Source: Nitrospirota bacterium (GTDB lineage: Bacteria > Nitrospirota > Thermodesulfovibrionia > UBA6902 > DSMQ01). Taken from it: a stretch of DNA of 64,000 nucleotides. The DNA is taken from NCBI GenBank assembly GCA_016212185.1, contig JACRGX010000061.1:4333-68332 (forward strand), written 5' to 3'. Every line of letters begins with the position of its first letter. Within the stretch, counting starts at the first letter, position 1. This document shows, one piece after another, positions 1 through 64,000 of this stretch. The translations under genes were made by a program, and so were the position numbers. The notes beneath the pieces are model-generated. The model was not told where the DNA came from. It saw nothing but the letters and a program-made list of their open reading frames with translations, and made no database searches.

Positions 1-25
1 ATTTCATTTGCCCGAAGGCTGTTGA

Positions 26-616
26 ATGCAGGGATTAGCATGGGTCGGTTCGACCCTATATGGTGGCAGCGGGTCAACGGGCAATTTATATGCAATTGAT
101 CCGGGTAGTAGTTTGAGTTATATTGGCAGCGGCAGCTACGGTATCGGGGCTTTAGCATATGACGGAAGCACTTTGTATGGAGGTGGAGGTGCATTCTTTA
201 CAGTAAATCCCAGTAACGGCTCTCAAACTCTTATTAAATCAGGGGTGTATATTGAAGCAATGGAGTATTATAATGGGACCCTTTACGGAGGAAACGGGTC
301 AGGTCAATTTTTCACGATAGACACATCTACAGGCAATATAAGTAACATTGGTCCCGGCACATACGGAATTAACGGTCTGGCAGTGAGTAATGGTATAATG
401 TATGGCGCTAACAGCACTGCGCTTTTTAGTATTGACTTGACTACCGGAACTCAAACTTATATTGGTGATACTGGAATTGGCTTTGTGGGTGCGTTGGCTG
501 GTCCAATGGCACCCGAACCCATAAGCTCCATCCTTTTTCTCACCGGCAGTGCAGTACTGGCAGGCAGAGGCTATCTAAAAAAGAGGGGATTTAAGAAAGG
601 TAAAGTTAAAGGTTAA
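26..616 (+). CDS. PEP-CTERM domain protein with Gly/Tyr-rich beta-repeats (no N-terminal signal peptide; possibly a fragment)
   Basis: C-terminus reads PEP then a hydrophobic helix (ISSILFLTGSAVLAG) then an RGYLKKRGFKKGK basic tail, the PEP-CTERM architecture. The body has ~45-aa repeats containing STLYGG. An in-frame stop lies immediately upstream of the ATG at 26. Confidence 0.5.
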   Translation: MQGLAWVGSTLYGGSGSTGNLYAIDPGSSLSYIGSGSYGIGALAYDGSTLYGGGGAFFTVNPSNGSQTLIKSGVYIEAMEYYNGTLYGGNGSGQFFTIDTSTGNISNIGPGTYGINGLAVSNGIMYGANSTALFSIDLTTGTQTYIGDTGIGFVGALAGPMAPEPISSILFLTGSAVLAGRGYLKKRGFKKGKVKG

Positions 617-778
617 ACAGTGAAGGACGGCTGTTACCCTGATGATTCAGAGTGACAGGCGTTTTTGTTATGTTATAGTGTTTTGCCCGACATTTTCAGA
701 ACAACTATTAATTAAGTATACTTTTTCAGGAAGATTTTGCCCACTCACATCCGCGAAGACCGTAAATTTTCAACACAG

Positions 779-1306
779 TTAAAACTCGATTCCCCTTCGT
801 GCCTTTATGCCGTTATTGTACGGGTGCTTAATCATGCGCATCTCGGTTACATAATCTGCAATTTTTATTAATCCCTCCGGCGCCTTTCTGCCTGTAAATA
901 CGAGTTCAAGTCCGGCAGGTTTTTCTTTAATAATTGCTCTGACATCATCCATATCTGCAAGCCTGCCGCTGAGGAGATTATTAAACTCATCCAGAATAAT
1001 CATGTCATAAGCATTGCTTTTTATTTCTCTTATTGTCAGCGCTATTGCTTTTTTTACGGCTTTTTTAAGCTCAGCCGGTTTTATTTGAGGGCTGAATATC
1101 GGAGATACCTGACCTTTAAACCGTACAACTTTTATTTTTAATTTTTTTGCAGCAATGATTTCCCCTGAGTCAGTTCCCCTGCCTTTGAGGAATTGCAGTA
1201 TCAGGACTTTTTTCCCGCGTCCAACCGCCCTGACTGCAAGACCCATAGCGGCAGTAGTCTTGCCCTTGCCTTCACCTGTGTAAACGTGTATTAAGCCTTT
1301 AGACAT
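779..1306 (-). CDS. cobO: cob(I)yrinic acid a,c-diamide adenosyltransferase (CobA/CobO/BtuR family)
   Basis: 175 aa. The N-terminal P-loop HVYTGEGKGKTTAAMGLAVRAVGRGKKVLILQFLKG is typical of ATP:cob(I)alamin adenosyltransferase. Confidence 0.8.
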   Translation of the reverse strand: MSKGLIHVYTGEGKGKTTAAMGLAVRAVGRGKKVLILQFLKGRGTDSGEIIAAKKLKIKVVRFKGQVSPIFSPQIKPAELKKAVKKAIALTIREIKSNAYDMIILDEFNNLLSGRLADMDDVRAIIKEKPAGLELVFTGRKAPEGLIKIADYVTEMRMIKHPYNNGIKARRGIEF

Positions 1307-1320
1307 TTCAAAATAGTTGA

Positions 1321-1345
1321 TAGTGAATAGTATTTAGTGAATAGT
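1321..1345. repeat. 25-bp direct repeat tagtgaatagtatttagtgaa[t/c]agt, left copy flanking tRNA-Gly
   Basis: Identical except one base to 1503..1527. Both copies are followed by inverted TTCACTG/CAGTGAA heptamer runs. Confidence 0.7.
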
Positions 1346-1354
1346 AAAACTCTG

Positions 1355-1376
1355 GATTCCTGCCTCCGCAGGAATG
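1355..1376 (-). terminator. 8-bp stem / 4-nt loop hairpin (attcctgc-ctcc-gcaggaat) 40 nt downstream of tRNA-Gly on the minus strand
   Basis: A perfect inverted repeat is seen directly. It is followed on the minus strand by AGAGTTTTA. A related hairpin occurs at 4350..4375 after secA. Confidence 0.3.
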
Positions 1377-1415
1377 ACCTCACTGTTCACTGACAACTGT
1401 TCACTGTTTTTAAAG

Positions 1416-1487
<72 letters not shown>

Positions 1488-1502
1488 GTTAAAGACAGTT
1501 AT

Positions 1503-1527
1503 TAGTGAATAGTATTTAGTGAACAGT
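1503..1527. repeat. 25-bp direct repeat, right copy flanking tRNA-Gly
   Basis: tagtgaatagtatttagtgaacagt, matching 1321..1345. Confidence 0.7.
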
Positions 1528-1623
1528 TGTTAGTAAAGAACTATTCACTGTTTACTGTCGTTATAATTGTATTATTCTTTGCAGTATTATTTCAAGCACT
1601 GCATTTCTGTTATAATAAAAACC

Positions 1624-4296
1624 ATGTTTAATATTTTGACAAAAATAATGGGCACTAAGAACGAGCGTGAAATTAAGAGGCTCTCCTCTATCGCAGAGAC
1701 CATAAATTCTTTTGAATCATCAATTTCCTCCCTTGACGACAGCGGGCTTAAGGCTAAGACAGATGAGTTCCGCAGGAGGCTGGAGTCAGGGGAAAGCCTT
1801 GATGATATTCTGCCTGAGGCGTTTGCAGTTGTAAGAGAGGTTTCGCACAGGATTTCGGGCATGCGGCATTTTGACGTCCAGCTTATCGGGGGCATAGTAC
1901 TGCATGAAGGCAGGATAGCAGAGATGAAGACAGGAGAAGGAAAAACGCTGGTTGCAACGCTTTCTGTCTATCTTAATGCACTGGATGGTCACGGTGTTCA
2001 TGTTGTCACTGTCAACGATTATCTTGCCAAGAGAGATGTGCAGTGGATGGGTTCTATTTATCACTTTCTCGGACTTTCAGTAGGCACAATCCAGCATGAT
2101 GCGTCTTTTTTGTTTGACCCTTCCTATCATCAGCCTGACAGGAGGTTATCCGGTTTAAGGCCTGTGACAAGGAAAGAGGCATATCTGGCCGATATTACCT
2201 ATGGCACAAATAATGAATTCGGATTTGATTATCTCAGGGACAACATGAGGTATGACATAAATGATTATGTCCAGAGAGAGCTGAACTATGCGATTGTTGA
2301 CGAGGTTGACAGCATCCTTATTGACGAGGCCAGGACTCCGCTTATCATCTCAGGACCTTCTGAGGAGTCAACGGACAAATACTATAAAATTGATAAGATA
2401 ATACCTAAACTCTCAAGAGAGACCGATTACATCATAGACGAAAAACTGAAAACAGTTACCCTGACAGAGGAAGGCAATATAAAGGTTGAGAGGCTTTTGG
2501 GCGCGGGCAATTTGTATGACCCTTCCAACATAGAGCTGGTCCATCATGTCAATCAGGCATTAAGGGCGCATACCCTTTTCAGGCTGGATGTGGATTATGT
2601 TATCAAGGACAATGAGGTGATAATAGTTGATGAATTTACAGGACGCCTTATGCCGGGCAGACGCTGGTCAGACGGGCTTCATCAGGCGATTGAGGCAAAG
2701 GAAGGCGTAAAGATAGCCAGTGAAAACCAGACTCTCGCAACCATTACATTTCAGAACTATTTCAGGATGTACAAAAAACTTGCCGGAATGACGGGCACTG
2801 CCGAGACTGAGGCTGAAGAGTTTGCAAAGATTTATAACCTTGACGTGCTGGTTGCGCCGACTAATAAACCGATGATAAGGGTTGATAATCCTGATTCCGT
2901 TTATAAATCCGAGCGCGGTAAATTTAATGCGGTCATTAATGAGATTGCCGACTGCCACAAGAGGGGACAGCCTGTGCTGGTAGGCACCATATCAATAGAA
3001 AAATCAGAGGTGCTCAGCGCGATGCTCAGAAAAAAAGGAGTACCGCATTCAGTCCTGAACGCAAAGTATCATGAGAGAGAGGCTGAGATTGTTGCGCAGG
3101 CTGGACGGAGCCGGTCTGTGACAATAGCAACCAACATGGCCGGAAGGGGCACGGATATTGTGCTCGGAGGCAATCCTGAAGGCCTTGCAAGAGACATCCT
3201 CGGTGATAAAAAAGATTTTACAAACGAGGAATATGAGGCGGCGCTGAATAAGGCAAAAGAACTCTGCATGAAGGATAGGGAAAAAGTTTTATCTCTGGGC
3301 GGGCTTCATATCCTCGGCACAGAGAGGCACGAATCAAGAAGGATTGACAATCAGCTCAGGGGGCGTTCAGGCCGGCAGGGGGACCCGGGCACGTCAAGGT
3401 TTTATCTTTCACTTGAAGATGACCTGATGAGAATCTTCGGCTCAGAAAGAATTGCGGGGCTTATGGGAAGGCTCGGGATGGATGAATCCCAGCCTATTGA
3501 GCACAGGATGATTTCAAAGGCCATAGAAAATGCGCAGAAAAAAGTTGAAGCGCATAATTTTGACATCAGAAAACACCTTATTGAATATGATGATGTGATG
3601 AATAAGCAGAGGACTGAAATTTATTCTTTCAGGCGCGACATACTCGCAGGCGAAGGCTTGAAGGATAAGATTATTGAAATGTCGGAAAATGTTTTAAATG
3701 AGTTTTTAAATGCCTATTGTCCTGATGATAAGCACCCTGAGGAGTGGGATATGAAGGGGCTTAAAGAAACCCTTTACGGATACTTTTCCATAACGACGAA
3801 TGCAGAGGCGCAGACGTCTGATGAGCTTTATGAAAAACTCGTTCAGGGCATAAAACTTGCATATGAGAACAAAGAAAAAGAAATCAGCGCAGATATGTTC
3901 AGGCAGTTGGAAAGATACATACTCCTTCAGGTGGTTGACTCGCAGTGGAAAGACCATCTCCTGGGAATGGATCATTTAAAGGAGGGCATAGGTCTGAGGG
4001 GTTATGCCCAGAGAGACCCGCTTGTGGAGTACAAAAAAGAGGCGTTTGAAGTCTTTGCAGGAATGAGCGACAGGGTCGCATCTGAGGTTGTAAACAGGCT
4101 GTTTAAGGTTCAGATTGCAAGAGAAGAAAACGTGGAGAGAAAGATGGTCTTGAAACCGGCAAGGGTGCAATACGGCAGGGGAGAAGGCGGTGAAAAGCCC
4201 CAGACTGTTGTCAAGGACAGGAAAATCGGCAGGAATGACCCGTGCATCTGCGGCAGCGGTAAGAAGTACAAAAAATGCTGCGGGGTAAATGCGTAG
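1624..4296 (+). CDS. secA: preprotein translocase ATPase SecA
   Basis: Full-length SecA. The N-terminus [20 protein letters not shown], the motor domains, and a C-terminal zinc-binding tail [18 protein letters not shown] are all present. The track ORF starts at an upstream TTG at 1567; the ATG at 1624 fits the SecA N-terminus. Confidence 0.95.
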
Positions 4297-4349
4297 TGGC
4301 AGGGTTAAAACAGTAAAGAAAGCTATTCAACAAGGCAGGTAGTTTTTCT

Positions 4350-4375
4350 GTCATTCCCGCCTGCGCAGGAATGAC
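4350..4375 (+). terminator. REP-like hairpin gtcattcc..ggaatgac downstream of secA
   Basis: 8-bp perfect arms with extra inner pairing, 54 nt after the secA stop. No clear U-run follows, so a terminator role is weak. It is related to the hairpin at 1355..1376. Confidence 0.3.
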
Positions 4376-4449
4376 GTATAGTGGTAATTTATTAAATTTT
4401 TAGCGGACACTACTGTTTAAGAATATTTTTTCCCGGTAACGGCAGATTA

Positions 4450-4490
4450 TTGACAAATAAAATAGTAGCATATATCATATATATGACAGG
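4450..4490 (+). promoter_or_regulatory. putative sigma-70 promoter and palindromic operator upstream of the RHH antitoxin gene
   Basis: TTGACA at 4450-4455, a 17-nt spacer, then TATCAT at 4473-4478. The quasi-palindrome catatatcatatatatg overlaps the -10 element. RBS AGGAGG precedes the ATG at 4499. Confidence 0.4.
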
Positions 4491-4498
4491 AGGTATTT

Positions 4499-4729
4499 AT
4501 GAAAAGGACTACTATATTTGCGGATGCTGATTTGCTCAATGAAATCAAAGAGGTCTCAAAAGAAGAAAACAGGAGCGTGGCGGAGATTATAAGAGAGGCG
4601 ATGCTGAGTTACATTAAACGAAAGAGATTTAAGAAGAAAAGGGTGTCTTTTGTTGGTATTGGAGACAGCGGCAGGAAAGACATAGCAGGACGGCATGAGG
4701 AATTGCTTTGGAAAAAAGCTATAAAATAG
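4499..4729 (+). CDS. ribbon-helix-helix (CopG/VapB-like) antitoxin
   Basis: 76 aa. The N-terminal RHH fold pattern is TTIFADADLLNEIKEVSKEENRSVAEIIREAMLSYI. It overlaps the downstream PIN gene by 22 nt. Confidence 0.6.
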   Translation: MKRTTIFADADLLNEIKEVSKEENRSVAEIIREAMLSYIKRKRFKKKRVSFVGIGDSGRKDIAGRHEELLWKKAIK

Positions 4730-5142
4730 ATACTGCTGTTTGCGATACAGGCATTATTTATGCGCTTGCAGATAAAAAAGATTCCTGGCATAAACAAACT
4801 GTTGATTTTGTAAGCTCTTATAAAGGCAGATTGATTATTCCTTCTACGGTAATACCCGAGGCCTGTTATCTCTTAAACACATATTTAGGCTCATTTGCTG
4901 AAATAGAATTTATTAATTCATTAATCAACAAGGAACTCAGTATTGAACATTTCAGCGTTGTTGATTTAAATTGCTGCATTGAGTTATTAAAAAAATACGA
5001 AGATTTTAATATTGGATTTGTGGATGCCTCTATAATAGCAATTTCCGAGAGGTTGAATGTCTGTAAAATAGTGACAACTGACAGAAAACACTTTTCTGTG
5101 ATAAAGCCCAAGCATTGCGGCGCCTTTAGTTTGCTGCCGTGA
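4708..5142 (+). CDS. PIN-domain protein (VapC-like toxin)
   Basis: 144 aa. Acidic residues are spaced as in PIN nucleases (VCDTG..., ...DASIIAISE..., ...IVTTDRKHF). The gene is translationally coupled to the upstream RHH gene. Confidence 0.55.
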   Translation: MEKSYKIDTAVCDTGIIYALADKKDSWHKQTVDFVSSYKGRLIIPSTVIPEACYLLNTYLGSFAEIEFINSLINKELSIEHFSVVDLNCCIELLKKYEDFNIGFVDASIIAISERLNVCKIVTTDRKHFSVIKPKHCGAFSLLP

Positions 5143-5213
5143 TTGAAATGCATTTAACAAATAAAACTTTTTATTGACTCCTAATTAAAGTTTTTGAAAT
5201 TTCCAATTGACTC

Positions 5214-6794
5214 CTACAACTTCCCCAGCGTCCTAATAAGCGCCTCGGCTTTTTTGAGCGTTTCGTAATATTCCTTTTCCGGTTCGGAATCCGCCACAAT
5301 ACCGGCGCCTGCCTGCACATAGGCGATATTGTTTTTAATCACAAAGGTCCTGATGATAATGTTTAAATCCATGGTCCTGTTAAAACCGATGTATCCGAAT
5401 GAACCTGTGTAAGGTCCTCTTGCAACCGGCTCAAGCTCGTCAATTATTTCCATGCACCTTACCTTTGGGACTCCGGTAATGGTCCCTCCGGGGAATGCAG
5501 CCCTTATTGCGTCAAAGCAGTCTCTGCCTTTTGCAAGCGTGCCGCTGACATTGGAAACTATATGAATCACATGCGAGTAGTCCTCTGTCGCCATGAATTC
5601 ATCAACAAGGACCGAGCCGTAGTCGGAAATTCTGCCGAGGTCATTTCTCTCAAGGTCAATGAGCATCAGATGCTCTGCGCGTTCTTTTTCATTAAGCAGG
5701 AGTTCTGCCCGCATTTTTTTGTCGCCTCCGGCATCTGCCCCCCTTGGTCTTGTGCCTGCAATCGGTCTTGTTTCAACAGTATTCCCCTGAATCCGCAACA
5801 GTCTTTCAGGAGATGAACTTACTATGTGATAATCTCCCATGTTCAGATAACCTGCAAACGGGGATGGATTTATCTCTTTTAATTGCAGATAAATCTGCCA
5901 TGGCGTTGTATTCCCTATGTCAGCCGAGACCCTCTGCGAGAGATTTGCCTGGAAGATGTCCCCTGCCTTGATGTATTCTTTTGCTTTTCTGACAATATTC
6001 ATATATTTTTCTTTGCCCATTTCATGGTGAATCTCAATTTTTTTAAGGCGTTCAAATTGTTTAAATTGTTCAAGCTGTTCAAACGAATTTAAACTATTTG
6101 AACTAATTTTTTTATATAGCGCATTTATCTTTTCACACGCCCTGTCGTAATAACTGCCATAATCAGATTGGGGATTAGGCTTTGGGGATTGGATATTGGA
6201 CTTTTGACTGTTTGCCCCCTTGAACGATTGAACGCTTGAACTGAGTATTTGCTCCGCTCCATGGCATGAGATGATAAAAACCTTTTTATCTTTATGGTCA
6301 AAGGCAATCACGGTATCAAAGAATAAAAAGTGTGCATCAGGGATTTTAAGGTCATCAATCACGGTCTTCGGCAGGCGCTCAAAGTACTGGACAAAATCAT
6401 AACTCAGAAGACCCACTGCACCGCCGATAAAAGGAGGAAGATTTGGAGGAGAGTCAATCTTACAGCATGTGAGCAGTTCCTTTAATGTTTTAAGAGGTAC
6501 GGTGGTGTTAAATATTCTTTGTCCCTTTGTCCCTTTGTCCCTTTGCCCCTTTGTTTCTATTTCCACAACCCCGTCTTTTACTTTAAAAATTAAAAACGGC
6601 TCAATTCCGGCAAATGAATACCGCGCAATTTTTTCAGGGCCCTTTGCGCTTTCAAGCAGGAAACTGTATGGGCTTTCCAGAGTATTGTAAATTTCGTGAG
6701 GCGGCGTAAAAGGCAGTTGAGCATAAACAGGATATATTATCCCTGTTTTAGCGGCTTCTATGAAATTATTTTTGTCAGGAAGGATATTAAGCAT
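5214..6794 (-). CDS. chorismate-binding enzyme, anthranilate synthase component I family (TrpE/PabB)
   Basis: 526 aa. The C-terminal chorismate-binding domain is GTRPRG...LLLNEKERAEHLMLIDLERNDLGRI...PGGTITGVPKVRCMEIIDELE. An LLES motif (SFLLESA) near the N-terminus favours TrpE. No glutamine amidotransferase partner is adjacent. The gene carries two in-frame repeat insertions. Confidence 0.8.
   Translation of the reverse strand: MLNILPDKNNFIEAAKTGIIYPVYAQLPFTPPHEIYNTLESPYSFLLESAKGPEKIARYSFAGIEPFLIFKVKDGVVEIETKGQRDKGTKGQRIFNTTVPLKTLKELLTCCKIDSPPNLPPFIGGAVGLLSYDFVQYFERLPKTVIDDLKIPDAHFLFFDTVIAFDHKDKKVFIISCHGAEQILSSSVQSFKGANSQKSNIQSPKPNPQSDYGSYYDRACEKINALYKKISSNSLNSFEQLEQFKQFERLKKIEIHHEMGKEKYMNIVRKAKEYIKAGDIFQANLSQRVSADIGNTTPWQIYLQLKEINPSPFAGYLNMGDYHIVSSSPERLLRIQGNTVETRPIAGTRPRGADAGGDKKMRAELLLNEKERAEHLMLIDLERNDLGRISDYGSVLVDEFMATEDYSHVIHIVSNVSGTLAKGRDCFDAIRAAFPGGTITGVPKVRCMEIIDELEPVARGPYTGSFGYIGFNRTMDLNIIIRTFVIKNNIAYVQAGAGIVADSEPEKEYYETLKKAEALIRTLGKL
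6052..6110. repeat. TTGTTCAA-family degenerate tandem block, in-frame inside trpE/pabB
   Basis: ttcaaattgtttaaattgttcaagctgttcaaacgaatttaaactatttgaactaat. On the coding strand it is translated as a low-complexity EQLEQFKQFERLKKIEI segment. Confidence 0.7.
6528..6562. repeat. octanucleotide tandem repeat (TTTGTCCC)x4, in-frame inside trpE/pabB
   Basis: tttgtccctttgtccctttgtccctttgcccctttg. It encodes ETKGQRDKGTKGQR in the minus-strand reading frame. Confidence 0.8.
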
Positions 6795-7085
6795 TAAAAA
6801 TTTTTGCTCTTTCTAACAAACGATGTCATTCTCCAGTCGATGCGACTCCTTGCGGAGATCCGCTTTGGACTTGACCAGGGAATCCAGAAATTATCTCCTC
6901 ATACAAATCTTTCCTTAATCTTGTAGCCCCGTTCAGTTACCTGCTTAACTGCTTCAGGATTTATTGCCATGATTTTAATATAAATAATAGTTATTTTAGC
7001 CTGCTATTGCAAGCACGAAATAAGAAAATTAAAAATACGCCGGAAATACATTTGAATTTGTAAAATTGTTCAGACAAATATCTTT

Positions 7086-8039
7086 TTGTTTATGATAAAA
7101 TCTATCAATGGAGAATCAGTGGAAAAAATTATTCTGAAAACAGAAATGCCTGATGTGGGCGTTCCGCGGTGCGGAAAGGTGAGGGACCTTTACGACCTTG
7201 GCGAGCATCTGCTTCTTGTTGTAACCGACAGGGTTTCCGCCTTTGACGTTGTTCTGCCAAACGGCATACCCGGAAAGGGAAGGGTGCTTACGCAGATTTC
7301 CATTTACTGGTTCAGGCAGATGGAAGATATCATCAAAAACCATATAGTTGCAACTGATGTCAGGGATTTCCCTGAAAAACTCCGTAAATATCATGAGATG
7401 CTTGAAGGCAGGAGCATGCTTGTGAAAAAAGCAAACCCCATGCCTGTGGAATGTATTGTCAGGGGATATCTTTCGGGTTCCGGATGGAAGGAATATAAAG
7501 AAAAAGGCGTTGTATGCGGCATAAAACTTCCTGCCGGGCTTGTGGAATCATCCAAGCTCCCTGAACCGGTTTTTACTCCGAGCACTAAGGCGGATGAAGG
7601 GCATGACATTAATATATCTTTTAATGAAATGAAACGCATTGTCGGAGATGAGACTGCGGAAAGATTGAGGAGTGCGAGCATTAAGATTTATTCAAAGGCA
7701 AGGGATTTGGCTGAGAAAAAAGGCATAATAATTGCCGACACAAAATTTGAATTCGGCATTTACCCCGCTAAAAACTCATTGATTTCAAGCGGGGTGAACT
7801 GCGGTAAGTTAATCCTGATAGACGAACTTCTGACGCCGGATTCATCCCGCTTCTGGTCCTTAAGAGATTATGCGCCGGGCAAAGGGCAGGACAGCTTTGA
7901 CAAGCAGATTGTCAGGGATTACCTCCTCACGCTTGACTGGGATAAGAGTTATCCCGGGCCTGAACTCCCTGAGGAAATTGTTTCAAAGACGGCACAGCGA
8001 TATAAAGATATACTTAAGGTATTAGCCGCAACGGTTTAA
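7086..8039 (+). CDS. purC: phosphoribosylaminoimidazole-succinocarboxamide synthase (SAICAR synthetase)
   Basis: 317 aa. Conserved segment [43 protein letters not shown]. Confidence 0.9.
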
Positions 8040-8063
8040 TTTTAAACATTTTTAAGCAATAAA

Positions 8064-10070
8064 ATGGATAAATTTAAAAAAGCCGTTTTCCCGCTTACTG
8101 TAACGATTGCCTATTTGTTATTTATATTTTATTCCGGCTTTCTGAAGACAAAACCTGTTTTAATTCCATGGATTTCAATTTCAGGCATTATAATATTTAC
8201 AGGCTTATACCGTTATCTGAGCTACATAAAAAAAGGTTTTCCTTTCTCAGGATGGAAAAGCCTTGAACTCCTTCTGCCGCTGCTTCTTCTCATTGAGACG
8301 CTTATCAGGTTTTTCAATAAGCCGTTATTGCACCTTGCCTATATTTCGGTCATCGTTATTATTTCAGGTTACTTCCCGTTTAAAATTATTATTTCGTGCA
8401 TAGCGGCAATTTTTCTGCTGGGGATACCGTCTCAGTGGTGGAACAAGGGATATTTCTCAGAAGAAAGCGGGAGCTATTTTTTTATTCTGGTCACAGGCAT
8501 AATTTCCTACTACATTTCGCATAAAAGACTTAAGATATCAAAAAAGGCGGTTGAAGACCTTGAAAAACTGAAGAACAGCGCCCTGAATCTTGATGCATCA
8601 ACCGAAGGGTCGCTTTTTAACGAAGACAGGTTTTCCCACCTTGTTAAGTCGGTTCTTGACACAGAAAGGGATTTAAAGGAAATGCTTTTTCTTATCAAAA
8701 AAATAATTAACACTGATGCAGTCGCACTGTTTATGCTGGAGGGGGATAGTCTTGTATTAAAGGCGTCAACAGAGGATAAATATTCAAAATCCGCATATCA
8801 CGGCGAAGGGTATTTGTTAAGTGTAATAAAAGGGAAAAAATCACTTATTCAGCCAAGATTTAAATACAGCCTTTTTGACATTGAAAATACAGCATCAAAG
8901 GATGCAGGGTCTTCGCTGTGCGTGCCTGTGTTTGACGGCAGTGTTTCTGTCGGAGTGCTTGAGATGGTCAGCAACGGGGAATCGGCATTCGGCGCGCATG
9001 AAGAAGATATTGCCGCCAGTTTTGCCGGTCAGATAGGACAGACCATCGGGAAGGCAAGGAGTTATGTTGAGGTGGAGCGTTTTGCAAAGGGATTTAAATC
9101 ACTTCATGAGGCTAGCAGGTCTTTCGGCACTTCTTTAAGGGTTGAGGAGATAGCGGAAAAACTTGTGGAGCTTGTCTTTGGGATGGTGAATTCATCGGCA
9201 GTCGGTTTTTTCATTCCTGATAAGGGAGAACTCAAGGTTGTTGCAAAAGAAGGGTTTGAACCTGAGGATGAGAGCTTTTATTCAAAAGGAACTTATTTTG
9301 ATTTGATTGTCAAAAACAAGCAACCTTTGCATTTTTCCCATCTGGAGGGGAAGCGGGGAGTGTATCCGTTCAGGATTCCTGATGCAAAGACTTTTTTGGG
9401 AATTCCCATAATGTCCTCCGGCAATGATGTGTTAGGCATACTTGCCGTTATTTCACGCGAGGCAGATGCAATAAGCTCTTTTCACGGGCACTTTCTGAGC
9501 ATTATGGCTGACCAGGCTGCATTGTCCATGACCAATGCAAGGCTTCACCATGAAGTTGAAAAACTTGCCATGACAGATGGACTCACAAGGCTTTATAACC
9601 ATAAACATTTTTATGAGAGGCTCGGAGAGGAATTTCAGAGATACGAAAGGTTCCCGCAGCCGATTTCTCTGCTGGTTATGGATATTGACTATTTCAAAAA
9701 AATAAACGATGTCCACGGGCATCCTGCCGGTGATGCGGTCCTTCTCGGCCTGGCGGCGATACTTAAAAAAACACTCAGGGGCATAGATATCATAGCAAGA
9801 TACGGCGGTGAAGAATTTGCTGCGGTGCTGTTGAATACAGAGACCCCGCGCGCCAAAAAGATCGCAGAGAGGCTAAGGGTCAAAGTCATGAATACGCCTT
9901 TTGCTGTTGATGGAAACGATTTAACAATAGCCTTAAGCATTGGCGTCGCCACATATCCGCATGATGCGGAGAATAAGGAAGACCTTATCAATAAGGCGGA
10001 CCGGGCGCTTTATTACGCAAAAGACAACGGTAGAAATCAGGTATGCCTGTGGAAGGATATCGGGAAATGA
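8064..10070 (+). CDS. membrane-anchored GAF-domain diguanylate cyclase (GGDEF)
   Basis: 668 aa. Multiple N-terminal TM helices and two GAF-like regions are followed by a GGDEF domain with an intact active site RYGGEEF and the metal-binding motif LVMDIDYFKKINDVHGH. Confidence 0.85.
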   Translation: MDKFKKAVFPLTVTIAYLLFIFYSGFLKTKPVLIPWISISGIIIFTGLYRYLSYIKKGFPFSGWKSLELLLPLLLLIETLIRFFNKPLLHLAYISVIVIISGYFPFKIIISCIAAIFLLGIPSQWWNKGYFSEESGSYFFILVTGIISYYISHKRLKISKKAVEDLEKLKNSALNLDASTEGSLFNEDRFSHLVKSVLDTERDLKEMLFLIKKIINTDAVALFMLEGDSLVLKASTEDKYSKSAYHGEGYLLSVIKGKKSLIQPRFKYSLFDIENTASKDAGSSLCVPVFDGSVSVGVLEMVSNGESAFGAHEEDIAASFAGQIGQTIGKARSYVEVERFAKGFKSLHEASRSFGTSLRVEEIAEKLVELVFGMVNSSAVGFFIPDKGELKVVAKEGFEPEDESFYSKGTYFDLIVKNKQPLHFSHLEGKRGVYPFRIPDAKTFLGIPIMSSGNDVLGILAVISREADAISSFHGHFLSIMADQAALSMTNARLHHEVEKLAMTDGLTRLYNHKHFYERLGEEFQRYERFPQPISLLVMDIDYFKKINDVHGHPAGDAVLLGLAAILKKTLRGIDIIARYGGEEFAAVLLNTETPRAKKIAERLRVKVMNTPFAVDGNDLTIALSIGVATYPHDAENKEDLINKADRALYYAKDNGRNQVCLWKDIGK

Positions 10071-10093
10071 TTATTAAGCGGGGGAAGGGGAAA

Positions 10094-11422
10094 ATGCAGA
10101 AAAATAATCCGGATGTTTTAAAAATGATTGTTAAGCAGTTTTTTATTGTTGCTGTATTTATTTTTTTAGCCGTCAATGCGATATCTGCCGATATTGTTAC
10201 ATTTGAGAAAGAATACACATATCAGTCAAGTGAGATTGACAGCGAGGTTTCATGCAGGATAATTGCGCTGAAACAGGTGAAAAGACTTCTTATTGAGGAA
10301 ATTAAAAATTATCTTGAAAGCAGAGGACTCACAAAGGATTTGCATCTGACAAAAGACCGGATTACCACCATAATTGCAGGGGCAGTCAGTGTTGAGATAA
10401 TAGATGAAAAATGGGATGAGAAGAAATATTTTATTAAAGCCAAAATTTCAGCCAATCCGGACATTACAATCAGAATTATTGATTTCATCCGCAGCGGCGA
10501 ACAAAGGATGAAAGAATTGGAGGCAGTGGACAAAAAATCAGCAGATTTTTTTATGGAACTTGAAAAATTGAGAAAAGAACTGCAGGCGGTTAAGACTGAT
10601 AGCAACGAGCCCGGACTGAGAGATAAAAAGATAATTGCTCAATATAATGAAACTGCAAGGAAATTAGGTGCAACCTACTGGTTTGAACAAGGATATATTG
10701 CCGTAATAACAGCCAATCACAAAGAAATAATAGATGCCTTTACAAAAACCATTGAACTTGACCCCGGATATACAGAGGCTTATCGTCAACGCGGGACTGC
10801 TTATGTGATGTTGAGTAAATTTCAAGAAGCAGTCAGTGATCTTGACAAGGTTATTGAGCAGGACCCCCAAGATGAATGGGCTTATAATAACCGCGGGTTT
10901 GCTTTTAAGGAATTAGGCAGATACCGTGAAGCAATCAAAGATTTAACGCGGGCAGTAGAACTGAATCCCGAACTTCAAATTTATTATAACCGTGGAATTG
11001 CTTATATTAATACCGGCAAATATCAGGAGGCGCTTAAGGACTTTGACAAGGCGATTGAACAAAACCCAAAAAATGAAAAGAATTACTATAACCGGGGGAT
11101 TGCTTACAGAGAATTAGGCAGATATCAGGAGGCAATTAAGGACTTTGACAAAGCCATTGAGATGTTTCCCGGATATGCGCTGGCTTATAACAGCAGGGGG
11201 CTTGCCTACGGCAAATCTGGAAAATATAAAGAGGCTATTAAGGATTTTAACAAGGCTATTGAACTAAATCCAAAAGATGCAGAGGCTTTTAATAACCATG
11301 GAGTTGCAAATTTCAGCCTTGGCAAAGAAAAAGAGGCTGTCAAGGATTTTAAAAAAGCGGCAAAATTAGGGCATAAAGGCGCACAGGAGTATCTGAAATC
11401 ACGGGGCATCAAGTGGGAATGA
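10094..11422 (+). CDS. secreted tetratricopeptide-repeat protein
   Basis: A signal peptide MQKNNPDVLKMIVKQFFIVAVFIFLAVNAISA is followed by nine or more TPR units (AYNNRGFAFKELGRYREAIKDLTRAVELNP and similar). The track ORF begins at 10043 and overlaps the GGDEF gene; the ATG at 10094 is more plausible. Confidence 0.7.
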   Translation: MQKNNPDVLKMIVKQFFIVAVFIFLAVNAISADIVTFEKEYTYQSSEIDSEVSCRIIALKQVKRLLIEEIKNYLESRGLTKDLHLTKDRITTIIAGAVSVEIIDEKWDEKKYFIKAKISANPDITIRIIDFIRSGEQRMKELEAVDKKSADFFMELEKLRKELQAVKTDSNEPGLRDKKIIAQYNETARKLGATYWFEQGYIAVITANHKEIIDAFTKTIELDPGYTEAYRQRGTAYVMLSKFQEAVSDLDKVIEQDPQDEWAYNNRGFAFKELGRYREAIKDLTRAVELNPELQIYYNRGIAYINTGKYQEALKDFDKAIEQNPKNEKNYYNRGIAYRELGRYQEAIKDFDKAIEMFPGYALAYNSRGLAYGKSGKYKEAIKDFNKAIELNPKDAEAFNNHGVANFSLGKEKEAVKDFKKAAKLGHKGAQEYLKSRGIKWE

Positions 11423-11425
11423 CCG

Positions 11426-11629
11426 CTACAAAATCTTTCCCTTCCTGCTGAAAAACTCGCTTAGCGCAAGCCTAATCACAGCGCCCTTGGACCATTTCTG
11501 ACCTGTTTCTTTTGAATAATCCTTTGCAAGCTCTTTAAGCGCCTCAAGGACTTCTTCCTCAAGATAAGCAGAAACCTTCTTCAGTTTTTCATGGTCAGTG
11601 CTCATAAGAATATTATACATCTTCAGCAT
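11426..11629 (-). CDS. ribbon-helix-helix (CopG/Arc family) small DNA-binding protein, apparently orphan
   Basis: RHH pattern KVSAYLEEEVLEALKELAKDYSKETGQKWSKGAVIRLALSEFF. The likely start is the internal Met at 11605. No toxin-like partner is adjacent. Confidence 0.4.
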   Translation of the reverse strand: MLKMYNILMSTDHEKLKKVSAYLEEEVLEALKELAKDYSKETGQKWSKGAVIRLALSEFFSRKGKIL

Positions 11630-11643
11630 GTATATAGTTAGTG

Positions 11644-11985
11644 AGCAGGCATAAATACCCTCTAAATTCCAGGAAAACAGTAAAATTATTGAATGTCATG
11701 CTGCAAATTTTGTGGTTTTTGCTCAGGACTATTGAATAGAAGGCAGCATGACTTTAATGTACTGCCCTGAAATTCTTCAGACATCCATCCCTGCTTGTCT
11801 TACACGCAGGGATGAACGCTTGAAGCGGCAGGTATAGGTATCTGAAAAAGCTTTAGAGCAACACCGCTGAATGTCATGTTGCCTTTTTGGGATGTTGGTT
11901 TAAAGAGAAGACTTTAAAGTTTGCAACATGACTTGTTATTATTATTGTTGCGTTCTAAAGATTTTGAAGGTATCTATACCTGTCG
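11644..11985. repeat. family-2 structured dispersed repeat (~340 bp), full copy 1
   Basis: About 90% identical to 29254..29573 over its whole length. It contains the internal inverted repeats gtcatgctgc/gcagcatgac and atgtcatgttgc/gcaacatgac. It sits between the RHH gene and the ampG stop. Confidence 0.8.
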
Positions 11986-11998
11986 CCAATAGCTATAA

Positions 11999-13240
11999 TT
12001 ATTTGTGTTTTTCAGAGTTCCATGGCGCGAATTTCACAAGAAGCAGTATCCCCGGAACTGCTATTAAAGTGCACACAATAAAAAAACCTTCCCATCCGGT
12101 GTTTTTTGCCAGAAAACCCGTAGGCGCTGAGGCAAGCACCCTCGGAACTCCCATGAGACTGCTTAAAAGCGCATATTGTGTTGCGGTAAACTTTTTATTC
12201 GTGATGCTTGCCATGAAAGCGACATATGCGGTTGTGCCCATGCCGCCTGTCAGGTTCTCAAAGCCGATTACTGCGGACAATGCAGGCAGGCTGTGCCCGA
12301 TGCGCGCAAGTACGGCAAAGCCGGCGGTAGATACAGCCTGAAGAAAACCAAATATCCACAGCGAGCGGTTGATCCCGAGCCTGAGCATGATTATTCCGCC
12401 CGTGAGACTGCCTGCGATTGTAGCCCAGAAACCAAACAATTTGACTATGGCCCCGATTTCTGTTTTCGTAAAACCCAGGTCCAGATAAAAGGGCGTTGTC
12501 ATTGCGCTTGCCATGGTGTCGCCGATTTTGTATAAGAGTATAAATGCCAGCATCCATAATGCACCCTGACGGCTGAAATATTCCCTGAGAGGATTTAAAA
12601 CAGCATCTCTTAAACTCGCGGGCGGAGCAACTGCAACTTGGGGTTCTCTTACCGTCAATGTGGTTATGCCTCCGATTAGCATACAGCCTGCCATTATTAT
12701 ATAAACCATGCGAAATGACATGTAATCTGCCATTATCAATCCGCCGCCTGAAGCCAGAAGCATTCCCACGCGGTATCCGTTGACATATAATGAAGACCCA
12801 AGCCCCAATTCTTCATCAGCTAAGTCCTCCCTACGGTAGGCATCCACAACAATATCCTGAGAGGCGCTGAAGAAGGTCACAAGGAGCGCTGCAGAGGCTA
12901 ACATCCATGGATTTTTTACGGGGTCAGTGAAAGCAAGCGCGACAACAGATAAAATTAAAAAAAACTGCGCCATAAGCATCCAACCTCTCCGTCTGCCCAG
13001 AAACGGCAGGGTAAAGCGGTCAAGCAAGGGAGCCCATAGGAATTTTATTGTATATGGCAGACCGACAAGCGCCATCAGCCCTATTAGCGTCAGATCTACC
13101 CCCTCTTCCTTCATCCAGGCCTGCAGTACTGTTATGGTTAAAAGCAGGGGCAGGCCGCAGGCAAAACCCATGACAAAGGCTGTCAGCATGCGGCTGCTGA
13201 AAATTGATTTCAGAATGGGTTTGCGTTTTTCAGATAGCAT
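11999..13240 (-). CDS. ampG: MFS transporter, AmpG/PAT-family muropeptide permease
   Basis: 413 aa and about 12 TM helices. The AmpG-like N-terminus reads LAFSSRMLTAFVMGFACGLPLLLTITVLQAWMKEEGVDLTLIGLMALVGLPYTIKFLWAPLLDRF. Confidence 0.75.
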   Translation of the reverse strand: MLSEKRKPILKSIFSSRMLTAFVMGFACGLPLLLTITVLQAWMKEEGVDLTLIGLMALVGLPYTIKFLWAPLLDRFTLPFLGRRRGWMLMAQFFLILSVVALAFTDPVKNPWMLASAALLVTFFSASQDIVVDAYRREDLADEELGLGSSLYVNGYRVGMLLASGGGLIMADYMSFRMVYIIMAGCMLIGGITTLTVREPQVAVAPPASLRDAVLNPLREYFSRQGALWMLAFILLYKIGDTMASAMTTPFYLDLGFTKTEIGAIVKLFGFWATIAGSLTGGIIMLRLGINRSLWIFGFLQAVSTAGFAVLARIGHSLPALSAVIGFENLTGGMGTTAYVAFMASITNKKFTATQYALLSSLMGVPRVLASAPTGFLAKNTGWEGFFIVCTLIAVPGILLLVKFAPWNSEKHK

Positions 13241-13397
13241 CGTATCTCAATAGTTTTGTCTTTGAGGACGCAGACATTGCTCAAAAATTTATTTAACCTG
13301 ATGATGATATTGAAAGTATCTTTAAACGCTGATAATTAATATTTACCGTCAAACATTAGTTAAATGTGCGTTAAGGTATCAGAAAATAAATTTTTTC

Positions 13398-14141
13398 TCA
13401 ACATCTGCATCCTCCGTATTCTATAGAAAATTTTGGTCTTAAAATAATCATTCCCGGTTTATTCCTTATGTACTCCCTGAAATTCTGCTCAACCACCTTT
13501 CCCTTTTCAGAGGAGGCGTGTCTTAAATTGACTGCATTGCCGTTTTTAATAATAATCCCGACATGCGAAACATCAAGCCCCTGCATATCCGAATATATCC
13601 CCGCATAATCGCCTGTCTTGATTTTATCCATCACAGCATCATCAATAACGCCTGAAGGAATATATTTAATCTCTCTCCGAACAGGCTTAATGCCGTTTAT
13701 AAAAAATGTGCCGTCTGCTTTTTTATTCAGGATTTTAGCGATGATTTTTGTCTTTCTGCCGCCGGTTTTTGCCGTAACATCATCAATAAACTCCGAATTA
13801 AACTCTCTCCAGTCTGTAAAAAAGTGATTTCTGTTTTCAAACGCTATTTTCCCGTTTCTGTACCTTACATTTTTTAGATTTTCCATAAATTCAGAAAATG
13901 AGCCTGACAGCCGCATTGACTCTATGTAATCAAGATAGGTAAAGCAGTCAATGCCTGAAAGATTTACCGCAAGAACTTCCGGAATATCAGCACTGCCGGT
14001 TAGAGTGGATTCTTTATAATCAATATTAAGAAAATGCCGTGAAAGAAAATCTATGCGCGCGCCGGTGTCTTTAATTTTCGCGGATTGATGCAGTAAGCTG
14101 TCAAGTTTATTCTGAGTCCATTTGCCTAAAGTGATATGCAC
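13398..14141 (-). CDS. DUF1460-like protein (N-acetylmuramoyl-L-alanine amidase-like / NlpC-P60-like fold)
   Basis: 247 aa. The segment ARIDFLSRHFLNIDYKESTLTGSADIPEVLAVNLSGIDCFTYLDYIESM resembles the DUF1460 N-terminal signature. A candidate nucleophile Cys lies in GIDCFTY and a His in DVSHVG. The family call is from memory and unverified. Confidence 0.4.
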   Translation of the reverse strand: MHITLGKWTQNKLDSLLHQSAKIKDTGARIDFLSRHFLNIDYKESTLTGSADIPEVLAVNLSGIDCFTYLDYIESMRLSGSFSEFMENLKNVRYRNGKIAFENRNHFFTDWREFNSEFIDDVTAKTGGRKTKIIAKILNKKADGTFFINGIKPVRREIKYIPSGVIDDAVMDKIKTGDYAGIYSDMQGLDVSHVGIIIKNGNAVNLRHASSEKGKVVEQNFREYIRNKPGMIILRPKFSIEYGGCRC

Positions 14142-14145
14142 GAAG

Positions 14146-15597
14146 TTATTTTATTATATCCGCCGTGAAAGTATAAAGCTGCGAATTTTTCCACGCATCT
14201 TTCGGAAGCCCTGCCTTAAGCGAGACATTTTCAAGGAATGCGTTTACATCCCATTTATATTCCGTTGCGACCTGCGGAAGCAGTATGCCTGAATTTTCTC
14301 CGCTGACAATAAACAGCCCGTGAACGCCAATTTTTATATCTTTAATATTTTGTAAAGCTACAAGCGGCGAGAGCACGGTTACCTCCACTTCCATATCATT
14401 TAATTCCTCTGCTCTCACAGGCGAGAACCTGTAATCTTTTGATGCCGCCGATACCGCATTTCTGATTACAGACTGATACAGGGGCATGAAGGGCTGAATA
14501 TTGCCTATACAGCCGCGGAGATTGCCCTGCCTGTTTATAGTGACAAAGGTGGCTCCGTTTGCCATCAGCCTCGGGTCTTTTGTTTCAGCCTGCAAGACTT
14601 CGTTGTGTTTGACATAATGGAGAATTGTATTTTTGGCAAGTGAAAGGATCTCTTTTTTTTGCGCCTCTGTAAGCGTGCTCATGTACAAACCCATTGCAGA
14701 ATATCCTACGACCCGGTTTTTATCATTAGTCACATCTCCTGAGTTTGCGTATTTATAAACAACGCCGTTCGTGGCGCCTAATGCCCTTGCAACCGCCATG
14801 GTGAACATCACGGGAAATCCTCCGCACATCTCTCCCTGACCGCTTGCCATAAGCCTCTCAACCTCTTCTGTGGACAACCTGCTTATTGCGTCAATGGTTT
14901 TGCTATCCATATTGACAGCGGTTTCATAGTCATGGTAATGAGAAAGGTCAGTGCTTGCAATGATTATTGCCTTTTCATTTTTCCTGAGTATTTCTGTCAG
15001 CTTTTCCGTAAGGAATTGAAAAGACTCCCTTGTCGGCGAGCCGATAAGAATGGGGACGATGCTGAAATTTTTCAATGACTGCTGAAGAAATGGCATCTGC
15101 ACCTCAAGCGAATGTTCTTTTTCAAAGGCAGCAGGGTAAAAGGCGACATTTGCCTTTTCGTTTATCAGGGATTTTGCGATTTTTTTATTAATCGCTATTT
15201 TCCCGAGAGGCGTCTTCATACTGCCTTTGGTATATACGGACGCGCCTGTAAAGGTACTGTAATGGCTTGGGCCTATGAGAATGACTGTATCAACATCACG
15301 TTCTTTTAAATGCCTGTAAGAGTAGGCGGCGACATGCCCTGAAAACTCATACCCTGCATGCGGGGATATGAGCGCGATTAGCCTGCCGTCAACTGGTTTG
15401 TATTCAGCCGCTGAAAGAAAGCCGTCAACCATTTCCTTCAGGGTCTTGGCATCAGCCGGATAAAAGGCCCCTGCAACAGATGGTTCTTTTACCTTTCCCT
15501 CACATCCGGAAACAATGAACAGCAAACAGCAGACAGTGAACAGTAAACAGTGAACGGTGAACAGTGAACTGTTTACTGTGAACTTACTAAGTCTCAT
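14146..15597 (-). CDS. AmmeMemoRadiSam system fusion protein: Memo-like (protein B) N-terminal domain plus AMMECR1 (protein A) C-terminal domain, with lipoprotein-like signal peptide
   Basis: The Memo signature is SVAGAFYPADAKTLKEMVDGFL...LIALISPHAGYEFSGHVAAYSY. The AMMECR1 signature is RLMANGATFVTINRQGNLRGCIGNIQPFMPLYQSVIRNAVSAASKDYRFSPV. The N-terminus MRLSKFTVNSSLFTVHCLLFTVCCLLFIVSGC ends in a lipobox-like VSGC and is encoded by CAGTGAA-type heptamer repeats. Confidence 0.8.
   Translation of the reverse strand: MRLSKFTVNSSLFTVHCLLFTVCCLLFIVSGCEGKVKEPSVAGAFYPADAKTLKEMVDGFLSAAEYKPVDGRLIALISPHAGYEFSGHVAAYSYRHLKERDVDTVILIGPSHYSTFTGASVYTKGSMKTPLGKIAINKKIAKSLINEKANVAFYPAAFEKEHSLEVQMPFLQQSLKNFSIVPILIGSPTRESFQFLTEKLTEILRKNEKAIIIASTDLSHYHDYETAVNMDSKTIDAISRLSTEEVERLMASGQGEMCGGFPVMFTMAVARALGATNGVVYKYANSGDVTNDKNRVVGYSAMGLYMSTLTEAQKKEILSLAKNTILHYVKHNEVLQAETKDPRLMANGATFVTINRQGNLRGCIGNIQPFMPLYQSVIRNAVSAASKDYRFSPVRAEELNDMEVEVTVLSPLVALQNIKDIKIGVHGLFIVSGENSGILLPQVATEYKWDVNAFLENVSLKAGLPKDAWKNSQLYTFTADIIK
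15514..15585. repeat. degenerate (CAGTGAA)n / (TTCACTG)n heptanucleotide tract
   Basis: aacagcaaacagcagacagtgaacagtaaacagtgaacggtgaacagtgaactgtttactgtgaac. It forms the signal-peptide coding region of the Memo-AMMECR1 fusion. Confidence 0.8.
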
Positions 15598-15792
15598 CTG
15601 TATTCCTCCAGAACATAGCTTTCTTGGGTTCGGATTTTACAGCGGGTTTAATCTTTTTATAAAAAAGGCTGACGAGCCCGCCTAAAAGAAAGAAACCTAA
15701 AAAATCTCTCCTTGTCATGATATTAACCCCCAAACCTTTTCTGAAGCAGACATAAATTCCCTCAAAAATTTTAGAATGCAAAAATTTATTAA

Positions 15793-15953
15793 GTTTTCAA
15801 TACCCAATTCCGAAAGTCTTCGGGACCGTGGGGTTTCCTTATACTTCCCTCCACCTTGACGGGGGAGGGCGAGGGTGGGGGTGATTAAGATGCTGTTTCC
15901 ACCCTCCCCTTCATCCCCTCCCGTCAAGGGAGGGGAGACTTTAGGATACCCTG
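15793..15953. mobile_element. MITE-like GC-rich palindromic dispersed element, copy A (~160 bp)
   Basis: Near-identical to 32243..32404, and its core matches 25905..26020. It has long imperfect inverted arms cccttgacgggggagggcgagggtggggg / caccctcccc..tcccctcccgtcaaggg. It lies between the radical SAM gene and the Memo fusion gene. The track ORF 15715..16032 is just its translation. Confidence 0.8.
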
Positions 15954-15989
15954 CGATATTCGCCATTTCTCTAAAATTATTGCTATCCC

Positions 15990-16964
15990 TCATCCCCATA
16001 CCCCCGGAATGACAGCACCGCAGAATCTGCACCTGCCTCCGGAAATATTATTCCGCATAACTGCATAACCGATTCTCGCAATCAGAAGCTGTTTGCAGTG
16101 ATGACAGTATGTGTTCTCAGCATCGCTCCGCATATTGCCGATATAAACGTATCTGAGCCCTGCATCCATTGCCGCTGAGTGCGCATCCCTCAGCGTCTCA
16201 ACAGGTGTAGGGGGCAGATTGGTTAATTTATAATACGGGAAAAACCTTGAAAAGTGTATCGGGATGTCGGCGCCGAGGTTTTTAACAATCCACCTGCACA
16301 TCTCCGTTATAGTTTTTACATCATCATTAAGAGTAGGGATAACGAGATTGGTAATCTCAAGCCATACACCTTCCCGTCTAAGCGTTACAAGAGTATCCAG
16401 CACGGGTTTCAGCATTCCCCCGCATATCCTGTTGTAAAAATCCTCTGTAAATGCCTTCAGGTCCACGTCTGCCGCATCCATATATTTTGAAAGCTCCCTC
16501 AGCGGTTTTTCATTAATATAACCGCATGTGTGCATAGTGTTTTTCACATTAAAATTCCGGGCGATTTTAGCAGTATCAAACATGTATTCATAAAATACAG
16601 TCGGCTCAGTGTAGGTGTAGGTTATGGTCCTGCAGTTGTTGAACATTGCCTGCCTTACGACTTCGTCAGGAGGCAGGTCAAGGTTATCGGCGTCTTCAGG
16701 CTTTGCCTGAGATATCTGCCAGTTCTGGCAGAACTTGCATCCGAGCACACAGCCTGCAGTTGCAATTGAAAATGCCGTTGTTGCGGGAAGGAAGTGATAA
16801 AACGGCTTTTTCTCAATGGGGTCAATGGCGACTGAACACGGCTTTCCGTACACAAGGCTGTAAAGGACGCCGCCTTTGTTAATCCTTGCCCTGCATCCGC
16901 CAACCTGATAATCCTCAAGCAGGCATTCCGTGGGGCAAAGCTCGCACAGCACCTTCTTGCTCAT
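15990..16964 (-). CDS. AmmeMemoRadiSam system radical SAM enzyme
   Basis: 324 aa. A CxxxCxxC-type cluster lies in TAGCVLGCKFCQNWQIS, with an extra N-terminal Cys motif CELCPTEC. It sits beside the Memo/AMMECR1 gene, as is typical for this three-component system. Confidence 0.85.
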   Translation of the reverse strand: MSKKVLCELCPTECLLEDYQVGGCRARINKGGVLYSLVYGKPCSVAIDPIEKKPFYHFLPATTAFSIATAGCVLGCKFCQNWQISQAKPEDADNLDLPPDEVVRQAMFNNCRTITYTYTEPTVFYEYMFDTAKIARNFNVKNTMHTCGYINEKPLRELSKYMDAADVDLKAFTEDFYNRICGGMLKPVLDTLVTLRREGVWLEITNLVIPTLNDDVKTITEMCRWIVKNLGADIPIHFSRFFPYYKLTNLPPTPVETLRDAHSAAMDAGLRYVYIGNMRSDAENTYCHHCKQLLIARIGYAVMRNNISGGRCRFCGAVIPGVWG

Positions 16965-17113
16965 GCTTAATTATAACTTAAAAAGGCTATTAACCACAGA
17001 GGACACAGGAAAAATATTCATTGTAAATTTATCATTGCAAAGTTAGCATTTTAAAATTTGCAATTTGAAATGATAATTGATAATTTTGCAATAATATTGT
17101 GGCAAGGACCGGT

Positions 17114-17314
17114 CTATTCCTTCTCCCGCCAGTACATCCCCTTATGCAGGCTCAGCCCTTTTTGAGAAATCACATTCTCATAATAAACCTTTCGCTCAAG
17201 ATAGCCTTCTATCCCTGGCATTAGATACTCCTGAAGAATGTTATAAGAGAGCGTCAGGGCTATGAGAATTGCCGAAAAATATGTTAAAAGCTTAAATTTC
17301 CTTTCGTTGTTCAT
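17114..17314 (-). CDS. small hypothetical membrane protein (one predicted TM helix)
   Basis: 66 aa. Hydrophobic stretch LLTYFSAILIALTLSYNIL. It starts 7 nt after the stop of the upstream antitoxin-like gene on the same strand. Confidence 0.3.
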   Translation of the reverse strand: MNNERKFKLLTYFSAILIALTLSYNILQEYLMPGIEGYLERKVYYENVISQKGLSLHKGMYWREKE

Positions 17315-17320
17315 GTGCGA

Positions 17321-17530
17321 TTATTTTTTCGCAAACATATCATTAAAAGAAACAGTTTTTAATTTCCCGGCTTTATAGGCTTTCAGTCTTTTCTCTGCTT
17401 CCTCTGCCCAAATTTTTTCAATTTCAGGGTCTGGAACATCCAGGCTTTTCATTAAGGCTTCAATCACTATGGATTTTTCCGCTGGTTTAAGGTGCAATGC
17501 TTTTGATATTATTTCTTTTGTTGGCGACAT
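17321..17530 (-). CDS. putative addiction-module antitoxin component (TIGR02574-like)
   Basis: 69 aa. MSPTKEIISKALHLKPAEKSIVIEALMKSLDVPDPEIEKIWAEEAEKRLKAYKAGKLKTVSFNDMF matches the conserved pattern of this family (ALxLP.EER..L...L..SLD.PD.EI...W..E...R...Y..G). Confidence 0.65.
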   Translation of the reverse strand: MSPTKEIISKALHLKPAEKSIVIEALMKSLDVPDPEIEKIWAEEAEKRLKAYKAGKLKTVSFNDMFAKK

Positions 17531-17760
17531 AATTTTTACCTCCCAAATATCTTTTATGTTCTGATAAATTATAGCATAAATTTACAAACTTAATTATAAG
17601 AATCCTGCGAGTTGGGTTGTACGGGTTAGGTCTTGAAATATAAGGCTGTATCAGAAAGGATATTCGTTGAGAGATACAACGGATTATTTAGACGTTCATT
17701 GCTGCTGTTGTCAGTAAGATGATAATAAAAACAGAATAAAAATGATATTTCAAGATCTGA

Positions 17761-17785
17761 CCCCAATCCCCGACCCCAATCCCCA
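17761..17785. repeat. CCCCAAT-type heptamer repeat (STRR1-like)
   Basis: ccccaatccccgaccccaatcccc, in an intergenic region. Confidence 0.6.
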
Positions 17786-17854
17786 CGTTAAAAGAATTTA
17801 CACAAAAGTCTTGACACTACCTAAAGCGGTTTCCACGCCCGACGATTAACTTTG

Positions 17855-17880
17855 CTTTACTTTATATGATATAAGTAAAG
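17855..17880 (+). promoter_or_regulatory. imperfect palindrome ctttactt-N10-aagtaaag, candidate operator of the AbrB/MazE-type gene
   Basis: Inverted arms CTTTACTT / AAGTAAAG lie 20 nt upstream of RBS GGAAGGAGG and the ATG at 17901. A TTGACA hexamer lies at 17811-17816. Confidence 0.4.
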
Positions 17881-17900
17881 CAAGGGAAGGAGGTGTTTTT

Positions 17901-18119
17901 ATGCAGACTGTGCGGCTTAGCTCAAAGAACCAAATAGTTATTCCCAAAGAGGCGCGTGAGGCAATGAAGCTTAAAGGACAGGATGAGCTTCTTGTTATTG
18001 TGAAAGGTGATGTTACTATAATTATGCCTAAGCCTAAAAGTTATAGAAAAGACCTCTCAGGCGCAGGCAAAGGGATATACGCAAAGGCATATCTTCACAA
18101 GGAACGGAAGTCTTGGTAA
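17901..18119 (+). CDS. AbrB/MazE/SpoVT-family DNA-binding protein (antitoxin-like), apparently orphan
   Basis: 72 aa. VRLSSKNQIVIPKEAREAMKLKGQDELLVIVKGDVTIIMPK is the swapped-hairpin AbrB-type domain. No toxin gene follows. Confidence 0.65.
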   Translation: MQTVRLSSKNQIVIPKEAREAMKLKGQDELLVIVKGDVTIIMPKPKSYRKDLSGAGKGIYAKAYLHKERKSW

Positions 18120-18165
18120 AACATTTTTACTTTACTTGTTCATACTAATTACTATCCACTGTTTA

Positions 18166-19377
18166 CTATTCACTGCCTTTATAACACCTATTGCATCTGA
18201 TGCACTCTGATATGTGCGGAGACGGTTTATTTCCCATCGGGCAGTCATGCCTGCTCGGGTAGCCGTCAGCCTTTCTTGAAAATAGCCCTGTAAATGCCGC
18301 AACAGGGCACAGATACCTGCACCAGAAGCGCTCTACTTTCAGATTTGCAATAAGCGACACGGCAACCAGCGTCCATGTAAAAACATTTCCGCTGAATGAA
18401 AACAGGGTTACATATGTTTCATAATTTCCGTAATCAATTCTTTTGCTGATAAAAACAATAGCTATAATCACCCCAAGCAGGACATATTTTAATCTGCGCC
18501 ATTTATCATCAGTTTCTTTCGGGACCTCCCATTTTTTAAACGGAAGCCTGCCTGCAAATTCGCACAATGCGCCAAACGGGCACAGCCATCCGCAGTAGAA
18601 TCTTCCCGCAATAATTATTGACAGTATTGTGCTTCCGGCTGTTACATACCAGATGATTGCAGAAGAGTGTCTGAGAAGCAGGAGGTTAAAAACATGCAGA
18701 ATTGAAAAAGGACTTGAAAGATATAAACCAATAATGATTATTCCTGCAAGCAAAGTGATGTCGCGCGACTTTAAAAATTTCTTTGAGCGCCTTGCCGCAA
18801 AATAGAAAGTCAGCGACGCTAAAAACAATAACAAATACCATATCCAGTTAATGTCTGTCGTCATGACCGCTTCTTCTGCGCCGGCAGTTAATCCGTAGAC
18901 GTTTAATGCGATTATTCTTGAGGAGTTTTTTATGGACTTTGCCAGCGCTGTAACGCTTACAGTGGCCCTGCTTATGCCGTCAATGTCTTTGTCAATTTCA
19001 AACGGGTCGCTGATGCTTTTGCCTATGAACCGGTTAAGATATTGCGGGCTTTCCATGTAATGAACGTAATTTTTTGTCTCGCTGTGTCCGATAATTTTTA
19101 TCCCTGTAATTTTCCCTTCCCTATTTAATGAAATTAGAGTTTTTATCGGGCCTGCATATCCTCTGATAGAGGGCATAATGTCATAAGTATTAAATGCTGC
19201 AATGCCTTCATCTGAAAAATAATGAGGGGGAGCGCCGCCTTTTTCGGCAAATGTGATGTCAGGCGCAATATCTTTGAGAAATTTCCTTTCATCAATGAAT
19301 TCCTCAGGATGCAGGAGGTATCCTAAAATGAGTGAGACGATTGCTGTGAGAAGCAGAATTATTCTAATTTTTTTCAT
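18166..19377 (-). CDS. membrane protein with periplasmic FMN-binding domain and NapH/NosR-like CX3CP motifs
   Basis: 403 aa. An N-terminal TM anchor is followed by an FMN_bind-like region (DGISRATVSVTALAKSI) and multiple TM helices with CGWLCPFG and CRYLCPV motifs. Confidence 0.55.
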   Translation of the reverse strand: MKKIRIILLLTAIVSLILGYLLHPEEFIDERKFLKDIAPDITFAEKGGAPPHYFSDEGIAAFNTYDIMPSIRGYAGPIKTLISLNREGKITGIKIIGHSETKNYVHYMESPQYLNRFIGKSISDPFEIDKDIDGISRATVSVTALAKSIKNSSRIIALNVYGLTAGAEEAVMTTDINWIWYLLLFLASLTFYFAARRSKKFLKSRDITLLAGIIIIGLYLSSPFSILHVFNLLLLRHSSAIIWYVTAGSTILSIIIAGRFYCGWLCPFGALCEFAGRLPFKKWEVPKETDDKWRRLKYVLLGVIIAIVFISKRIDYGNYETYVTLFSFSGNVFTWTLVAVSLIANLKVERFWCRYLCPVAAFTGLFSRKADGYPSRHDCPMGNKPSPHISECIRCNRCYKGSE

Positions 19378-19448
19378 GTTTGACTCTTTATGTTTTATAC
19401 AACGGCATACATGTCCTTAAAACTTTAAGAATACAACAATGATTATTA

Positions 19449-19553
19449 TCTGTCATGCTGCAAAAATTTTTAAGTATTTGCCCTGAGCTATGTGTAAAAA
19501 GGCAGCATGACACTAATGTGTTGCCTTAAAGTTTTGCAGACATATATACCGTT
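19449..19553. repeat. family-2 structured repeat, short deletion derivative (copy 2)
   Basis: tgtcatgctgcaaaaattttt...ggcagcatgacactaatgtgttgcc shares the first hairpin module with 11644..11985 and 29254..29573. Confidence 0.6.
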
Positions 19554-19588
19554 GTTGTCCATTCTGAACCTTGTATTTAAACACAATA

Positions 19589-21694
19589 CTAAATCCCCTC
19601 TTTAATGGAAAAGAGCAATGCCAGCGATGATAGTTTTAATAATGCCACAAACAGGAGTGTATTTTGAATCCCCAGCAAGGGCACAAAAAATATTGCCGTA
19701 AGAAATGCTCCTAAGAATGACCCTGCAAGGTCCAGGGCATAAAGTTTTCCGGCAATATTTGATAATCCCCCAATCTCCCCTAAAAATTTATTTGCCGCCA
19801 CAAATTCCGCGCCTGCAATCAGCCCGCCTGAAAAACTGAGCAGATAGAAAACAAATTCGTCTTTAAAAAAAAGCGGAGAAGTGATTAACAGCAAAATAGT
19901 CAAAACTTCGCATGTCTTCAGCCTGAATAAAGATTTTTTCATATGTTTTGTAATATATGCGCCTGCCGCAATTCCTGCCATAAAAGTCGCTGTGAGTATG
20001 CCTATCATTTCATATATGTATCCGAATGCCGACTGATAAGTCAGGATTATCACTATTGAAAAAGCCATAGCCGAGTATCCCGTAGTAAAAATGGAGTAGT
20101 GCGCTGACTGAACTTTTTTACGCAAAACAAATACAGCAGTGATGAGCATGATGATTGCCGCCGCTATAAGCCATTTTTCGTATTCAGGCACGGACATGAG
20201 CATATCAATCTTCTGCGCCTCTGCCCACAGCATCAGGTTATAAAGATAAGCGGCGGGACGCAGATCATTATTTACAGCCTTCGTCTTTCCGAGCCGTTCT
20301 TCCAGCGCCCTGACCTTTAACGGAGAGAAGGCATCTTTTATGATGTAAGGATGAAAATATTTTGTGCCGATTATTTTTTTGGAGAACCTGCTTTCAAGCA
20401 TTTCCGGTCTCGTGTCCATAAAACTATCCGAGGCAAGCATGATACCGTATTCTTCAGAAGATACACTGACATTTTTAAAGACGCTTTTTAATGAATTAAA
20501 AACAGAGCCGTTTGCAATCTGCATCCTTTTCCCGACATAGCCCGATGATGTGGGAAGAGACAGGGAAAGCATACCGCCCTGTCGCAGGACCTTGTGAGCT
20601 TCTTTGAAAAACTCAACAGTATAAAACCTGTTAATACCGGCAGTGGAGGGTTCAGGCAGGTTGAGAACAACAAGGTCGTACCGGGTATTTTGAAGAGTCT
20701 TAATAAATTTTCTTGCGTCTGCTGTTATTATCCGGAGCCTTTTATCATTCAGTATATTTCTGTCCTCCGGACTGAGTATTCCAAAAGAAACATTTATCAT
20801 CTCAGGGTCTATCTCAATGAAGTCAATCCTTGAAGCGCTGTATTTTAAAAATTCCCTTAATACTGAGGGAGAGCCGCCGATTACAATTACATCCTGAATA
20901 TTTTGTGAAGGATGAGCTGACACCGTCAGGTGAGCTTTTATCTCTTCTGTCTGAGGGTCGGGGTATGAAAACTGAAATTTGCCTAAAGAATAGACATTAA
21001 ACTGCTCTCTGATTTTTAAGACCGCAATCTCTCCGTATCGCGATTCCACTTTTTTAATGAGTTGGAGGCCTTTTAATTGGCTCAGCAGCGACAGATCTAT
21101 TCTATTGATTCCGGCATACAGGGCAAGCGGGATTAACAGCAGTGCGATTAAAAAGCGTTTTTTTATGAGCAGCAGCGCGATTATACAGTTCAGGATGCTT
21201 ATTGACAGGGAAAGCGTTAATGCATTTACTCTGCCTGACAGCAGTAATACAAATAATATCCCTCCTGTAAATGCTCCTGCTGCCTCAATGCCGTATACCT
21301 TTGCTGTTTTCCCCTGAGTGTGGGAAACCGCAAGCGGAAACTGCATGCCGACAGCCATGCAGAGAGGGAGGAGCGTTATGACTGTGGCAATCAAGGTGAT
21401 GCCGAGGGGTATTGTTTCTCCGAATCCTATTGAGAAACAAGGTCGGATTAAACTTATAAACAGAACTGTTAACTGCACAAAAAGTGCAACTGCAAAAAAT
21501 GAAAGGGCAAAACCCTGTATGGATTTAAGCCTGCGGCCCGCATAGCTTCCTATGCCTGTAATAATTAACCATACGGACAGCGTTATCCCGATATCAAGTT
21601 CATTGCCGGAGAACACAGAAAGTAGCTGTCTCAGTGCAGTTATCTGCATGAGTATTGAGGTTAAGCCTATTGTGAAAATGGCAACGGCCTGCAT
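19589..21694 (-). CDS. polytopic membrane protein fused to a spermidine/spermine synthase-like domain
   Basis: 701 aa. There are about 7 N-terminal and about 5 C-terminal TM helices. The central domain has the aminopropyltransferase signature VIVIGGSPSVLREFLKY...IDFIEIDPEMI...DLVVLNLPEPSTAGINRFYTVEFF. Confidence 0.7.
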   Translation of the reverse strand: MQAVAIFTIGLTSILMQITALRQLLSVFSGNELDIGITLSVWLIITGIGSYAGRRLKSIQGFALSFFAVALFVQLTVLFISLIRPCFSIGFGETIPLGITLIATVITLLPLCMAVGMQFPLAVSHTQGKTAKVYGIEAAGAFTGGILFVLLLSGRVNALTLSLSISILNCIIALLLIKKRFLIALLLIPLALYAGINRIDLSLLSQLKGLQLIKKVESRYGEIAVLKIREQFNVYSLGKFQFSYPDPQTEEIKAHLTVSAHPSQNIQDVIVIGGSPSVLREFLKYSASRIDFIEIDPEMINVSFGILSPEDRNILNDKRLRIITADARKFIKTLQNTRYDLVVLNLPEPSTAGINRFYTVEFFKEAHKVLRQGGMLSLSLPTSSGYVGKRMQIANGSVFNSLKSVFKNVSVSSEEYGIMLASDSFMDTRPEMLESRFSKKIIGTKYFHPYIIKDAFSPLKVRALEERLGKTKAVNNDLRPAAYLYNLMLWAEAQKIDMLMSVPEYEKWLIAAAIIMLITAVFVLRKKVQSAHYSIFTTGYSAMAFSIVIILTYQSAFGYIYEMIGILTATFMAGIAAGAYITKHMKKSLFRLKTCEVLTILLLITSPLFFKDEFVFYLLSFSGGLIAGAEFVAANKFLGEIGGLSNIAGKLYALDLAGSFLGAFLTAIFFVPLLGIQNTLLFVALLKLSSLALLFSIKEGI

Positions 21695-21795
21695 TTTTAA
21701 ACAGCCTCCCCTTTGTCAATTATAATTCGCCATCAGAAAAATGGGAATAGCTGTTTTGGCAGAAGATTTTGTAGATGCCTGTACCTGGTGTCTAT

Positions 21796-21957
21796 CCAGC
21801 AGGGACGAATACCTTCATAATTTCAGGAAAACAGTAAAGATTCTTTAATATCATGCTGCAAATTTTGTGGTTTTTTCTCAGGACTACTGAATAGAAGGCA
21901 GCATGACTCTGATGTACTGCCCTGAAATTTCTCAGGCATTATTCCTGCTGACTAATG
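21796..21957. repeat. family-2 structured repeat, 5' half (copy 3)
   Basis: cagggacgaataccttcataatttcaggaaaacagtaaaga...gcagcatgactctgatgtactgccctgaaatttctcagg is about 90% identical to the first 160 bp of copies 1 and 4. Confidence 0.7.
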
Positions 21958-22097
21958 CATTGGGATAACAGTTGGTTGAGAAGGTATCTGTACCGGCTAT
22001 TTGTGGAGAGGGGGGTAGTTTGAGAGCCGGATTTATATTGCTTCAATCCGGCCCGTAAAGCTTATGTCATATTGACAGTTTTACGTGACGCCATGGT

Positions 22098-22436
22098 TCA
22101 GCATTCTGCTACCGGCTTCACGTGCTTCATGTAATTAACTACCCCTTCAGGGTCGCATGTTATACACATGTCAATACCCTGGATAATCTGCATGTCCTGG
22201 CATAGGATATATGCTTTTTTTAATTCAGTATCAGTGAGGTTTTTTATCACAAACGATTTGGGTCTCAGGTAGACCTTACCGCAATTCATGCAAATCCAGA
22301 TAAAATTATACTTTGCGGCCTCAAGGCAGTTTTCGCATACATAAATCTTAACGCCGGGTGTAGCTTCAATATGGGTAGAGGTATATTCGTGCCTGCATAT
22401 ATTGCACCGTTCTAATTTATTGTTAATCTCAAGCAT
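22098..22436 (-). CDS. hypothetical Cys-rich protein (two zinc-ribbon-like CxxC pairs)
   Basis: 112 aa. CNICR...CENC and CMNCGK...CITCD. Confidence 0.4.
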   Translation of the reverse strand: MLEINNKLERCNICRHEYTSTHIEATPGVKIYVCENCLEAAKYNFIWICMNCGKVYLRPKSFVIKNLTDTELKKAYILCQDMQIIQGIDMCITCDPEGVVNYMKHVKPVAEC

Positions 22437-22789
22437 CTTAATCCTCCTTTTCCCTTTGGTTATTCTTTAGCTATCCACCTTTTTGCAGCTATCCACCTTT
22501 TTTGCCTTTTTTATACCCTACTTATCCATATGCAATTTATGTGCCATTTATAACCTTATTATATGACTTAATAAATTATACCCCGTAACACCTTAGTTTT
22601 AGAGGTAAAATTACCAAAAATCTGGAAAGTTATAAATATATTAGATTGTTTTTTGCCTTAGTTAGTGTGACAAAAAGCGACATGTTGCGTTATATTACAC
22701 TATATGTTGAGAAATTTTACACACTTTATTCTTTTCTGTTTAGACTGTTATTATTAACTTAAAGTGCGTTAAAATAGCCCGCAAACTTT

Positions 22790-24148
22790 ATGGATAAGAA
22801 ACTAAAAATATTTTTCTCAGGAATCGCCGGCAGCGGTGTATCAGCAATAGCCGGTTTTATGGCTAAAAAGGGTAATATCATCGCAGGCTCAGACAGGGCG
22901 TTTGACCTGCATCCGGAGCACCCGCTTAAAAGCATATTTCTCTCCATGGGCATTGATATTGTGCCTCAGGACGGCAGCGGCATAGATAACACGTTTGATT
23001 TTGCAGTTTTCAGCACTGCTGTAGAATCTGACCGCCCGGATGCCATAAGGGCAAAGGCAAGCGGGATACCCGTAAAAATGCGCCCTGAGTATCTTGCAGA
23101 AATAACTGAGTCCTTCAATACAATTGCCGTCTCAGGAACGAGCGGAAAATCTACTGCCTCCGGACTGCTTGCATTTTTGATGAGCAGGCTCGGCATGGAG
23201 CCCAATTTTGCCGGCGGCGGCAGGGTCAAACAATTCAAGTCATTTTCAAACCCGGGGAATTTCCTTGCAGGTAATTCCGAGTATCTTGTTATTGAGGCCT
23301 GTGAATCAGATGGGACTATTATAAATTACAAGCCCCATCATTCAATTATTTTAAACATTGGCCTGGACCATCACCCGGTTATAAAGACCTCAGAGATGTT
23401 TGAGACGCTCATGAAAAACACGCTGGAAAAGATTGTGGTGAATGCAGATGATGGAAATCTGATGAGGATAACGGACAAGAATACAGTCACTTTTTCTATT
23501 GACAACCCTTCACATTACAGGACAGAGGCGGTTACATTTAAGCCGTTCAGTACGGATTTTTTGCTTAACGGCAGGGAGTTTAGGCTATCGCTTCCAGGCA
23601 AATATAATCTCTATAATGCCCTTTCGTGTATTGCAGTGCTTTCAGAGTTAGGAATTTCATTGGATGCAGTTGCAAGGCTTTTGCCTGAGTTTCAGGGGAT
23701 TGACAGGCGGTTTGATGTGAAACTCAATAACGGAGATAGGCTTGTAATTGATGACTATGCCCACAATCCGCATAAGATAGCGTCTCTTATGGACACAGTT
23801 AAGCAATTGAGTGAAAGTATCTGTTATATTTTTCAGCCTCACGGGTTTGCGCCAACGAGGATGATGAAAAAAGAATATATAGATGTTTTTGCAAAGAATC
23901 TCCGCGGCTCCGACCGCCTCATTCTTCTTCCTATCTATTATGCCGGAGGCACTGCAAGTAAAGACATATCAAGCCAGGACCTTGCAGACGGCATAAGGAG
24001 ACAGGGCAGGTCTGCGGAAGTTGCTGAAGACAGGAGGGATGTTTTAAAGGGACTTCAGCAATACCGTACATACGTTGTTTTCGGAGCGCGCGATGAGAGC
24101 CTGTCGGATTTTGCCGGCGAGATAGCGCATATAATATCTTCCTCTTGA
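22790..24148 (+). CDS. Mur ligase family protein, MurC/Mpl-like
   Basis: 452 aa. The MurC-type N-terminus IFFSGIAGSGVSAIAGFMAKKGNIIAGSD and the ATP-binding site IAVSGTSGKSTASGLLAF are present. The size and cell-wall-recycling neighbours (ampG) make a murein peptide ligase (Mpl) plausible, but this is not proven. Confidence 0.65.
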   Translation: MDKKLKIFFSGIAGSGVSAIAGFMAKKGNIIAGSDRAFDLHPEHPLKSIFLSMGIDIVPQDGSGIDNTFDFAVFSTAVESDRPDAIRAKASGIPVKMRPEYLAEITESFNTIAVSGTSGKSTASGLLAFLMSRLGMEPNFAGGGRVKQFKSFSNPGNFLAGNSEYLVIEACESDGTIINYKPHHSIILNIGLDHHPVIKTSEMFETLMKNTLEKIVVNADDGNLMRITDKNTVTFSIDNPSHYRTEAVTFKPFSTDFLLNGREFRLSLPGKYNLYNALSCIAVLSELGISLDAVARLLPEFQGIDRRFDVKLNNGDRLVIDDYAHNPHKIASLMDTVKQLSESICYIFQPHGFAPTRMMKKEYIDVFAKNLRGSDRLILLPIYYAGGTASKDISSQDLADGIRRQGRSAEVAEDRRDVLKGLQQYRTYVVFGARDESLSDFAGEIAHIISSS

Positions 24149-24216
24149 AATTAATCACAAAAGACACTTAATATTAAAGACCGACAACACAGAAATAGTT
24201 TATGGAGGTTTAAAAA

Positions 24217-24870
24217 ATGGGAATTATTCTTAATGACATTGAGCTTCGTATCCTCGGAAGCCTTATTGAAAAGGAGAGAACTACTCCTGATTATTATCCT
24301 ATGACATTGAATGCGTTGATTAATGCCTGCAACCAAAAATCCAACCGGGACCCTATTGTTTCATTTGATGAGTCCACTGTGGCGCGGGTATTGGATGAAC
24401 TGCAGAAAAAAAGACTGGCTGAAAAAATTTACAAGGCTGACAGCCGTGTTCCAAAATATGAGCATAATTTCAAAAAAGTTTTTGACGTGTCCGACTCCGA
24501 ACTCGCCGTTATGTGCGAATTGCTGCTGCGCGGCGCTCAAACCATCGGGGAGATAAGGAACCGCGCCGAACGGATGCATAAATTTGAAGGGATACAGGAG
24601 GTTGATACAATTCTCAATGGGCTGATGGGGCGGCAGGAGCCTCTGGTGCTTAAACTACCCCGCCAGACCGGACACAAAGAATGCCGGTTTATGCACCTGC
24701 TTTCCGGCAAGCCTGTTATCCATGAAACTGGGCCGGGCATCTTATGCGAGACGCCGGCGCCTGATGAAAATGAAAGAATAACAAAACTTGAAAATGATTT
24801 ATCCCTGCTTCGCAGGGAAATGGATGAACTTAGACAGGATTTTATCAGCCTGAAATCACAACTGGAATAA
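24217..24870 (+). CDS. DUF480 (YceH/UPF0502) family protein
   Basis: 217 aa. It is collinear with the YceH pattern LEKERTTPDYYPMTLNALINACNQKSNRDP...LLLRGAQTIGEIRNRAERMHKF...KECRFMHLLSG. Confidence 0.75.
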   Translation: MGIILNDIELRILGSLIEKERTTPDYYPMTLNALINACNQKSNRDPIVSFDESTVARVLDELQKKRLAEKIYKADSRVPKYEHNFKKVFDVSDSELAVMCELLLRGAQTIGEIRNRAERMHKFEGIQEVDTILNGLMGRQEPLVLKLPRQTGHKECRFMHLLSGKPVIHETGPGILCETPAPDENERITKLENDLSLLRREMDELRQDFISLKSQLE

Positions 24871-24876
24871 GCTTGG

Positions 24877-25827
24877 ATGGAAATGAACAGAACATTTTTT
24901 TATTCAGAGCCTGTTGATTCGGTTTTAGAACTCATTGGAAATACGCCTATGGTCAGAATCAACGAACTTGTCAGCAGTGATTCGGCGGAGATTTATGCAA
25001 AGCTGGAATTTTTCAATCCCTGTAAATCCATTAAGGACAGAATATGCTGTTCAATGGTTGAATCCGCAGAGCATCAGGGTAAAATCAGACCCGGAGACAC
25101 TCTTGTGGAGCCTACATCAGGCAATACCGGTATCGGCATGGCGTTTGTCTGCGCCGCAAAAGGGTACAAACTTGTTCTTACGATGCCTGAGACAATGAGC
25201 ATTGAAAGGAAGACCATGTTAAAGGCATTCGGCGCTGAATTAATACTTACCGAAGGCGGCAGGGATATGGCAGGGGCGGTTGAAAAGGCAGGGGAGTTGT
25301 CAAACGGGAAAGGGTATTTTCAGCCGCATCAGTTTATCAATCCTTTAAACCCTGAGACACATAGAAAAACCACGGCGCTTGAAATTTTGGAACAGATGTC
25401 GGGCATTGATGCCTTTGTGGCAGGCGTTGGCACAGGAGGAACAATAACCGGAGTAGGTGAAGTCCTCAGAAAAGAGTTTGGAAAGAGTGTAAGGATTATT
25501 GCTGTTGAGCCGGCAAAGAGTCCTGTTATTTCAGGCGGCAAACCCGGCTTGCATGAAATTCAGGGAATCGGGGCCGGATTTATTCCCGAGGTTTTAAACA
25601 AGGATATTATTGACGAGATTATTCAGGTTTCTGATGAAGATGCATATGAGGCAACAAGGAACCTGATACGCAGGGAAGGCATCCTCTGCGGCATTTCATC
25701 AGGCGCTAATTTTTTTGCGGCATTGAAAATCTCAGAGAGGCTCGGCAGGGGGAAAAAGGTTGTGACTGTTTTCCCCGATACGGGAGAAAGGTATCTGAGC
25801 ACAAGGCTTTTTGAGAGCGGTTTATAA
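24877..25827 (+). CDS. cysK: cysteine synthase A (O-acetylserine sulfhydrylase)
   Basis: 316 aa. PLP-lysine region LIGNTPMVRINEL...KLEFFNPCKSIKDRI and glycine loop TSGNTGIGMAFVCAAKGY. Confidence 0.85.
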   Translation: MEMNRTFFYSEPVDSVLELIGNTPMVRINELVSSDSAEIYAKLEFFNPCKSIKDRICCSMVESAEHQGKIRPGDTLVEPTSGNTGIGMAFVCAAKGYKLVLTMPETMSIERKTMLKAFGAELILTEGGRDMAGAVEKAGELSNGKGYFQPHQFINPLNPETHRKTTALEILEQMSGIDAFVAGVGTGGTITGVGEVLRKEFGKSVRIIAVEPAKSPVISGGKPGLHEIQGIGAGFIPEVLNKDIIDEIIQVSDEDAYEATRNLIRREGILCGISSGANFFAALKISERLGRGKKVVTVFPDTGERYLSTRLFESGL

Positions 25828-25904
25828 AATGTCATATGGTCAGGGTATAATATTTTCGCTCATTCTCGTAATCTGATATTTAACTCTTTAGTTCTCAGTG
25901 TCTC

Positions 25905-26020
25905 TACTAAACCCTCCCCCTTGACGGGGGAGGGTAAGGGTGGGGGTGATAAGATGTTATTTTCACCCTCCCCTACATCCCCTCCCGTCAAGGGAGGGGA
26001 GATTTCGGGATGCCCCGCGG
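25905..26020. mobile_element. MITE-like GC-rich palindromic element, truncated copy B
   Basis: ccctcccccttgacgggggagggtaagggtgggggtgataagatgttattttcaccctcccctacatcccctcccgtcaagggagggga matches the core of copies A and C. It lies between cysK and the cysM-like gene. Confidence 0.75.
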
Positions 26021-26051
26021 CTTGTTGCGGAGTGGTTTATTAAAATGTGAC

Positions 26052-26972
26052 ATGAAACAAAATAATATTATTAATACAGTCAGCCCTGACATCCTCGGCA
26101 CAATAGGCAGGACGCCGCTCATATGCCTGAATAGAATCACTGCTGGATTAAACAGGAATGTGAAAATTTACGCAAAACTTGAAAGTTACAATCCCGGCGG
26201 CTCTGTTAAAGACCGTGCGGCGTATCAGATGATAAAAGATGCGGAAGATGCCGGCAGCCTGACAAGAGACAAAATTATTATTGATTCAACTTCAGGCAAT
26301 ACGGGAATAGCATATGCCATGATTGCCGCGGTAAAGGGATACAGGGCGAGGATTATTCTCCCTAAAAATGCAAGTGTTGAGCGGAAAAAAATAATAATGG
26401 GATTTGGGGCGGAGATTGTCTATTCAAGTCCTTTTGAAGGCTCTGACGGCGCTATCAGGCTTGCGAGGGAGATTTACAATCAGGAGACTGACAGATATTA
26501 CATGCCTGACCAGTATAACAATCCCTCAAACTGGAAGGCGCATTACCTTACGACAGGCCCTGAAATTCTTGAGCAGACAAAGGGCAGGGTTACACATTTT
26601 ATTGCAGGACTTGGAACAACAGGGACCATTATGGGGACAGGAAAGGCATTGAAGGAATCTAATCCTGATATTCAGGTTATTGCAGTTGAACCTGACGATG
26701 CAATGCACGGAATAGAAGGGCTTAAATATATGAAAAACTCCATAGTGCCCGGAATTTATGATTCCGGTTTTCCTGATGAGACGATTTATGTAAATACGGA
26801 TGAGGCATATGATATAGTCAGGAAGATAATTACAATTGAGGGGCTGCCTGTCGGGCACTCCTCCGGCGCCGCTCTTGTCGGTGCGCTGCGCATTGCAAAA
26901 AAGATAGATAAGGGGATAATAGTTACCATATTCCCTGACGGCGGCGACAGATATTTGAGTCATGAGATATAA
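26052..26972 (+). CDS. cysteine synthase family protein, CysM-like
   Basis: PLP fold: IGRTPLICLN...KLESYNPGGSVKDRAAYQMI, STSGNTGIAYAMIAAVKGY. The track ORF start at 26010 runs into the MITE; the ATG at 26052 (MKQNN) is more likely. Confidence 0.75.
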   Translation: MKQNNIINTVSPDILGTIGRTPLICLNRITAGLNRNVKIYAKLESYNPGGSVKDRAAYQMIKDAEDAGSLTRDKIIIDSTSGNTGIAYAMIAAVKGYRARIILPKNASVERKKIIMGFGAEIVYSSPFEGSDGAIRLAREIYNQETDRYYMPDQYNNPSNWKAHYLTTGPEILEQTKGRVTHFIAGLGTTGTIMGTGKALKESNPDIQVIAVEPDDAMHGIEGLKYMKNSIVPGIYDSGFPDETIYVNTDEAYDIVRKIITIEGLPVGHSSGAALVGALRIAKKIDKGIIVTIFPDGGDRYLSHEI

Positions 26973-26985
26973 AATATTGTTCAAA

Positions 26986-27064
26986 CTGTTTAACATTGTT
27001 TAAAAGGGGTTAAAACGATTTTAAACGGCGTTGAACGGTTTAAACTGCTTGAACTATTTGAATT
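26986..27064. repeat. TTGTTCAA-family degenerate tandem block
   Basis: attgttcaaactgtttaacattgtttaaaagg...gttgaacggtttaaactgcttgaactatttgaa. Confidence 0.7.
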
Positions 27065-27505
27065 ATGTTAAACAAATCTATCATTGAACAAATTTTTAAC
27101 CATGCCATTGAGACATACCCTAACGAGTGCTGCGGAATTGTGACAGGAGACAGGGACAATCAGACAGTCCACCTTTGCGAAAATATCCAGAACAGGCTTC
27201 ATGCAGAAGACCCTGTGAGACATCCGAGGGATGCGCGCACCGCATATCTTATTGACAGAAAAGAGTTTGAACGAATTGTGTCCTCTGCAAAGGAACAGGG
27301 CAAAGAAGTTATTGCCTTTTATCATTCTCATCCTGAACATGAATCGTATTTTTCTGAAGACGATGCCGCTGCCCAGACTGTCTTTGGAGAGCCTGAATTC
27401 CCCGGCGCCCTGCATGTGGTAATCTCCGTGAAAAACAAAAAAATTCATGATATGAAGTGCTTTAAATGGGACGGACAGGGTTTTGCTGAAAAGGAACTCA
27501 ATTAA
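27065..27505 (+). CDS. JAMM/MPN+ metalloprotease, Mec+-like (CysO-cysteine peptidase family)
   Basis: 146 aa. JAMM motif E..CG...HSHPEHESYFSEDD, with an upstream ECCGIV. Confidence 0.7.
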   Translation: MLNKSIIEQIFNHAIETYPNECCGIVTGDRDNQTVHLCENIQNRLHAEDPVRHPRDARTAYLIDRKEFERIVSSAKEQGKEVIAFYHSHPEHESYFSEDDAAAQTVFGEPEFPGALHVVISVKNKKIHDMKCFKWDGQGFAEKELN

Positions 27506-27651
27506 CCGCAGAGAATACAAATAATGATAATTTTTAGCCACAGATTACACAGATTAACACAGATTTTTTAAAAAGTTTATTCTTTAATCTCTATTTTCTG
27601 CGAACCCTGCGGAAGAATTTATCTTTCTCAGTGAACTCTGTGGTAAGCCGC

Positions 27652-27693
27652 ATTAAAAAAAAGTGGATACTGCGGCTATCTGCCGCAGTATCC
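27652..27693 (-). terminator. rho-independent terminator for the minus-strand gene 27772..28410
   Basis: A perfect 12-bp palindrome GGATACTGCGGC-tatct-GCCGCAGTATCC is followed on the minus strand by an 8-nt T-run. Confidence 0.6.
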
Positions 27694-27771
27694 AAGAGGT
27701 AATGGGGGGTGTTGATATTATCTTATCGCTAAACGAGATAGATTCCTGTGATTCAGGTCACAAATTCGCCA

Positions 27772-28410
27772 TTATTCTGCAGGATTTGATTGCATGTCTT
27801 TCATTTTTTTTCTGAACCATCTGAGGATATCGTCATAAGACGGAGGTGTTACAAGGAATATCTCTATATCAGCCGGAAACTGCAGTTTTACACGGTCTTC
27901 ATCACGCATGATGAGCATTCCTGCCTCGCCGTCTGCAAGGTTGGTATTTATAACGCCCAAAATATGTGTCAGCCGTTTGTTTGAAAATTCCGTATAAAAC
28001 TCAAAGATTTTTGAAAAAACCTCCTGAGTCCGCACTACATTCAGGCAATTTGCCCAGTCCAGAAACGGCCCGAAGACCTCTTTGCTCTCAACCGGAAAAA
28101 GCTCAGCGCCTTCATCAACCTTTTTCTTAATAAGTCTGGCGGTCTGTTCATTAATCTCAGATAATGTTTTAAGGGCGTCATCCCCCTGAACATGTACGCT
28201 TTCGCAAAATATCTTTTTAATTTTTCCTGCCGCCTCAAGTTTTTCAGCCTGCGCCGTTGCCTCATCCCAGTATTTATTTACAAGCTCTTTATAATCCTCC
28301 GGTGCGTCTTTAACTATATATATGTTCGGCACACAATACAGTTTTCGCTTTTCTTTAAAGTTTTCAACAGCCGGTTTTTCAACCTGTCCAAGTTCAGCCA
28401 TAAAATTCAT
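27772..28410 (-). CDS. hypothetical protein
   Basis: 212 aa intact ORF with good coding periodicity. I recognise no family. Confidence 0.5.
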   Translation of the reverse strand: MNFMAELGQVEKPAVENFKEKRKLYCVPNIYIVKDAPEDYKELVNKYWDEATAQAEKLEAAGKIKKIFCESVHVQGDDALKTLSEINEQTARLIKKKVDEGAELFPVESKEVFGPFLDWANCLNVVRTQEVFSKIFEFYTEFSNKRLTHILGVINTNLADGEAGMLIMRDEDRVKLQFPADIEIFLVTPPSYDDILRWFRKKMKDMQSNPAE

Positions 28411-28437
28411 CCTCCTTTTTTGTATAATAATTCTAAC

Positions 28438-29214
28438 ATGAACGCCCTTGCTATTTTAACATCAGTGCCTTTTGAATCAAATATAATTCTCTCATGCCTG
28501 AAAAATATCCGTAAATTCAGGATGGCAGGAAAGGTTGTTTCTAAGGGCAGAATTGCAGGGCATGATATCTTACTTATGAACACAGGCATCGGGAAGGTTA
28601 ATGCCGCACACGCTGTAACTGCCCTTATTGAGCATTATCCGCTGAAGTGCGTTATCAATTCAGGCGCGGGCGGAGCTTATCCGCACTCAGTGCTTGCGGT
28701 TGGAGATATTGCAGTTGCGTCAAAGGAAATTTACGGGGATGAAGGAGTAATGTCTCCAGGCGGCTGGAAGGATTTGAGAGCAATCGGGATTCCGGTTGCG
28801 CAAGTCGGGAAGAAAAAATATTTCAATGAATTTCCATTGGACAAAAAATTTCTTAAAATAACTATAAATATTTTACGCATTACGCATCACGCATCACGTC
28901 CCTCCCCACTGCCCCCTCTCCCGATGTGTCGGGAAGGGGGGTGGGGGAGGGTGAAGTTAGGCAATTTCCTCACGCTGTCGTCTGTGACAGGCACGCATAA
29001 AAGAGCCATTGAGCTTGAAAAACGGTTTAATGCTATTTGCGAAAACATGGAAGGCGCTGCCATTGCCCATGTCTGCGCAATGTACAAGATTCCCATGCTT
29101 GAAATCAGGGGGATAAGCAATATTGCCGGCGTGCATGATAAGAGAAAGTGGAACCTAAAACTCGCCTCTGAAAATTGTCAGGATACAGTGCTGGAGATAA
29201 TTGCCGGGCTTTAG
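28438..29214 (+). CDS. mqnB: futalosine hydrolase / MTA-SAH nucleosidase family (MqnB-like)
   Basis: Nucleoside phosphorylase-I fold: ALAILTSVPFE..., GIGKVNAAHAVTALIE, VINSGAGGAY, EGAAIAHVC. The gene carries a ~90-bp in-frame GC-rich palindromic insertion. The track ORF start at 28192 is an upstream artefact. Confidence 0.65.
   Translation: MNALAILTSVPFESNIILSCLKNIRKFRMAGKVVSKGRIAGHDILLMNTGIGKVNAAHAVTALIEHYPLKCVINSGAGGAYPHSVLAVGDIAVASKEIYGDEGVMSPGGWKDLRAIGIPVAQVGKKKYFNEFPLDKKFLKITINILRITHHASRPSPLPPLPMCREGGWGRVKLGNFLTLSSVTGTHKRAIELEKRFNAICENMEGAAIAHVCAMYKIPMLEIRGISNIAGVHDKRKWNLKLASENCQDTVLEIIAGL
28872..28955. repeat. in-frame insertion: (CGCATCA) heptamers plus a GC-rich palindrome inside mqnB
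   Basis: cgcattacgcatcacgcatcacg is followed by tccctccccactgccccctctcccga-tgtg-tcgggaaggggggtgggggaggg. It is translated as RITHHASRPSPLPPLPMCREGGWGRVKLG. Confidence 0.75.
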
Positions 29215-29235
29215 CAGAACAAAGGCATGTATCCT

Positions 29236-29591
29236 TGCATGGTTATACGCAGGGACGAATACCTTCAAAATTTCAGGAAAGCAGTAAAGATTTTTCAATG
29301 TCATGCTGCAAATTTTCAAAGTTTTTCCGCAAAGCCGTTTATAAAGGCAGCATGACTTTAATGTACTGCCCTGAAATTCTTCAGGCATCCATCCCTGCTG
29401 ACCAATGCATAGAGCTGAACGCAGGTATAGGTGTCTGAAAAAGCTTTAGAGCAACACCGCAGAATGTCATGTTGCCTTTTGGAGATGTCGGTTTAAAGAG
29501 AAAACTCTAAAGTTTGCAACATGACTTGTAATTATTATCGTTGCGTTCTAAAGATTTTGAAGATATCTATACCTGCATGGTTATACGCAGG
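29236..29591. mobile_element. family-2 structured repeat, full copy 4, flanked by an 18-bp direct repeat
   Basis: The direct repeat tgcatggttatacgcagg occurs at 29236-29253 and 29574-29591. The core 29254..29573 is about 90% identical to 11644..11985. It lies between mqnB and moaA. Confidence 0.8.
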
Positions 29592-29603
29592 CATTATGCT
29601 AAA

Positions 29604-30587
29604 TCATCCCCCGATTTTTGACATGGGTCTTAATGTTTTGATGTCTATACGGCTGCTGCAGGCAATATCATGCCCTTCGGGCTTTATTTCTATGGCAAGT
29701 TTTATGAGCCGTTCAATCTCAGAGTCCGGCGCGCCGCTTCTGAGCGGCGCCTTTAAATCAATCTCTGTCTCTGAAAAAAGGCAGGGTCTGAGCTTGCCGT
29801 CGGCAGTAAGGCGGAGACGGTTGCATTCGTCACAAAACTGATGGGAGATGGCATTTATAAAGCCTACGACGCCTGCTGCGCCCTCAAACCTGAAATATCT
29901 TGCAGGCCCGGATTTTCTTATTTTTACCGGAGTAAGCGCGCCTACCTTTTCCACAATGGATTTTATCTCATTTATCGGAATATATTTTTCCGGGCTCCAT
30001 ATTTCTCTGGCGCCGATAGGCATAAATTCTATAAAACGCACCTGATAGGATTTTTTCAGTGTTAACTTTGCAAAGGCTTCTATCTCGTCGTTATTAAAGC
30101 CTCTGATTGCCACCATGTTTATTTTTACAGGGGTAAGCCCGGCATTTTCAGCGCGCTCAATTCCCCTGAGCACGTTATTAATGTCCCCGCCCCTTGTTAT
30201 TTCCCTGTATCTTTCAGGTTTAAGCGAATCAAGGCTGACATTTACCCGCCTGAGCCCGGCTCCTGCAATTTCATCCGCATATTTTTCAAGGAGCAGTCCA
30301 TTGGTTGTAAGGCTGATGTCTTCAATGCCGTCAAGGGCATGAAGCGAGGAAATAAGATAAGTGATGTTTTTCCTTGCAAGCGGCTCGCCGCCTGTGATTC
30401 TCACTTTTTTGACGCCCAGCGATGACGCAATCCTGACTATTCTTATAATCTCTTCATATGCAAGGATGTTCTTATGCGCAATGGATTTTACTCCTTCTGC
30501 GGACATACAGTAGATGCACCTGAGATTGCATCTGTCGGTGACGGATATTCTCAGGTAGTCTATGGTTCTTCCAAACGGGTCGTTCAA
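29604..30587 (-). CDS. moaA: GTP 3',8-cyclase MoaA (molybdenum cofactor biosynthesis radical SAM enzyme)
   Basis: 327 aa. The cluster is CNLRCIYC, followed by GGEPLARKN and a C-terminal FCDECNRLRLTADGKLRPCLF. Confidence 0.9.
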   Translation of the reverse strand: MNDPFGRTIDYLRISVTDRCNLRCIYCMSAEGVKSIAHKNILAYEEIIRIVRIASSLGVKKVRITGGEPLARKNITYLISSLHALDGIEDISLTTNGLLLEKYADEIAGAGLRRVNVSLDSLKPERYREITRGGDINNVLRGIERAENAGLTPVKINMVAIRGFNNDEIEAFAKLTLKKSYQVRFIEFMPIGAREIWSPEKYIPINEIKSIVEKVGALTPVKIRKSGPARYFRFEGAAGVVGFINAISHQFCDECNRLRLTADGKLRPCLFSETEIDLKAPLRSGAPDSEIERLIKLAIEIKPEGHDIACSSRIDIKTLRPMSKIGG

Positions 30588-31534
30588 TTTTTCTTCTTTT
30601 TTATAGGCTGGGGTTCGTCAATTTTTTTCTGTGCAGTTTTTGCCTCTTTTGAGTCGGGGAATTTCTCAATGAGCTTCTCAAGCGTGGTCCTTCCAATTTT
30701 ATCGTCATTAATGGCATAAAATGCAAGGCCCTCCTTAAGAAGCGCCTCCGGCACTTTATTGCTTTCAGGATTTTTTTCCAGAAGCTCTTCGTATGCAAGA
30801 ATGGCATCCCGGTATTCCTTGCTTCTGTAATAACTTTCCGCAATCCAGAAACGGGCATTGTCTGAGTATTCGTTTTCAGGGTAATCTTTGAGCATCGCTG
30901 TGAATTTTTCCCGCGCCTCTTTTATCCTGCCCGAGGAATATATTTCGTAGGCATCTGCATATGCATCTTTAACGGGTATCTTTGCTGGTTTTTCGCTTTT
31001 TACAGGTTCGGCCGGTATCTCCTCCTGTTTTAAATTTTCTGATTTTCTGGCTTCCTCCTTCTGTTTTTTGAGGGCAATGTTTTCAGATTCCAATGCGGAG
31101 ATTCTTTTTTTCAGGTCGCTCAGTGATAGTTCCAGTTCTTTTACCTGTATGAGAAGCGACTCTTTGCCGGTTGTCATATCTTTCGCAGTCTTTTCCGAAG
31201 AATATTTTGCCTCTTCAAAGCGGCCCATAAGCACCTGCACCTCGGTTGAAAGCGTCTGCATCTTCAGCATAAGGTCTGACAGCGCCTTGCCCGCAGCTTT
31301 TTGCTCATCTGCCAATTCCTGCACTTTGCCTAAAAGCTTTTCATCGCTTATAGGGATCTGGGTTTCTATTGCCTGGGATTTTTGTTTTATCTTTACAACT
31401 TCATTCCGGAGTTCATTAAGATTGTACTGGATCTTGTCCACATCCTGAGATGTGGCGCAGCCGGCGATAAAAATAAAAGCAAAAAGCAGTGAACAGTGAA
31501 CAGTGAACAGTGAACAGTATTTTTTATTTCTCAT
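30584..31534 (-). CDS. ybgF: Tol-Pal system lipoprotein YbgF/CpoB-like (coiled coil plus TPR)
   Basis: The lipoprotein signal is MRNKKYCSLFTVHCSLLFAFIFIAGC. A long coiled coil is followed by C-terminal TPRs (AYADAYEIYSSGRIKEAREKFTAMLKDYPENEYSDNARFWIAESYY). It closes the tolQRAB-pal operon. Confidence 0.7.
   Translation of the reverse strand: MRNKKYCSLFTVHCSLLFAFIFIAGCATSQDVDKIQYNLNELRNEVVKIKQKSQAIETQIPISDEKLLGKVQELADEQKAAGKALSDLMLKMQTLSTEVQVLMGRFEEAKYSSEKTAKDMTTGKESLLIQVKELELSLSDLKKRISALESENIALKKQKEEARKSENLKQEEIPAEPVKSEKPAKIPVKDAYADAYEIYSSGRIKEAREKFTAMLKDYPENEYSDNARFWIAESYYRSKEYRDAILAYEELLEKNPESNKVPEALLKEGLAFYAINDDKIGRTTLEKLIEKFPDSKEAKTAQKKIDEPQPIKKKKN
31487..31518. repeat. (CAGTGAA)x4 heptanucleotide tandem repeat inside the ybgF signal-peptide codons
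   Basis: cagtgaacagtgaacagtgaacagtgaacagt encodes LFTVHCSLFTVHC on the minus strand. Confidence 0.85.
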
Positions 31535-31565
31535 TTACCTTTTCCTATTCTTAATCTTAATTTTT

Positions 31566-31590
31566 TGCCCATCACGCATTACGCATCACG
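31566..31590. repeat. (CGCATCA)-type heptamer repeat
   Basis: catcacgcattacgcatcacgg lies in the pal-ybgF intergenic region. The same unit is inserted in mqnB at 28872. Confidence 0.6.
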
Positions 31591-31597
31591 GTCTTTC

Positions 31598-32209
31598 TCA
31601 TTTCCCGACAGCAAAATTCGCCCTCCTGTTTTTCTGGAAGCAGTCTTCTGTTTGTTCTGCGCATATAGGCTTTTCTTCGCCATAGCTTATCGTCTTTATT
31701 TTTTCCGATGCAATTCCGCTTGCGGTAAGATAGTCCCTTGCTGCATTGGCCCTTTTTTCTCCAAGTGCAAGGTTGTATTCGTTGGTTCCCCTTTCGTCGC
31801 AGTGGCCTTCTATTATTATTTTGACCCCTTTATTATTCTTCAGCCATGTCGCGGCAGAGTCCAGCGCAGGTCTTGCGTCTTCTTTTATGTCATATTTGTC
31901 AAAGTCAAAAAGAATATCTTTGAAAACAAATTCTGTTTTTACCTGTGCGGCAGACTCTTTTGACTGTATGGCGGATTCCTTAGGCTTTTGCCCCTTTCCT
32001 GACAGTTCTTCTTCAGCAATTTCCCTTTGAATCTCTGCGGGTTTTTGCAAAATTTTTTCCTCTGAAACCTCTTTCAGTCTTTCTTTCTTTTCCTCTGAGG
32101 CCTTAACAGGCTCTTCAGTCGGTTGAACCTCATATTTTTTCGCACAGCCTATTACTGTAAGCATCAGCAGGAATACAAAAAAAATTTTAATGTTTTGTTC
32201 CCATTGCAT
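31598..32209 (-). CDS. pal: peptidoglycan-associated lipoprotein Pal (OmpA-like domain)
   Basis: The lipoprotein signal is MQWEQNIKIFFVFLLMLTVIGC. The OmpA_C domain reads FDFDKYDIKEDARPALD...IIIEGHCDERGTNEYNLALGEKRANAARDYL. The track ORF extends N-terminally into MITE copy C; the start at 32209 is preferred. Confidence 0.85.
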   Translation of the reverse strand: MQWEQNIKIFFVFLLMLTVIGCAKKYEVQPTEEPVKASEEKKERLKEVSEEKILQKPAEIQREIAEEELSGKGQKPKESAIQSKESAAQVKTEFVFKDILFDFDKYDIKEDARPALDSAATWLKNNKGVKIIIEGHCDERGTNEYNLALGEKRANAARDYLTASGIASEKIKTISYGEEKPICAEQTEDCFQKNRRANFAVGK

Positions 32210-32242
32210 ATGCCGCTCCTTTCTGCTTTTAACTCGTATTAA

Positions 32243-32404
32243 ATTTTCAATACCCCATCCCGAAAGCCTTCGGGACTGTGGGGTGTCCTTATACTTCCCT
32301 CCCCCTTGACGGGGGAGGGCGAGGGTGGGGGTGATTAAAATGCTGTTTCCACCCTCCCCTTCATCCCCTCCCGTCAAGGGAGGGGAGACTTTAGGATACC
32401 CCGC
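32243..32404. mobile_element. MITE-like GC-rich palindromic dispersed element, copy C
   Basis: Near-identical to copy A over ~160 bp. It is inserted between the tolB stop and the pal start. Confidence 0.8.
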
Positions 32405-32424
32405 CGGCTCTGCGGCGGGGAGGT

Positions 32425-33684
32425 TCATTTAAGATACGGCGACCATTTGGGAGCCATTGCTTTAACTCCATTGGATGTAATTTTTCTTTCTCCAGTTTCG
32501 CCGGCACGCATTATCCACACCCCCTTTGTTCCATCCCTGTCCGAATCAAATGCTATGAACATGCCGTCAGGGGAAAATGACGGTGATTCATTATTTCCCT
32601 TCTCAGTAAGTTGACTGATTTCAAGGGTACTTAATTTTATCACAAAAATCTGATTATTCATATTCTTCCTTCCGACATAGGCAATTTCTTTTCCATCCGG
32701 AGACCATACAGGCGAGGTATTGTAATTGCCTTCAAACGTAAGCCTTCTTACGCTGCTGCCGTCTGCATTCATTATATAAATCTGGGGGCTGCCCCCCCTG
32801 TCGGATACAAAGGCAATCTTTGAGCCGTCCGGCGAGAAAACCGGCGATACATCAATGCCGAAGGACTCAGTGAGTTTTTTGGAGCCGCTTCCATCCATAT
32901 TCATAACATATATCTCAGGGCTGCCGTCTTTTGATGAAGAAAATGCAATGATATTATCAGGTGAGAAGCCTCCGACGAGATTGAGCCCTTTGGATGAAAA
33001 AAGCACTGTCTCATTGTAATTGTTAAGGTTTATGATGTAAATGCTCCATTCCTTATCCCTTTCCGAAGAATACGCCAGATACTCACTGCTATGCGACCAG
33101 TTATGGCTGAATGTAAGCCCCTTTACAACTATTTTCTGGTCGCTGTAGCCGTCAAAGTCCATCAGGTGAAGCTCTTTTTTCCCTGAAGCGTCAGTGATGT
33201 ATGCAATCCTGGTTCTGAAGACGCCATCCTGCCCGGTAATTACCTTATAGATGTTGTTGGAAATGCTGTGGGACAGCGTGCGGATAATATTTTCCCCTGC
33301 CTCATACTTTTTCCTGAGTATTTCCCTGTTTTCAATAAGGTCAAAGACTGACACATTAGCGGTGAGCACATTGTCTGCGACATTCACATCAATATTAACT
33401 GTAATCTCAGCGCCCTTAACTCCTGGCTCTAACGGGTTAAAGATTCCGGTGAAATCAAGGTCGTTTTTGACAATCTCTGTAAGTTTTTCCGCCTCTTTTG
33501 AACCGGAGAAAGCGAATGATACCGGAAGTTTTCTTAATGCCGGCGATGTTATATCAATGTAGATCTTGGCATCAGCAGAACACAGAACACAGAACACAGA
33601 ACACAGAATACAGATAAAAGATAAAAATAACACTTTGTTAGCACGTCTGGATTCTGAGATCTGCAATCTGTGCTCTATTTTCAT
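32425..33684 (-). CDS. tolB: Tol-Pal system beta-propeller protein TolB
   Basis: 419 aa. A signal peptide is followed by a TolB N-domain and repeated WSPDG/FSPDG propeller blades. Confidence 0.9.
   Translation of the reverse strand: MKIEHRLQISESRRANKVLFLSFICILCSVFCVLCSADAKIYIDITSPALRKLPVSFAFSGSKEAEKLTEIVKNDLDFTGIFNPLEPGVKGAEITVNIDVNVADNVLTANVSVFDLIENREILRKKYEAGENIIRTLSHSISNNIYKVITGQDGVFRTRIAYITDASGKKELHLMDFDGYSDQKIVVKGLTFSHNWSHSSEYLAYSSERDKEWSIYIINLNNYNETVLFSSKGLNLVGGFSPDNIIAFSSSKDGSPEIYVMNMDGSGSKKLTESFGIDVSPVFSPDGSKIAFVSDRGGSPQIYIMNADGSSVRRLTFEGNYNTSPVWSPDGKEIAYVGRKNMNNQIFVIKLSTLEISQLTEKGNNESPSFSPDGMFIAFDSDRDGTKGVWIMRAGETGERKITSNGVKAMAPKWSPYLK
33575..33612. repeat. (GTGTTCT)n / (CAGAACA)n heptanucleotide tandem repeat within the tolB signal-peptide codons
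   Basis: cagaacacagaacacagaacacagaacacagaatacag encodes ILCSVFCVLCS. Confidence 0.85.
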
Positions 33685-34373
33685 AGATAAAACCTTATCC
33701 CGATTTCCATTTCAACCGGAGGCGGTGGAAGGGGGCTTGCCTTTGAAACGGCATTAAGCGCCGAGCGGTCAAACAGGGCATTGCCTGATGACTTTTCTAT
33801 CCTTTGTGAGATTATTTTCCCGTCTCCTGAAATTTTTATTGATACCATTGTTTCAAGTCCTGAAGTTTTGATATCAGGATAAATCCACTGCTGCCAGATT
33901 CTGCGTGTGATAATGCTGTAATAAGAATCCGCATCGCCCTCTGCCCCTTCGCTGTGCACAGACGGCAAAATCCTGCCGCTGCTTTTTTTCCCCACTACCT
34001 GTACCTTGCTGCTTTTTTCCTTTAACTTTTTAAGGGCGGATAATTTTTCTATTGCACGAAGCCGCTCAATCTCTTTGGAAAATTTTTTAGCGGATTCCAG
34101 TGAAGCGTCCGGCTTGTGCTTTATTTCCGCATTTTTCTGAATCTCTTCTGCGTTAGTTTCTCCACGGTATGCCGTTTCTTCCGCAGGCTCAATTTCAAGC
34201 GGTTCAACTATATTGACAATATAGCTGCGGAATTCTTTCTGCCTTGATGCAAGCGGAACGGCTATTAAGGCAGCGAAAAGCAAGTGCAGTAATGCAGAGG
34301 CAATGACAATTTTTGAGATGTCCGGTTCTTTCCGGATGATGTAACGGTGACGGCTTAAAGTGGAGCGTCTCAT
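33681..34373 (-). CDS. tolA: TolA/TonB-family energy-transducer protein
   Basis: An N-terminal TM anchor and a Lys/Glu-rich helical linker precede a C-terminal TonB_C-like domain (ALFDRSALNAVSKASPLPPPP). The position between tolR and tolB supports TolA. Confidence 0.6.
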   Translation of the reverse strand: MRRSTLSRHRYIIRKEPDISKIVIASALLHLLFAALIAVPLASRQKEFRSYIVNIVEPLEIEPAEETAYRGETNAEEIQKNAEIKHKPDASLESAKKFSKEIERLRAIEKLSALKKLKEKSSKVQVVGKKSSGRILPSVHSEGAEGDADSYYSIITRRIWQQWIYPDIKTSGLETMVSIKISGDGKIISQRIEKSSGNALFDRSALNAVSKASPLPPPPVEMEIGIRFYL

Positions 34374-34759
34374 TTAAATAAGGTTTTTGGCTCAGTAACC
34401 ATCCCGAGCCTTTCTATCCCTATCTCTTTCAGCTCTCCCATTACTTCCACTACGAGCCCGTAAGGCACATCCTTGTCGGCTTTTAAAAAGACGTCTCTGC
34501 CGGATTTGCCTGCAAGCATTGATTTAAGTCCTTCCATGTTTACTGCCGACCTGTCAACATAAATACTGCCGTCTTTTTTGATTGTTATGACAATCCGCTC
34601 CGAGGGTGTCATCTCTTTGCCGCTTGTCTTGGGGAGGTTAACGTCCATGCCCTGCTGAAGCAGGGGGGCGGTAACCATGAAGATTACGAGCAGCACAAGC
34701 ATGACATCTACAAAAGGGGTGACGTTAATCTCAGAGAGTGCCTGTCTTTGTTTCTCCAT
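34370..34759 (-). CDS. tolR: biopolymer transport protein TolR/ExbD
   Basis: 129 aa. One TM helix and the ExbD fold (INVTPFVDVMLVLLVIFMV). Confidence 0.85.
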   Translation of the reverse strand: MEKQRQALSEINVTPFVDVMLVLLVIFMVTAPLLQQGMDVNLPKTSGKEMTPSERIVITIKKDGSIYVDRSAVNMEGLKSMLAGKSGRDVFLKADKDVPYGLVVEVMGELKEIGIERLGMVTEPKTLFK

Positions 34760-35390
34760 GATTCCTTATAAAAGAGTCTATTAATTCCTGTGAAAAGTCT
34801 TCCATGGCTATTATATTTTTGCGCACCCTGCTGAGGTAATAATTATAGGCGACTACTGCGGGAATTGCGGCTGCAAGCCCTGCGGCTGTGGCTATGAGGG
34901 ACTCAGCTATTCCCGGCGCAACAACTGCAAGCGAAGCTGAGCCGGCCCTGCCGATTCCCCTGAATGCATTCATTATTCCCCATACGGTGCCGAAGAGTCC
35001 GATAAATGGCGTAGTTGAGCCTGTTGTGGCAAGGAATGTGAGATACTTTTCAAGACGCGCCGCCTCTAAGGCCTCAATCCTTTTTAAATTTCTTTTTAAA
35101 TCGTCACGGAGTGCAGGTGCGTTCTCCTCTTCTGAATAAGCGGCGCGGAAGAGATTAACCAGCGGACTCAGCGTCATTCTTTTTGTAGACTGGTATAAGG
35201 CAGTGCGGTCTTTGCTTTTTGCGAAGGCGCGCTGGAATTCCTCTGACTCGCTTTCGAGCTTTGAAAGAAATCTGAACTTATAAAAAATAATGGCCCATGA
35301 AAATATGGAAAAGAAAAGCAAAACTAAGAGGACAATTTTTACGACAAACCCTGCCTGAAGTATGAGGTTTAGTACTGTATCGCCGCCCAT
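34731..35390 (-). CDS. tolQ: MotA/TolQ/ExbB proton channel protein TolQ
   Basis: 219 aa. Three TM helices and the conserved GLFGTVWGIMNAF motif. Confidence 0.85.
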   Translation of the reverse strand: MGGDTVLNLILQAGFVVKIVLLVLLFFSIFSWAIIFYKFRFLSKLESESEEFQRAFAKSKDRTALYQSTKRMTLSPLVNLFRAAYSEEENAPALRDDLKRNLKRIEALEAARLEKYLTFLATTGSTTPFIGLFGTVWGIMNAFRGIGRAGSASLAVVAPGIAESLIATAAGLAAAIPAVVAYNYYLSRVRKNIIAMEDFSQELIDSFIRNHGETKTGTL

Positions 35391-35575
35391 GACTATTAGA
35401 GTTTAGAAAAAAGCACTTAAAAAGTCAAAGAATTTGACACAAAGTTTTTCTTGACATAAAAATTCCCTTGTGCTAAAAATTGCACATATTTTGAAACCCA
35501 AACATATCTTAACATAACAAACTTGCTAACTCTCCCATTAAAGGCAATTTAAAAGTTTTTAACATAAAGAGCCAT

Positions 35576-37240
35576 ATGCTGACTGAAAATAAAAATAATT
35601 ATGATATTCGCATGGGGTTAATAGCATCAATTTCCTATACAATAATCGGATTATTAATCTATTCTGATGTAATTCTAAACGGGGTATTTGTATTTGATGA
35701 TTTTGATTATATTGTGTCTAATCCCCTTATCTGCGATATTTCTTCGTATGTCACAACTTTTGGTGACTTACGGTATGTTGTAGATTTATCGTTTGCATTT
35801 AATTATGCTGTCGGCGGTTATAACCCGTTTGGTTATCACCTCTTTAATGTTATTGTTCATATCTTAAACTCAATATTGGTTTTTTTTCTGATAGGACTGA
35901 TAATTGAAACTGCCGGCGGCAAAAGCAGTCAGAGGACATGGCAGGCAACGGCATTTTTGACCGGATTTCTTTTTCTTGTGCATCCGGTACAAACGCAGGC
36001 TATTTCTTTTGTGACGCAAAGGTTCACTTCTCTTGCAGTATTCTTTTACCTTCTGAGTATTCTTCTGTACATCAAGAGCCGTGTAATGTTTGAAATGAAT
36101 AGGATAGGGTTTGTTAAGTATGTAATTTGTATTCTATCAATTATAAGCACAGCGCTGGCTGTAAAGTCAAAGGAGACAGCAATTACTATTCCTTTTATTA
36201 TGGCAGTTTTTGAACTGCTGTTATTTAAAGATTCAGTATATTTTAAAAAGAGATTTTTCTTTTTGATACCCCATGCTCTTTCTCTAATTCTGATTCCAAT
36301 TTCATTGTTCGGACCTGACTGGGGACTGGTTGACAGCAGAGGCGTTACAGAGATGACGCGTCTGGCAAAATTACACGAAGCATCAGACCTATCGTCCTAT
36401 GAATATCTGATCACACAATTCAGGGTAATAATCAATTATATTGGATTACTTTTTCTGCCAATAAAACAAAGGGTGTTATATGATTACACAGCTTCTCATT
36501 CAATCTTTGAGATAAAAGTAATACTCTCCCTCTGTTTGCTTCTTTTAATTAGTTGGAGTGCGATATACTTGTGGAAAAAGGCGAAGGCTGCAGACCCGCA
36601 GTATGCGCCTGCATATCGGCTTTTTTCCATTGGAATTGTGTGGTTTTTTCTTACACTTTCCGTAGAGTCTTCAATAATTTCAATAAGGGATTTGATTTTT
36701 GAGCACAGGGTATATCTGCCGAGCGTTGGTTTTTTTGCATCAGTTTCTGCCTTAATCTCCTGGTTGATAGGAAGAAAAACGGGCAATTCCAATAGATTTA
36801 CGCTTGTGTTTTTTATTGTTCTTTTAGCCCTCGGCTTGCCGTTTTCTTTTACCGCATACCAGAGAAATAAGGTGTGGACTGATGAAGTGCGTTTCTGGAC
36901 TGATGTCGTAGAAAAAGAACCGCGATTGTATGTTTTTTATTATGACCGGGGTTTGGCATATTTAAGGAAAAATGAATACATGCCGGCGTTGCAGGATGTA
37001 TATAAAGTATTAAAACGTTATTCAGATGTAATAAATGAAAAGGTTCCGATGAGAGATACGGACTTTTCTTTAAAGAATCTGGCAAGAGCCTATGTGACAA
37101 AGGGGCAGATATTTTCCCGTCTCGGGGAAAACGATGAGGCAAATGTGGCATTTGAGCATTCATTAAAAATAATGTCAGGTTCTCTGGATATGAAGGATTT
37201 AATCAGGCCGGAAGACGCTATGGTATTATCATTGCCATAA
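35576..37240 (+). CDS. polytopic membrane protein with C-terminal TPR region, TMTC/PMT-like (DUF1736-type)
   Basis: 554 aa. There are about 11 TM helices. The N-terminal motif GVFVFDDFDYIVSNP resembles TMTC-family proteins. The C-terminus is TPR-like. Confidence 0.45.
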   Translation: MLTENKNNYDIRMGLIASISYTIIGLLIYSDVILNGVFVFDDFDYIVSNPLICDISSYVTTFGDLRYVVDLSFAFNYAVGGYNPFGYHLFNVIVHILNSILVFFLIGLIIETAGGKSSQRTWQATAFLTGFLFLVHPVQTQAISFVTQRFTSLAVFFYLLSILLYIKSRVMFEMNRIGFVKYVICILSIISTALAVKSKETAITIPFIMAVFELLLFKDSVYFKKRFFFLIPHALSLILIPISLFGPDWGLVDSRGVTEMTRLAKLHEASDLSSYEYLITQFRVIINYIGLLFLPIKQRVLYDYTASHSIFEIKVILSLCLLLLISWSAIYLWKKAKAADPQYAPAYRLFSIGIVWFFLTLSVESSIISIRDLIFEHRVYLPSVGFFASVSALISWLIGRKTGNSNRFTLVFFIVLLALGLPFSFTAYQRNKVWTDEVRFWTDVVEKEPRLYVFYYDRGLAYLRKNEYMPALQDVYKVLKRYSDVINEKVPMRDTDFSLKNLARAYVTKGQIFSRLGENDEANVAFEHSLKIMSGSLDMKDLIRPEDAMVLSLP

Positions 37241-37498
37241 TCTCATTTTGGATTGAGGCTATTACTTGTGGAAATCCGTGCCCCAGCCTGCAAAATATGC
37301 CCTTCCGGGCAAAGGTGTAAAACTTGAAAATAGCATTTACGGCAAGGGGCGGATTTATGAAAATCCTGAAGTCTTCGCGGACCTATAAACTTTCTAAATA
37401 TTTTTATAAAAATAGCCTTGTTGACAAACCTTTTCTACTATGTTACTTTTTCTACGTTTTTCCTCATTTATAATCTCTTGAAATTTTAAGGAGACGGG

Positions 37499-37918
37499 AT
37501 GTTAGAAATTAACAAGTGGTTTTTTGTCCAGCTGATTAATTTTCTGCTTCTTATCGTGCTTTTAAATCAAATTCTCTTCAAACCCCTTCTGCGCATGTTC
37601 AAGGAACGGCAGGACCGGATGAAAAACGCCCTTGACAGCGCAAAGACAATGGGGCTGGAAAAAGATGATTTAATAAACAAGATAAACGCAAGGCTCCTTG
37701 AAGTGAGACATCAGGCAAGGACCATTCACGAGGAATATAAGACTGATGGTTTAAATGTACAGAAGGGGTTTGTTGACACAGCCGGAAAAGAGGCATCTGA
37801 GATGACTGCAAGGGCATTGAAGGAACTTGGCGCCGAGGTTGAAAATTCAAGAAAGGCGCTGAAGTCAGAGGTAAATAAATTTGCCGATGAGATTACAAGA
37901 AAGCTGATAACGGTATGA
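37499..37918 (+). CDS. atpF2: F0F1 ATP synthase subunit b' (AtpF2)
   Basis: 139 aa. A single N-terminal TM helix precedes a long charged helix. It is the first of two b-type genes heading the atp cluster. Confidence 0.7.
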   Translation: MLEINKWFFVQLINFLLLIVLLNQILFKPLLRMFKERQDRMKNALDSAKTMGLEKDDLINKINARLLEVRHQARTIHEEYKTDGLNVQKGFVDTAGKEASEMTARALKELGAEVENSRKALKSEVNKFADEITRKLITV

Positions 37919-38526
37919 AGAGAAAAGTTAAAAGGTATAAGTTAATAATTAATAGTTTTTTACTGTTCACTGTTCACTGTTCACTGTTCACTGTTTCTTC
38001 GGTGTTTGCCTCTGAAGGGGCTGAGCATGCAGCTTCTTTTAAAGACATGCTCTGGCCTGTTCTAAATTTTGCGATTCTTGTTGCCATCCTTGTTAAATTT
38101 GGGCGTAAGCCTATCAGTGAATTCCTCAAAAAGCGCACTGAGCTTATTGAGAAATCCCTGAAAGAGGCTGAGGAGGCGAAGGAACTTGCAAAAAAGGCTT
38201 TTTCCGAAGTGCAGGCGAGGCTTTTAGGCATGGACAAAGAAATAAATAATATACTTGAGTCGGCAAAAAAGGCAGGGGAAAGGGAGAAAGAGGCGCTTAT
38301 TGCGCAGGGGGAAAGCCTGAAGAACAAGATAATTGAACAGGCAAAGGCAAACATAGAATATGAACTTCAAAAGGCAAAAAAGGCGATAAAATCAGAGGCG
38401 GCTCTTATGGCGCTTGAACTTGCCGAAAAACAGATAAAAGAAAAACTTGATGCAAAGGGGCATGAAAGGCTTACAGAGGAATATATCCGGAAAATTGCCC
38501 ATACTGCCGGAGAGGTTAAGAATTGA
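37915..38526 (+). CDS. atpF: F0F1 ATP synthase subunit b
   Basis: 203 aa. A TM helix precedes a long coiled-coil helix. The N-terminal LLFTVHCSLFTVSSVFA is encoded by a (TTCACTG)n tract at 37963..37996. Confidence 0.75.
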   Translation: MKRKVKRYKLIINSFLLFTVHCSLFTVSSVFASEGAEHAASFKDMLWPVLNFAILVAILVKFGRKPISEFLKKRTELIEKSLKEAEEAKELAKKAFSEVQARLLGMDKEINNILESAKKAGEREKEALIAQGESLKNKIIEQAKANIEYELQKAKKAIKSEAALMALELAEKQIKEKLDAKGHERLTEEYIRKIAHTAGEVKN

Positions 38527-39059
38527 ATAAATATCAGATTGCAAAAAAATACAGCAGGGCGCTGATTAATTCGGTTGATACCGCAAAGGTCGGCAAGGTA
38601 ATTGAGGAAATTGAGGCTTTTGCATCTGTCATTAATGCAGACAAAAAACTTAAGCTGGTGTTTGCGAGCCGGTTGTTTACCGAAGAAGAAAGGGGCAAGG
38701 CTTTGAGTATAGTGCTGCCCCGTCTCAATGTGTCAGAAGATACCAGAAAGTTCCTCTCTTTTGTTGTGGCGGAGGGGCATCTGGGTGTGATTAAGGAAAT
38801 CATCAAATTAGCGGTTCAGATACATAATGAAAGACTGAAAAAGGCGAGGGCCTTGGTAATATCACCCGCCCCTCTGAGCAGTAATTACATCGAACGGCTG
38901 AGAACGGCTTTAAAATCCATGACGCAAAGGGACATTGAAATAGAAAACCAGACGGATGAATCCCTAATCGGCGGCTTCATTGTTAAAGTGGGAAGCACTG
39001 TTTATGACAGCAGCCTCAAGGGACAGCTCAGAGTTTTAAGGACAACACTTATGAACTGA
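38523..39059 (+). CDS. atpH: F0F1 ATP synthase subunit delta (OSCP)
   Basis: 178 aa. The delta-subunit pattern is IAKKYSRALINSV...LIGGFIVKVGSTVYDSSLKGQL. Confidence 0.85.
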   Translation: MNKYQIAKKYSRALINSVDTAKVGKVIEEIEAFASVINADKKLKLVFASRLFTEEERGKALSIVLPRLNVSEDTRKFLSFVVAEGHLGVIKEIIKLAVQIHNERLKKARALVISPAPLSSNYIERLRTALKSMTQRDIEIENQTDESLIGGFIVKVGSTVYDSSLKGQLRVLRTTLMN

Positions 39060-39154
39060 AAACAGTTAAGAGTTTAGAGTTAAGAGTTATCCCGAAGCGT
39101 CGGGATAACTTTTAATTTTCAATTTTTAACTTTAATTTTATCGGGGGTGATTTA

Positions 39155-40672
39155 ATGGAAATTACAGATATTAAGGCTCAGGAGATCAGTGAGCTGATAA
39201 AAAAACAGATAACTGATTTTGAAAAGCGTGTTGATGTGAGTGAAGTCGGCACGGTTGTTAAGGTCGGAGACGGGATTGCAAAAGTCTACGGGCTTGACAA
39301 GGCAATGGCGTCTGAACTCCTTGAATTTCCAAATGGGGTTTTTGGCATGGCGCTTAACCTTGAGGAGGATTCTGTCGGCATAGTTCTTTTTGGCGAGGAC
39401 ACTCTTATTAAAGAAGGCGATATAGTCAAGCGTACGGGCAGGATTATGGAGGTGCCTGTTGGAGACGCCTTATTAGGCAGGGTGGTTAATGCAATAGGAC
39501 AGCCGGTTGACGGAAAGGGTCCGGTAAATACAAAAGACAAAAGAATGGTTGATGTTGTTGCGCCCGGCATAATTGACAGACAGCCTGTCAGAGAGCCGCT
39601 TCAGACAGGGCTTAAGGCAATAGATGCAATGATTCCCATAGGAAGAGGGCAGAGGGAACTCATCATCGGCGACCGCCAGACGGGAAAAACAGCAATAGCT
39701 ATTGACGCAATAATAAATCAGAAGGGCACAGGCGTTGTGTGCATATATGTTGCAATAGGACAGAAGCGGTCCAATGTCGTCCGTGTTGTTAAAAAACTTG
39801 AGGAAGAGGGAGCTATGGAGCATACGATTGTAGTCACCTCTGCTGCAAGCGAGCCGGCCCCGCTTCAGTACATTGCCCCTTACACAGGATGCGCAATCGG
39901 CGAATATTTCAGAGACAACGGCAGACATGCTTTGATAATTTATGATGATCTGAGTAAACAGGCAACCGCATACAGACAGCTTTCGCTTCTGCTCAGAAGG
40001 CCGCCGGGACGTGAGGCCTTTCCGGGCGATGTCTTTTATCTGCATTCAAGGCTTCTTGAAAGGGCGGCAAAGCTCTCGGATAAATTAGGCGGAGGTTCGC
40101 TGACAGCCCTTCCTATTATTGAAACGCAGGCAGGCGACGTGTCAGGCTATATTCCAACCAACGTTATTTCCATAACAGACGGACAGATATATCTTGAGCC
40201 CGAGCTTTTTTATGCGGGCATAAGGCCTGCGGTTAACGTAGGGCTTTCCGTGAGCCGTGTCGGAGGCGCCGCACAGACAAAGGCGATGAAGCAGGTTGCC
40301 GGAACACTCAGACTGGACCTTGCGCAGTTCAGGGAGCTTGCGGCTTTTGCCCAGTTCGGCTCAGACCTTGATAAGTCAACCCTTGCACAGATAGAGCGCG
40401 GCAAGAGAATGGTGGAACTTCTTAAGCAGGACCAGTTTGTGCCGCTTGCGCTGGAAGACCAGATAATTGGTTTATTTGCAGGCGCTAATGGTTATCTTGA
40501 TGACATTCCGGTTGAATCCATTAAAAAGTTTGAAGATGAACTGCTCAAGTATATGGGCGATGCAAAAGAAGATATCCGTAAGGAGATAAGGGAAAAGAAG
40601 GCGATAGATGAAGCCCTGAAGGATAAACTCGCAAAATCAATAGATGAATTTAAGAAAGGATTCCAGGCATAA
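39155..40672 (+). CDS. atpA: F0F1 ATP synthase subunit alpha
   Basis: 505 aa. P-loop GDRQTGKT. The length and overall sequence are typical of the alpha subunit. Confidence 0.97.
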
Positions 40673-40728
40673 CAACAGTGAACAGTGAACAATAAAAAAA
40701 TAAATATAAACAACTTCCGGATTAAGGC

Positions 40729-41595
40729 ATGGCTACTTTAAGAGACATAAAAAGAAGGATAAACGCCGTTAAAAATACAAAGCAGATTACCAAGGCTATG
40801 AAAATGGTGGCTGCTTCAAAGCTCAGAAAAGCCCAGACAAGGATGCTTGAGATGAGGGCTTATGCGGACAAGATGAATTCCGTGATTGCCGGTTTGTCGG
40901 GAGAAAGCGAAGGCCTGCACCCATTGCTTACCGTAAGGTCGAAAAAGACCGTTGAGGTAATTGTCATGACGAGCGACAGGGGGTTATGCGGTGCGTTTAA
41001 TTCAAATATCTTAAAGACAGCGGCAAAGTTTATCGCAGAACTGAAACAAAAAGGATTTAACGTAAGCCTCAATGCGGTAGGTAAAAAGGCTTTTGATTAT
41101 TTTAAAAGACGCAATGTTCCTATGCGCAAGACATGGACTGGATTGTCGGGAAAAGGGATTTATTCTGACGTGCAGAAGGTGGCTGTTGATGTTATTGATA
41201 ACTATATTAATGAAACAATTGACGAAGTCTTTCTCATTTACAATGAATTTAAAACAGTTATGGCTCAAAAGGTCACAACGGCAAAGCTTCTGCCTGTTGC
41301 TCCTATAGAACTATCAAGAGAAAAGGCTGAAATGCCGGCATCTTTCATATACGAACCCTCGCGTGAGAATATCTTAAACCAGCTTCTTCCCAAGAACATA
41401 GAGGTGCAGGTTTACAGGTCCATCCTTGAATCACAGGCATCTGAAGAAGCTGCAAGGATGACGGCAATGGAAAATGCAACACAGAATGCGGATGAAATGA
41501 TAGGCAAGCTCACGCTGCAGTACAACAAGGCAAGACAGGCAAATATCACAAAGGAACTTATGGATATAGTAGGCGGCGTGGAGGCGTTGAAATAA
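40729..41595 (+). CDS. atpG: F0F1 ATP synthase subunit gamma
   Basis: 288 aa. The N-terminus MATLRDIKRRINAVKNTKQITKAMKMVAASKLRKAQ and the C-terminus ITKELMDIVGGVEALK are typical. Confidence 0.95.
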   Translation: MATLRDIKRRINAVKNTKQITKAMKMVAASKLRKAQTRMLEMRAYADKMNSVIAGLSGESEGLHPLLTVRSKKTVEVIVMTSDRGLCGAFNSNILKTAAKFIAELKQKGFNVSLNAVGKKAFDYFKRRNVPMRKTWTGLSGKGIYSDVQKVAVDVIDNYINETIDEVFLIYNEFKTVMAQKVTTAKLLPVAPIELSREKAEMPASFIYEPSRENILNQLLPKNIEVQVYRSILESQASEEAARMTAMENATQNADEMIGKLTLQYNKARQANITKELMDIVGGVEALK

Positions 41596-41604
41596 TAAAA
41601 AACA

Positions 41605-41665
41605 GGGAATAGGGATTTGGGGTTTGGGATTGGTTTTATAATAATCCCTAATCCCCAATTACCAA
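41605..41665. repeat. inverted array of GGGATT/AATCCC (STRR1-like CCCCAAT) units forming a hairpin between atpG and atpD
   Basis: gggaatagggatttggggtttgggattgg-ttttataataa-tccctaatccccaattaccaacccc. Confidence 0.6.
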
Positions 41666-41689
41666 CCCCTGACATAATGGAGGGTATAA

Positions 41690-43114
<1,425 letters not shown>

Positions 43115-43163
43115 CAACAACAGTTAACTATTGACAGGTAACAGTAGACAGTGAAGAAAGACA

Positions 43164-43568
43164 ATGGAAAACAAACTGAAGCTTGAAATTGTTACACCTT
43201 ACGGCATGATTTTTAATGATTATGTTGAAGAGATTAATGCATCAGGAAGCGAAGGCGAATTCGGAGTTCTGCCCGGACATACGCCTTTTCTTGCAACCCT
43301 AAAAATCGGAATGCTGACTTACAAAAGAGGCAGTGAAACCGGACATTTTTTTGTCAATTGGGGATATGCCGAGGTGGGGCCTGACAAGGTAATAATCCTT
43401 GCGGACAGCGCTGAAAAATCTGAGGAAATAGAAGTTGAGAGGGCATTGTCGGCTAAAAAACGCGCTGAGGACAGACTTAAACAGGCAGAAAATGTGGACC
43501 ATACAAGGGCTCTGGCATCGCTTGAAAGGGCCACGACAAGAATACAGATTTCCGAAAAAAGAAAGTGA
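43164..43568 (+). CDS. atpC: F0F1 ATP synthase subunit epsilon
   Basis: 134 aa. An N-terminal beta-sandwich is followed by a C-terminal helical hairpin. Confidence 0.9.
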   Translation: MENKLKLEIVTPYGMIFNDYVEEINASGSEGEFGVLPGHTPFLATLKIGMLTYKRGSETGHFFVNWGYAEVGPDKVIILADSAEKSEEIEVERALSAKKRAEDRLKQAENVDHTRALASLERATTRIQISEKRK

Positions 43569-43642
43569 GAAATGGGGAATAAAAAATAAAGTTTTTTATT
43601 CCCCATTTCTTAACTTCTCTTTCTAAGTTTTCCTTATTATCT

Positions 43643-44338
43643 ATGATTAAACTCTTGATTTTTGACCTTGACGGCACGCTCGTAGACACATCACAGGATA
43701 TTACAGACGCGGTTAACTATGCCTTGAAGCCTTTTAGTCAGAGAGCATATTCTGTTGAGGAGACTAAAGCTATGGTTGGCTCAGGCATATCAAAACTGAT
43801 TGAATCCCTTGTACTTGCTGGAGATTTAATCCATCCTAACCCCCCTTTAGAAAAGGGGGGGCGGGGGGATTTTTCTGCTGTCAAAATAGCGCTCAACAGG
43901 TTTCTTGAATATTACACTGCGCATCTTTTGGATAATACAAAGCCGTATCCGGGTGTAAATGAAACGCTTTTAAAACTTGGAGATTATAAAAAGGCAGTTA
44001 TCTCCAACAAGCGCGAGGCGCTGTCCAAAGGCGTTCTTGAAGGACTTGGTCTTTCAAAATTTTTTGAGGTTGTGCTTGGCAGCGACAGCGTTGCTGAAAA
44101 CAAGCCTTCACCAGTGCCGGTGCTGGAGGTTTTAAAAAGATTGAGCGTGCCGAAGCAAGAGGCGGTTATGATAGGAGACAGCAATTACGATGTTGAATCA
44201 GCGCATTCCGCCGGGATAAAAATTATCGCTGTCACGTACGGATTCCGCAAAAGGGATATGCTGAAAGATGCGGATTTTATGATAGATAGTTTTGGGGAAG
44301 TGACAGGCGTGCTGGCTGAAATTAATAAATTCAGATAA
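43643..44338 (+). CDS. HAD-superfamily hydrolase (phosphoglycolate phosphatase-like)
   Basis: Motif I is LIFDLDGTLVDT. Motif IV is MIGDSNYDVESAHSAG. The gene carries an in-frame palindromic insertion CCCCCCTTTagaAAAGGGGGG at ~43848-43880, translated as NPPLEKGGRGD. Confidence 0.75.
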   Translation: MIKLLIFDLDGTLVDTSQDITDAVNYALKPFSQRAYSVEETKAMVGSGISKLIESLVLAGDLIHPNPPLEKGGRGDFSAVKIALNRFLEYYTAHLLDNTKPYPGVNETLLKLGDYKKAVISNKREALSKGVLEGLGLSKFFEVVLGSDSVAENKPSPVPVLEVLKRLSVPKQEAVMIGDSNYDVESAHSAGIKIIAVTYGFRKRDMLKDADFMIDSFGEVTGVLAEINKFR

Positions 44339-44372
44339 AGGCACATATGTCTTTATTATCTATACGGATAGA

Positions 44373-45101
44373 ATGAAACCCAAACCCGACGAGACATACG
44401 ACAGCATTAAATATATAAAACTTTTCCAGGCAAAAACCGGCTACAGGTTCAGCGTTGATGCGCTTTTGCTTGAGGATTTTATTTACTGTAAAAGCCGTTG
44501 CAGAGGCATAGAGCTTGGCGCAGGCTCAGGGATTATATCAATGCTCCTTGCAAAAAGGAATAAGAATATAAAATTAACCGCAGTAGAATTGCAGGAGCCC
44601 CTTGCCGGGTGTGCGGAGAAAAATGTTAAACTGAACAGGCTAAGCAACAGGATTGAGGTCATGAATGAAGACATAAGAAATCTTAAAAAAATATTCCCTT
44701 CCGGAAAATTTGATTTTGCATTCTCCAATCCGCCCTTTAGAAAAACCAGATCAGGACGTTTAAGCACGGACGAAGAACGCGCAGTTGCAAGGCATGAGAT
44801 AAAAATAACCCTGCCTGAATTAATTGACACTGCCGCTTATCTTATAAAAAATGCCGGCAGCTTTTTTATGATTTATCATCCATTCAGGCTTGTGGAAGTA
44901 ATTGTTCTCCTACAAAAGGCGCGCCTTGAGCCTAAGAGACTGAGGTTCGTGCATTCACGGGCGGGCGAAGAGGCAAAGATGGTCTTGATTGAGGCAGTCA
45001 AAGGCTCAGGCGCGTGGCTTAAGATTGCTCCGCCGCTTTATATCTACGAAAAGGGCAGTGAATACACGGCTGAGATGAAAAAAATTTACGGCGAAGGTTG
45101 A
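44373..45101 (+). CDS. class I SAM-dependent methyltransferase, tRNA (adenine-N6)-methyltransferase-like (YfiC/TrmN6 family)
   Basis: SAM-binding ELGAGSGIIS and the N6-MTase motif FSNPPF. Confidence 0.65.
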   Translation: MKPKPDETYDSIKYIKLFQAKTGYRFSVDALLLEDFIYCKSRCRGIELGAGSGIISMLLAKRNKNIKLTAVELQEPLAGCAEKNVKLNRLSNRIEVMNEDIRNLKKIFPSGKFDFAFSNPPFRKTRSGRLSTDEERAVARHEIKITLPELIDTAAYLIKNAGSFFMIYHPFRLVEVIVLLQKARLEPKRLRFVHSRAGEEAKMVLIEAVKGSGAWLKIAPPLYIYEKGSEYTAEMKKIYGEG

Positions 45102-45171
45102 CACTGCTTTAAGATAGCTGTTATTATTTCAAACTCTACACTGTTAACTGTCAACTGTTCACTGTTTTTAA

Positions 45172-45247
<76 letters not shown>

Positions 45248-45314
45248 AATATTTCCTGAAAGATTTTGTGGAGAGCGTCCCGACTTCTCGGGATTAGCTC
45301 TACTTTAATCTTTT

Positions 45315-45680
45315 TTACACCGCTATTTCTAACGCTATCTTGTCATACCTTATGATAGGTGCTGTCTTATTATTTTCTGCTTTCTTTTCAATCAGTCCGA
45401 TACGCTCCAAGTACTTCACGTCATCAACCACATTCTTAACATCCCTTTTTGCCATCCGTGCAAGTTCATTGAGTGAAGAAGGTTTTTTTATCTTGATGAT
45501 GTGCAGGAGTTCAAGCCTTTTAGGGGTCATAACCTTTCTAAACGCTGTAAACGTGGTGAAGTAAACACCTGTTTCCTTCTTTACTTTTTCTCCTCTTGCA
45601 ATAGCCTCGCCGGTCTTTACAAAATCATCAAGTGCTGTTTTTATGTCCTTAATGCCTATCTTGATTTTTTTTACTCTCAT
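45315..45680 (-). CDS. HTH-type putative DNA-binding protein (TumA-like antitoxin partner)
   Basis: 121 aa. A helix-turn-helix is predicted around PSSLNELARMAKRDVKNVVDDVKYLERIGLI. It overlaps the upstream 96-aa gene by 4 nt (ATGA). Confidence 0.45.
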   Translation of the reverse strand: MRVKKIKIGIKDIKTALDDFVKTGEAIARGEKVKKETGVYFTTFTAFRKVMTPKRLELLHIIKIKKPSSLNELARMAKRDVKNVVDDVKYLERIGLIEKKAENNKTAPIIRYDKIALEIAV

Positions 45681-45967
45681 AGTTCACCTCTCTTGTATTT
45701 TTCAACATCATTATAAAAGTCATATGCCAATTTTCTAAGGCTGACAAATTTATAAGCCCCAGTCCTTTCTTTTACATGCCTGTGGTCTCCTTTGCCTTCT
45801 GCATTGTCATAGCCTATCACCCTTACTTCATTTACAACATAAACCAGTGAATATTTATAGCCATGCGGTTTGTCCTCTGTGGGTTCTGGTAATTTCCACA
45901 TCTTAATCTCAATAGTGTTTTCAAGCTCATCTATAATTTTTTCAGACCTTATTAAATCCGCTTTCAT
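45677..45967 (-). CDS. TumE-like (DUF6516-like) putative toxin
   Basis: 96 aa. The motifs GYKYSLVY and YDNAEGKGDHRH match my memory of the TumE family. I could not verify this by search. Confidence 0.45.
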   Translation of the reverse strand: MKADLIRSEKIIDELENTIEIKMWKLPEPTEDKPHGYKYSLVYVVNEVRVIGYDNAEGKGDHRHVKERTGAYKFVSLRKLAYDFYNDVEKYKRGEL

Positions 45968-46152
45968 TAATGGTATATTATACCTATGAGATAATTATGT
46001 CAACCATAACAGTTAATTGTATAGTTTTTGTATGTTTGACAAGGGAAAAGAAGGGATAACACCGGATAAGATGTTATCCCCTAAGTTTGAAATTCTCAAG
46101 CAGTATCAAGCACTATCTGACATCAGATGAAATACAGGCTTGGCTTGGAAAT

Positions 46153-46198
46153 AAATGGCATTCAACAGGTCGTCCCGATCCCTCGGGATCAGTTCCGC
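46153..46198 (+). other. degenerate partial copy of the tRNA-Ala anticodon-to-T-arm region (candidate att repeat)
   Basis: aatggcattcaacaggtcg matches tRNA-Ala aatggcattcaagaggtcg at 18 of 19 positions and is followed by a cgatccc remnant. It lies ~900 bp downstream of the intact tRNA and brackets the TumE/TumA-like pair. Confidence 0.45.
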
Positions 46199-46206
46199 TT
46201 TTTACG

Positions 46207-46497
46207 TTACTTATAAAATTCTTCAGGCAGGTTAAATTCAGGATATTTCTGCATTATTCTAATCATTATAACCTTAGCTAAAATTTCTGAAAATTCTCCT
46301 GATAGTTTTCTGTATTCCCGCAGAACTTCCCTTAGAATTATTTCCGGATCTCCTGAAATAGAGGTGACATTTTCATTAATATCTACAAAGAGATTTTTTA
46401 TATGGCGGATTTTATTTACAGCTAAATCCCCGAACAGCTTCTTTTTGCTTTTAATTATTTCAGTAAGTAATTCTATGTAGATTTCCTCAGTTGTCAT
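46207..46497 (-). CDS. hypothetical protein
   Basis: 96 aa. It overlaps the upstream membrane-protein gene by 4 nt, which suggests translational coupling. Confidence 0.35.
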   Translation of the reverse strand: MTTEEIYIELLTEIIKSKKKLFGDLAVNKIRHIKNLFVDINENVTSISGDPEIILREVLREYRKLSGEFSEILAKVIMIRIMQKYPEFNLPEEFYK

Positions 46498-46787
46498 TTG
46501 AGAGATTTTATCCCTATATTTCCGGCGGCAATGAATGCAATTGCCCCTGCTGTAATAAGTATTCCCATTATAATCATAAGCGAACCTTCACTTATTAATC
46601 CGAATCCTGCGGCAAGCTCAAACCCTGCATGAAGAAAAACTGAAAAGAAAATGCCTGTAACCATCATCTTAATCATACGGCCGATACTTCCGCCGATTAT
46701 TGGGATGACCCTGCTTAACATGACCATTGCAATTAGACTGCTTATCATGGCAATAATACCCGGAATGATCTCAGCATTTGATATCAT
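46494..46787 (-). CDS. hypothetical small membrane protein (3 predicted TM helices)
   Basis: 97 aa, Gly/Ile-rich hydrophobic segments. Confidence 0.4.
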   Translation of the reverse strand: MISNAEIIPGIIAMISSLIAMVMLSRVIPIIGGSIGRMIKMMVTGIFFSVFLHAGFELAAGFGLISEGSLMIIMGILITAGAIAFIAAGNIGIKSLK

Positions 46788-46885
46788 AGCTTCCTCCTTT
46801 TTTCTGGATTTCCCTTCTCACAGACTACCACATATTGTCTCTGCGGTCAATAAAGATGAAGTTTTTTGTGTAAAACAGGGGCGTG

Positions 46886-47212
46886 CTACAGCGTGTTCAA
46901 TAACTCTTTATACTCTTTGGGCGGGTCAATGATTTCCAGCCCCATGCTGTTTGTTAATCCGTGGGGCGGGGTTTTAAAGGACCATTTAACTTTGCAGTGG
47001 AGGTTTACTTTTTGACCTGAAGAAAGCTGAAATTTTAAATCAAATATCGTCCCGGGCTGAAAATCAATCATAGGATTTGTAGGCGCACTTATCATGTATA
47101 TGCCTTCCTCTGAAAGATTTTCTAAATATCCTATATTATTTCCCTGACTTTCAGTGACAATCTCCGCTTTCAGCTTAATAACAATTCGCTTAGCGCGCCT
47201 TCTGTCGTCCAT
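46886..47212 (-). CDS. PilZ domain protein (putative c-di-GMP receptor)
   Basis: 108 aa. RRRAKR (RxxxR) and the DxSxxG-like motif ENLSEEGIYM. Confidence 0.65.
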   Translation of the reverse strand: MDDRRRAKRIVIKLKAEIVTESQGNNIGYLENLSEEGIYMISAPTNPMIDFQPGTIFDLKFQLSSGQKVNLHCKVKWSFKTPPHGLTNSMGLEIIDPPKEYKELLNTL

Positions 47213-47304
47213 ATTAATAATTCTACCACTATTATTAAATTTTTCAAAGGGGAATTTTCTTCAATGAAATTGATTTTAAACAATACCCTGTGTGATAATG
47301 AATA

Positions 47305-49863
47305 ATGTTCATGAATATCGCACACTTTCAAAAACCAAGCAGGTACGCTGGCAGTGAGGTCAATATTATCCGTAAGGGTCAGGAGGCGCGGGTGAAGGCG
47401 GCTCTATGCTTTCCGGACACTTATGAAATCGGGATGTCTCATCTGGGGCTTAAGGTTTTATATTCAATAATAAACAATATCCCATATGCCTCTGCGGAAA
47501 GGGTCTTTGCGCCGTGGATTGATTATGAAAAATATCTGAGGCAGAAGGGGGAACTGCTCTCATCGCTTGAAAGCAGGAGGCCTTTAAAGGATTTTGATAT
47601 TGTCGGTTTCAGCCTTCAATATGAACTCTCATATACAAATGTGCTAAATATGCTGGACCTTGGCGGAATTCCTGTCAGGGCGGAAGCCAGAGGCGATGAA
47701 TATCCGCTTATAATTGCAGGCGGTCCGTGTGCGGCGAACCCTATGCCTCTTGCGCCGTTCATAGATGCGTTTGTCATAGGAGACGGGGAAGAGGCTGTAA
47801 AGGAAATTATAGATGTTTATGAAAGGGTCAGGGGACAGAGACAAAGAAAGGAATTCAGAATTCAGAATTCAGAATTCAGAAGTAAGGATGAATTATTAAA
47901 GGCGCTTTCGGAATTGGAGGGTGTTTATGTTCCGGCAGTGCACAAACCGGACAGGCGGAGAATAAAGAGAAGGATTGTTGAAAATCTTGATGAGGCGCAT
48001 TTCCCTGAGGCGACTGTAGTGCCTTTTAACTCTATTGTGCATGACAGGATTGCCATAGAAGTGGCAAGGGGCTGCGCTGAAGGCTGCCGTTTTTGCCAGG
48101 CGGGAATAATTTACAGACCTGTAAGAGAGAGGAGTCCGGAAAAAATCCTATCGCTGGCCCATAAATTAATCGCAAACACAGGGTATGAAGAGGTCTCTTT
48201 TACATCGCTGAGCACAGGGGATTACAGCTGTCTTTTGCCTTTGATAAAGACATTTAACAGGGTATTTTTAAATCAGCGCATTGCTATATCACTGCCGTCA
48301 TTAAGGGTAGGCTCTGTCAGCAGGGATGTGCTTGATGAAATAAAAAGCGTCAGAAAAACAGGCTTTACAATAGCGCCTGAGGCAGGAACAAAAAGACTCA
48401 GAAATGTAATCAACAAAAATCTGGAAGATACGGATTATGATGCGGCTCTTGAGAGGCTTTTCAGCGCCGGATGGAAAAATATAAAGTTGTACTTCATGAT
48501 AGGGCTTCCCACTGAGACAGAGCATGATATAGAAGGGATAATGAACATGGTAAGGCACGCTTCAAGGAAAGGCAGGGAGTTAACAAAGCGCAGTGTAAAT
48601 ATCAATGTCGGCATTTCCGCCTTTGTGCCTAAGCCGCATACTCCGTTTCAATGGCTTGGACAGATGCCTTTTAAAGAATTAAGAAAGAGGCAGGATTATC
48701 TCAGGAATACATTGCAGAGGGGCGGATTTAATTTCAAGGGACAGCATGTTGAAGTAAGCCTTCTTGAGGCGGCGCTGTCAAGGGGAGATTCGGATATGGC
48801 ATTGCTTGTTGAGACCGCATGGAAGCTCGGCTGTACCTTTGACGGGTGGTCTGAGACATTTGATTTTCAGAAGTGGCTTAAGGCGGCTGAAATGACAGGC
48901 ATTGATATAATGAGCCGGGCTGAAAGAGAGTATGAACTTGATGATAAGCTGCCGTGGGATATTATTGATACTGATGTTACAAAAGAATTTCTGATGAATG
49001 AATTTCAAAATGCGTTTAAGGAGCATACGACTGAAAACTGCAGGCAGGTCTGTCACAACTGCGGGCTGGGATGCGGAGAAAAGATTCAGGGGTTAGGAGT
49101 CAGGAGTCAGGAGTCAGAATATAACGTACGGCAGTCAGACATTATGCCTTCCTGCCGTACGGACACACATCACGCATTACCAATCCGGATAAGAATGGTT
49201 TTTTCAAAGACCGGAGCGCTGCGTTATCTCTCACACCTTGAAGTGGTCAGGGCGCTTCTCAGGGCAATGAAAAGGGCGGGAGTGCCGCTAACTTATACGA
49301 ATGGTTTTCATCCGCTTCCAAAGGTATCATTCGGACCTGCGCTTTCTGTCGGCATTGAAGGGCTCAATGAATATTTTGACGCAGAGGTTTATGCCCCTGT
49401 GAATACGGGTGAAATTATTTCAAAGGTGAATGCTGTGCTTCCGGAAGGGCTTAGGATTGTACGCGCTTTGGCGCTTGGAGTCAGGGTAAAAATAAATGAT
49501 GATTTTATTTTTAAATACGAATATGAAATAATATCTGACAAGACGCTTTTGAACAGGGACTTGCTCCTGAACTTTATGCAGAGCTCTCAGCATCTGATAA
49601 CAAGAGAAGGAAGGACAATTGATATAAGGCAGATGGTTGAAGGGGCGGACATGGGTGATGGAATTTTAAGGCTTGCTATGAAGGATGCAGGCGGGACAAA
49701 AGTAAGGCTTTATGAAATACTTGAAGCTGTTTTCCGGTTGTCAAAAGACGAGTTGTATGGGCTTGAGATAAAAAGGACCGGTATTCATGCCGAAAGACAA
49801 AAACAATCAGATAAGCCTTCAATGACCGAAAGAGAGATGGAGAAAGCATGGCTAATGATATAG
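47305..49863 (+). CDS. radical SAM protein (TIGR03960-like) fused to a DUF2344 (TIGR03936-like) domain
   Basis: 852 aa. The B12-like N-domain precedes a radical SAM CxxxCxxC-type site (GCAEGCRFCQAG), and the C-terminal half is DUF2344-like. It lies immediately upstream of the RNase E/G-family gene, a known conserved neighbourhood. The linker carries two in-frame heptamer tracts. Confidence 0.8.
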   Translation: MFMNIAHFQKPSRYAGSEVNIIRKGQEARVKAALCFPDTYEIGMSHLGLKVLYSIINNIPYASAERVFAPWIDYEKYLRQKGELLSSLESRRPLKDFDIVGFSLQYELSYTNVLNMLDLGGIPVRAEARGDEYPLIIAGGPCAANPMPLAPFIDAFVIGDGEEAVKEIIDVYERVRGQRQRKEFRIQNSEFRSKDELLKALSELEGVYVPAVHKPDRRRIKRRIVENLDEAHFPEATVVPFNSIVHDRIAIEVARGCAEGCRFCQAGIIYRPVRERSPEKILSLAHKLIANTGYEEVSFTSLSTGDYSCLLPLIKTFNRVFLNQRIAISLPSLRVGSVSRDVLDEIKSVRKTGFTIAPEAGTKRLRNVINKNLEDTDYDAALERLFSAGWKNIKLYFMIGLPTETEHDIEGIMNMVRHASRKGRELTKRSVNINVGISAFVPKPHTPFQWLGQMPFKELRKRQDYLRNTLQRGGFNFKGQHVEVSLLEAALSRGDSDMALLVETAWKLGCTFDGWSETFDFQKWLKAAEMTGIDIMSRAEREYELDDKLPWDIIDTDVTKEFLMNEFQNAFKEHTTENCRQVCHNCGLGCGEKIQGLGVRSQESEYNVRQSDIMPSCRTDTHHALPIRIRMVFSKTGALRYLSHLEVVRALLRAMKRAGVPLTYTNGFHPLPKVSFGPALSVGIEGLNEYFDAEVYAPVNTGEIISKVNAVLPEGLRIVRALALGVRVKINDDFIFKYEYEIISDKTLLNRDLLLNFMQSSQHLITREGRTIDIRQMVEGADMGDGILRLAMKDAGGTKVRLYEILEAVFRLSKDELYGLEIKRTGIHAERQKQSDKPSMTEREMEKAWLMI
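47851..47882. repeat. (GAATTCA)x4 heptanucleotide tandem repeat, in-frame
   Basis: gaattcagaattcagaattcagaattcagaag encodes EFRIQNSEFRS. Confidence 0.85.
49095..49117. repeat. (AGGAGTC)x3 heptanucleotide tandem repeat, in-frame
   Basis: aggagtcaggagtcaggagtcag encodes GVRSQESE. Confidence 0.8.
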
Positions 49864-51329
49864 TGTTGAACGTAAACAGGGAAGAAACGAGGCTGGCGCT
49901 GCTTGAGTCAGGCCAGCTTGCCGAGCTGTACTTTGAAAAGAAAAAGGATATTAGTCCGGTAGGCAATATTTATAAAGGCAAGGTTGTGAAAATCCTGCCG
50001 GGCATGCAGTCTGCATTTGTTGACCTGGGAGTCGGAAAGGCCGCATTCCTGCATGTTGCCGATGTGTATTCAAATTTTGACTATTCCCTGTTTGGCGAGG
50101 ATATAACAGATGTATTTCCGCCCCATCTGGTAAAGATTGAAGAGCTTTTGCAGGAAGGGCAGGACATTGTTGTGCAGGTTTCAAAAGATTCCATCGGCAC
50201 AAAGGGCGCAAGGGTGACGTCGTATATAACCCTTCCGGGAAGGTATCTTGTGCTTATGCCCGGGGTTGAGCATATCGGAATTTCAAGAAGGATTCTTGAT
50301 GAGAATGAGCGGACGAGGCTCAAGGAAATCGTCAACAGCATTAAGCGTCCGGGTTTCGGCCTTATTGTGAGGACGGCAAGCGAAGGATGCACTGAAGAAG
50401 AGCTTAAAAAAGATATAGAATTTCTGATGTTATTATGGGAGAATATTCAGCAGAAGAAGGACAAAGTCGGCGCACCGCATATCCTTTACAATGATTTTGA
50501 CATTGTGCTCAGAGGTGTGAGGGACCTGCTCGGGCATTCTGTGAACAGGGTAATTATTGACTCAAAGGCTGAGTATAAAAGAGTCGTTGATTTTGTTAAT
50601 ACCTATTTCCCGAAGCTTATATCAAGGATAGAGATTTATGACAGCCCCGAACCTATTTTTGATTTCTTCGGCATTGAGCTTGAAATACCCAAGGCGCTCG
50701 GCAGGAAGGTGTGGCTCAAATCAGGCGGATATATCCTTATTGACCAGACAGAGGCGCTGATTGCAATAGATGTAAATACAGGGAAATACGTCGGCAAGGT
50801 GACGCTTGAAGATACAATACTTAAGACCAACCTTGAGGCTGTAAAAGAGATTGCGTATCAGATACGGCTCAGAAATCTGGGCGGCATAATAATCATAGAC
50901 TTTATTGACATGGAAAAAGAGGAAAACAGAAAGAAGCTGTTTACCGCATTTCAGGAGGCCATGACTAAAGACCGCGCAAAAAGCACAATACTTCAGGTTT
51001 CTGAGTTAGGGCTTATTGAAATGACAAGGAAAAGGGTGAGGGAGAGCCTTGGAAGGTCTCTCTGCGAGCCTTGTTCTTATTGCGAGGGAAAGGGTTTTGT
51101 AAAATCCCCGGTAACCGTTTGTTATGAGATATTCAGGGAATTAAGGAAAATAGGTTCAGATGAGAAGAACGGCAAGATAATTGTAACCGTGCATCCTCAG
51201 GTAGCAGACCTTTTCTATGAAGAGGAAAGGGAAGGCGTTGACGAGATTGAAAAGACCTATTCACTGAAGCTGATAATCAAGGCTGATAAGAATTTCCATC
51301 AGGAATATTACGAGATAACAACGGCGTAA
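49848..51329 (+). CDS. rng: Rne/Rng-family ribonuclease (RNase G-like)
   Basis: 493 aa. An S1 domain precedes the catalytic core IAIDVNTGKYVG...NLGGIIIIDFIDM and a Zn-link CEPCSYCEGKG. Confidence 0.9.
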   Translation: MANDIVLNVNREETRLALLESGQLAELYFEKKKDISPVGNIYKGKVVKILPGMQSAFVDLGVGKAAFLHVADVYSNFDYSLFGEDITDVFPPHLVKIEELLQEGQDIVVQVSKDSIGTKGARVTSYITLPGRYLVLMPGVEHIGISRRILDENERTRLKEIVNSIKRPGFGLIVRTASEGCTEEELKKDIEFLMLLWENIQQKKDKVGAPHILYNDFDIVLRGVRDLLGHSVNRVIIDSKAEYKRVVDFVNTYFPKLISRIEIYDSPEPIFDFFGIELEIPKALGRKVWLKSGGYILIDQTEALIAIDVNTGKYVGKVTLEDTILKTNLEAVKEIAYQIRLRNLGGIIIIDFIDMEKEENRKKLFTAFQEAMTKDRAKSTILQVSELGLIEMTRKRVRESLGRSLCEPCSYCEGKGFVKSPVTVCYEIFRELRKIGSDEKNGKIIVTVHPQVADLFYEEEREGVDEIEKTYSLKLIIKADKNFHQEYYEITTA

Positions 51330-51425
51330 TTAAAATTGTTCAAGATTGTTCAAAGTTGTTTAAATGGTTCAAGATTGAACTTTTGAACTTTTTGAACCAT
51401 ATTGAACAATTTTGAACTATTTCTT
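51330..51425. repeat. TTGTTCAA-family degenerate tandem block
   Basis: It contains the 37-mer ttgttcaagattgttcaaagttgtttaaatggttcaa, which is identical to one at 55456..55492. Confidence 0.75.
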
Positions 51426-51432
51426 TCTGGCT

Positions 51433-52224
51433 ATGAACGGCAAAATAGAAAAATTAATAGACATAATCAAACCGATGGACGGCGCTGTAATCGCTTTTTC
51501 AGGAGGCGCTGACAGCACGCTCGTCTTAAAGGCTGCTTCTATGGCAGGGCTTCAGCGCATTCTTGCCGTAACCGCAGTTTCAGAAAGCCTTCCGGGCGAT
51601 GAACTTTTATTTGCAAAGCAAGTTGCGGTTTCTCTCAGCGTACCGCACAGGATAATTGAGACAAAAGAGCTTCAGGACGAAAATTTTGCAAGCAATCCTC
51701 CTGAGAGGTGCTACTACTGTAAAAAAGAGCTGTTCTGCAAGCTGCAGAAGATTGCAATTGAAGAAGGGTTTCCCAATATTCTTGACGGCACTAATGCAGA
51801 TGACAGGTATGACCACAGGCCCGGCAGGCGCGCCGCGGCTGAGACCGGCGTCAGAAGCCCGCTGCTTGAGGCAGGGCTTACCAAAAAAGAAATAAGGGAC
51901 ATCTCTTTTGAACTCGGGCTTGCGACCTGGGATAAGCCTGCGGCCCCGTGCCTTGCATCGCGCTTTCCCTACGGTCATAAAATTACTGCTGAAAATCTGC
52001 AAATGGTTGCGAAAGCTGAAGAGTTTCTAAGGAAATTCGGTTTGAAAGAATTCAGGGTGAGACACCACGGCGATATAGTGAGGATTGAGGTTATTCCTGA
52101 AGATATGGCAGTCTTTGAAAATAATGAGACACGCATGCAGACTGTTGATTTTTTCAAGACGATTGGTTTTAAGTATGTTGCACTGGACCTTCAGGGCTTC
52201 AGAAGCGGAAGCCTGAATGAATGA
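51433..52224 (+). CDS. LarE-like PP-loop ATP pyrophosphatase (TIGR00268 family)
   Basis: PP-loop AFSGGADSTLV and a Cys cluster CYYCKKELFC. The track ORF starts at TTG 51412; the ATG at 51433 is preferred. Confidence 0.75.
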   Translation: MNGKIEKLIDIIKPMDGAVIAFSGGADSTLVLKAASMAGLQRILAVTAVSESLPGDELLFAKQVAVSLSVPHRIIETKELQDENFASNPPERCYYCKKELFCKLQKIAIEEGFPNILDGTNADDRYDHRPGRRAAAETGVRSPLLEAGLTKKEIRDISFELGLATWDKPAAPCLASRFPYGHKITAENLQMVAKAEEFLRKFGLKEFRVRHHGDIVRIEVIPEDMAVFENNETRMQTVDFFKTIGFKYVALDLQGFRSGSLNE

Positions 52225-53398
52225 ACTCCAGTACAGCAAAGAACTTTTTAAATGCGTAAGGTGCGGCGCATGTAAAGCGCTGTGTCCCACATACCTGACG
52301 TTCCTTGATGAAGCAATGGGCGCCCGCGGCAGGGTGGCAATGTTAGGGGCGGTTAATGCTGACAGGCTTGAACCCACCGGAGGACTTTCCGAAAAAATTT
52401 TCAGCTGTATTCTCTGCGGCGCATGCAAGGACCAATGTCCGACCGGCATTGATATTTTAGAGACAATATATCACGGAAGGATTAAGCTTAAAGATTTTTA
52501 CGGCAGGGGGCGTCTGCTCAGGAAGGCTGTGAAATTTTCCCTTCCCATGATGAATTCTGTTTTCTTTGTTTTACGCAGTCTGCAGAAAATTTTATATCAT
52601 CCGCTTTACAGAACGGGCAGACTGCCGTATATTCCTGAAATAGCCCGCGTCCCTTTTAAAAACAGCGCACAGGTTTATAAAAATACAAAAAGGATAGGCC
52701 GGGTGGCAATCTTTGCAGGATGCAGCGTTAATTATTTTCACCCGCACCTTGGCGACAGCCTTCTGAACATCCTTCTTGCAAAGGGGTATGAGGTGATTGT
52801 GCTTAAAGGCGAGGTCTGCTGCGGCTCTCCCATGAGGGCCATGGGACTTGAAGAGAATGCAATAGCGCTTGCGAAAAAAAATACAGGGCTTTTCAATAAA
52901 ATCAGGGCTGAGGCAATACTTTCCATGTGCCCGACTTGCACTATGGTGATAAGAAAGGAATATCCCCTGCTGATAGGCGGCAGCATTGAAAAAATTATGG
53001 ATGTCAATGAATTCTTTATTAAGAACGGTATGCTTAAGGGGCTTAAGATTAGTCCCAGAGCCATTACATACCATGACCCGTGCCATCTTAATTACGGGCT
53101 GGGCATAAGGAACGAGCCGCGTGAAATTCTGAAAAATATTGAAGGCGCTGAATTCGTTGAAATGCAGGATGCAGGGGACTGCTGCGGTTTCGGCGGTTTT
53201 TTCAGCGTCAGCTTCAGGAGCCTCTCAGAAAAAATAGGGAGCAAAAAGATTGAAAGCATTTCCAATACGCGCGCAAAAACGCTTGTGACCTCCTGCCCCG
53301 GATGCATGATGCAGCTTGAGAATATTAAAAGAATGGGTAATCTTAATATTGACATAGTGCATATGGTTGAGATGGTTGACGAGGCGATGCAGGGGTGA
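52217..53398 (+). CDS. (Fe-S)-binding protein with two ferredoxin-type clusters and two CCG domains (GlcF/HdrD-like)
   Basis: CVRCGACKALCP and CILCGACKDQCP are followed by the CCG motifs CCGSPM and CCGFGG. It overlaps the LarE-like gene by 8 nt. Confidence 0.7.
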   Translation: MNELQYSKELFKCVRCGACKALCPTYLTFLDEAMGARGRVAMLGAVNADRLEPTGGLSEKIFSCILCGACKDQCPTGIDILETIYHGRIKLKDFYGRGRLLRKAVKFSLPMMNSVFFVLRSLQKILYHPLYRTGRLPYIPEIARVPFKNSAQVYKNTKRIGRVAIFAGCSVNYFHPHLGDSLLNILLAKGYEVIVLKGEVCCGSPMRAMGLEENAIALAKKNTGLFNKIRAEAILSMCPTCTMVIRKEYPLLIGGSIEKIMDVNEFFIKNGMLKGLKISPRAITYHDPCHLNYGLGIRNEPREILKNIEGAEFVEMQDAGDCCGFGGFFSVSFRSLSEKIGSKKIESISNTRAKTLVTSCPGCMMQLENIKRMGNLNIDIVHMVEMVDEAMQG

Positions 53399-53405
53399 GG
53401 TTTTG

Positions 53406-54023
53406 TTATTTTTTATACAGATGCTTGTAAACGAAGTATATTACCCCTGCAATAAGCACTACAACCATTGCGTGGCTGAACGGCTTTGTGTATTTGTGCA
53501 CCAAGGTCCAGTTTTGTCCTAAAAGGTAGCCGAGATACGCAAGGAATGTGTTCCAGAGGAAGCCGCCTAAAAAGGTAAATATGGTAAAACGCTTGAGGTT
53601 CATTTCAGCAATTCCTGCAGGGATTGAAATCAGGTGTCTTACAACAGGAACAAACCTGCTTATAAAGATTGTTTTTTCACCGTGCTTTGTAAACCAGTGA
53701 TGAGTCCAGTCAAGGTCTTTTTTGTTGATAAGCAGATATTTGCCGTATTTTTCCAAAAAAGGCTCGCCGCCGTATTTGCCTATGAAATAAGACGCCTGCG
53801 AGCCGAATATGGTGCCCAGAGCGGATATAAATGAAACAAAAAAGAAATTGAATTCCCCTGTATATGCAAGATAGCCTGCAAAAGGCATTACCAGTTCACT
53901 TGGCAAGGGGACCATGGTGGACTCGGCTGCCATTAAAATAAATACACCGGGGTATCCCCATGTTGAGATTAAGCCGGTTGTGTATTTTGCCGCCTCTTCA
54001 ATAAACTTTTCCGCAAGTTGCAT
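53406..54023 (-). CDS. DedA/SNARE-associated family membrane protein
   Basis: 205 aa. DedA signature YPGVFILMAAESTMVPLPSELVMPFAGYL. Confidence 0.8.
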   Translation of the reverse strand: MQLAEKFIEEAAKYTTGLISTWGYPGVFILMAAESTMVPLPSELVMPFAGYLAYTGEFNFFFVSFISALGTIFGSQASYFIGKYGGEPFLEKYGKYLLINKKDLDWTHHWFTKHGEKTIFISRFVPVVRHLISIPAGIAEMNLKRFTIFTFLGGFLWNTFLAYLGYLLGQNWTLVHKYTKPFSHAMVVVLIAGVIYFVYKHLYKK

Positions 54024-54050
54024 GTTATCTCCCGATAAGACTCAATGTGC

Positions 54051-54087
54051 AAAAAAATGGCGCCCTGACAATGCAGGACGCCTTTTT
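54051..54087 (-). terminator. hairpin GGCGCCC-N10-GGACGCC flanked by an A7 run on plus and T runs on both strands; likely terminator of the trpS transcript
   Basis: Minus-strand reading gives a stem then ATTTTTTTG. It lies ~290 nt downstream of the trpS stop and 26 nt upstream of the dedA start codon. Confidence 0.4.
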
Positions 54088-54358
54088 CTGTCAGGCTGAT
54101 GCCTGACTAAAACCCAGGGGTTCGGATCAGCCGCCATGCTGCTAAGAAATCCACCTGAGAAATCCTGATAAACGAAATTAAAACACTAATGCCTTTATGA
54201 CGATCTTCTTGTTTGTTACTTAATCTGCAAGGTGCTGCTTCAGGAAGCTGGTTTAATTATAACAATCTGATTTGGTCTTGTCTACAAAAATTTTTAATGT
54301 GAAAATTTATTTTATAAAAATATTTAAATTCAAGAAGTTATGCTATTTATTAAATAAA

Positions 54359-55354
54359 CTACTTTAAGTTGTAGAGCTTAATTGCCTTGTAAACTTCATT
54401 TATTGTTTCTTGGGCTGTTTTCCTTGCTTTTTCAGTTCCGGACTGGACAATATCTTTTATAACATCTGGTTTTTCCATGAGTCTCTTGCGGTTAGCCCAT
54501 ATAGGCTCCAATACTTTTAAAAGATTTTTAATCAAGATTGTCTTGCAGTCAAGACAGCCAATCCCTGCGGTGCGGCAGCCTTCTGCAACTTCATCCTGTT
54601 CTTTTTTTGTTGAATAAATTTTATGAAGCTGAAACACGGGTGAAAGTTCAGGGTCGCCTTTGTCAGTGCGTCTTACCCTCTGCGGATCAGTCGGCATTGT
54701 CTTTATCTTTTGTGCAACTTCTTCGGGGGTATCAGACAGATAAATGCAGTTGCCGTAAGTCTTGCTCATCTTTCTGCCGTCAAGGCCCGGCACTTTTGGA
54801 AACTCCGTCAAAAGCCCTTCGGGTTCAGGGAAGGTTTCGCCGTAGAGGAAATTAAACCTTCTGCAAATTTCTCTCGTTATCTCAAGATGGGACATCTGGT
54901 CTATGCCGACCGGCACATAGTTGGCTTTGTAGATTAATATATCTGCGGACTGAAGCACGGGATAACCGAGAAATCCGTAAGTGGCTAAATCCCTGTCTTT
55001 CACTTCTTCCTGTTTTTCCTTATACGTAGGTACGCGTTCAAGCCACCCCAATGGCGTTATCATTGACAGAAGGACATGCAGTTCGGCATGCTGGGGAACA
55101 GAAGACTGGATAAATATAGTTGACTTTTCAGGGTCCAGACCGGCGGCAAGCAGGTTGACAAGCAGGTCCTGTATGTTGTCCCTTATCTGTGATGTCTCGG
55201 CATACTGTGATGTAAGCGCATGCCAGTCAGCTACAAAATAATAACAATCATATTTATCCTGCAGTTTAACCCAATTTTGCAGGGCGCCGGCAAGATTTCC
55301 AATATGCAGCCTGCCGCTGGGCTGCATCCCGCTTAACACTCTTTGTTTGGACAA
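54359..55354 (-). CDS. trpS: tryptophan--tRNA ligase
   Basis: 331 aa. HIGH-type motif SGRLHIGN and KMSKS-type motif KMSKT. Confidence 0.95.
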   Translation of the reverse strand: MSKQRVLSGMQPSGRLHIGNLAGALQNWVKLQDKYDCYYFVADWHALTSQYAETSQIRDNIQDLLVNLLAAGLDPEKSTIFIQSSVPQHAELHVLLSMITPLGWLERVPTYKEKQEEVKDRDLATYGFLGYPVLQSADILIYKANYVPVGIDQMSHLEITREICRRFNFLYGETFPEPEGLLTEFPKVPGLDGRKMSKTYGNCIYLSDTPEEVAQKIKTMPTDPQRVRRTDKGDPELSPVFQLHKIYSTKKEQDEVAEGCRTAGIGCLDCKTILIKNLLKVLEPIWANRKRLMEKPDVIKDIVQSGTEKARKTAQETINEVYKAIKLYNLK

Positions 55355-55377
55355 ATTTTATTCTCCTTTAAAGAACG

Positions 55378-55532
55378 GATAGTTTAACATTGTTCAACAT
55401 TGTTTAAATTGTTCAATAACAAAAGGAACGGATAGTTTAACATTGTTCAATCTAACTTCTTGTTCAAGATTGTTCAAAGTTGTTTAAATGGTTCAATCTT
55501 GAACGGCTTAAACGATTTAAACTAGTTGAACA
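55378..55532. repeat. TTGTTCAA-family degenerate tandem block (largest copy)
   Basis: ggatagtttaacattgttcaa occurs twice, plus the shared 37-mer. It lies upstream of trpS. Confidence 0.75.
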
Positions 55533-55548
55533 TATTTTAATTGTAATC

Positions 55549-56220
55549 CTAAAATAATTTTAACAACGTAAGGAAAATATTTACAAGCGGCATTACAAAA
55601 TAATCCGCAAGGCCTGTGGCAATAAGGGCAATGACAATTATAAATCCAAACGGCTCAATCCTGCCGTATGAAACGGCATGCTTATGGGGCAGTAAGCCGA
55701 TAAACACCCTGCCTCCGTCAAGAGGCGGTATCGGCATTAAGTTAAATGATGCAAGAACTACGTTAATTATGATGCTGGATGTAAACATTAATGTTAAAGG
55801 TGTGAGCACGGAAGAACTGAGGCCCGGAGAAACCACCAGATTTGCAGGGATGATAAGGCCCTTGAGGATAAGCAGGCTTAAAATTGCAAGGATGACATTT
55901 GTTGCAGGACCTGCGGCCGCCGTAACAGCCATGCCCTTTCTGTAATCTTTAAAATTCATGGGATTAATCGGGACCGGTTTTGCATATCCGAAAACAAACT
56001 GGCCGTTAGTGACAATAAGCAGCATGAAAGGCAGGATTATTGTGCCTACGGGATCAATATGCGCGAGCGGATTAAGCGTGAGTCTGCCCATTAATCTGGC
56101 GGTCGGGTCGCCGAGTTTGTTGGCGACGAAGCCGTGAGACACCTCGTGAAATGTTATCGCTATAAGTATCGGAAGCGCTGATACTGCAAGCTGTCTGAGA
56201 ATGTTTGAGAGATCTAACAT
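55549..56220 (-). CDS. site-2 protease family (peptidase M50) membrane metalloprotease
   Basis: 223 aa. HEVSH zinc motif in the first TM helix and LNPLAHIDP. Confidence 0.7.
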   Translation of the reverse strand: MLDLSNILRQLAVSALPILIAITFHEVSHGFVANKLGDPTARLMGRLTLNPLAHIDPVGTIILPFMLLIVTNGQFVFGYAKPVPINPMNFKDYRKGMAVTAAAGPATNVILAILSLLILKGLIIPANLVVSPGLSSSVLTPLTLMFTSSIIINVVLASFNLMPIPPLDGGRVFIGLLPHKHAVSYGRIEPFGFIIVIALIATGLADYFVMPLVNIFLTLLKLF

Positions 56221-56915
56221 TACGGCTGTTTTGCCCTTTTGTTAGTTATGCCTTCAAGTCTCTTTTTTGAAACAGTTGCCCTTAAGGAATTTGGAAAGGA
56301 ATCAATGACAGCCTTATAGTATTTTTCAGCATCTTCAATGCTCCCTGTGTGGAGCTTTGCCTCCGCATACATGAACAACGGCTCGGGTGAGGAAATCCTG
56401 CCTTTTTCACGGTATTCATCAACTGCCTGCGCATGTATAGCAAGAAGGTTTTCCCATTTAGCGTTTTTGTGGTAGCTTTGCGACAGGGTATCTTCCACAG
56501 GGATTTTCATTCCAGAACCCGGGTATTTTTGCAAAAATTCATAATAAAGGGGTTCAGCCTTTTCATACTGCGGAGGCGTATAGTCATTTATATAGATTGA
56601 AATCAGCCGCCAGTAGCTTTCCTGCGCAAGTGGTGTATCAGGATATTCTGCGATTATCTTAAGATATGTTGCCTCTATTTTTGGAAGCGCCGCCTCTCTG
56701 TCGCCGGTTTCAGTGAAGGTGAGTATCTCAGTGAACAGGTTAAATGCCTTTTCTCCCTGCTCCGCAGGAGTAAGTGTTTTCTTCACTTCTTCAGGCGGCT
56801 TTTCTTCTGTCTTTACCTGCGGCGCAGTTGTGCGCAGTGCAGCGCATGATGCAAGGCAAATAGCTGAGAACAGAAATATTAATGGAAAAAACTTCATTTT
56901 TTGACCTGAGTTCAT
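56220..56915 (-). CDS. lipoprotein with TPR-like helical repeats
   Basis: The signal and lipobox are MKFFPLIFLFSAICLASC, followed by helical repeat content. Confidence 0.5.
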   Translation of the reverse strand: MNSGQKMKFFPLIFLFSAICLASCAALRTTAPQVKTEEKPPEEVKKTLTPAEQGEKAFNLFTEILTFTETGDREAALPKIEATYLKIIAEYPDTPLAQESYWRLISIYINDYTPPQYEKAEPLYYEFLQKYPGSGMKIPVEDTLSQSYHKNAKWENLLAIHAQAVDEYREKGRISSPEPLFMYAEAKLHTGSIEDAEKYYKAVIDSFPNSLRATVSKKRLEGITNKRAKQP

Positions 56916-57020
56916 TTGATAATTATACTTTAATCACTGAGGGAAAAGCTATTTTTACAAAGACATTATGCCTAATGCTTGTAAAAAGGGATTCTTCATT
57001 CGGAATAACAGATTGAAGAG

Positions 57021-58493
57021 TCAGATGCCGAATTTTTTCTTAAGGCTGTATACGGACGGGCGGCTGATACCGAGCGCCTTTGCTACTTTTGTGATATTGT
57101 TATTGCATGTGACAAGCGCTTCAATCAGCTTTTGTTTTTCAATAGTATCTCTTGCGTCTCTCAGAGTGGCAATATATCCGTCGGCTCCGAAATGCGGAAG
57201 ATGCAGGTCCAGATCCTGAGGATTTATGTATTGGTCTGCGGAAACCACAATTGATTTTCTCACTTTGGCTATTATCTCTCTGACATTTCCGGGCCAGTCA
57301 TAATTTTTTATTGCATCAACGGCATCCCTTGAAAATATTTTTGATACGCCCATCTCTTTGGAAAATTTGTTCAGGAAATATCTTGCGAGAATTATCTTAT
57401 CGTCTCCTCTTTCACTGACAGGCGGAAGATTTATTTTAAATGTATTCAGCATGGAAATGAGGTCGCTGCCGAAGTAGCCTTTTGATGCGGTTGACCTGGT
57501 ATCTGAAGAAGCTGAGACTATAAGCCGCACATCTGCCTTTATTCCGGTTTTTGCGCCAATCCTCTCAATGATTTTGTTATCAAAAAACTTTAAAAACCTC
57601 GGCTGTATGTCCGGTGTGAGCGCCTCAATTTCATTAAGGAACAACGTTCCGCCGTTTGCGTATTCAATCTTGCCTGTCCTGTTGTTGTTGCGGTCTGCGC
57701 TGAATGCGCCTTTTTCATAGCCGAAAAGCTCAGCTTCAAGGAGGTCTTCGGGAATTGCCGCACAGTTTATCGGGACAAAAGGCTTGTCTTTGCGCAGGCT
57801 TCTTTCATGAATGGCAGAGGCGGTCATTTCCCTTCCTGTCCCGCTTTCGCCGATTATGACTACAGGCAGGTCTGTTGTGGCTACGTTTCTTATCATAGAG
57901 AAGACCTCAAGCATCGGCCTGCTTGAGCCTACGAATTCTTCATTGATATCCAGACATTTCCCGACTTTCAGGATTTCAACATCTATGAAATTGAGCACCT
58001 TACAGATGTCCTCCAGAGTGAATGAACTGCACCTTGTGCCGAGCCTGTTAAGGAATGATTCTTTTTCGTGTTCAAGGAAGTAGTGAGGAGAGTGAAAATT
58101 CAGATTCCAGCCGCAGGAATTGCAGGTCCTGAGCTTGCGGACATTTTCAACACTGCAATACGGGCAGGTTGTTTTTTCTCCTATATTTTCCCTGATATAA
58201 TCCCAGAGTTTTAACTTGGCGTCTCTATTTACGTTATAAAATTTTGCGGCAATTCCGCTTTGGTCTTTTCTTACGATTTCTCCCATGATTTCAAATTCGC
58301 CGTACTTCGGAAGTTCGTACTTAAGCCCTATGATTTTATTGCCGGGCTGAGGATGAGGGTAGTCAAGATATGCGCCGCTAAGGCTAAGTTCGGAAAACTT
58401 AGCCTTCTTTTCAACCATTCCCCTGCCGGTGATATTGTCTAAAATAACATTTACAGGGAGGTTAACCTGACATCTGACATCTAATCTTTGCAT
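57021..58493 (-). CDS. sigma-54-dependent transcriptional activator with N-terminal PilZ-like domain and zinc ribbon
   Basis: N-terminal RLDVR..ELSLSGAY is PilZ-like. A CPYC...CNSC ribbon follows. The AAA+ sigma-54 interaction domain has GESGTGRE and the GAFS(A)D variant of GAFTGA in ELFGYEKGAFSADRN. The C-terminal Fis-type HTH is ITKVAKALGISRPSVYSLKKKFGI. Confidence 0.85.
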   Translation of the reverse strand: MQRLDVRCQVNLPVNVILDNITGRGMVEKKAKFSELSLSGAYLDYPHPQPGNKIIGLKYELPKYGEFEIMGEIVRKDQSGIAAKFYNVNRDAKLKLWDYIRENIGEKTTCPYCSVENVRKLRTCNSCGWNLNFHSPHYFLEHEKESFLNRLGTRCSSFTLEDICKVLNFIDVEILKVGKCLDINEEFVGSSRPMLEVFSMIRNVATTDLPVVIIGESGTGREMTASAIHERSLRKDKPFVPINCAAIPEDLLEAELFGYEKGAFSADRNNNRTGKIEYANGGTLFLNEIEALTPDIQPRFLKFFDNKIIERIGAKTGIKADVRLIVSASSDTRSTASKGYFGSDLISMLNTFKINLPPVSERGDDKIILARYFLNKFSKEMGVSKIFSRDAVDAIKNYDWPGNVREIIAKVRKSIVVSADQYINPQDLDLHLPHFGADGYIATLRDARDTIEKQKLIEALVTCNNNITKVAKALGISRPSVYSLKKKFGI

Positions 58494-58747
58494 AGTTTAT
58501 TTTAAGTGTGTTTAAGTATATAAAATATGCTAATTAAATTGCAATTAGACTAATATAATTTCAGTGTACCTCAGAAAAATGTAATTGTCAAGAAAATTTA
58601 CACGATGAATAATAACATAAGGAAAACAAATAATAAACGAGAGAATTTTTTATTTGACAAAGTTTTAATACTTCTTTATTTTAATCCCCTGAAACAGTAT
58701 TATATAAAGTAAAGCGACATAATCCCATGCAGACGGAAGATACCTAA

Positions 58748-59656
58748 TTGTATTTACAGGAGTTAATCTTACAACTTCATGCCTTTTGGTCCCGCTACGG
58801 ATGTGTGATACATCAGCCTTATGATATTGAGGTCGGCGCAGGGACTTTTAACCCGGCTACTTTTTTCAGGGTCATAGGGCCTGAACCTTGGCGCGCCGCT
58901 TATGTTGAGCCTTCAAGAAGACCGACAGACGGAAGATACGGAGAAAACCCAAACAGGCTCCAGCATTACTACCAGTATCAGGTTATACTGAAACCATCCC
59001 CGTCCGACATTCAGGACATCTACCTTAAAAGTTTATCCGAAATAAACATTGACGTTCAGAAACACGATATACGTTTTGTGGAAGATGACTGGGAGTCCCC
59101 TACGCTCGGCGCATGGGGGCTTGGGTGGGAGGTCTGGCTTGACGGAATGGAAATCACGCAGTTTACATATTTTCAACAGGTCGGAGGCCTTGAACTGAAG
59201 CCCGTATCCGCAGAGATTACATACGGGGTTGAGCGCATAGCCATGTATCTTCAGGAGGTTGATAATGTCTTTGACCTCAGATGGACTGACGGAATAAGTT
59301 ATGGGGATATTCATCACGAAACAGAGGTGGAATTTTCAAAATATAATTTTGACGAGGCTGACACCGACATGCATCTGAGGCTTTTTGAAATGTACGAAAA
59401 GGAATCCCTGCGGCTTATCAGGCAGGGGCTGATATTCCCGGGGTATGACTTCTGCCTGAAATGCTCACATGCGTTTAACATGCTGGATGCAAGGGGAGCT
59501 CTGAGCGTGGCTGAAAGAACGGGTTATATCGCACGGGTAAGGAACCTTGCAAAACAGTGCGCTGAGGGCTATCTGAAACTGCGCGAGGAAATGGGATTCC
59601 CGCTCTTAAAAAACAGTTCAAATTTGTTTAAAATGGATAGCGAGCGAATAATATAA
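58748..59656 (+). CDS. glyQ: glycine--tRNA ligase alpha subunit
   Basis: 302 aa. [34 protein letters not shown] is collinear with the GlyQ N-terminus. The start appears to be TTG (in-frame stop immediately upstream); exact start uncertain. Confidence 0.93.
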
Positions 59657-59699
59657 AGAAATTCCTTACATTAGATTCCCTGTGGTTTTGCCACAGGGA

Positions 59700-59760
59700 A
59701 GATTAATAGTTTAAGTTGTTTAAAGTTGAACTGTTTGAACAATCTTGAACAATATTAATT
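59700..59760. repeat. TTGTTCAA-family degenerate tandem block
   Basis: gtttaagttgtttaaagttgaactgtttgaacaatcttgaacaat lies between glyQ and glyS. Confidence 0.7.
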
Positions 59761-61797
59761 ATGAAACCTTTACTTATAGAAATCGGCACTGAGGAAATTC
59801 CTGCCCGGTTTATCCCTGACGGGGTGAAATCCCTGAAGGATGGGCTTGTAAAATTTTTTGAAGACTCCGCCATAGATTTTGGAAATGTCTCTAAATACGC
59901 TACGCCGAGAAGGCTCGCGTTATTTATTGAAGATGTCTCTGAAAAACAGAAAGACCGGACAAAAGAGATCGCAGGTCCCCCTAAAAAAATTGCCTTTGAT
60001 GAAAAAGGCAATCCGACGCAGGCTGCTATCGGTTTTGCAAAATCCTGCAACGTGGATGTGAAGGAATTAAAGACCGTCAGGACTGAACGCGGCGAATATC
60101 TGTCAGTCACGATTAGCGAAACAGGCAGGGAAACCATAAATGTGCTTTCTGAAGCGCTTCCAAAACTTATAACTTCTGTTCAGTTCCCTAAGTCAATGAG
60201 ATGGGGAGGCAGCACCTTGAGATTTGCGCGGCCGATACGCTGGATTACGGCTATGTTCGGCACAGAGGTAATCTCCTTTGAACTTGACGGATTAAAAAGC
60301 AGTAATAAATCTTTTGGCCACAGATTCATATCCCCGGGACCTTTTGTAATAAACGACCCAGTATCATACAAAAATCTCTTAGCGGAAAACGGCATAATAG
60401 CCGACCCGGCAGAGCGCAGGGGGATAATCCTTGATGAGACAAAAAAAATTGAGTCTAAAGCAGGCGGCAAAGTCCATGAGGACGCTGAACTTTTAAACAC
60501 AGTAACATTCCTTGTTGAATACCCGATGGTTATCATGGGGAATTTTGACCCTGCTTATCTTTCCCTTCCCAAAGAACTTATCGTCACAGTCATGAGGAGC
60601 CATCAAAAATATTTTTCCATGGAAGATAAGGCAGGAAACCTGATGCCCCATTTTGTTCTGGTAAGCAATACAAAGCCTGAAAATTCCGCTGCGGTGAAAA
60701 GGGGCGCAGAGAGGGTCTTGAAGGCCAGGCTTGAGGATGCGAGGTTTTATTACAATGAGGATGGGAAAAAGCCTTTGTGGGATTATGTTGAGAAATTAAA
60801 TAAAGTCACTTTTCATGAAAAACTCGGCAGTCTTTATGAAAAGGCGGAGAGGATAGCATTTTTATCTTCATATATATGTGATGAGCTCGGCACGCCTGCA
60901 AAGGAAAATGTCCTGAAGACGTCTATGCTTGCAAAGGCGGACCTTGTGACCGGAGTTGTAAGGGAATTCCCCGAGCTTCAGGGCTATATGGGAATGGTTT
61001 ACGCCGGGAATTCCGGCGAAGACGATGAGGTTGCTGCAGCAATTTATGAACATTACCTGCCGAGGTTTTCAGGCGATGTCCTGCCTTCAGGCGAAGTCGG
61101 CAGTATAATTTCCATTGCAGATAAGATTGATAATATTGCATCGTTTTTTCTCCTCGGACTTGCGCCAACAGGCTCTGAAGACCCGTTTGCATTAAGGCGT
61201 CAGGCCATGGGAGTGATTAATATTCTTGTCAATAAGGACTTCGTTGTTCCCCTTGAGCAGATTGTTGACAAGGCAGTGCAGGGCATTGAAGCATATCTTC
61301 CTGCAAGGAAGCCTCTTGACGAGGAGATTCTGAAATTTTTCTATCAGAGATTTGAGGGAATGCTTTTAAATGAGGGCTATGCTTATGACGTCATAGACTC
61401 GGTTTTTTCCGCAAAGGGCGGCGGCATCAGGGATATAAAGCAGCGGGTTGAAACGCTTTCTGACATGAGGGAGACGCCGGGCTTCCCGGAACTCGTTACA
61501 GCAGCAAAAAGGGTTTATAATATCCTTGCAAAAATAAAGGCAGGGCAATTCAATGCAAACATGCCCGCAGAGCCTGCGGAAAAAGAACTGCATCAGGCCG
61601 TTATGCATGTAAACAAAGAACTGATATGGAAAAATTACAATGCCCTTTTTGAGCTGAAAGAGCCTGTGAATAATTTTTTTGAAAAAGTGCTTGTAATGGA
61701 TAAAGACCCTGCGGTTAAGGCCAACAGGCTGGCGCTGCTTTTAACGGTCAAAGAGGCCTTTAATTCACTCGGTGATTTTTCAAAGATCGTAGGGTAA
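59761..61797 (+). CDS. glyS: glycine--tRNA ligase beta subunit
   Basis: 678 aa. The N-terminus MKPLLIEIGTEEIPARF is typical of GlyS. Confidence 0.95.
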   Translation: MKPLLIEIGTEEIPARFIPDGVKSLKDGLVKFFEDSAIDFGNVSKYATPRRLALFIEDVSEKQKDRTKEIAGPPKKIAFDEKGNPTQAAIGFAKSCNVDVKELKTVRTERGEYLSVTISETGRETINVLSEALPKLITSVQFPKSMRWGGSTLRFARPIRWITAMFGTEVISFELDGLKSSNKSFGHRFISPGPFVINDPVSYKNLLAENGIIADPAERRGIILDETKKIESKAGGKVHEDAELLNTVTFLVEYPMVIMGNFDPAYLSLPKELIVTVMRSHQKYFSMEDKAGNLMPHFVLVSNTKPENSAAVKRGAERVLKARLEDARFYYNEDGKKPLWDYVEKLNKVTFHEKLGSLYEKAERIAFLSSYICDELGTPAKENVLKTSMLAKADLVTGVVREFPELQGYMGMVYAGNSGEDDEVAAAIYEHYLPRFSGDVLPSGEVGSIISIADKIDNIASFFLLGLAPTGSEDPFALRRQAMGVINILVNKDFVVPLEQIVDKAVQGIEAYLPARKPLDEEILKFFYQRFEGMLLNEGYAYDVIDSVFSAKGGGIRDIKQRVETLSDMRETPGFPELVTAAKRVYNILAKIKAGQFNANMPAEPAEKELHQAVMHVNKELIWKNYNALFELKEPVNNFFEKVLVMDKDPAVKANRLALLLTVKEAFNSLGDFSKIVG

Positions 61798-61888
61798 ATA
61801 TATGACATGCATTTATGGTAAAATAAAAAACTGTGCGCATCTGAAATTTTAAATTAGGAATAACCAATAACTATCTCGGGAGGATTTT

Positions 61889-64000
61889 ATGGCTAAAAAG
61901 TATGTTTATTTTTTCGGCGCCGGCAAGGCAGACGGCAATGCGGGGATGAAAAATCTCCTTGGAGGCAAGGGCGCAAATCTTGCTGAAATGGCCGGGCATA
62001 AAAATCTGAGGCTTCCTGTGCCGCCTGGATTTACCATCACCACGGAAGTATGCACTCTTTACTATGAAAATAACCGCAAATATCCAAAAGAGCTTGAGAA
62101 GCAGGCGGATGCCGCGCTTTTTAGGGTTGAAAAAATTATCGGGAAAAAACTCGGCGACCCAAACGACCCCCTTCTCGTTTCAGTGCGTTCAGGGGCGCGC
62201 AGTTCCATGCCCGGAATGATGGAGACGGTGTTAAATGTGGGGCTTACGTCAAAGACGATTCCCGGACTTATCAATAAGACAGGCAACGAACGCTTTGTAT
62301 ATGACGCTTACCGCAGGCTCATGATGATGTATTCAGATGTCGTGATGGAAAAGGCGGCAGGCGTTGAGCCTGAAGGCGGAGAAGGCATCCGCATGAAGCT
62401 TGAGCACGCAATGGAAAAAGTGAAGAAGGCAAAGGGCTATAAAAGCGATACTGACCTTTCGGTTGACGACCTTAAATTTCTGTGCAATGAATTTAAAATA
62501 ATAATTAAAAACACACTTAAAAAAGATTTTCCTGATGACCCGCAGGAGCAGTTGTGGGGCGGCATAGGAGCGGTATTTCAGTCGTGGATGGGAAAGCGCG
62601 CTGTATCATACCGCAAGATAGAAGGAATACCCCAGCACTGGGGAACGGCAGTTAATGTCCAGTCAATGGTATTTGGCAATACAGGCGATAATTCCGCGAC
62701 AGGAGTCGCCTTCACGCGCAATCCCGCAACCGGGGAAAATATGTTCTTTGGCGAATGGCTTCCCAATGCGCAGGGCGAGGACGTTGTTGCAGGCATCAGG
62801 ACGCCGAATCCGGTGAACAAGGCGGGAAAGACCGATGACACCGCGCATCTTTCGTCGCTTGAAGAAAACATGCCCAAATTATACAGGGAATTATTCACAT
62901 ACCAGAAAAAACTCGAAAATCATTATACAGACATGCAGGACATAGAATTTACCATTGAAGACGGCAAGCTCTGGATGCTTCAGACCAGGGTCGGCAAGCG
63001 GAACGGCCAGTCAGCCATACGCATGGCAGTTGAAATGGCAAAGAAAAAATTAATTACAAAAGAGACTGCGATAATGCGTGTTAAGCCCGAACAAATTGAT
63101 GAACTTCTCCACCCGAGCGTGGACCCTGCCGCAGAAAAGAAGGCTGTTGAGCTGGCAAAGGGACTGCCGGCAGGCCCCGGAGGCGCTGAAGGAAAAGCGG
63201 TTTTTACCGCCGACGACGCGGAGGCGTGGGCCAAAAAGGGCGAGAAGGTGATACTCGTAAGAAACGAGACCTCGCCTGAGGACGTTCACGGGATGCATGC
63301 GGCAGAGGCAATACTTACCGCAAAAGGCGGAATGACAAGCCATGCGGCGCTTGTCGCAAGAGGCTGGGGGAAATGCTGTATTGTCGGATGCTCCGCCCTG
63401 AACATAGACCTGCCGAAAAAAGAAATCCATGTAAACGGAAGGGTTGTCAGGGAGGGCGACTGGATTACATTAAACGGGACCAAGGGGCGTGTTTACGAGG
63501 GGCGGTTAAACCTCATGCCTGCGGACCCTGAAAATAATAAATGGTACAAGGAATTGATGACATGGGCGGATAAGGTGAGGACTTTGAAGGTCAGGACCAA
63601 CGCAGATACGCCGAATGATGCGGCTGTGGCAAGAAACTACGGCGCGCAGGGAATAGGCCTCTGCAGGACCGAGCATATGTTCTTCGGTCCCGACAGGATA
63701 AAGGCCGTGCGCGAGATGATACTTTCAGACACGGTTGAAGGCAGGAAAAAGGCGCTTGCAAAACTCCTTCCGATGCAGAAGGGGGACTTCATAGGCATAT
63801 TTGAGGCTATGAAAGGTCTCCCCGTAACCATAAGACTTCTGGACCCGCCGCTTCATGAATTTATTCCCCACACTGACAAGGACCTTATGGAACTGGCAAA
63901 TGATATGGGTGTTTCCTTTGACCAGCTTAAAGCCAAGAACGCATCTCTTCATGAGTTTAACCCCATGCTTGGGCACAGGGGCTGCCGTCTCGGCGTGACA
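61889..64000 (+). CDS. ppdK: pyruvate, phosphate dikinase (3' end beyond window)
   Basis: RBS GGGAGG precedes the start. MAKKYVYFFGAGKADGNAGMKNLLGGKGANLAEM, the phospho-His region GGMTSHAALVARGWG and the terminal ...GHRGCRLGVT are present. The ORF is open to the window end and is not in the ORF track because it has no stop. Confidence 0.9.
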   Translation, partial: MAKKYVYFFGAGKADGNAGMKNLLGGKGANLAEMAGHKNLRLPVPPGFTITTEVCTLYYENNRKYPKELEKQADAALFRVEKIIGKKLGDPNDPLLVSVRSGARSSMPGMMETVLNVGLTSKTIPGLINKTGNERFVYDAYRRLMMMYSDVVMEKAAGVEPEGGEGIRMKLEHAMEKVKKAKGYKSDTDLSVDDLKFLCNEFKIIIKNTLKKDFPDDPQEQLWGGIGAVFQSWMGKRAVSYRKIEGIPQHWGTAVNVQSMVFGNTGDNSATGVAFTRNPATGENMFFGEWLPNAQGEDVVAGIRTPNPVNKAGKTDDTAHLSSLEENMPKLYRELFTYQKKLENHYTDMQDIEFTIEDGKLWMLQTRVGKRNGQSAIRMAVEMAKKKLITKETAIMRVKPEQIDELLHPSVDPAAEKKAVELAKGLPAGPGGAEGKAVFTADDAEAWAKKGEKVILVRNETSPEDVHGMHAAEAILTAKGGMTSHAALVARGWGKCCIVGCSALNIDLPKKEIHVNGRVVREGDWITLNGTKGRVYEGRLNLMPADPENNKWYKELMTWADKVRTLKVRTNADTPNDAAVARNYGAQGIGLCRTEHMFFGPDRIKAVREMILSDTVEGRKKALAKLLPMQKGDFIGIFEAMKGLPVTIRLLDPPLHEFIPHTDKDLMELANDMGVSFDQLKAKNASLHEFNPMLGHRGCRLGVT

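Follow-up and report, generated by a model that had tools for sequence, protein, structure and literature searches.

The stretch of DNA considered here (the window) comprises 64,000 nucleotides of a MAG from an uncultured member of the Nitrospirota (Thermodesulfovibrionia). A first-pass annotation had drawn attention to two special heptamers, CAGTGAA and GTGTTCT, as coding sequence for the signal peptides of four exported proteins, with further copies between genes. The tracts are indeed all there, in frame in the N-termini of Memo-AMMECR1, YbgF, AtpF and TolB, and the intergenic copies are present around tRNA-Gly (1312-1557) and at 18149-18175, 40674-40691 and 45140-45166. However, these are not two heptamers peculiar to four genes: the window and its relatives alike carry period-7 arrays of many different units, a class that extends over the clade. 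The arrays of the window are as follows.

1312..1408, no strand assigned: TAGTGAA-type and TTCACTG-type arrays that form an inverted pair about a GC-rich stem, directly 3' of tRNA-Gly
1495..1557, no strand assigned: TAGTGAA-type and TTCACTG-type arrays that form an inverted pair, directly 5' of tRNA-Gly; fold z -6.0 and -5.1
6166..6199, minus strand: CCCAATC-type array, in frame (NIQSPKPNPQS), in the gene of a TrpE/PabB-like protein
15511..15583, minus strand: Memo-AMMECR1 array of 11 degenerate NGTTCAC units at the gene's 5' end, encoding nearly the whole predicted lipoprotein signal peptide, MRLSKFTVNSSLFTVHCLLFTVCCLLFIVSGC
17759..17785, no strand assigned: (CCCCAAT)-type intergenic array
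18149..18175, no strand assigned: degenerate TTCACTG-type array at the 3' end of gene 18166-19377; fold not significant
31487..31518, minus strand: array of the predicted YbgF/CpoB lipoprotein signal peptide, perfect (TTCACTG)4.6 = (CAGTGAA)4.6, encoding MRNKKYCSLFTVHCSLLFAFIFIAGC
31570..31590, no strand assigned: (CATCACG)3 array in the pal-ybgF spacer
33576..33614, minus strand: array of the predicted TolB h-region, (TGTTCTG)5.6 = (CAGAACA)5.6, encoding ICILCSVFCVLCS; 3' arm of an mRNA hairpin
33646..33675, minus strand: array of the predicted TolB n-region, degenerate (NNNCAGA)4, encoding EHRLQISESR; 5' arm, complementary to 33576-33614
37925..37954, plus strand: degenerate (AAGTTAA)n, the Lys-rich predicted n-region of an N-terminal extension of AtpF
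37962..37995, plus strand: signal-like part of the AtpF extension, perfect (ACTGTTC)4.9, encoding LLFTVHCSLFTV
39064..39139, plus strand: (AGTTAAG)n and (TTTTAAN)n, inverted about a GC stem, in the atpH-atpA spacer; terminator-like mRNA hairpin with many G-U pairs
40674..40691, plus strand: (AACAGTG)2.6, adjoining the atpA stop codon on its 3' side
41612..41668, plus strand: inverted GGGATTT-type and AATCCCC-type arrays in the atpG-atpD spacer; fold z -2.0
45140..45166, plus strand: (ACTGTTN)3.9 directly upstream of tRNA-Ala, probably in the tRNA leader
47851..47881, plus strand: perfect (GAATTCA)4.4, inserted in frame (KEFRIQNSEFRSK) within a linker of the radical SAM protein TIGR03960
49086..49117, plus strand: (AGTCAGG)n in the TIGR03960 radical SAM protein, exceeding the array of the L169 orthologue (90.6% identical) by exactly three units (21 nt, IQGLGVR)

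Pfam searches confirmed the identities of the array-carrying genes (atpF, tolB, ybgF, Memo-AMMECR1, and those of the TrpE-like and radical SAM proteins), and the NCBI annotation has identical starts for Memo-AMMECR1, YbgF and AtpF. The starts of tolB, atpF and Memo overlap the preceding stop codon in a conserved ATGA, GTGA or TTGA; in the case of Memo it is an ATGA overlap with an upstream ORF of 43 amino acids. Orthologues keep a lipobox or AxA-type motif together with the mature N-terminus. Thus the N-termini of 120 Memo-AMMECR1 orthologues almost always close in a lipobox (..GC) before the conserved VKEPxVAGxFYP, and all AtpF relatives have an extension ending in AFA/xEGAEH, the slash marking the predicted cleavage point. 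Conserved overlaps and conserved lipobox or cleavage motifs place the gene starts upstream of the tracts. Further, in coding arrays whose units contain TAA, a single-base change sits exactly at the in-frame stop, and in the AtpF array at 37925..37954 one substitution has removed the in-frame TAA. Start-stop overlaps, orthologue motifs and patched stops together rule out gene starts downstream of the tracts.

All four N-termini of the window have a positively charged n-region and a hydrophobic h-region, followed by a lipobox or AxA-type site before the mature protein; the hydropathy is 2.1-3.2. The predicted ends read ..FIVSGC in Memo, ..FIAGC in YbgF, ..CSADA/KIYIDI in TolB and ..VFA/SEGAEH in AtpF. 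The tracts are translated and make up part or all of the predicted h-regions. The proposal that arrays encode the hydrophobic cores is therefore correct in this sense, but not for ybgF, where the array precedes a fully hydrophobic core, LLFAFIFIAGC, that is not array-made. Judging from the motifs and their conservation, signal peptides built from arrays would be exported and cleaved.

The heptamer tracts are not due to chance, since CAGTGAACAGTGAA with at most one mismatch was matched 14 times where 0.01 matches were expected, and among perfect tandem arrays of at least three copies only period 7 stands out in the window (five arrays, as against none for periods 5, 6 and 9-14). According to TRF, period-7 arrays occur at 20.3 per 100 kb in the window and at 14.3 per 100 kb in its relatives; distant loci (1.9 Mb) have 3.0 arrays per 100 kb, and period 7 is not special there. 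The census of units covers 55 arrays in about 0.33 Mb (334 kb) of fragmentary MAG and metagenome DNA around a few loci. Three unit families, CAGTGAA, AAGTTAA/AAGAGTT and CACAGAA/CACAGAG, contribute 30 of these arrays (15, 8 and 7) and are spread over up to nine genomes. With 15 of 55 arrays in nine genomes, CAGTGAA is indeed a dispersed and preferred family, as had been suggested. Other heptamers in the window include CCCCAAT, ACGCATC, AGTTAAG, GAATTCA and AGGAGTC. A search of protein databases with (FTVHCSL)6 returned only 20 short spurious ORFs, and no Rfam family matches the arrays.

Coverage by arrays is 7.8% in the first 45 codons of proteins whose N-terminus is hydrophobic, 2.8% between genes and 0.33% in the remaining coding sequence, which makes N-terminal signal regions about 24-fold denser in arrays than other coding DNA. 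Four of six genes for cleavable signal peptides or lipoproteins carry them; in-frame arrays also lie inside two cytoplasmic enzymes of the window, in linkers. The perfect arrays of 31-35 nt are all coding (12 of 12), with none at 24-30 nt or above 35 nt, while intergenic arrays have intermediate sizes. Assembly collapse as the source of this size class can be dismissed, since the arrays come from independent assemblies, normal k-mers exceed them in length and coding arrays are in frame without exception. A one-step 'quantised birth' of such arrays has likewise been largely replaced, given that all 12 are coding and that intergenic sizes are intermediate; that coding arrays change only in steps of three units is a simpler reading.

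Where arrays are paired in inverted orientation, the RNA is predicted to fold. The intergenic and tolB hairpins reach z -5 to -8, with stronger folds on the mRNA strand; for the tRNA-Gly flanks and the atpH-atpA and atpG-atpD spacers z lies between -2 and -7. The pair at 1312..1408 has z -3.6 on the minus and -7.2 on the plus strand; the atpH-atpA element reaches -35.9 kcal/mol (z -6.7) on the mRNA strand versus -20.5 kcal/mol on the antisense strand; and the tolB 5' hairpin has -39.3 kcal/mol (z -5.3). The tolB hairpin is not conserved in the two closest relatives, L081 and L001. A universal function of 5' hairpins is ruled out, as ybgF, atpF, Memo and the tolB genes of these two relatives fold no better than shuffled sequences.

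The comparison of copy number among related genomes revealed only three-unit differences, namely two clean 21-nt indels between close relatives. This agrees with the earlier point that only such changes keep the frame. The Memo array counts 11 units in both the window and L165 but 8 in both L164 and L166, a single clean 21-nt indel in a comparison made on cluster members; gene-caller bias removes frameshifted alleles from protein-based comparisons. The radical SAM array at 49086..49117 has 5.3 units in the window versus 2.3 in L169, and once 21 nt are removed 21 of 24 nt are identical, so that a 2.3-unit proto-repeat expanding on the spot accounts for this array. For simple slippage, a gain of three units in one step from a two-unit proto-repeat is not easy. 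The ybgF tract is of equal length in three genomes (the window, L081 and L001), and L001 has point substitutions in it and no unit indels. Among 21 array-bearing 5' ends of tolB, ybgF and atpF, located via their mature domains, no out-of-frame allele was found. Scans of genomes and metagenomes with TolB gave best matches of 82-85% identity and no copy of the window at strain level, which restricts the comparison of copy number in tolB, ybgF and atpF to species-level relatives.

The signal peptides change much more rapidly than the proteins behind them. The TolB proteins of the three closest genomes have identical mature N-termini behind non-homologous signal peptides. Within Memo cluster 4 the mature genes are 93-96% identical at the nucleotide level, yet they begin with three unalignable signal peptides, all heptamer-periodic. 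Orthologous signal peptides have different heptamer units at the same site, and at radical SAM site 1 the arrays of two genomes are equally long but built from different units. Ordinary signal peptides, which the first-pass annotation had named as a refutation, are found only in some more distant relatives. The differences in units between orthologues, together with the traceable expansion of a proto-repeat, point to generation and turnover in situ. The idea of a dispersed repeat is supported, that of recruiting one pre-existing element is not.

Could the arrays be primarily nucleic-acid elements, their translation being secondary? Hairpins would then regulate or stabilise RNA, single pyrimidine-rich arrays would prevent structure at the start of the message or serve as protein-binding sites, and these roles would be why arrays persist in 5' coding regions. 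It fits such a role that the intergenic and tolB hairpins are stronger on the transcribed strand owing to G-U pairs, that the atpH-atpA element looks like a terminator, that single arrays are less structured than shuffles (z +1.4 to +2.6), and that the preferred units are common to coding and non-coding DNA and adjoin two tRNAs; the hairpins of cyanobacterial STRRs have been proposed to influence transcript stability (PMC2670836). We nevertheless consider this unlikely, because tolB of the two closest relatives lacks the 5' hairpin, as do ybgF, atpF and Memo of the window, orthologous sites conserve neither units nor structures, and Rfam yields no match; the rapid replacement of arrays argues against a conserved cis-function at any single site. 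That the tracts are non-coding, through mis-called gene starts, or are assembly artefacts is scarcely credible. The protein collection lacks the exact product of the TolB ORF, which may mean that NCBI placed the start elsewhere, and there is an in-frame GTG at codon 18 of tolB. However, this GTG too lies upstream of the array, Lys or Arg residues after the start are conserved along with the start-stop overlaps, lipoboxes and mature N-termini follow the arrays directly, and in-frame stops are patched. Arrays of 31-35 nt are, moreover, shorter than reads and typical k-mers, and the frame is kept in many independent assemblies.

Phase-variable switching, which had been left open for the non-essential genes, would make these tracts contingency loci like Neisseria opa, with gain or loss of single heptamers often shifting the frame and turning exported proteins on or off. 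The unit length is indeed not divisible by three, the tracts are situated in the 5' part of the coding sequence, like those of opa (PMC3960869), lengths differ between close relatives, and if three-unit changes occur, frameshifting changes of one or two units must arise more often. Still, all 21 array-bearing 5' ends of tolB, ybgF and atpF are in frame from the conserved start, and the ybgF tract, constant in length in three genomes, decays by point substitution. The tracts are short (4-5 perfect units), their carriers are the housekeeping genes atpF and tolB and cytoplasmic enzymes and not dispensable genes for surface or host interaction, and the hosts are free-living anaerobes of groundwater and sediment, not host-adapted pathogens. 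Switching therefore appears improbable to us. We give about as little credit to the idea that recombination or a mobile process exchanges signal-peptide cassettes made of arrays (e.g. AAGTTAA-type then TTCACTG-type) among loci or genomes. It would account for the abrupt replacement of whole signal peptides, seen between genes 93-96% identical, and for recurring units, with one unit family dominant across genomes; the window atpF and the tolB of L001 even share the layout (AAGTTAA)n, T-run, (TTCACTG)n. But the arrays showed neither flanks in common nor target duplications, and no mobility genes accompanied them; one array can be derived from a proto-repeat by three-unit expansion on the spot; and the equal lengths but different units at radical SAM site 1 fit homogenisation in place.

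In our opinion, with a probability of roughly 70%, the arrays are a lineage-wide heptanucleotide class of this Thermodesulfovibrionia clade, that is, an STRR-like repeat class outside cyanobacteria, which selection filters within genes and which drives the turnover of signal peptides. Birth and turnover of the arrays would be local events, through slippage in replication or through short proto-repeats expanding anew. Outside genes they may last as single tracts or as inverted pairs that would form long RNA hairpins in operon spacers and beside tRNAs. Inside genes an array would survive only if its coding strand is free of stops in every frame, or the stop is removed by a point change, if the encoded heptapeptide repeat is tolerated, and if any change in length is a multiple of three units (21 nt). 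Arrays would be found in signal peptides because these are the most permissive coding segment and are located at a gene boundary. T-rich units would furnish the h-region, encoding the same semi-hydrophobic peptide in all frames (TTCACTG gives FTVHCSL and TGTTCTG gives CSVFCVL), and A-rich units (AAGTTAA, AAATTCA, NNNCAGA) would give n-regions rich in Lys, Gln, Ser and Arg. When an inverted pair is translated, its purine-rich arm may become the n-region and its complementary pyrimidine-rich arm the h-region. The outcome would be working signal peptides that are rebuilt much faster than mature proteins diverge.

Simple slippage does not explain why the same units are found at unrelated loci, non-coding ones included, and a sequence-specific process may thus be involved. 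It is possible, although we regard it as doubtful, that a sequence-biased repeat generator, shared in kind with the cyanobacterial STRRs, continuously makes signal peptides in Thermodesulfovibrionia. Inverted arrays at gene boundaries would then yield a charged n-region and a hydrophobic h-region because complementary codons are opposite in hydropathy. Were this true, export signals would be created, lengthened and replaced on the timescale of strain divergence, which could explain how normally cytoplasmic families, e.g. Memo-AMMECR1, became lipoproteins in the phylum; frequent out-of-frame intermediates would produce a low level of on/off heterogeneity as a by-product.

Our main reading, a lineage-wide class filtered by selection, takes STRR-type arrays, for which cyanobacteria have so far offered no explanation of origin or function, into an unrelated phylum. 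It offers a second, independent system in which to ask what makes the 7-bp periodicity and the preference for certain units. It also provides a nucleotide-level record of signal peptides assembled from non-triplet tandem repeats, evolving through frame-preserving 21-nt steps and wholesale replacement of units in front of nearly identical mature proteins, and hence a concrete route to rapid birth and turnover of export signals. Such genes amount to a natural experiment on the minimum of sequence information that a bacterial signal peptide requires. Annotators should take care, as array regions will confuse the calling of start sites, the clustering of orthologues and the predictors of signal peptides.

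Several known systems resemble the arrays in part. In Neisseria opa genes, CTCTT repeats in the leader-peptide region undergo phase variation by slipped-strand mispairing (PMC3960869). As here, a non-triplet unit lies in the DNA for the hydrophobic part of a signal peptide, and gain or loss of a unit would shift the frame; but opa tracts switch at about 1e-3 per generation and many alleles are out of frame, whereas here only in-frame three-unit differences are seen, in short tracts of housekeeping genes in free-living bacteria. In human proteins, 61.7% of the order-promoting short tandem repeats lie in signal peptides (PMC9581044). The signal peptide is thus also in eukaryotes the place where hydrophobic repeat tracts, mainly poly-Leu, accumulate and are tolerated. 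Those repeats, however, are trinucleotide or codon repeats giving homopolymers, whereas our 7-nt units encode repeating heptapeptides that are identical in every frame, and n-regions too come from the arrays, which are linked to a class of non-coding repeats spread over the genome. The spacer hairpins at atpH-atpA and atpG-atpD resemble the REP/BIME elements of enterobacteria, which are short dispersed elements of operon spacers folding into stable mRNA hairpins. REP elements, however, are imperfect palindromes of fixed sequence; they are neither tandem heptamers nor translated.

The closest likeness is to STRR, hairpin-forming 7-bp repeats of heterocystous cyanobacteria whose function is unknown and for which an effect on transcript stability has been proposed (PMC2670836). 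Both consist of tandem 7-bp units in short arrays, with period 7 dominating the TRF output of the window and its relatives; both form many dispersed short arrays of a few preferred unit families; and both occur within operons between genes, where arrays pair into hairpins (here in the flanks of tRNA-Gly and in the atpH-atpA and atpG-atpD spacers). Our literature search found no report of STRR-type arrays in Nitrospirota. Mazel et al. in 1990 reportedly gave the units CCCCA(A/G)T for STRR1 and CAACAGT for STRR3. By that account our CCCCAAT (arrays at 17759, 6166 and 41612) would match STRR1, and AACAGTG, our main family, would differ from STRR3 at one of seven positions. The two systems differ in their hosts, heterocystous Cyanobacteria on the one hand and MAGs of Nitrospirota (Thermodesulfovibrionia) on the other, and in that a large share of the arrays described here is translated, mainly as signal peptides, with coding length states spaced by three units.

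Heptamer tracts are indeed present where the first-pass annotation had placed them in this stretch of an uncultured Nitrospirota (Thermodesulfovibrionia) MAG, both by reading of the sequence and by Tandem Repeats Finder.

Period-7 arrays at the sites first reported (sequence reading and Tandem Repeats Finder)
15511-15583: imperfect period-7 array, 5' end of Memo-AMMECR1
31487-31518: perfect (CAGTGAA)4.6, ybgF
37962-37995: perfect (ACTGTTC)4.9, the CAGTGAA unit on the other strand, atpF
33576-33614: (CAGAACA)5.6, tolB
1312-1557 (on either side of tRNA-Gly), 18149-18175, 40674-40691 and 45140-45166: copies that are short or degenerate

This recurrence is not due to chance, since a two-unit probe with at most one mismatch matches the window 14 times against 0.01 expected, and since perfect tandem arrays with three or more copies occur five times there for period 7 and never for periods 5, 6 or 9-14. 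Per 100 kb, period-7 arrays number 20 in the window, 14 in relatives (209 kb) and 3 in distant loci (1.9 Mb), where period 7 does not exceed period 6 or 9 in frequency. Their units are diverse yet not random: 334 kb hold 55 arrays, of which 15 belong to the CAGTGAA type (9 genomes), 8 to the AAGTTAA/AAGAGTT type and 7 to the CACAGAA/CACAGAG type. The phenomenon is wider than the CAGTGAA and GTGTTCT tracts described at first, for it embraces many units, the relatives and, in frame, the linkers of two cytoplasmic enzymes.

Arrays in cytoplasmic enzymes
6166-6199: in-frame array, TrpE/PabB-like protein
6517-6554, in minus-strand ORF 5214-6794: octamer array (CTTTGTCC)4.8, in frame (TKGQRDKGTKGQR), N-terminal domain of the TrpE/PabB-like protein
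47851-47881 and 49086-49117: in-frame arrays, TIGR03960 radical SAM protein

The octamer array, with its period of 8, also keeps frame only by three units (24 nt). In proteins with a hydrophobic N-terminus, arrays cover 7.8% of the first 45 codons; the figure is 2.8% for intergenic DNA and 0.33% for all other coding DNA. Of the six genes whose signal is of the cleavable type, four carry arrays, and none was found in Pal, in the lipoprotein starting at 56915 or in any membrane-anchor protein.

The window holds other repeats as well. An ACGCATC/CATCACG unit recurs at 28875-28898 (inside ORF 28192-29214) and 31570-31590 (pal-ybgF spacer), and in relatives (L001 6271-6296; L169 ~4798-4830, inside its radical SAM gene, where the window has none). 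Arrays of 9-10-nt period on GTTCAA/TTGAAC (6050-6109, 26976-27066, 51332-51422, 55382-55496, 59709-59753) lie in gene spacers, with one copy within the TrpE-like ORF, often as GTTCAA runs followed by inverted TTGAAC runs. There are also three copies (15787-15954, 32237-32404, 25912-26019; 94.6% and 88% identity) of a non-coding element about 110-170 nt long, dispersed over the window, with one copy lying between radical SAM and Memo. Translated, the element reads as the pseudo-peptide '...PPLTGGDEGEGGNSILITPTLALPRQGGGKYK', and it artificially extends the pal ORF (31598-32428), whose real start is probably 32209.

ORF reading and Pfam (Memo+AMMECR1; a TPR/YbgF protein; TolB with PD40 and TolB_N; ATP-synt_B) agree that the tracts are coding in the genes originally named, and for three of the four the NCBI annotation of the source MAG has identical starts. 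The starts are secure because of start-stop overlaps, conserved extensions or lipoboxes with the mature N-terminus, and removed in-frame stops. The tolB start overlaps the stop of an upstream TonB/TolA-like gene (ATGA here; ATGA, GTGA or TTGA in every relative), and even the alternative in-frame GTG at codon 18 is still upstream of the array; starts downstream of the arrays were rejected. The atpF start overlaps atpF' (ATGA), and AtpF has in every relative an N-terminal extension ending AFA|xEGAEH, then the usual membrane helix WLWPVINF. That of Memo-AMMECR1 overlaps (ATGA) a conserved upstream ORF of 43-48 aa; in almost all of 120 Nitrospirota orthologues (59-74% identity) the N-terminus ends in a lipobox ..GC, with the conserved VKEPxVAGxFYP following at once, and the family as a whole is therefore predicted to be exported as lipoproteins. 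YbgF has the lipobox FIAGC, then conserved ATSQDV. Where units contain TAA, one substitution falls exactly at the would-be in-frame stop (L001 tolB, AGT TTA for AGT TAA and TCT TTA for TCT TAA; window atpF, AGG TAT), which is direct evidence that ribosomes read these tracts. By inspection, (TTCACTG)n reads TTC ACT GTT CAC TGT TCA CTG and gives FTVHCSL whichever of the three frames is used; the complement of the tract has a TGA in each frame, thus the tract is codable in one orientation only.

Some further features of these genes deserve mention. The cleavable-looking signal extension of ATP synthase subunit b is kept clade-wide with or without heptamer arrays (window 37915-38050; L002, L004, L005, L008). 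Memo-AMMECR1 is a fused AmmeMemoRadiSam B/A protein, and export of such a component is unexpected; the 43-48 aa ORF always precedes it and has a twin-arginine-like motif (MTRRDFLGFFLLGG; window 14146-15597 and 15587-15718, minus strand; L162, L164, L166, L167). In several relatives the stretch from the pal stop to the ybgF signal peptide has no ATG (L081 4040-4100, L082 11860-11920, L002 4600-4760, L003 3990-4110); the sole in-frame start is a TTG within the last pal codons (..ATT TTG..), from which L002 ybgF would need read-through of a terminator-like hairpin.

The frame-keeping three-unit step foreseen in the first-pass annotation was seen twice. Within the Memo-AMMECR1 cluster of the window (proteins at least 90% identical, 483 or 476 aa), the DNA alignment has one clean 21-nt indel, of three units and within the array: the window and L165 carry 11 units, L164 and L166 carry 8. 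The radical SAM gene exceeds that of 90.6%-identical L169 (2.3 units) by exactly 21 nt (ATTCAGG GGTTAGG AGTCAGG), after removal of which 21 of the 24 following nt are identical; the seven extra residues are missing from all other orthologues, so the array has expanded on the branch leading to the window. In 336 kb, perfect runs of period 7 measure 16-23 nt or 31-35 nt, with none of 24-30 nt or above 35 nt; all 12 runs of 31-35 nt are coding, and intergenic arrays have intermediate sizes (2.6-5.0 copies). Read most simply, arrays in coding DNA would sit in states three units apart (about 2, 5, 8 and 11 units). The ybgF tract is constant, at four units plus CTG, across the window, L081 (91% identical in amino acids) and L001 (89%); in L001 it has point substitutions in place of indels.

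Units are also replaced. The mature N-terminus KIYIDITSPALRKLPVS is common to the three closest TolB proteins, and their signal peptides are non-homologous, built from different arrays; among Memo genes whose mature parts are 93-96% identical, three heptamer-periodic signal peptides occur that cannot be aligned (AAGTTYC+TTACTGN; TTCACTG; AGCTCTC). Orthologues of ybgF and atpF are likewise built on other units or, at greater distance, have ordinary signal peptides; the latter, which were to count against the original reading, thus occur in some of the more distant genomes, and arrays in close relatives. At radical SAM site 1 both the window and L169 have four units, homogenised to GAATTCA in the window and mixed in L169. 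Many orthologues at 55-68% identity have a heptapeptide-periodic linker here (window 47851-47881; P0175-P0211), with repeats KFKIQNSKFKVK and KVRSQKSEVRSK, that is (RAATTCA)n; these vary in length and are sometimes missing, which suggests that the site hosted arrays for long or repeatedly.

Inverted array pairs flank tRNA-Gly and occupy the atpH-atpA and atpG-atpD spacers. Intergenic pairs fold far better than dinucleotide shuffles (z -3.6 to -7.2; atpG-atpD, z -2.0), and the terminator-like atpH-atpA element is more stable on the mRNA strand (-35.9 against -20.5 kcal/mol antisense) because of G-U pairs. Rfam gave no family match for the arrays. Directly upstream of its mature 5' end, each of the two tRNA genes carries an (ACTGTTN)n array and then TTT(TT)AA (45098-45172, 1488-1540); at tRNA-Ala the array would lie in the precursor leader, given a promoter-like site of near-consensus sequence at 45098-45127 (TTGACA-18-TATTAT). 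The 5' coding region of tolB is itself an inverted pair, of arms (NNNCAGA)4, giving EHRLQISESR, and (TCTGTGT)5, giving ICILCSVFCVLCS (-39 kcal/mol, z -5.3). The same design occurs in L009 tolB (-53 kcal/mol, z -7.9) and L003 ybgF (z -5.3), and in all three the polar n-region comes from the purine-rich arm and the h-region from the pyrimidine-rich arm. A 5' hairpin is not a general requirement, because the window ybgF, atpF and Memo tracts and the tolB of the two closest relatives have no significant fold.

Could the tracts switch genes off? In architecture they are like the CTCTT repeats that Neisseria opa genes carry in the region for the leader peptide (PMC3960869), and since three-unit changes are observed, one- and two-unit changes must also arise and be purged, so rare OFF variants may exist within populations. 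However, the phase-variable behaviour that defines opa was not found: all 21 array-bearing tolB, ybgF and atpF 5' ends that were traced from the mature domain keep the frame, the arrays are short, and their carriers are housekeeping genes of free-living anaerobes. Of the phase-variable switching allowed for earlier, variation in tract length stands, but only three-unit differences and in-frame alleles were seen.

Thus the original observation holds and its interpretation is supported in part. We favour, with a probability of roughly 70%, a selection-filtered repeat class like the STRRs (short tandemly repeated repetitive elements) of heterocystous cyanobacteria: slippage would generate the arrays, selection would let them survive in coding DNA mainly in signal peptides and change there in 21-nt steps, and signal peptides would become hypervariable as a result. 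We found no description of heptamer arrays in Nitrospirota in the literature. Signal peptides of human proteins tolerate hydrophobic repeats, although those are triplets and not heptamers (PMC9581044). The closest described kind is STRR, whose 7-bp units form dispersed hairpin-forming arrays between genes such as hupS-hupL and are proposed to affect transcript stability (PMC2670836). The host here is a Nitrospirota and not a cyanobacterium, and translation into signal peptides, absent from the STRR description, is present here.

Follow-up and report, generated by a model that had tools for sequence, protein, structure and literature searches.

A Nitrospirota AmmeMemoRadiSam locus that may belong to an extracytoplasmic branch of the system, with a lipoprotein-type Memo-AMMECR1 fusion and a small gene for a putative detached Tat signal

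Conservation of AMMECR1 and Memo extends from archaea to humans, and AMMECR1 is located in a human disease region. The AMMECR1/Memo family counts among the top-priority uncharacterised archaeal proteins (PMC6393860), and the only standing functional prediction for it is RNA base modification (PMC2034487). Fusions of the Memo-AMMECR1 type had already been noted in the latter work (Balaji and Aravind, 2007; PMC2034487). Literature searches on AmmeMemoRadiSam, on AMMECR1 together with radical SAM, and on radical SAM together with a Tat signal found neither a functional study nor an exported version. The locus described here has, judging from its sequence and those of its relatives, about an even chance of being a member of an extracytoplasmic branch of the AmmeMemoRadiSam system.

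The locus lies within a window of 64,000 nucleotides, by which the whole stretch of DNA analysed is meant. A first-pass annotation had recognised an AmmeMemoRadiSam system in it, and this assignment holds, with all three signature domains scoring above their cut-offs in adjacent, co-oriented genes; every feature that the annotation described is found where it was placed. The features of the locus and of its upstream neighbourhood are as follows.

14146-15597, minus strand: Memo-AMMECR1 fusion gene, 483 aa, TIGR04336 and TIGR04335
15502-15597, minus strand: putative lipoprotein signal peptide of the fusion gene, 32 codons
15510-15583, no strand assigned: degenerate heptamer array, unit AACAGTG on the plus strand
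15587-15718, minus strand: small open reading frame (SM), 43 aa plus stop, MTRRDFLGFFLLGGLVSLFYKKIKPAVKSEPKKAMFWRNTDET
15787-15954, no strand assigned: MITE-like repeat between the RS gene and the SM gene
15990-16964, minus strand: radical SAM gene (RS), 324 aa, TIGR04337
18166-19377, minus strand: NosR/NapH-like membrane electron-transfer protein, 403 aa
19589-21694, minus strand: SpeE-like polytopic membrane protein, 701 aa

RS matches TIGR04337 with 369.2 bits (cut-off 220) and carries the CxxxCxxC motif as CVLGCKFC. The fusion gene lies on the same strand, 392 nt away, with SM and the repeat element in between. Residues 37-302 of its product match Memo/TIGR04336 (281.7 bits, cut-off 26), residues 316-481 match AMMECR1/TIGR04335 (171.5 bits, cut-off 99), and the catalytic-type motifs SPHAGY, DLSHYHDY, EMCGG, LRGCIG and DYRF are all kept. 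A GGAGG sequence stands 8 nt ahead of the ATG (15597). An Rfam scan of 13000-22000 returned zero matches, and promoter and terminator counts across 13200-17400 were not above those of shuffled sequences.

Memo and AMMECR1 do form one polypeptide here, but their fusion is not the oddity it had been taken for, as all of the best 120 among 7,921 homologues (E<=0.001) are fusions. The protein begins with the leader MRLSKFTVNSSLFTVHCLLFTVCCLLFIVSGC, in which an n-region, MRLSK, and a hydrophobic stretch (19-mer hydropathy 2.45) are followed by VSGC. Under the definition in PMC12462473, a lipobox, [LVI][ASTVI][GAS]C, is preceded by a positively charged n-region and then a hydrophobic core; residues V29-S30-G31-C32 fit it on a test of the pattern only, in line with the first reading of the sequence. 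Orthologues carry the leader as well. Among the best 120 fusion homologues (59-74% identity), 100 bear a hydrophobic leader in which a Cys stands 8-13 residues ahead of the AGxFYP motif, and G, A or S occupies position -1 of that Cys in 95 of the 100; a hydrophobic 12-mer is found in 113 of 119. Fusions of the cytoplasmic type, from Proteobacteria and other phyla, start directly at RxPAVAGxFYP. The fusion protein is predicted, from this comparison, to bear a conserved Sec/lipoprotein signal.

The leader had been described as built from heptamers, and the array at 15510-15583 indeed encodes its hydrophobic core, with periods of 7 (8.4 copies, 78% matches) and 21 (3.5 copies). The same heptamer occurs genome-wide, including between genes, and perfect arrays lie in other genes at 31487-31518 and 37962-37995. 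In Neisseria, Opa-type coding repeats likewise consist of a short tandem unit that is not a multiple of three and encodes a signal-peptide core. The array in the fusion gene differs from them in being degenerate (78%), and the only length change seen, against a 94%-identical relative (L001), is an excess in the window of exactly 21 nt, or three units, in frame; neither property is that of a phase-variable contingency locus. The repeats merely provide a tolerated hydrophobic core for the leader.

The element that was said to split the two genes proved to be 168 nt long (15787-15954), with an internal 30-nt inverted repeat whose arms are 77% complementary. Further copies lie in the window at 32237-32404 (95%) and at about 25926-26019 (79%), each likewise with an internal inverted repeat, and the pattern occurs three times against none expected, so that a short, non-coding, multi-copy element with inverted repeats (copies at 100%, 95% and 79%) is indeed at hand. 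The site is empty in L001, from which the flanks have diverged too far for an exact placement of the element's ends. The MITE-like element is a recent insertion, and together with the heptamer make-up of the leader it is recent, lineage-level decoration.

These repeats bear on a deflationary reading, in which the fusion protein is translated from downstream of a repeat-derived pseudo-leader, or SM is a chance frame, or both. It could appeal to the makeup of the leader, drawn from a heptamer that is found genome-wide and between genes, and to the shortness of SM, which has no family match. The data already contradict it, and we give it next to no credence. A recent artefact would not keep its position, hydrophobic character and lipobox through 120 homologues of 59-74% identity, and the leader is judged not to be one because 100 of those homologues share it with its Cys; SM, for its part, recurs in 87 clusters and varies synonymously. 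The cytoplasmic protein that a downstream start might yield also has no usable start codon, since the stretch from the leader to AGxFYP contains neither an ATG nor a GTG in frame. Two other candidate starts were rejected: a TTG at codon 25, the only in-frame alternative within the leader, lacks a ribosome-binding site, and the first in-frame ATG past the leader would remove the conserved AGxFYP motif.

The principal finding is about SM. The 44-codon frame at 15587-15718 overlaps the fusion gene by 11 nt at its ATG (15597), and the twin-arginine motif reported for it is present. A frameshift joining the two frames is rejected because TAG TAA follows next in that frame and the frames are separate in 7/7 loci. 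In the protein, a Tat-type motif (TRRDFL) is followed by 15 hydrophobic residues, then by a basic linker and finally by the tail KKAMFWRN. Its start, M-T-R-R-D-F-L-G, matches S/T-R-R-x-F-L-K except at the K position, and across the family (41 sequences) R3, R4 and F6 are invariant and T2 is conserved in at least 90%. The hydrophobic stretch, FLGFFLLGGLVSLFY, has 15 residues with three Gly and falls under the 19-mer transmembrane threshold, while agreeing with the moderate hydrophobicity and length of about 12-20 residues that define a Tat h-region. An AxA cleavage site is absent after the h-region of the window SM (KKIKPAVKSE), which counts against export; some SM subclades have an AxA-type site (for example KVKA-E and AKA-E), and the window SM may be an uncleaved signal anchor. 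The linker and tail are very basic, with about 6-9 K/R residues. Under the positive-inside rule, this linker would favour a cytoplasmic tail, a further point against export.

Scans of SM against Pfam and NCBIfam, up to E = 10, gave zero matches. Homologues nevertheless exist, 41 in a protein search and 87 clusters (50% identity) in a representative search, the clusters being standalone proteins of 32-104 aa save for one repetitive match of 486 aa. In 7/7 Nitrospirota loci, SM lies between RS and the fusion gene, with stops and starts that overlap or abut; it is also found in L081, L083 and L084 and in a second lineage (L166), and the gene immediately downstream of it is always a Memo-AMMECR1 gene that bears a signal. 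Between the window and L001, the frame shows 6 synonymous and 3 nonsynonymous differences. In L083, SM adjoins the fusion gene and RS is absent, an arrangement that counts against the export reading, as does the order of RS and SM, which differs from that expected of a simple N-terminal split. The conserved SM gene is predicted to be a fourth component of the system, homologous to the N-terminus of signal-bearing RS enzymes.

The case for this homology begins with what RS lacks. The enzyme has no signal, and because it begins MSKKVLCELCPTEC it is also without the strand that normally precedes the CxxCPxxC motif. It matches TIGR04337 only from profile position 10, in contrast to the L011 homologue, which matches from position 1 (AKYWRKLED). 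The RS N-termini of Nitrospirota loci L001-L003, L005, L007 and L008 are alike, and RS of L006 is cut by the contig end. The SM tail KKAMFWRN matches the segment ahead of CxxCPxxC in relatives whose RS carries its own leader, and that segment is exactly the one missing from the window RS. An SM+RS chimera extends the TIGR04337 match to profile position 3, with a gain of 2-4 bits. A position-specific matrix of N-termini from cytoplasmic-type proteobacterial enzymes gave a weak signal (window p = 0.08, family z about 6.7) and was replaced by one built from 72 enzymes that carry the leader in cis. Against the latter, the window SM tail scores 14.9 bits, a value reached by 9 of 20,000 shuffles; tails of the SM family average +14.8 bits, with shuffles at -1.65 +/- 0.32, and 117 of 118 sequences share one register. 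When the SM family is aligned globally with archaeal N-termini by hhalign, the two are colinear (P = 7e-4). In an AlphaFold2 model of an archaeal Tat-RS, the SM-equivalent segment forms strand 62-64, paired with 69-71 at a pLDDT of about 95; in the model of the SM+RS chimera, whose underlying alignment had misplaced the tail, the SM part has a pLDDT below 50. SM thus reads as a putative twin-arginine signal followed by the segment missing from RS, and we propose that it is the detached signal and first strand of that enzyme.

In relatives, RS itself bears signal and first segment, in the form of a Tat-type or Sec-like leader at its N-terminus. Among the best 120 archaeal RS homologues, 110 carry [ST]RRxF[IL]K. 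Across 80 metagenome loci, 21 RS leaders are of the RR Tat type, about 11 are KR/RK variants and 38 are hydrophobic and Sec-like; the last group is difficult to square with an Fe-S protein being exported. The closest solved fold for the RS family model is that of PFL-activating enzyme (Foldseek E 1e-15, TM-score about 0.8 normalised to PflA), and PflA is also the next-best NCBIfam match for RS, at 55 bits against a cut-off of 232.

A small conserved frame that adjoins a radical SAM gene and encodes an invariant aromatic motif also has the size and position of a RiPP precursor, and the fold of RS is that of an enzyme acting on a protein loop. SM could, accordingly, be the substrate: a Tat-exported precursor whose AMFW motif RS modifies in the cytoplasm and which the Memo-AMMECR1 lipoprotein processes in the periplasm. 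There is a precedent in the HXS system, in which a cytoplasmic radical SAM enzyme matures a Tat-exported effector (PMC13128918). We consider this improbable. The SM tail is colinear with the N-terminal strand of the enzyme itself and scores as such in 72 cis-form relatives, in which its equivalent is a confidently folded part of the enzyme (AlphaFold2). Furthermore, RS in loci of the SM type lacks exactly that strand, and most systems of the family have no such peptide.

Export signals on RS, whether in cis or via SM, and on its Memo-AMMECR1 partner go together by prediction, a locus having both or neither. The fusion protein has a signal in 11-12 loci, all with an RS signal or an SM gene, and 43 loci have neither. 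The system is further predicted to reach upstream to the genes for the NosR/NapH-like and SpeE-like proteins. In the 403-aa protein, an FMN_bind domain and transmembrane segments bearing CxxxCP motifs are flanked by an N-terminal anchor and, at the C-terminus, a Cys cluster of the ferredoxin type. Its Pfam matches are PF04205 (FMN_bind) and PF12801 (Fer4_5); it also gives partial matches to the NosR, NapH and RnfG models, and is kept beside the system in L001, L002, L005, L007 and L166. By hydropathy, the SpeE-like protein has about 6 hydrophobic segments ahead of its spermidine-synthase-like domain and about 7 after it. The protein matches PF01564 (E 9e-18) and, at a score under the equivalog cut-off, PRK03612 (E 3e-36). 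Its homologues adjoin the RS gene in L005, L007, L011, L085/86 and 31 of 80 metagenome loci, and none lies beside the cytoplasmic-type loci L015-L080. Neighbours of the NosR/NapH-like, DsbD_2 and SpeE-like kinds occur only in the extracytoplasmic branch. TatA/TatC genes adjoin the system in archaea; both are found beside it in L085/86, TatA in L014 and TatC in L119; within the 64-kb window there are no tat genes. AmiA-like and AmpG-like genes downstream might have pointed to a role in peptidoglycan recycling; the idea was rejected, this neighbourhood being kept only in the 94% relative L001.

The same observations can be arranged around a split pathway. RS would stay in the cytoplasm, tethered to the inner face of the membrane through strand complementation by SM (N-terminus out, basic tail in), and would modify a membrane-bound or exported precursor that the lipoprotein finishes outside. 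The 6-9 K/R residues in the SM tail fit a cytoplasmic location, neither SAM nor a low-potential reductant would be needed outside the cell, the homology between SM tail and RS N-terminus fits equally well, and the SpeE-like partner is a polytopic membrane protein. We regard this arrangement as unlikely, at perhaps one chance in four. The near-invariant T-R-R-x-F-L is a translocase recognition motif, superfluous in a plain anchor, and the hydrophobic stretch of SM, Gly-rich and of about 15 residues, is short for a transmembrane helix. The cis-form leaders have a positive n-region and often an AxA site, an orientation that puts RS outside; TatA and TatC genes adjoin the archaeal loci; and NosR-like and DsbD_2 partners, with their periplasm-facing electron output, would have no obvious role if RS were inside.

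The combination of a lipoprotein fusion and an SM-borne Tat signal suggests instead an Fe-S radical enzyme active outside the cytoplasm. In the cytoplasm, SM would bind RS that is already folded and loaded with Fe-S, supplying the N-terminal beta-hairpin of the enzyme with its first strand, and the Tat translocase would then move the pair across the membrane by the hitch-hiker route. On crossing as a pair with SM, RS would meet the lipid-anchored Memo-AMMECR1 protein on the membrane's outer face. That SM docks on folded RS and carries it through Tat, and that the whole system therefore acts in the envelope, is to our mind an evenly balanced proposition. SAM may be carried out already bound to RS. 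Electrons could come via the neighbouring NosR/NapH-like protein, or a DsbD-like one in other lineages, and the SpeE-like membrane protein may be a further partner, possibly for the supply or use of an adenosyl or aminopropyl donor. Because RS has the fold of the PFL activase, its target would most likely be a protein or peptide, perhaps the Memo-AMMECR1 partner, or an envelope-bound molecule. The complete reading joins Tat export of folded, cluster-loaded RS and radical chemistry outside to SM as a detachable signal that docks by a first beta-strand, to electron delivery of the NosR/NapH or DsbD type, and to action of Memo/AMMECR1 on an envelope or protein substrate rather than RNA; as a whole it is tentative, its chances lying a little below even. 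Against it, we know of no radical SAM enzyme that works outside the cytoplasm and of no periplasmic SAM pool.

The existence of a large branch with export signals on all partners argues that, in this branch at least, the substrate is either a protein or located in the envelope. The possible chemistry is narrowed as well, since SAM would need to travel as a bound cofactor or one-shot co-substrate and electrons would come from outside-facing carriers. If the export reading is true, a Tat signal with a micro-gene of its own would represent a new mode of protein targeting, and RS would be the first radical SAM enzyme placed outside the cytoplasm. The SM family exemplifies functional genes that annotation leaves as 'hypothetical'.

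Among described systems, the canonical AmmeMemoRadiSam system (TIGR04335/TIGR04336/TIGR04337) is the nearest, with its three domains adjacent and co-oriented and the B-A fusion common in the family. In the canonical loci examined here (Proteobacteria and other phyla), no component has a signal and there is no small gene, whereas the putative extracytoplasmic branch combines a lipoprotein B-A protein with an RS that lacks its first strand and a micro-protein that bears the Tat signal separately, next to SpeE-like and NosR-like neighbours. Tat hitch-hiker export, as in the small and large subunits of [NiFe] hydrogenase and in DmsAB, offers a parallel in that a signal-less, cofactor-bearing Fe-S protein is encoded beside a twin-arginine partner. 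It differs in that SM comprises only about 40 residues (signal and docking strand) rather than a full subunit, and in that the cargo would be a radical SAM enzyme, both complex and export being deduced here. RS differs from PflA in its additional CxxCxxxC hairpin region at the N-terminus and its CxxC...CxxC module at the C-terminus, and no glycyl-radical enzyme partner is present. Finally, the 403-aa neighbour shares with NosR and NapH the FMN_bind and Fer4_5/CxxxCP architecture of donors to periplasmic enzymes; it falls far below the cut-offs for either (64 versus 1000 bits for NosR, 51 versus 213 bits for NapH), and it would be paired with a radical SAM system instead of an N2O or nitrate reductase.

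The locus comprises three genes, each established from the ORF listing and by direct reading:

15990-16964, minus strand: radical SAM gene (RS, 324 aa)
15587-15718, minus strand: small ORF (SM, 43 aa)
14146-15597, minus strand: Memo-AMMECR1 fusion gene (483 aa)

All three signature domains of an AmmeMemoRadiSam system, as proposed in the first-pass annotation, are matched here. TIGR04337 recognizes RS with 369 bits (cut-off 220), and the fusion protein carries Memo/TIGR04336 at residues 37-302 and AMMECR1/TIGR04335 at residues 316-481. The small ORF likewise lies where it had been placed, overlapping the fusion-gene ATG by 11 nt; this ATG is preceded by GGAGG at 8 nt. The system is a known one that is still uncharacterised, and this locus would represent a branch of it, undescribed and exported, that has an additional micro-protein missed by annotation. 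A literature search found no paper on such a branch. The fusion itself, initially considered unusual, is not: both domains occur in all of the best 120 of 7,921 homologues (E <= 0.001), the fusion is also found in loci of Proteobacteria, Acidobacteriota, Planctomycetota and archaea, and Memo/AMMECR1 fusions and their link to a radical SAM gene had already been noted (Balaji and Aravind, 2007; PMC2034487).

Residues 1-32 of the fusion protein, MRLSKFTVNSSLFTVHCLLFTVCCLLFIVSGC, form the hydrophobic leader originally described, with the lipobox V-S-G-C at its end. Among the best 120 homologues (59-74% identity), a hydrophobic 12-mer precedes the conserved VKEPxVAGxFYP motif in 113 of 119, and a Cys lies 8-13 residues ahead of AGxFYP in 100 of 120, with G, A or S at position -1 in 95 of these 100; about 19 of the 120 have a hydrophobic leader without Cys. 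More distant fusions (30-40% identity; Proteobacteria and others) have no leader and begin at RxPAVAGxFYP itself. Because the leader is kept among the 120 best homologues, the proposition that orthologues uniformly lack it fails; on sequence grounds, the leader is a conserved element and not an artefact.

The DNA beneath this leader (15510-15583) is a degenerate array with periods of 7 and 21, in agreement with the earlier view that it is built from heptamer repeats. Read from any frame, (CTGTTCA)n gives LFTVHCS, a usable hydrophobic core, and the composition of the leader is explained by the heptamers. The array of the window and that of L001, a 94% relative, differ by exactly 21 nt (three units), which keeps the frame. 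In other window genes, too, perfect or near-perfect arrays of this repeat family encode N-terminal hydrophobic segments:

30584-31534: TPR/YfiO-like lipoprotein, (CAGTGAA)n at 31487-31518
37915-38526: ATP synthase subunit b, (ACTGTTC)n at 37962-37995
32425-33684: TolB, (CAGAACA)n at 33576-33614

Because any frame gives the same seven-residue repeat and a one-unit change in any of these three arrays would shift the frame, phase variation through them is possible. Heptamers are also intergenic (1312-1534, 40674-40691 and 45140-45166), so the repeat is genome-wide and not specific to leaders.

All seven Nitrospirota loci that cover the region encode an SM homologue between RS and the fusion gene, and stops and starts there abut or overlap. 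A profile search of 5.8 billion proteins recovered 41 family members, and an exhaustive search of 1.84 billion representatives recovered 87 clusters, all of 32-104 aa except for one repetitive 486-aa match; none of the 87 showed SM fused to a larger protein. Members have no Pfam or NCBIfam match and are named 'hypothetical' in their sources. The consensus, M-T-R-R-[DE]-F-[LF]-x-F-F-L-L-G-G-L, a basic linker of variable length and [KE]-A-M-F-W-[RK]-[KR], includes invariant R3, R4, F6, G13, A34, F36 and W37, and the twin-arginine-like motif first noticed in the small ORF is confirmed. Window and L001 SM differ by six synonymous and three non-synonymous changes. Judged by this conservation, the small ORF is a real gene. 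SM members also lie directly upstream of signal-bearing fusion genes in three further loci (L081, L083 and L084). A 'PARFW' subclade (L083, 1013-1138; L084, 153-287) stands upstream of the fusion gene with no adjoining radical SAM gene; in L083, SM is preceded not by RS but by FAD_binding_2/Succ_DH_flav_C.

A MITE copy had been reported to separate the RS and fusion genes, and an element of 168 nt (15787-15954) that contains an internal inverted repeat does lie between RS and SM; two more window copies are at 32237-32404 and about 25926-26019. It accounts for the extra DNA in the RS-SM spacer (271 nt in the window versus 89 nt in L001); in other relatives, the two genes overlap, abut or lie <=53 nt apart. 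This distribution argues that the insertion is recent, and it may loosen translational coupling between RS and SM. A promoter/terminator scan gave no signal above chance. An OmpA/Pal-family gene (31598-32428) has the copy at 32237 in the 5' portion of its longest ORF; the N-terminus of this ORF reads through the element, so translation probably begins further downstream. Another repeat family (122-155 nt, 63-94% identity) occurs at 11663-11982, 21818-21939 and 29267-29575, and direct copies of it closely flank the block 11999-21694 on either side; this block holds the MFS, AmiA-like, fusion, SM, RS, NosR-like and SpeE-like genes. Six tandem 102-nt units at 10780-11364 (60-79% identity) are TPR-like repeats in a coding region.

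Cytoplasmic-type RS proteins start ...PT[RK]YWH[KR]LDDGR[VI]QCxxCP. The window enzyme and the Nitrospirota orthologues with a recovered N-terminus start MSKKVLCELCP, and the window RS matches TIGR04337 only from profile position 10. Joining SM to RS extends the match to position 3 and adds 2-4 bits. The enzyme of L011, a Margulisiibacteriota locus, matches from position 1, at AKYWRKLED, a segment preceded by the hydrophobic leader MRRVVYLLLGLLLFVALAEA; in the archaeal locus L014, a textbook Tat signal, MLAKISRRDFIRKGITAVGGLVIGAHA, precedes the homologous segment. With the archaeal enzyme as query, 110 of the best 120 homologues (DPANN groups, Theionarchaea and Methanofastidiosia) carry [ST]RRxF[IL]K followed by a hydrophobic stretch and LWKWSKEAYHYxKLGxNVQC. 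Scanning metagenomes with the L011 enzyme added 80 loci: 21 with RR Tat-type leaders, about 11 with KR/RK variants, 38 in which LKEA[LS]FYQKL comes after a hydrophobic, Sec-like leader, often one with an AxA site, and four with a short RS that starts like that of the window. In one of these four, L166, the small ORF after RS reads ...QTRRRFLGMLGALGAMVSLPALGSRKCRLSRHEASFYRKG and is a second SM lineage. At its N-terminus, a bacterial homologue, L146, has both a twin-arginine motif and a lipobox (VDRRAFMRTAAAALPCLAGC), which suggests that the enzyme also exists as a lipoprotein exported through Tat.

A position-specific matrix was built from 72 distinct segments of enzymes bearing their own leader (positions -17 to -7 before the first Cys). 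SM tails score a mean of +14.8 bits against it (shuffles, -1.65 +/- 0.32), in identical register in 117 of 118 sequences; the window SM reaches 14.9 bits at EPKKAMFWRNT, equalled by 9 of 20,000 shuffles. Global profile-profile alignment places SM colinear with archaeal RS N-termini (P = 7e-4). In the AlphaFold2 model of an archaeal RS (mean pLDDT 93), the signal is a helix (residues 7-33) and the SM-homologous segment a strand (62-64) pairing with 69-71 just before the Cys motif (pLDDT ~95). Together, the profile, matrix, alignment and model evidence argues that SM is the enzyme's N-terminal signal and first hairpin strand, separately encoded.

Signals on the two partners co-vary. Every locus whose fusion protein bears one (11-12 loci) also has an RS leader or an SM gene, and 43 loci have none on either partner; two apparent exceptions are over-long ORF calls. 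At least three signal-bearing layouts occur, with the RS signal supplied in trans by SM, or in cis as a Tat or a Sec-like leader. Two window neighbours recur beside the system:

18166-19377: NosR/NapH-like protein, anchored at its N-terminus; its FMN_bind domain is predicted to face outward, and it has CxxxCP/ferredoxin motifs
19589-21694: SpeE-like polytopic membrane protein (701 aa), with homologues adjoining RS in other loci

The former is found in L001, L002, L005, L007 and L166. The latter adjoins RS in L005, L007, L011 and the Woesearchaeota genome L085/86, and in 31 of the 80 metagenome loci (25 on the same strand); no homologue occurs in any cytoplasmic-type locus compared. TatC and TatA adjoin the operon in L085/86 (6662-7538), TatA in L014 (6356-6490) and TatC in L119; in these DPANN contigs, the Tat genes lie within ~0.5-1.5 kb of a Tat-signal RS and Memo-AMMECR1 operon. 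A DsbD_2/CcdA-type membrane protein directly follows RS in 17 loci of the Sec-like class (L089, 30-4814, and 16 among L090-L116); upstream in L089 are flavodoxin, PNPOx-like, TrxB-like and DUF169 genes. Between RS and the NosR-like gene (17114-18119) are antitoxin-like small genes (PF09720, 17321-17530; MazE-like, 17901-18119), ORFs that the matching stretch of L001 lacks. The fusion stop is followed after 5 nt by an AmiA-like amidase-family gene (PF07313) and then by an AmpG/Acatn-like MFS transporter (11999-14141 for the pair). The amidase-like gene is also directly downstream in L001 and is absent from other loci; the L001 MFS appears only in its ORF listing.

Gene context and signal co-variation point the same way on the system's location. 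What the sequences show directly is composition, conservation, the homology of SM to the RS N-terminus, co-variation and gene context; docking, Tat dependence, final location, electron route and substrate are inferred. The main rival, in which RS remains cytoplasmic and SM is a tether, is judged rather unlikely. The export model has several weak points: we know of no extracytoplasmic radical SAM enzyme and no periplasmic SAM pool, Sec-like leaders fit poorly with an Fe-S enzyme, and the SM tail is very basic. In the AlphaFold2 SM-RS chimera, the SM part has pLDDT <50, from an alignment with a misplaced tail, and a simple split would hardly be expected to leave the genes in the order RS-SM.

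Under the favoured export model, SM would bind folded, cluster-loaded RS by strand complementation and carry it through Tat as a hitch-hiker, a mechanism known in general (reviewed in PMC10924467). RS would then meet the lipid-anchored Memo-AMMECR1 protein at the outer face of the membrane, with electrons arriving via the NosR/NapH-like carrier and SAM exported already bound to the enzyme. As to the substrate, RNA base modification has been proposed for these proteins (Balaji and Aravind, 2007; PMC2034487). In fold, the RS family most resembles pyruvate formate-lyase activase (E 1e-15, TM-score about 0.8), a likeness that favours a protein or peptide as the target, perhaps the Memo-AMMECR1 partner itself.

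Follow-up and report, generated by a model that had tools for sequence, protein, structure and literature searches.

Three related elements in the window

The window, a 64-kb stretch of Nitrospirota DNA, holds three copies of a non-coding repeat, each in the spacer between two genes (Table 1). Copy A lies between the AmmeMemoRadiSam radical SAM gene and a small ORF followed by the Memo-AMMECR1 gene, copy B between tolB and pal, and copy C between cysK and a cysM-like gene. The corresponding protein domains are Radical_SAM and Memo+AMMECR1, TolB and OmpA/Pal, and two PALP enzymes. A profile HMM built on 22 related copies found exactly these three elements in the window, all on the + strand, with forward scores about three times the reverse-strand scores of 50-58 bits. 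The 16-mer CCTTGACGGGGGAGGG is present three times where 0.04 occurrences are expected, and 0 of 100 shuffles reach three. HMM, 16-mer and flanking domains together confirm the places and neighbouring genes given for the three copies in a first-pass annotation of this DNA, which had also correctly described copies A and B as near-identical (95% over 168 nt).

Beside these three copies per 64 kb, more than 20 related loci were found outside the window; copy B is 93% identical to the related locus L127 over 193 nt. The element is about 190 nt long (163-193 nt for the window copies), with a GC content of 53-58%, rising to 65% in its core, in a window of 43% GC. GC skew in the window tracks the orientation of the genes and is not informative on the replication strand. 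Pfam searches of the window copies revealed no ORF with a family match inside the element, a plasmid collection gave no match, and an exact-sequence literature search found nothing.

Table 1. Positions of the elements, their parts and the neighbouring genes in the window
Feature	Position	Strand	Remarks
ORF overlapping copy A	15715-16032		spurious; no Pfam match
Copy A	15787-15966	+	HMM 155 bits, HMM positions 2-168; H2 end decayed
Copy A, H1	15803-15833	+	
Copy A, core	15847-15935	+	
Copy A, decayed H2 (CCCTGCGATATTCGCCAT)	15949-15966	+	
AmmeMemoRadiSam radical SAM gene	15990-16964	-	flanks copy A; small ORF and Memo-AMMECR1 gene (-) on the other side
cysK	24877-25827	+	flanks copy C
Right-end-like sequence (GGTTTATAAAATGTCA)	25818-25836	+	direct repeat of 26032-26050; alignment with relatives
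Copy C	25879-26041	+	HMM 117 bits, HMM positions 39-184; cysK/cysM-like spacer
Copy C, decayed H1	25886-25908	+	
Copy C, core	25912-25999	+	
Copy C, weakened H2	26013-26032	+	
Copy C, right end TGGTTTATT	26033-26041	+	
cysM-like gene	26052-26972	+	flanks copy C
pal	31598-32209	-	flanks copy B
Copy B, full-length	32237-32429	+	HMM 185 bits; tolB-pal spacer
Inserted block at tolB/pal	32241-32426		186 nt; empty-site comparison
Copy B, H1 (CCCCAT...CTGTGGGG)	32253-32283	+	coordinates checked; fold
Copy B, mini-hairpin TCCCGAAAGCCTTCGGGA nested in H1	32258-32275	+	optional insert
Copy B, core (GC-rich twin hairpin)	32297-32385	+	core 20-mer; match to Table S6 consensus of PMC2996986
Copy B, 5' hairpin of core	32297-32319	+	AT-rich loop separates the two core arms
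Copy B, core arm GGGTGGGGGTG	32323-32333	+	
Copy B, core arm CACCCTCCCC	32350-32359	+	
Copy B, 3' hairpin of core CCCCTCCCGTCAAGGGAGGGG	32365-32385	+	
Copy B, H2 (CCCCGCCG-GCTCTG-CGGCGGGG)	32399-32420	+	terminator-like; H1/H2 covariation
Copy B, right end AGGTTCATT	32421-32429	+	directly 3' of H2
tolB	32425-33684	-	flanks copy B
tolB stop codon TGA	32425-32427	-	in right end of copy B

Anatomy of the element

The element is a polar mosaic and not a simple palindrome. It consists, in order, of the left end TATTAAATTTTCAATA, a hairpin (H1), a spacer, a GC-rich twin-hairpin core, a second spacer, a second hairpin (H2) and the right end AGGTTCATT. The first-pass annotation had described a unit of ~160 bp with a long imperfect palindrome and a small hairpin as its 5' module. 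That unit leaves out the 3' H2 and the right end, with which the true length is ~190 nt. The palindrome is restricted to the central module, and the small hairpin, although present in copies A and B, is not a constant part but an optional insertion within the loop of H1. It occurs at this position in loci L127, L128 and L138 as well, and within H2 in L124.

The ends are asymmetric and conserved. The left end reads TATTAA(A/G)TTTTCAATACCCC or TTTAATCTTGCAATTCCC and the right end GGTT(C/T)ATT followed by variable sequence; the termini AAATTTTCAATA (left) and AGGTTCATT (right) have no complementarity and are not inverted repeats. The two hairpins of the core are inverted with respect to each other (CCCTCCCCC-TTGAC-GGGGGAGGG and CCCCTCCC-GTCAA-GGGAGGGG), and half forms and collapsed single-hairpin forms of the core also exist. 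Internal indels and nested insertions are frequent among the copies, and in locus L134 the right end of one element abuts the left end of another. Copy C, previously regarded as truncated, is indeed incomplete; its left side has decayed without a clean truncation, leaving a still recognisable H1 remnant (..CAGTGTCTCTACT). The right-end-like sequence that precedes copy C may represent the remnant of an earlier or tandem copy.

Insertion sites

The element is mobile. None of the three sites is occupied in relatives with flanking proteins of 78-96% identity, which identifies the copies as recent insertions and not as conserved parts of the operons. The tolB-pal spacer measures 215 nt here; in three relatives, with Pal 78-86% identical, it is 51-77 nt long. 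The radical SAM-Memo spacer contains no element in L147 and L149 (radical SAM protein 94% and 83% identical, respectively), and the PALP genes overlap by 4 nt in L150 (96%) and by 8 nt in L151 (81%), with no element between them. In other Nitrospirota MAGs and metagenomes, the element is found in unrelated contexts in which only the element itself aligns, and across all loci fetched by element match the flanks are never common to the window.

Among the three empty-site comparisons, tolB/pal provides the sole clean junction; site A adjoins another repeat and site C is rearranged. The empty site reads GCTTTTAACTCCT / ATTTAAGATACGG and the filled site ..CTCGT / ATTAAATTTTC...GGAGGTTC / ATTTAAG, where slashes mark the junctions. 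The inserted block adjoins TATT and shows no clear duplication; a 3-nt ambiguity (ATT) at this one clean empty site allows a duplication of 0-3 bp. The site of copy B is compatible with CTC(C/G)TATT / element / TAAGATACGG, and TATT or TTT lies 5' of nearly all copies.

Terminal hairpins and proposed mode of movement

H1 and H2 are direct repeats of one hairpin type. Its outer stem reads CCCY, its inner stem covaries freely, and its loop, (T)CT(C)TG, is conserved and of the same type in H1 and H2 within one element. In 29 distinct H1/H2 hairpins, 95.3% of the cells are paired, compared to 82.0% in shuffles (reached in 0 of 500), and slid controls of the same test yield 37-61%. Changes on both sides are found at four of the eight pairs, amounting to 36 cells where 11.1 are expected (0 of 500 shuffles). 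What stays constant in the element is the H1/H2 frame; in two copies of 120-131 nt in locus L135, the core has collapsed to one hairpin. The inner arms vary freely with pairing kept and the spacer measures 4-6 nt, which points to recognition of a hairpin rather than of a sequence; on these grounds, we rejected H1 and H2 as double-stranded tyrosine-recombinase sites of 8-6-8 layout. CRISPR-like repeats were also discarded as a candidate, as the two repeats lie ~125 nt apart without an array. The covariation of H1 and H2 fits selection at the RNA level equally well.

We consider it probable that each copy is a non-autonomous REP/BIME (REPIN-like) mobile repeat, organised as a polar mosaic and moved in trans via single-strand hairpin recognition. 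In this model, an enzyme encoded elsewhere would recognise the H1/H2 hairpins in single-stranded DNA, and the best model enzyme would be a transposase of the HUH/Y1 type, for which RAYT and the TnpA of IS200/IS605 are examples. The element would thereby have moved into AT-rich spacers adjoining (T)ATT, with no duplication or one of at most 3 bp, and the GC-rich core would have been carried along as its centre. Folded as single-stranded DNA, copy B reaches -53.4 (z -6.3). Effects on the host, including new stop codons, stable intercistronic RNA structure and false ORFs, would be by-products.

The surroundings of the copies, examined in the window and ~1.2 Mb of fetched loci, contain no Y1 transposase, RAYT or other transposase. 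We searched the window and L001-L149 by tblastn with approximate IS200, IS608 and E. coli RAYT queries. The sole match, an IS200 remnant of 20 aa in L099, has no relation to any of the copies, and no fetched locus contained a RAYT-like match below E=0.9. RAYT genes are usually single-copy per genome. In L135, two + copies and one - copy lie within 6 kb, and this mixed orientation does not fit strict strand-specific insertion. The ORFs between two inverted copies in L135, considered as candidate transposases, turned out to be ordinary host genes (ankyrin, cupin).

The GC-rich core and DUF559 nucleases

The core is a separate module that is far more widespread than the H1/H2 frame. Its 20-mer CCCTCCCGTCAAGGGAGGGG was found as an exact match in more than 120 loci from ~14 phyla, against an expectation of ~1 in uniform sequence of 596 Gb; the matches often lie at contig ends or contig breaks. 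In other lineages, the core resides in carriers with true outer inverted repeats, which are GGTAATTGCAAAAGT...ACTTTTGCAATTACC-like in Geobacteraceae and CTATTCAG...CTGAATAG in Desulfopila.

Related sequences have been catalogued in Geobacter bemidjiensis as uncharacterised 'multicopy palindromic sequences' (Aklujkar et al. 2010, PMC2996986, Table S6 and Figure S2), with at least 100 copies of the palindromic sequence, alongside repeats of heptamer type between genes and a family that sits in-frame within genes. In architecture and in most of its sequence, the window core agrees with the G. bemidjiensis consensus ...CCCCCTCCCCTTGACGGGAGGGGGYYRGGGGGTGGG...CCCCACCCCYRCCCCCTCCCGTCAAGGGGAGGGGG and with the half form of that consensus. 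Table S6 of that study contains ...CCCTTGACGGGAGGG... and ...CCCTCCCGTCAAGG... in identical arm order, with the inner arms GGGGGTGGG and CCCCACCCC. The Geobacter copies differ from the window element in their loop and outer repeats and do not carry the H1/H2 frame. The study is a catalogue and gives no mechanism, cross-phylum distribution or DUF559 link (PMC2996986).

Longer forms of the core hold a gene for a DUF559 protein, a Vsr-like nuclease, in the central loop. In loci fetched with the 20-mer, three out of three DUF559 ORFs are precisely enclosed by the GGGTGGGGG and (T)CACCCTCCCC arms. Each belongs to a different lineage (L010, Nitrospinota; L012, Gammaproteobacteria; L118, Desulfuromonadaceae), and the matches to Pfam PF04480 have E values of 1e-37 to 1e-42. 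Across 100 arm pairs, loops of 250-500 nt with an ORF matching a protein family hold DUF559 only, and a protein-first search added one more locus of identical architecture, present in two samples (L167, L168). Moreover, the loop ends of short Geobacter-type copies resemble both ends of the DUF559 insert in L118. We tentatively suggest that the twin hairpin could form the repeats at the two ends of a hitherto unrecognised class of selfish element, the complete form of which encodes the DUF559 nuclease in its loop and the ORF-less derivatives of which have spread or been exchanged. Such derivatives may occur across ~14 bacterial phyla and in some viral contigs, inside lineage-specific carriers like the H1/H2 frame. 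We speculate that G:T wobbles kept in the folded arms could be natural substrates of a Vsr-like nickase. If true, DUF559 would gain a function, and a pan-bacterial repeat family that has so far merely been catalogued would be explained.

The same observations raise the question of whether the core, and through it the whole repeat, has lost its ORF and derives from a selfish element that encodes the Vsr-like PD-(D/E)XK nuclease in its autonomous form. Spread would then be driven by a nuclease and not by a transposase, for instance if the folded arms were nicked and then copied during repair. We regard this as rather unlikely. Only four distinct examples of DUF559 within the arms are at hand; none has H1/H2 ends or comes from the lineage of the window, and the window contains no DUF559 gene. 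The gene could merely have landed in a favoured insertion spot, and the papers found on DUF559 neither mention flanking repeats nor link it to inverted repeats. This explanation also leaves the polar H1/H2 frame unaccounted for.

Terminal repeats and target duplication

The first-pass annotation called the element MITE-like, which is apt in so far as it is multicopy, non-coding and mobile. A classical MITE would be a deletion derivative of a DDE-type IS, moved by cut-and-paste via terminal inverted repeats and duplicating TA or TTAA. In line with this, one long imperfect inverted repeat makes up most of the element, TTAA is found on both sides of copy B and L132, the left TTAA keeps a fixed distance from H1 in both subfamilies, and the Geobacteraceae and Desulfopila carriers of the core have true outer inverted repeats. 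However, the termini of the element itself are not inverted repeats, the loops of H1 and H2 are direct and not inverted, and the outer spacers show no conserved pairing (62%). The TTAA target duplication suggested by the flanks of copy B is absent on the right of most copies, TTAA being repeated there at 2 of ~18 distinct copies, and a TTAA or TA duplication at copy B needs an additional 1-nt indel. An autonomous IS with matching ends was found neither in the window nor in ~1.2 Mb of loci. A classical MITE is an unlikely reading of the element.

Effects on flanking genes and RNA

The tolB stop codon lies in the right end of copy B, where relatives use TAG, and the TAA stop codon of cysK is supplied in this genome by the right-end-like sequence. 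As the first-pass annotation had anticipated, the elements also create spurious ORFs and 5' extensions. The ORF that spans copy A matches no Pfam family; pal starts at 32209, with a lipobox and RBS and homologues of 201 aa; and the cysM-like gene starts at 26052, its product being 100% identical over its full length to a database protein of 306 aa (P0241).

The strong folding expected of the element was recovered. RNA of copy A folds with -87.4 kcal/mol (z -6.0) on the + strand and -76.2 kcal/mol (z -4.3) on the - strand, and the tolB-pal mRNA strand with -111.6 kcal/mol (z -5.95). This stability of both strands would be in keeping with a host RNA element kept for its function, be it an mRNA stabiliser, an RNase III/E site, an attenuator/terminator or a small RNA gene. 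The covarying H1/H2 stems, some conserved G:U pairs in the core and a biased orientation relative to the flanking genes point in the same direction, as does H2, which scores terminator-like on the + strand together with the AGGTTCATTT that follows it. Effects of REPs on mRNA stability and termination are known from other bacteria (PMC3733652). Nevertheless, because relatives that are 78-96% identical have operons of the same make-up that function without the element, and because copies A and C are decaying, in H2 and H1 respectively, a role as stabiliser, attenuator or small RNA appears unlikely to be the reason for the element's existence. Many indels and nested insertions inside the element further speak against it, and the strand asymmetry of the core is weak: 40 of 54 copies are stabler on the + strand, with a mean difference of 1.8 kcal/mol. 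The region of copy B yielded no promoter-like site. Rfam, proposed earlier as a check, returned no family above noise: a scan of the window at gathering thresholds yielded two tRNAs only, and a permissive scan gave generic microRNA-precursor matches of 12-35 bits, far below the 34.7-160 bits needed. Retention for an RNA function is, taken together, quite improbable.

Between co-directional genes, nine independent copies are antisense and two sense (duplicates removed, copy B included), a suggestive bias (binomial p ~0.07). Copy C, the sole window copy in sense orientation to its flanking genes, has a weakened H2. For a REP/BIME-like mobile repeat, selection may have kept copies mainly in the orientation that leaves the terminator-like H2 out of the mRNA.

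Finally, the compositionally simple arms (C runs broken by T, G runs broken by A or T) might suggest that the similarity reflects chance, low-complexity G/C runs or an assembly artefact, but this is refuted by the 16-mer and 20-mer counts given above, by the identity of copies A and B, which spans AT-rich parts too, and by the identical architecture in independent NCBI, JGI and ENA assemblies.

Implications

For genome annotation, the elements are a source of false ORFs and false 5' extensions and give stop codons to real genes, here tolB and cysK. They also break metagenome assemblies, as judged from the many matches at contig ends. The window offers dated, clean and recent insertions into essential operons such as tolB-pal, which can be used to measure the effect of a hairpin of about -100 kcal/mol on intercistronic RNA. 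The near-invariant core 20-mer is common to distant phyla and has so far been without explanation. Its recurrent association with DUF559 leads to a testable hypothesis on the spread of transposase-less REP-like repeats and on the role of the very abundant DUF559 proteins.

Comparison with known mobile repeats

Correia elements of Neisseria are TIR-type MITEs with 26-bp terminal inverted repeats and a TA duplication. They measure ~100-200 nt, lie within operons, are co-transcribed, form long hairpins and create or remove regulatory signals. By description, the window element resembles them as a folding element of similar size inside operons. Unlike Correia elements, it shows neither terminal inverted repeats nor a TA duplication.

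IS608 and ISDra2 of the IS200/IS605 family have subterminal hairpins in direct orientation, no terminal inverted repeats and no clear target duplication. In this family, a conserved short sequence lies directly 5' of the left end, and the right hairpin is followed by ~9-10 nt up to the boundary. Like the non-autonomous derivatives of such insertion sequences (PATEs), the window element carries similar subterminal hairpins in direct orientation at both ends, lacks terminal inverted repeats, shows no clear target duplication at its one clean empty site, has TATT or TTT directly 5' of the left end in nearly all copies, and continues for ~9-10 nt from H2 to its boundary. In contrast to PATEs, no TnpA/TnpB partner was found near the copies and the cleavage sites are putative, the centre of the element is a GC-rich palindrome rather than a transposase remnant, and nearby copies occur in mixed orientation (L135).

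The overall organisation of the element is reminiscent of REP, BIME and REPIN sequences, which are associated with RAYT transposases (Bertels & Rainey 2011, PMC3116915; Di Nocera et al. 2013, PMC3733652). Both consist of short extragenic palindromic units that are found alone, as inverted doublets folding into one long hairpin, or in mosaics with conserved motifs. Both are high-copy, non-coding and located mostly in intercistronic or 3' spacers, their presence varies among relatives, and some copies lie within genes. Unlike REPs, the window element has no terminal GTAG or CGTC tag; GTAG is confined to the stem of H1 in one subfamily, and CGTC straddles the boundary between stem and loop in the 3' hairpin. 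No RAYT gene flanked by units was found in the fetched loci or the window, in contrast to REP/RAYT systems, and some REP superfamilies (CGTC) likewise have no known dedicated transposase (PMC3733652). The element further departs from REPs as a polar mosaic of ~190 nt that combines two directly repeated hairpins with an inverted GC-rich doublet. Whereas REPs are typically lineage-specific, the core sequence of the window element recurs exactly across ~14 phyla.

One polar element in three operon spacers

As the first-pass annotation had proposed, the three spacers hold one common element. It lies on the + strand in all of them (copies A, B and C). A 16-mer, CCTTGACGGGGGAGGG, is present three times where 0.04 occurrences are expected, identity between copies A and B is 95% over 168 nt, and an HMM derived from 22 related copies has exactly three matches in the 64-kb window. 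The named neighbours also hold by Pfam: Radical_SAM and a Memo+AMMECR1 fusion for copy A, TolB and an OmpA-family Pal for copy B, and two PALP (cysteine synthase type) genes for copy C. GC content rises from 43% in the window to 53–58% in the elements and 65% in their core. The description as palindromic holds for the GC-rich inverted arms but not for the element as a whole: forward HMM scores are about three times the reverse (185 versus 58 bits for copy B), and it is therefore directional and more than a palindrome. A scan of metagenomes for the 3′ core together with spacer returned 21 loci. In every locus fetched through an element match, the alignment to the window is confined to the element and the flanks never align.

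Coordinates of repeats and small features in the window
Feature	Position	Strand	Remark
Copy A	15787-15966	+	HMM match
Copy B	32237-32429	+	HMM match
Copy C	25879-26041	+	HMM match
Site B insertion	32241-32426		186 nt
Left flank TATT	32237-32240
AATA	32249-32252		4 bases 5′ of H1 stem
Second repeat family	11663-11982, 19421-19550, 21818-21946, 29267-29575
Second family, half copy	15740-15786		abuts copy A
Heptamer arrays (ACAGTGA and relatives)	1307-1534, 15510-15586, 31477-31518, 37968-38005, 40673-40714, 43111-43166, 45139-45176		tandem
PNP_UDP_1 phosphorylase ORF	28192-29214	+
GC-rich hairpin in that ORF	28903-28952		in frame
43-aa ORF	15587-15718	-	MTRRDFLGFFLLGGLVSLFYKKIKPAVKSEPKKAMFWRNTDET
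TTGTTCAAGATTGTTCAAAG / GTTTAACATTGTTCAA repeats	51316-51416, 55370-55540, 26988-27014		intergenic

Insertion sites

The tolB–pal spacer (site B) measures 215 nt in the window versus 51–77 nt in relatives whose Pal is 78–86% identical. Locus L143 aligns cleanly as the empty site, GCTTTTAACTCCT/ATTTAAGATACGG (slashes mark junctions), against GCTTTTAACTCGT/ATTAAATTTTC...GGGGAGGTTC/ATTTAAGATACGG in the window. The insertion has an ATT ambiguity of 3 nt, and AAATTTTC...GGTTCATT inserted directly 3′ of TATT fits equally. The tolB stop, TGA, now lies within the right end of the element (TAG at the equivalent codon in relatives), and Pal retains its own RBS, with its start at 32209. Site A, between the radical SAM and Memo genes, lacks the element in L147, which shares its MAG with L014 and has a 94% identical radical SAM protein, and in L149 (83%); in L148 (95%) another repeat family has a copy there. 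At site C the PALP genes of L150 (96%) and L151 (81%) overlap by 4 and 8 nt, and L166 is further rearranged. Besides the element, the 224-nt window spacer there contains additional AT-rich sequence and directly repeats the element's right end over 17–19 nt; the first copy of this repeat supplies the cysK stop codon. Because these sites are element-free in relatives, copies A, B and C are recent insertions. The element is real, mobile DNA.

Anatomy and hairpin covariation

Comparison of about 25 copies gave the order of parts: a left end, TATTAA(A/G)TTTTCAATA (TTTAATCTTGCAATT in subfamily 2); hairpin H1; spacer GGTKTCCTTATASTT; a 5′ GC hairpin, CCCTCCCCC-TTGAY-GGGGGAGGG; GGGTGGGGGTG, an AT-rich loop of ~16 nt and CACCCTCCCC; a 3′ GC hairpin, CCCCTCCC-GTCAA-GGGAGGGG; spacer AGAYTTTAGGATA; hairpin H2; and the right end, AGGTTYATT. 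One hairpin type is present twice in the same orientation, as H1 and as H2, for example CCCCACAG-TCTCTG-CTGTGGGG with CCCCGCCG-TCTCTG-CGGCGGGG, or CCCTGTAG-CTTG-CTACAGGG with CCCCGCAG-CTTG-CTGCGGGG in subfamily 2.

Among 29 distinct H sequences, 95.3% of cells are paired, versus 82.0 ± 1.3% in shuffles (observed value reached in 0/500), and slid controls pair at only 37–61%. Four of the eight pairs carry changes on both sides (36 cells versus 11.1 expected; 0/500). The inner stem varies freely while pairing and loop are kept, which points to recognition of the H hairpin as a folded single strand, not as a double-stranded site. Pairing between the two spacers, by contrast, is poorly conserved (62%). 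That of the GC core is high, at 90–94%, but the core hardly varies and so is uninformative on structure.

The constant part is the H1/H2 frame: in the two 120–131-nt copies of L135 the core has collapsed into a single hairpin. H2 is decayed in copy A and H1 in copy C. The element also gathers nested mini-hairpins. One, TCCCGAAWGCYTTCGGGA, occupies the H1 loop in copies A and B, L127, L128 and L138, and the H2 loop in L124; L132, L134, L014 and L125 are each broken by different small hairpins. L125 (2869-3093) and L137 (3825-3989) share an identical insertion site in two samples and differ by several internal insertions and one deletion, indicating rapid indel turnover inside the hairpins.

Orientation and RNA

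Within co-directional gene pairs, nine independent copies are antisense and two sense (binomial p ~0.07, after duplicates were removed and copy B was added manually). H2 together with the AGGTTCATTT that follows it scores on the + strand as intrinsic-terminator-like, and copy C, which alone in the window is in sense orientation, has a weakened H2. We infer that sense insertions within operons are polar and are then removed or decay. The tolB–pal mRNA has a predicted structure of –111.6 kcal/mol (z –5.95), and as single-stranded DNA the element is predicted to prefer five local hairpins. An Rfam search of window and element gave no matching family. Effects on the RNA of the three operons are likely, but as by-products.

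A widespread core module

The 20-mer CCCTCCCGTCAAGGGAGGGG is exact in >120 loci among the matches listed from species-representative genomes. These include many Desulfobacterota (including Geobacter and Geomonas), Nitrospirota, Nitrospinota, anammox Planctomycetota, Spirochaetota, Armatimonadota, WOR-3, Stahlbacteria, Omnitrophota, Verrucomicrobiota, Bacteroidota, Dehalococcoidia, Methylomirabilota, and Gamma- and Betaproteobacteria. Fourteen viral contigs hold it too; one of these (L162, 1423-9937; IMG/VR contig 3300005261_000056) carries seven short Geobacter-type cores in 8.5 kb, about one per intergenic spacer and in both orientations. Core arm order is constant and the outer context lineage-dependent. 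A permuted arrangement, 3′ arm then new 5′ arm, recurs across phyla with a conserved spacer (L016, L018, L019, L026, L033, L038, L062, L068, L086, L095, L096); its order is TCACCCTCCCC-hairpin A-spacer-hairpin B-GGGTGAGGGG, which may form an outer stem with both hairpins inside it.

Among the loci retrieved by the 20-mer, every ORF for DUF559, a Vsr-like nuclease domain, falls precisely within the central loop that the inner arms enclose (L010, L012 (reversed) and L118; PF04480, E 1e-37 to 1e-42). Of 100 arm pairs 85 are short, and the only protein family matched by ORFs in 250–500-nt loops is DUF559. A protein-first search added one more DUF559 locus of identical architecture, in two samples, from a high-GC organism. 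This small sample, ascertained more than one way, suggests a DUF559-carrying element as the source of the short cores, which would be its derivatives without the ORF. None of the papers searched links DUF559 to such repeats.

Other repeats and small genes

A second interspersed family (~120–310 nt, 63–94% identity) contains AAGGCAGCATGAC..TAATGTACTGCCCTGAAAT; it is a copy of this family that fills the orthologous radical SAM–Memo spacer in L148. Heptamer arrays occupy many intergenic spacers, the tolB–pal spacer of relatives has GAGTTAA-type heptamers, and similar intergenic direct repeats are reported in G. bemidjiensis (PMC2996986). A different GC-rich hairpin, CCCTCCCCAC..CCCCCTCTCCCGAtgtgTCGGGAAGGGGGGTGGGGGAGGG, adds ~17–20 residues (..SRPSPLPPLPMCREGGWGRVK..) to the PNP_UDP_1 protein, whose Pfam match spans the insert; similar in-frame insertions of repeats are reported for Geobacter genomes. 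Repeats based on TTGTTCAAGATTGTTCAAAG / GTTTAACATTGTTCAA lie in three intergenic regions. Conservation in L147, L148 and L149 makes it probable that the 43-aa ORF, which lies directly upstream of Memo-AMMECR1 and overlaps its start, is a genuine small gene within the AmmeMemoRadiSam locus.

Comparison with known mobile elements

The proposal of a MITE-like element stands as far as mobile, multicopy DNA is concerned, but the ends are not those of a classical MITE: the termini are not inverted repeats, and TTAA recurs on the right side of just 2 of ~18 distinct copies. The left junction of nearly all copies reads TATT/AA.. or TTT/AA.., and the right end, GGTTYATT, is followed by variable bases; in L134 one element's right end directly abuts the next element's left end.

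HUH/Y1 single-strand transposition, as in the IS200/IS605 family and its RAYT relatives, is marked by subterminal hairpins in direct orientation, by the lack of terminal inverted repeats, by little or no duplication and by a short constant 5′ flank. The element resembles these systems in its direct subterminal hairpins and non-inverted termini, and the 5′ flank of nearly all copies and the one clean junction are consistent with the other two features. Searches of the window and fetched loci with approximate query sequences found no HUH/Y1-type enzyme near any copy, which is the main gap of the single-strand model. The anatomy of the element and its single clean junction support, but do not prove, single-strand, trans-mobilised transposition.

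IS608-type elements have a guide tetranucleotide beside the hairpin, and their cleavage site pairs with it. The AATA near H1 of copy B is the reverse complement of its left flank TATT, as at equivalent positions of other subfamily-1 copies; the analogous H2 comparison, GATA versus CATT, does not fit. IS608-like guide pairing may be considered as a lead only.

The core family is listed, uninterpreted, among the 'palindromic multicopy nucleotide sequences' of Geobacter bemidjiensis (PMC2996986, Table S6), and fits neither the GTAG nor the CGTC REP superfamily (PMC3733652). The element is a polar mosaic of a lineage-specific direct hairpin pair and a pan-bacterial GC-rich twin hairpin, and is best classed as a REP/BIME/REPIN variant.
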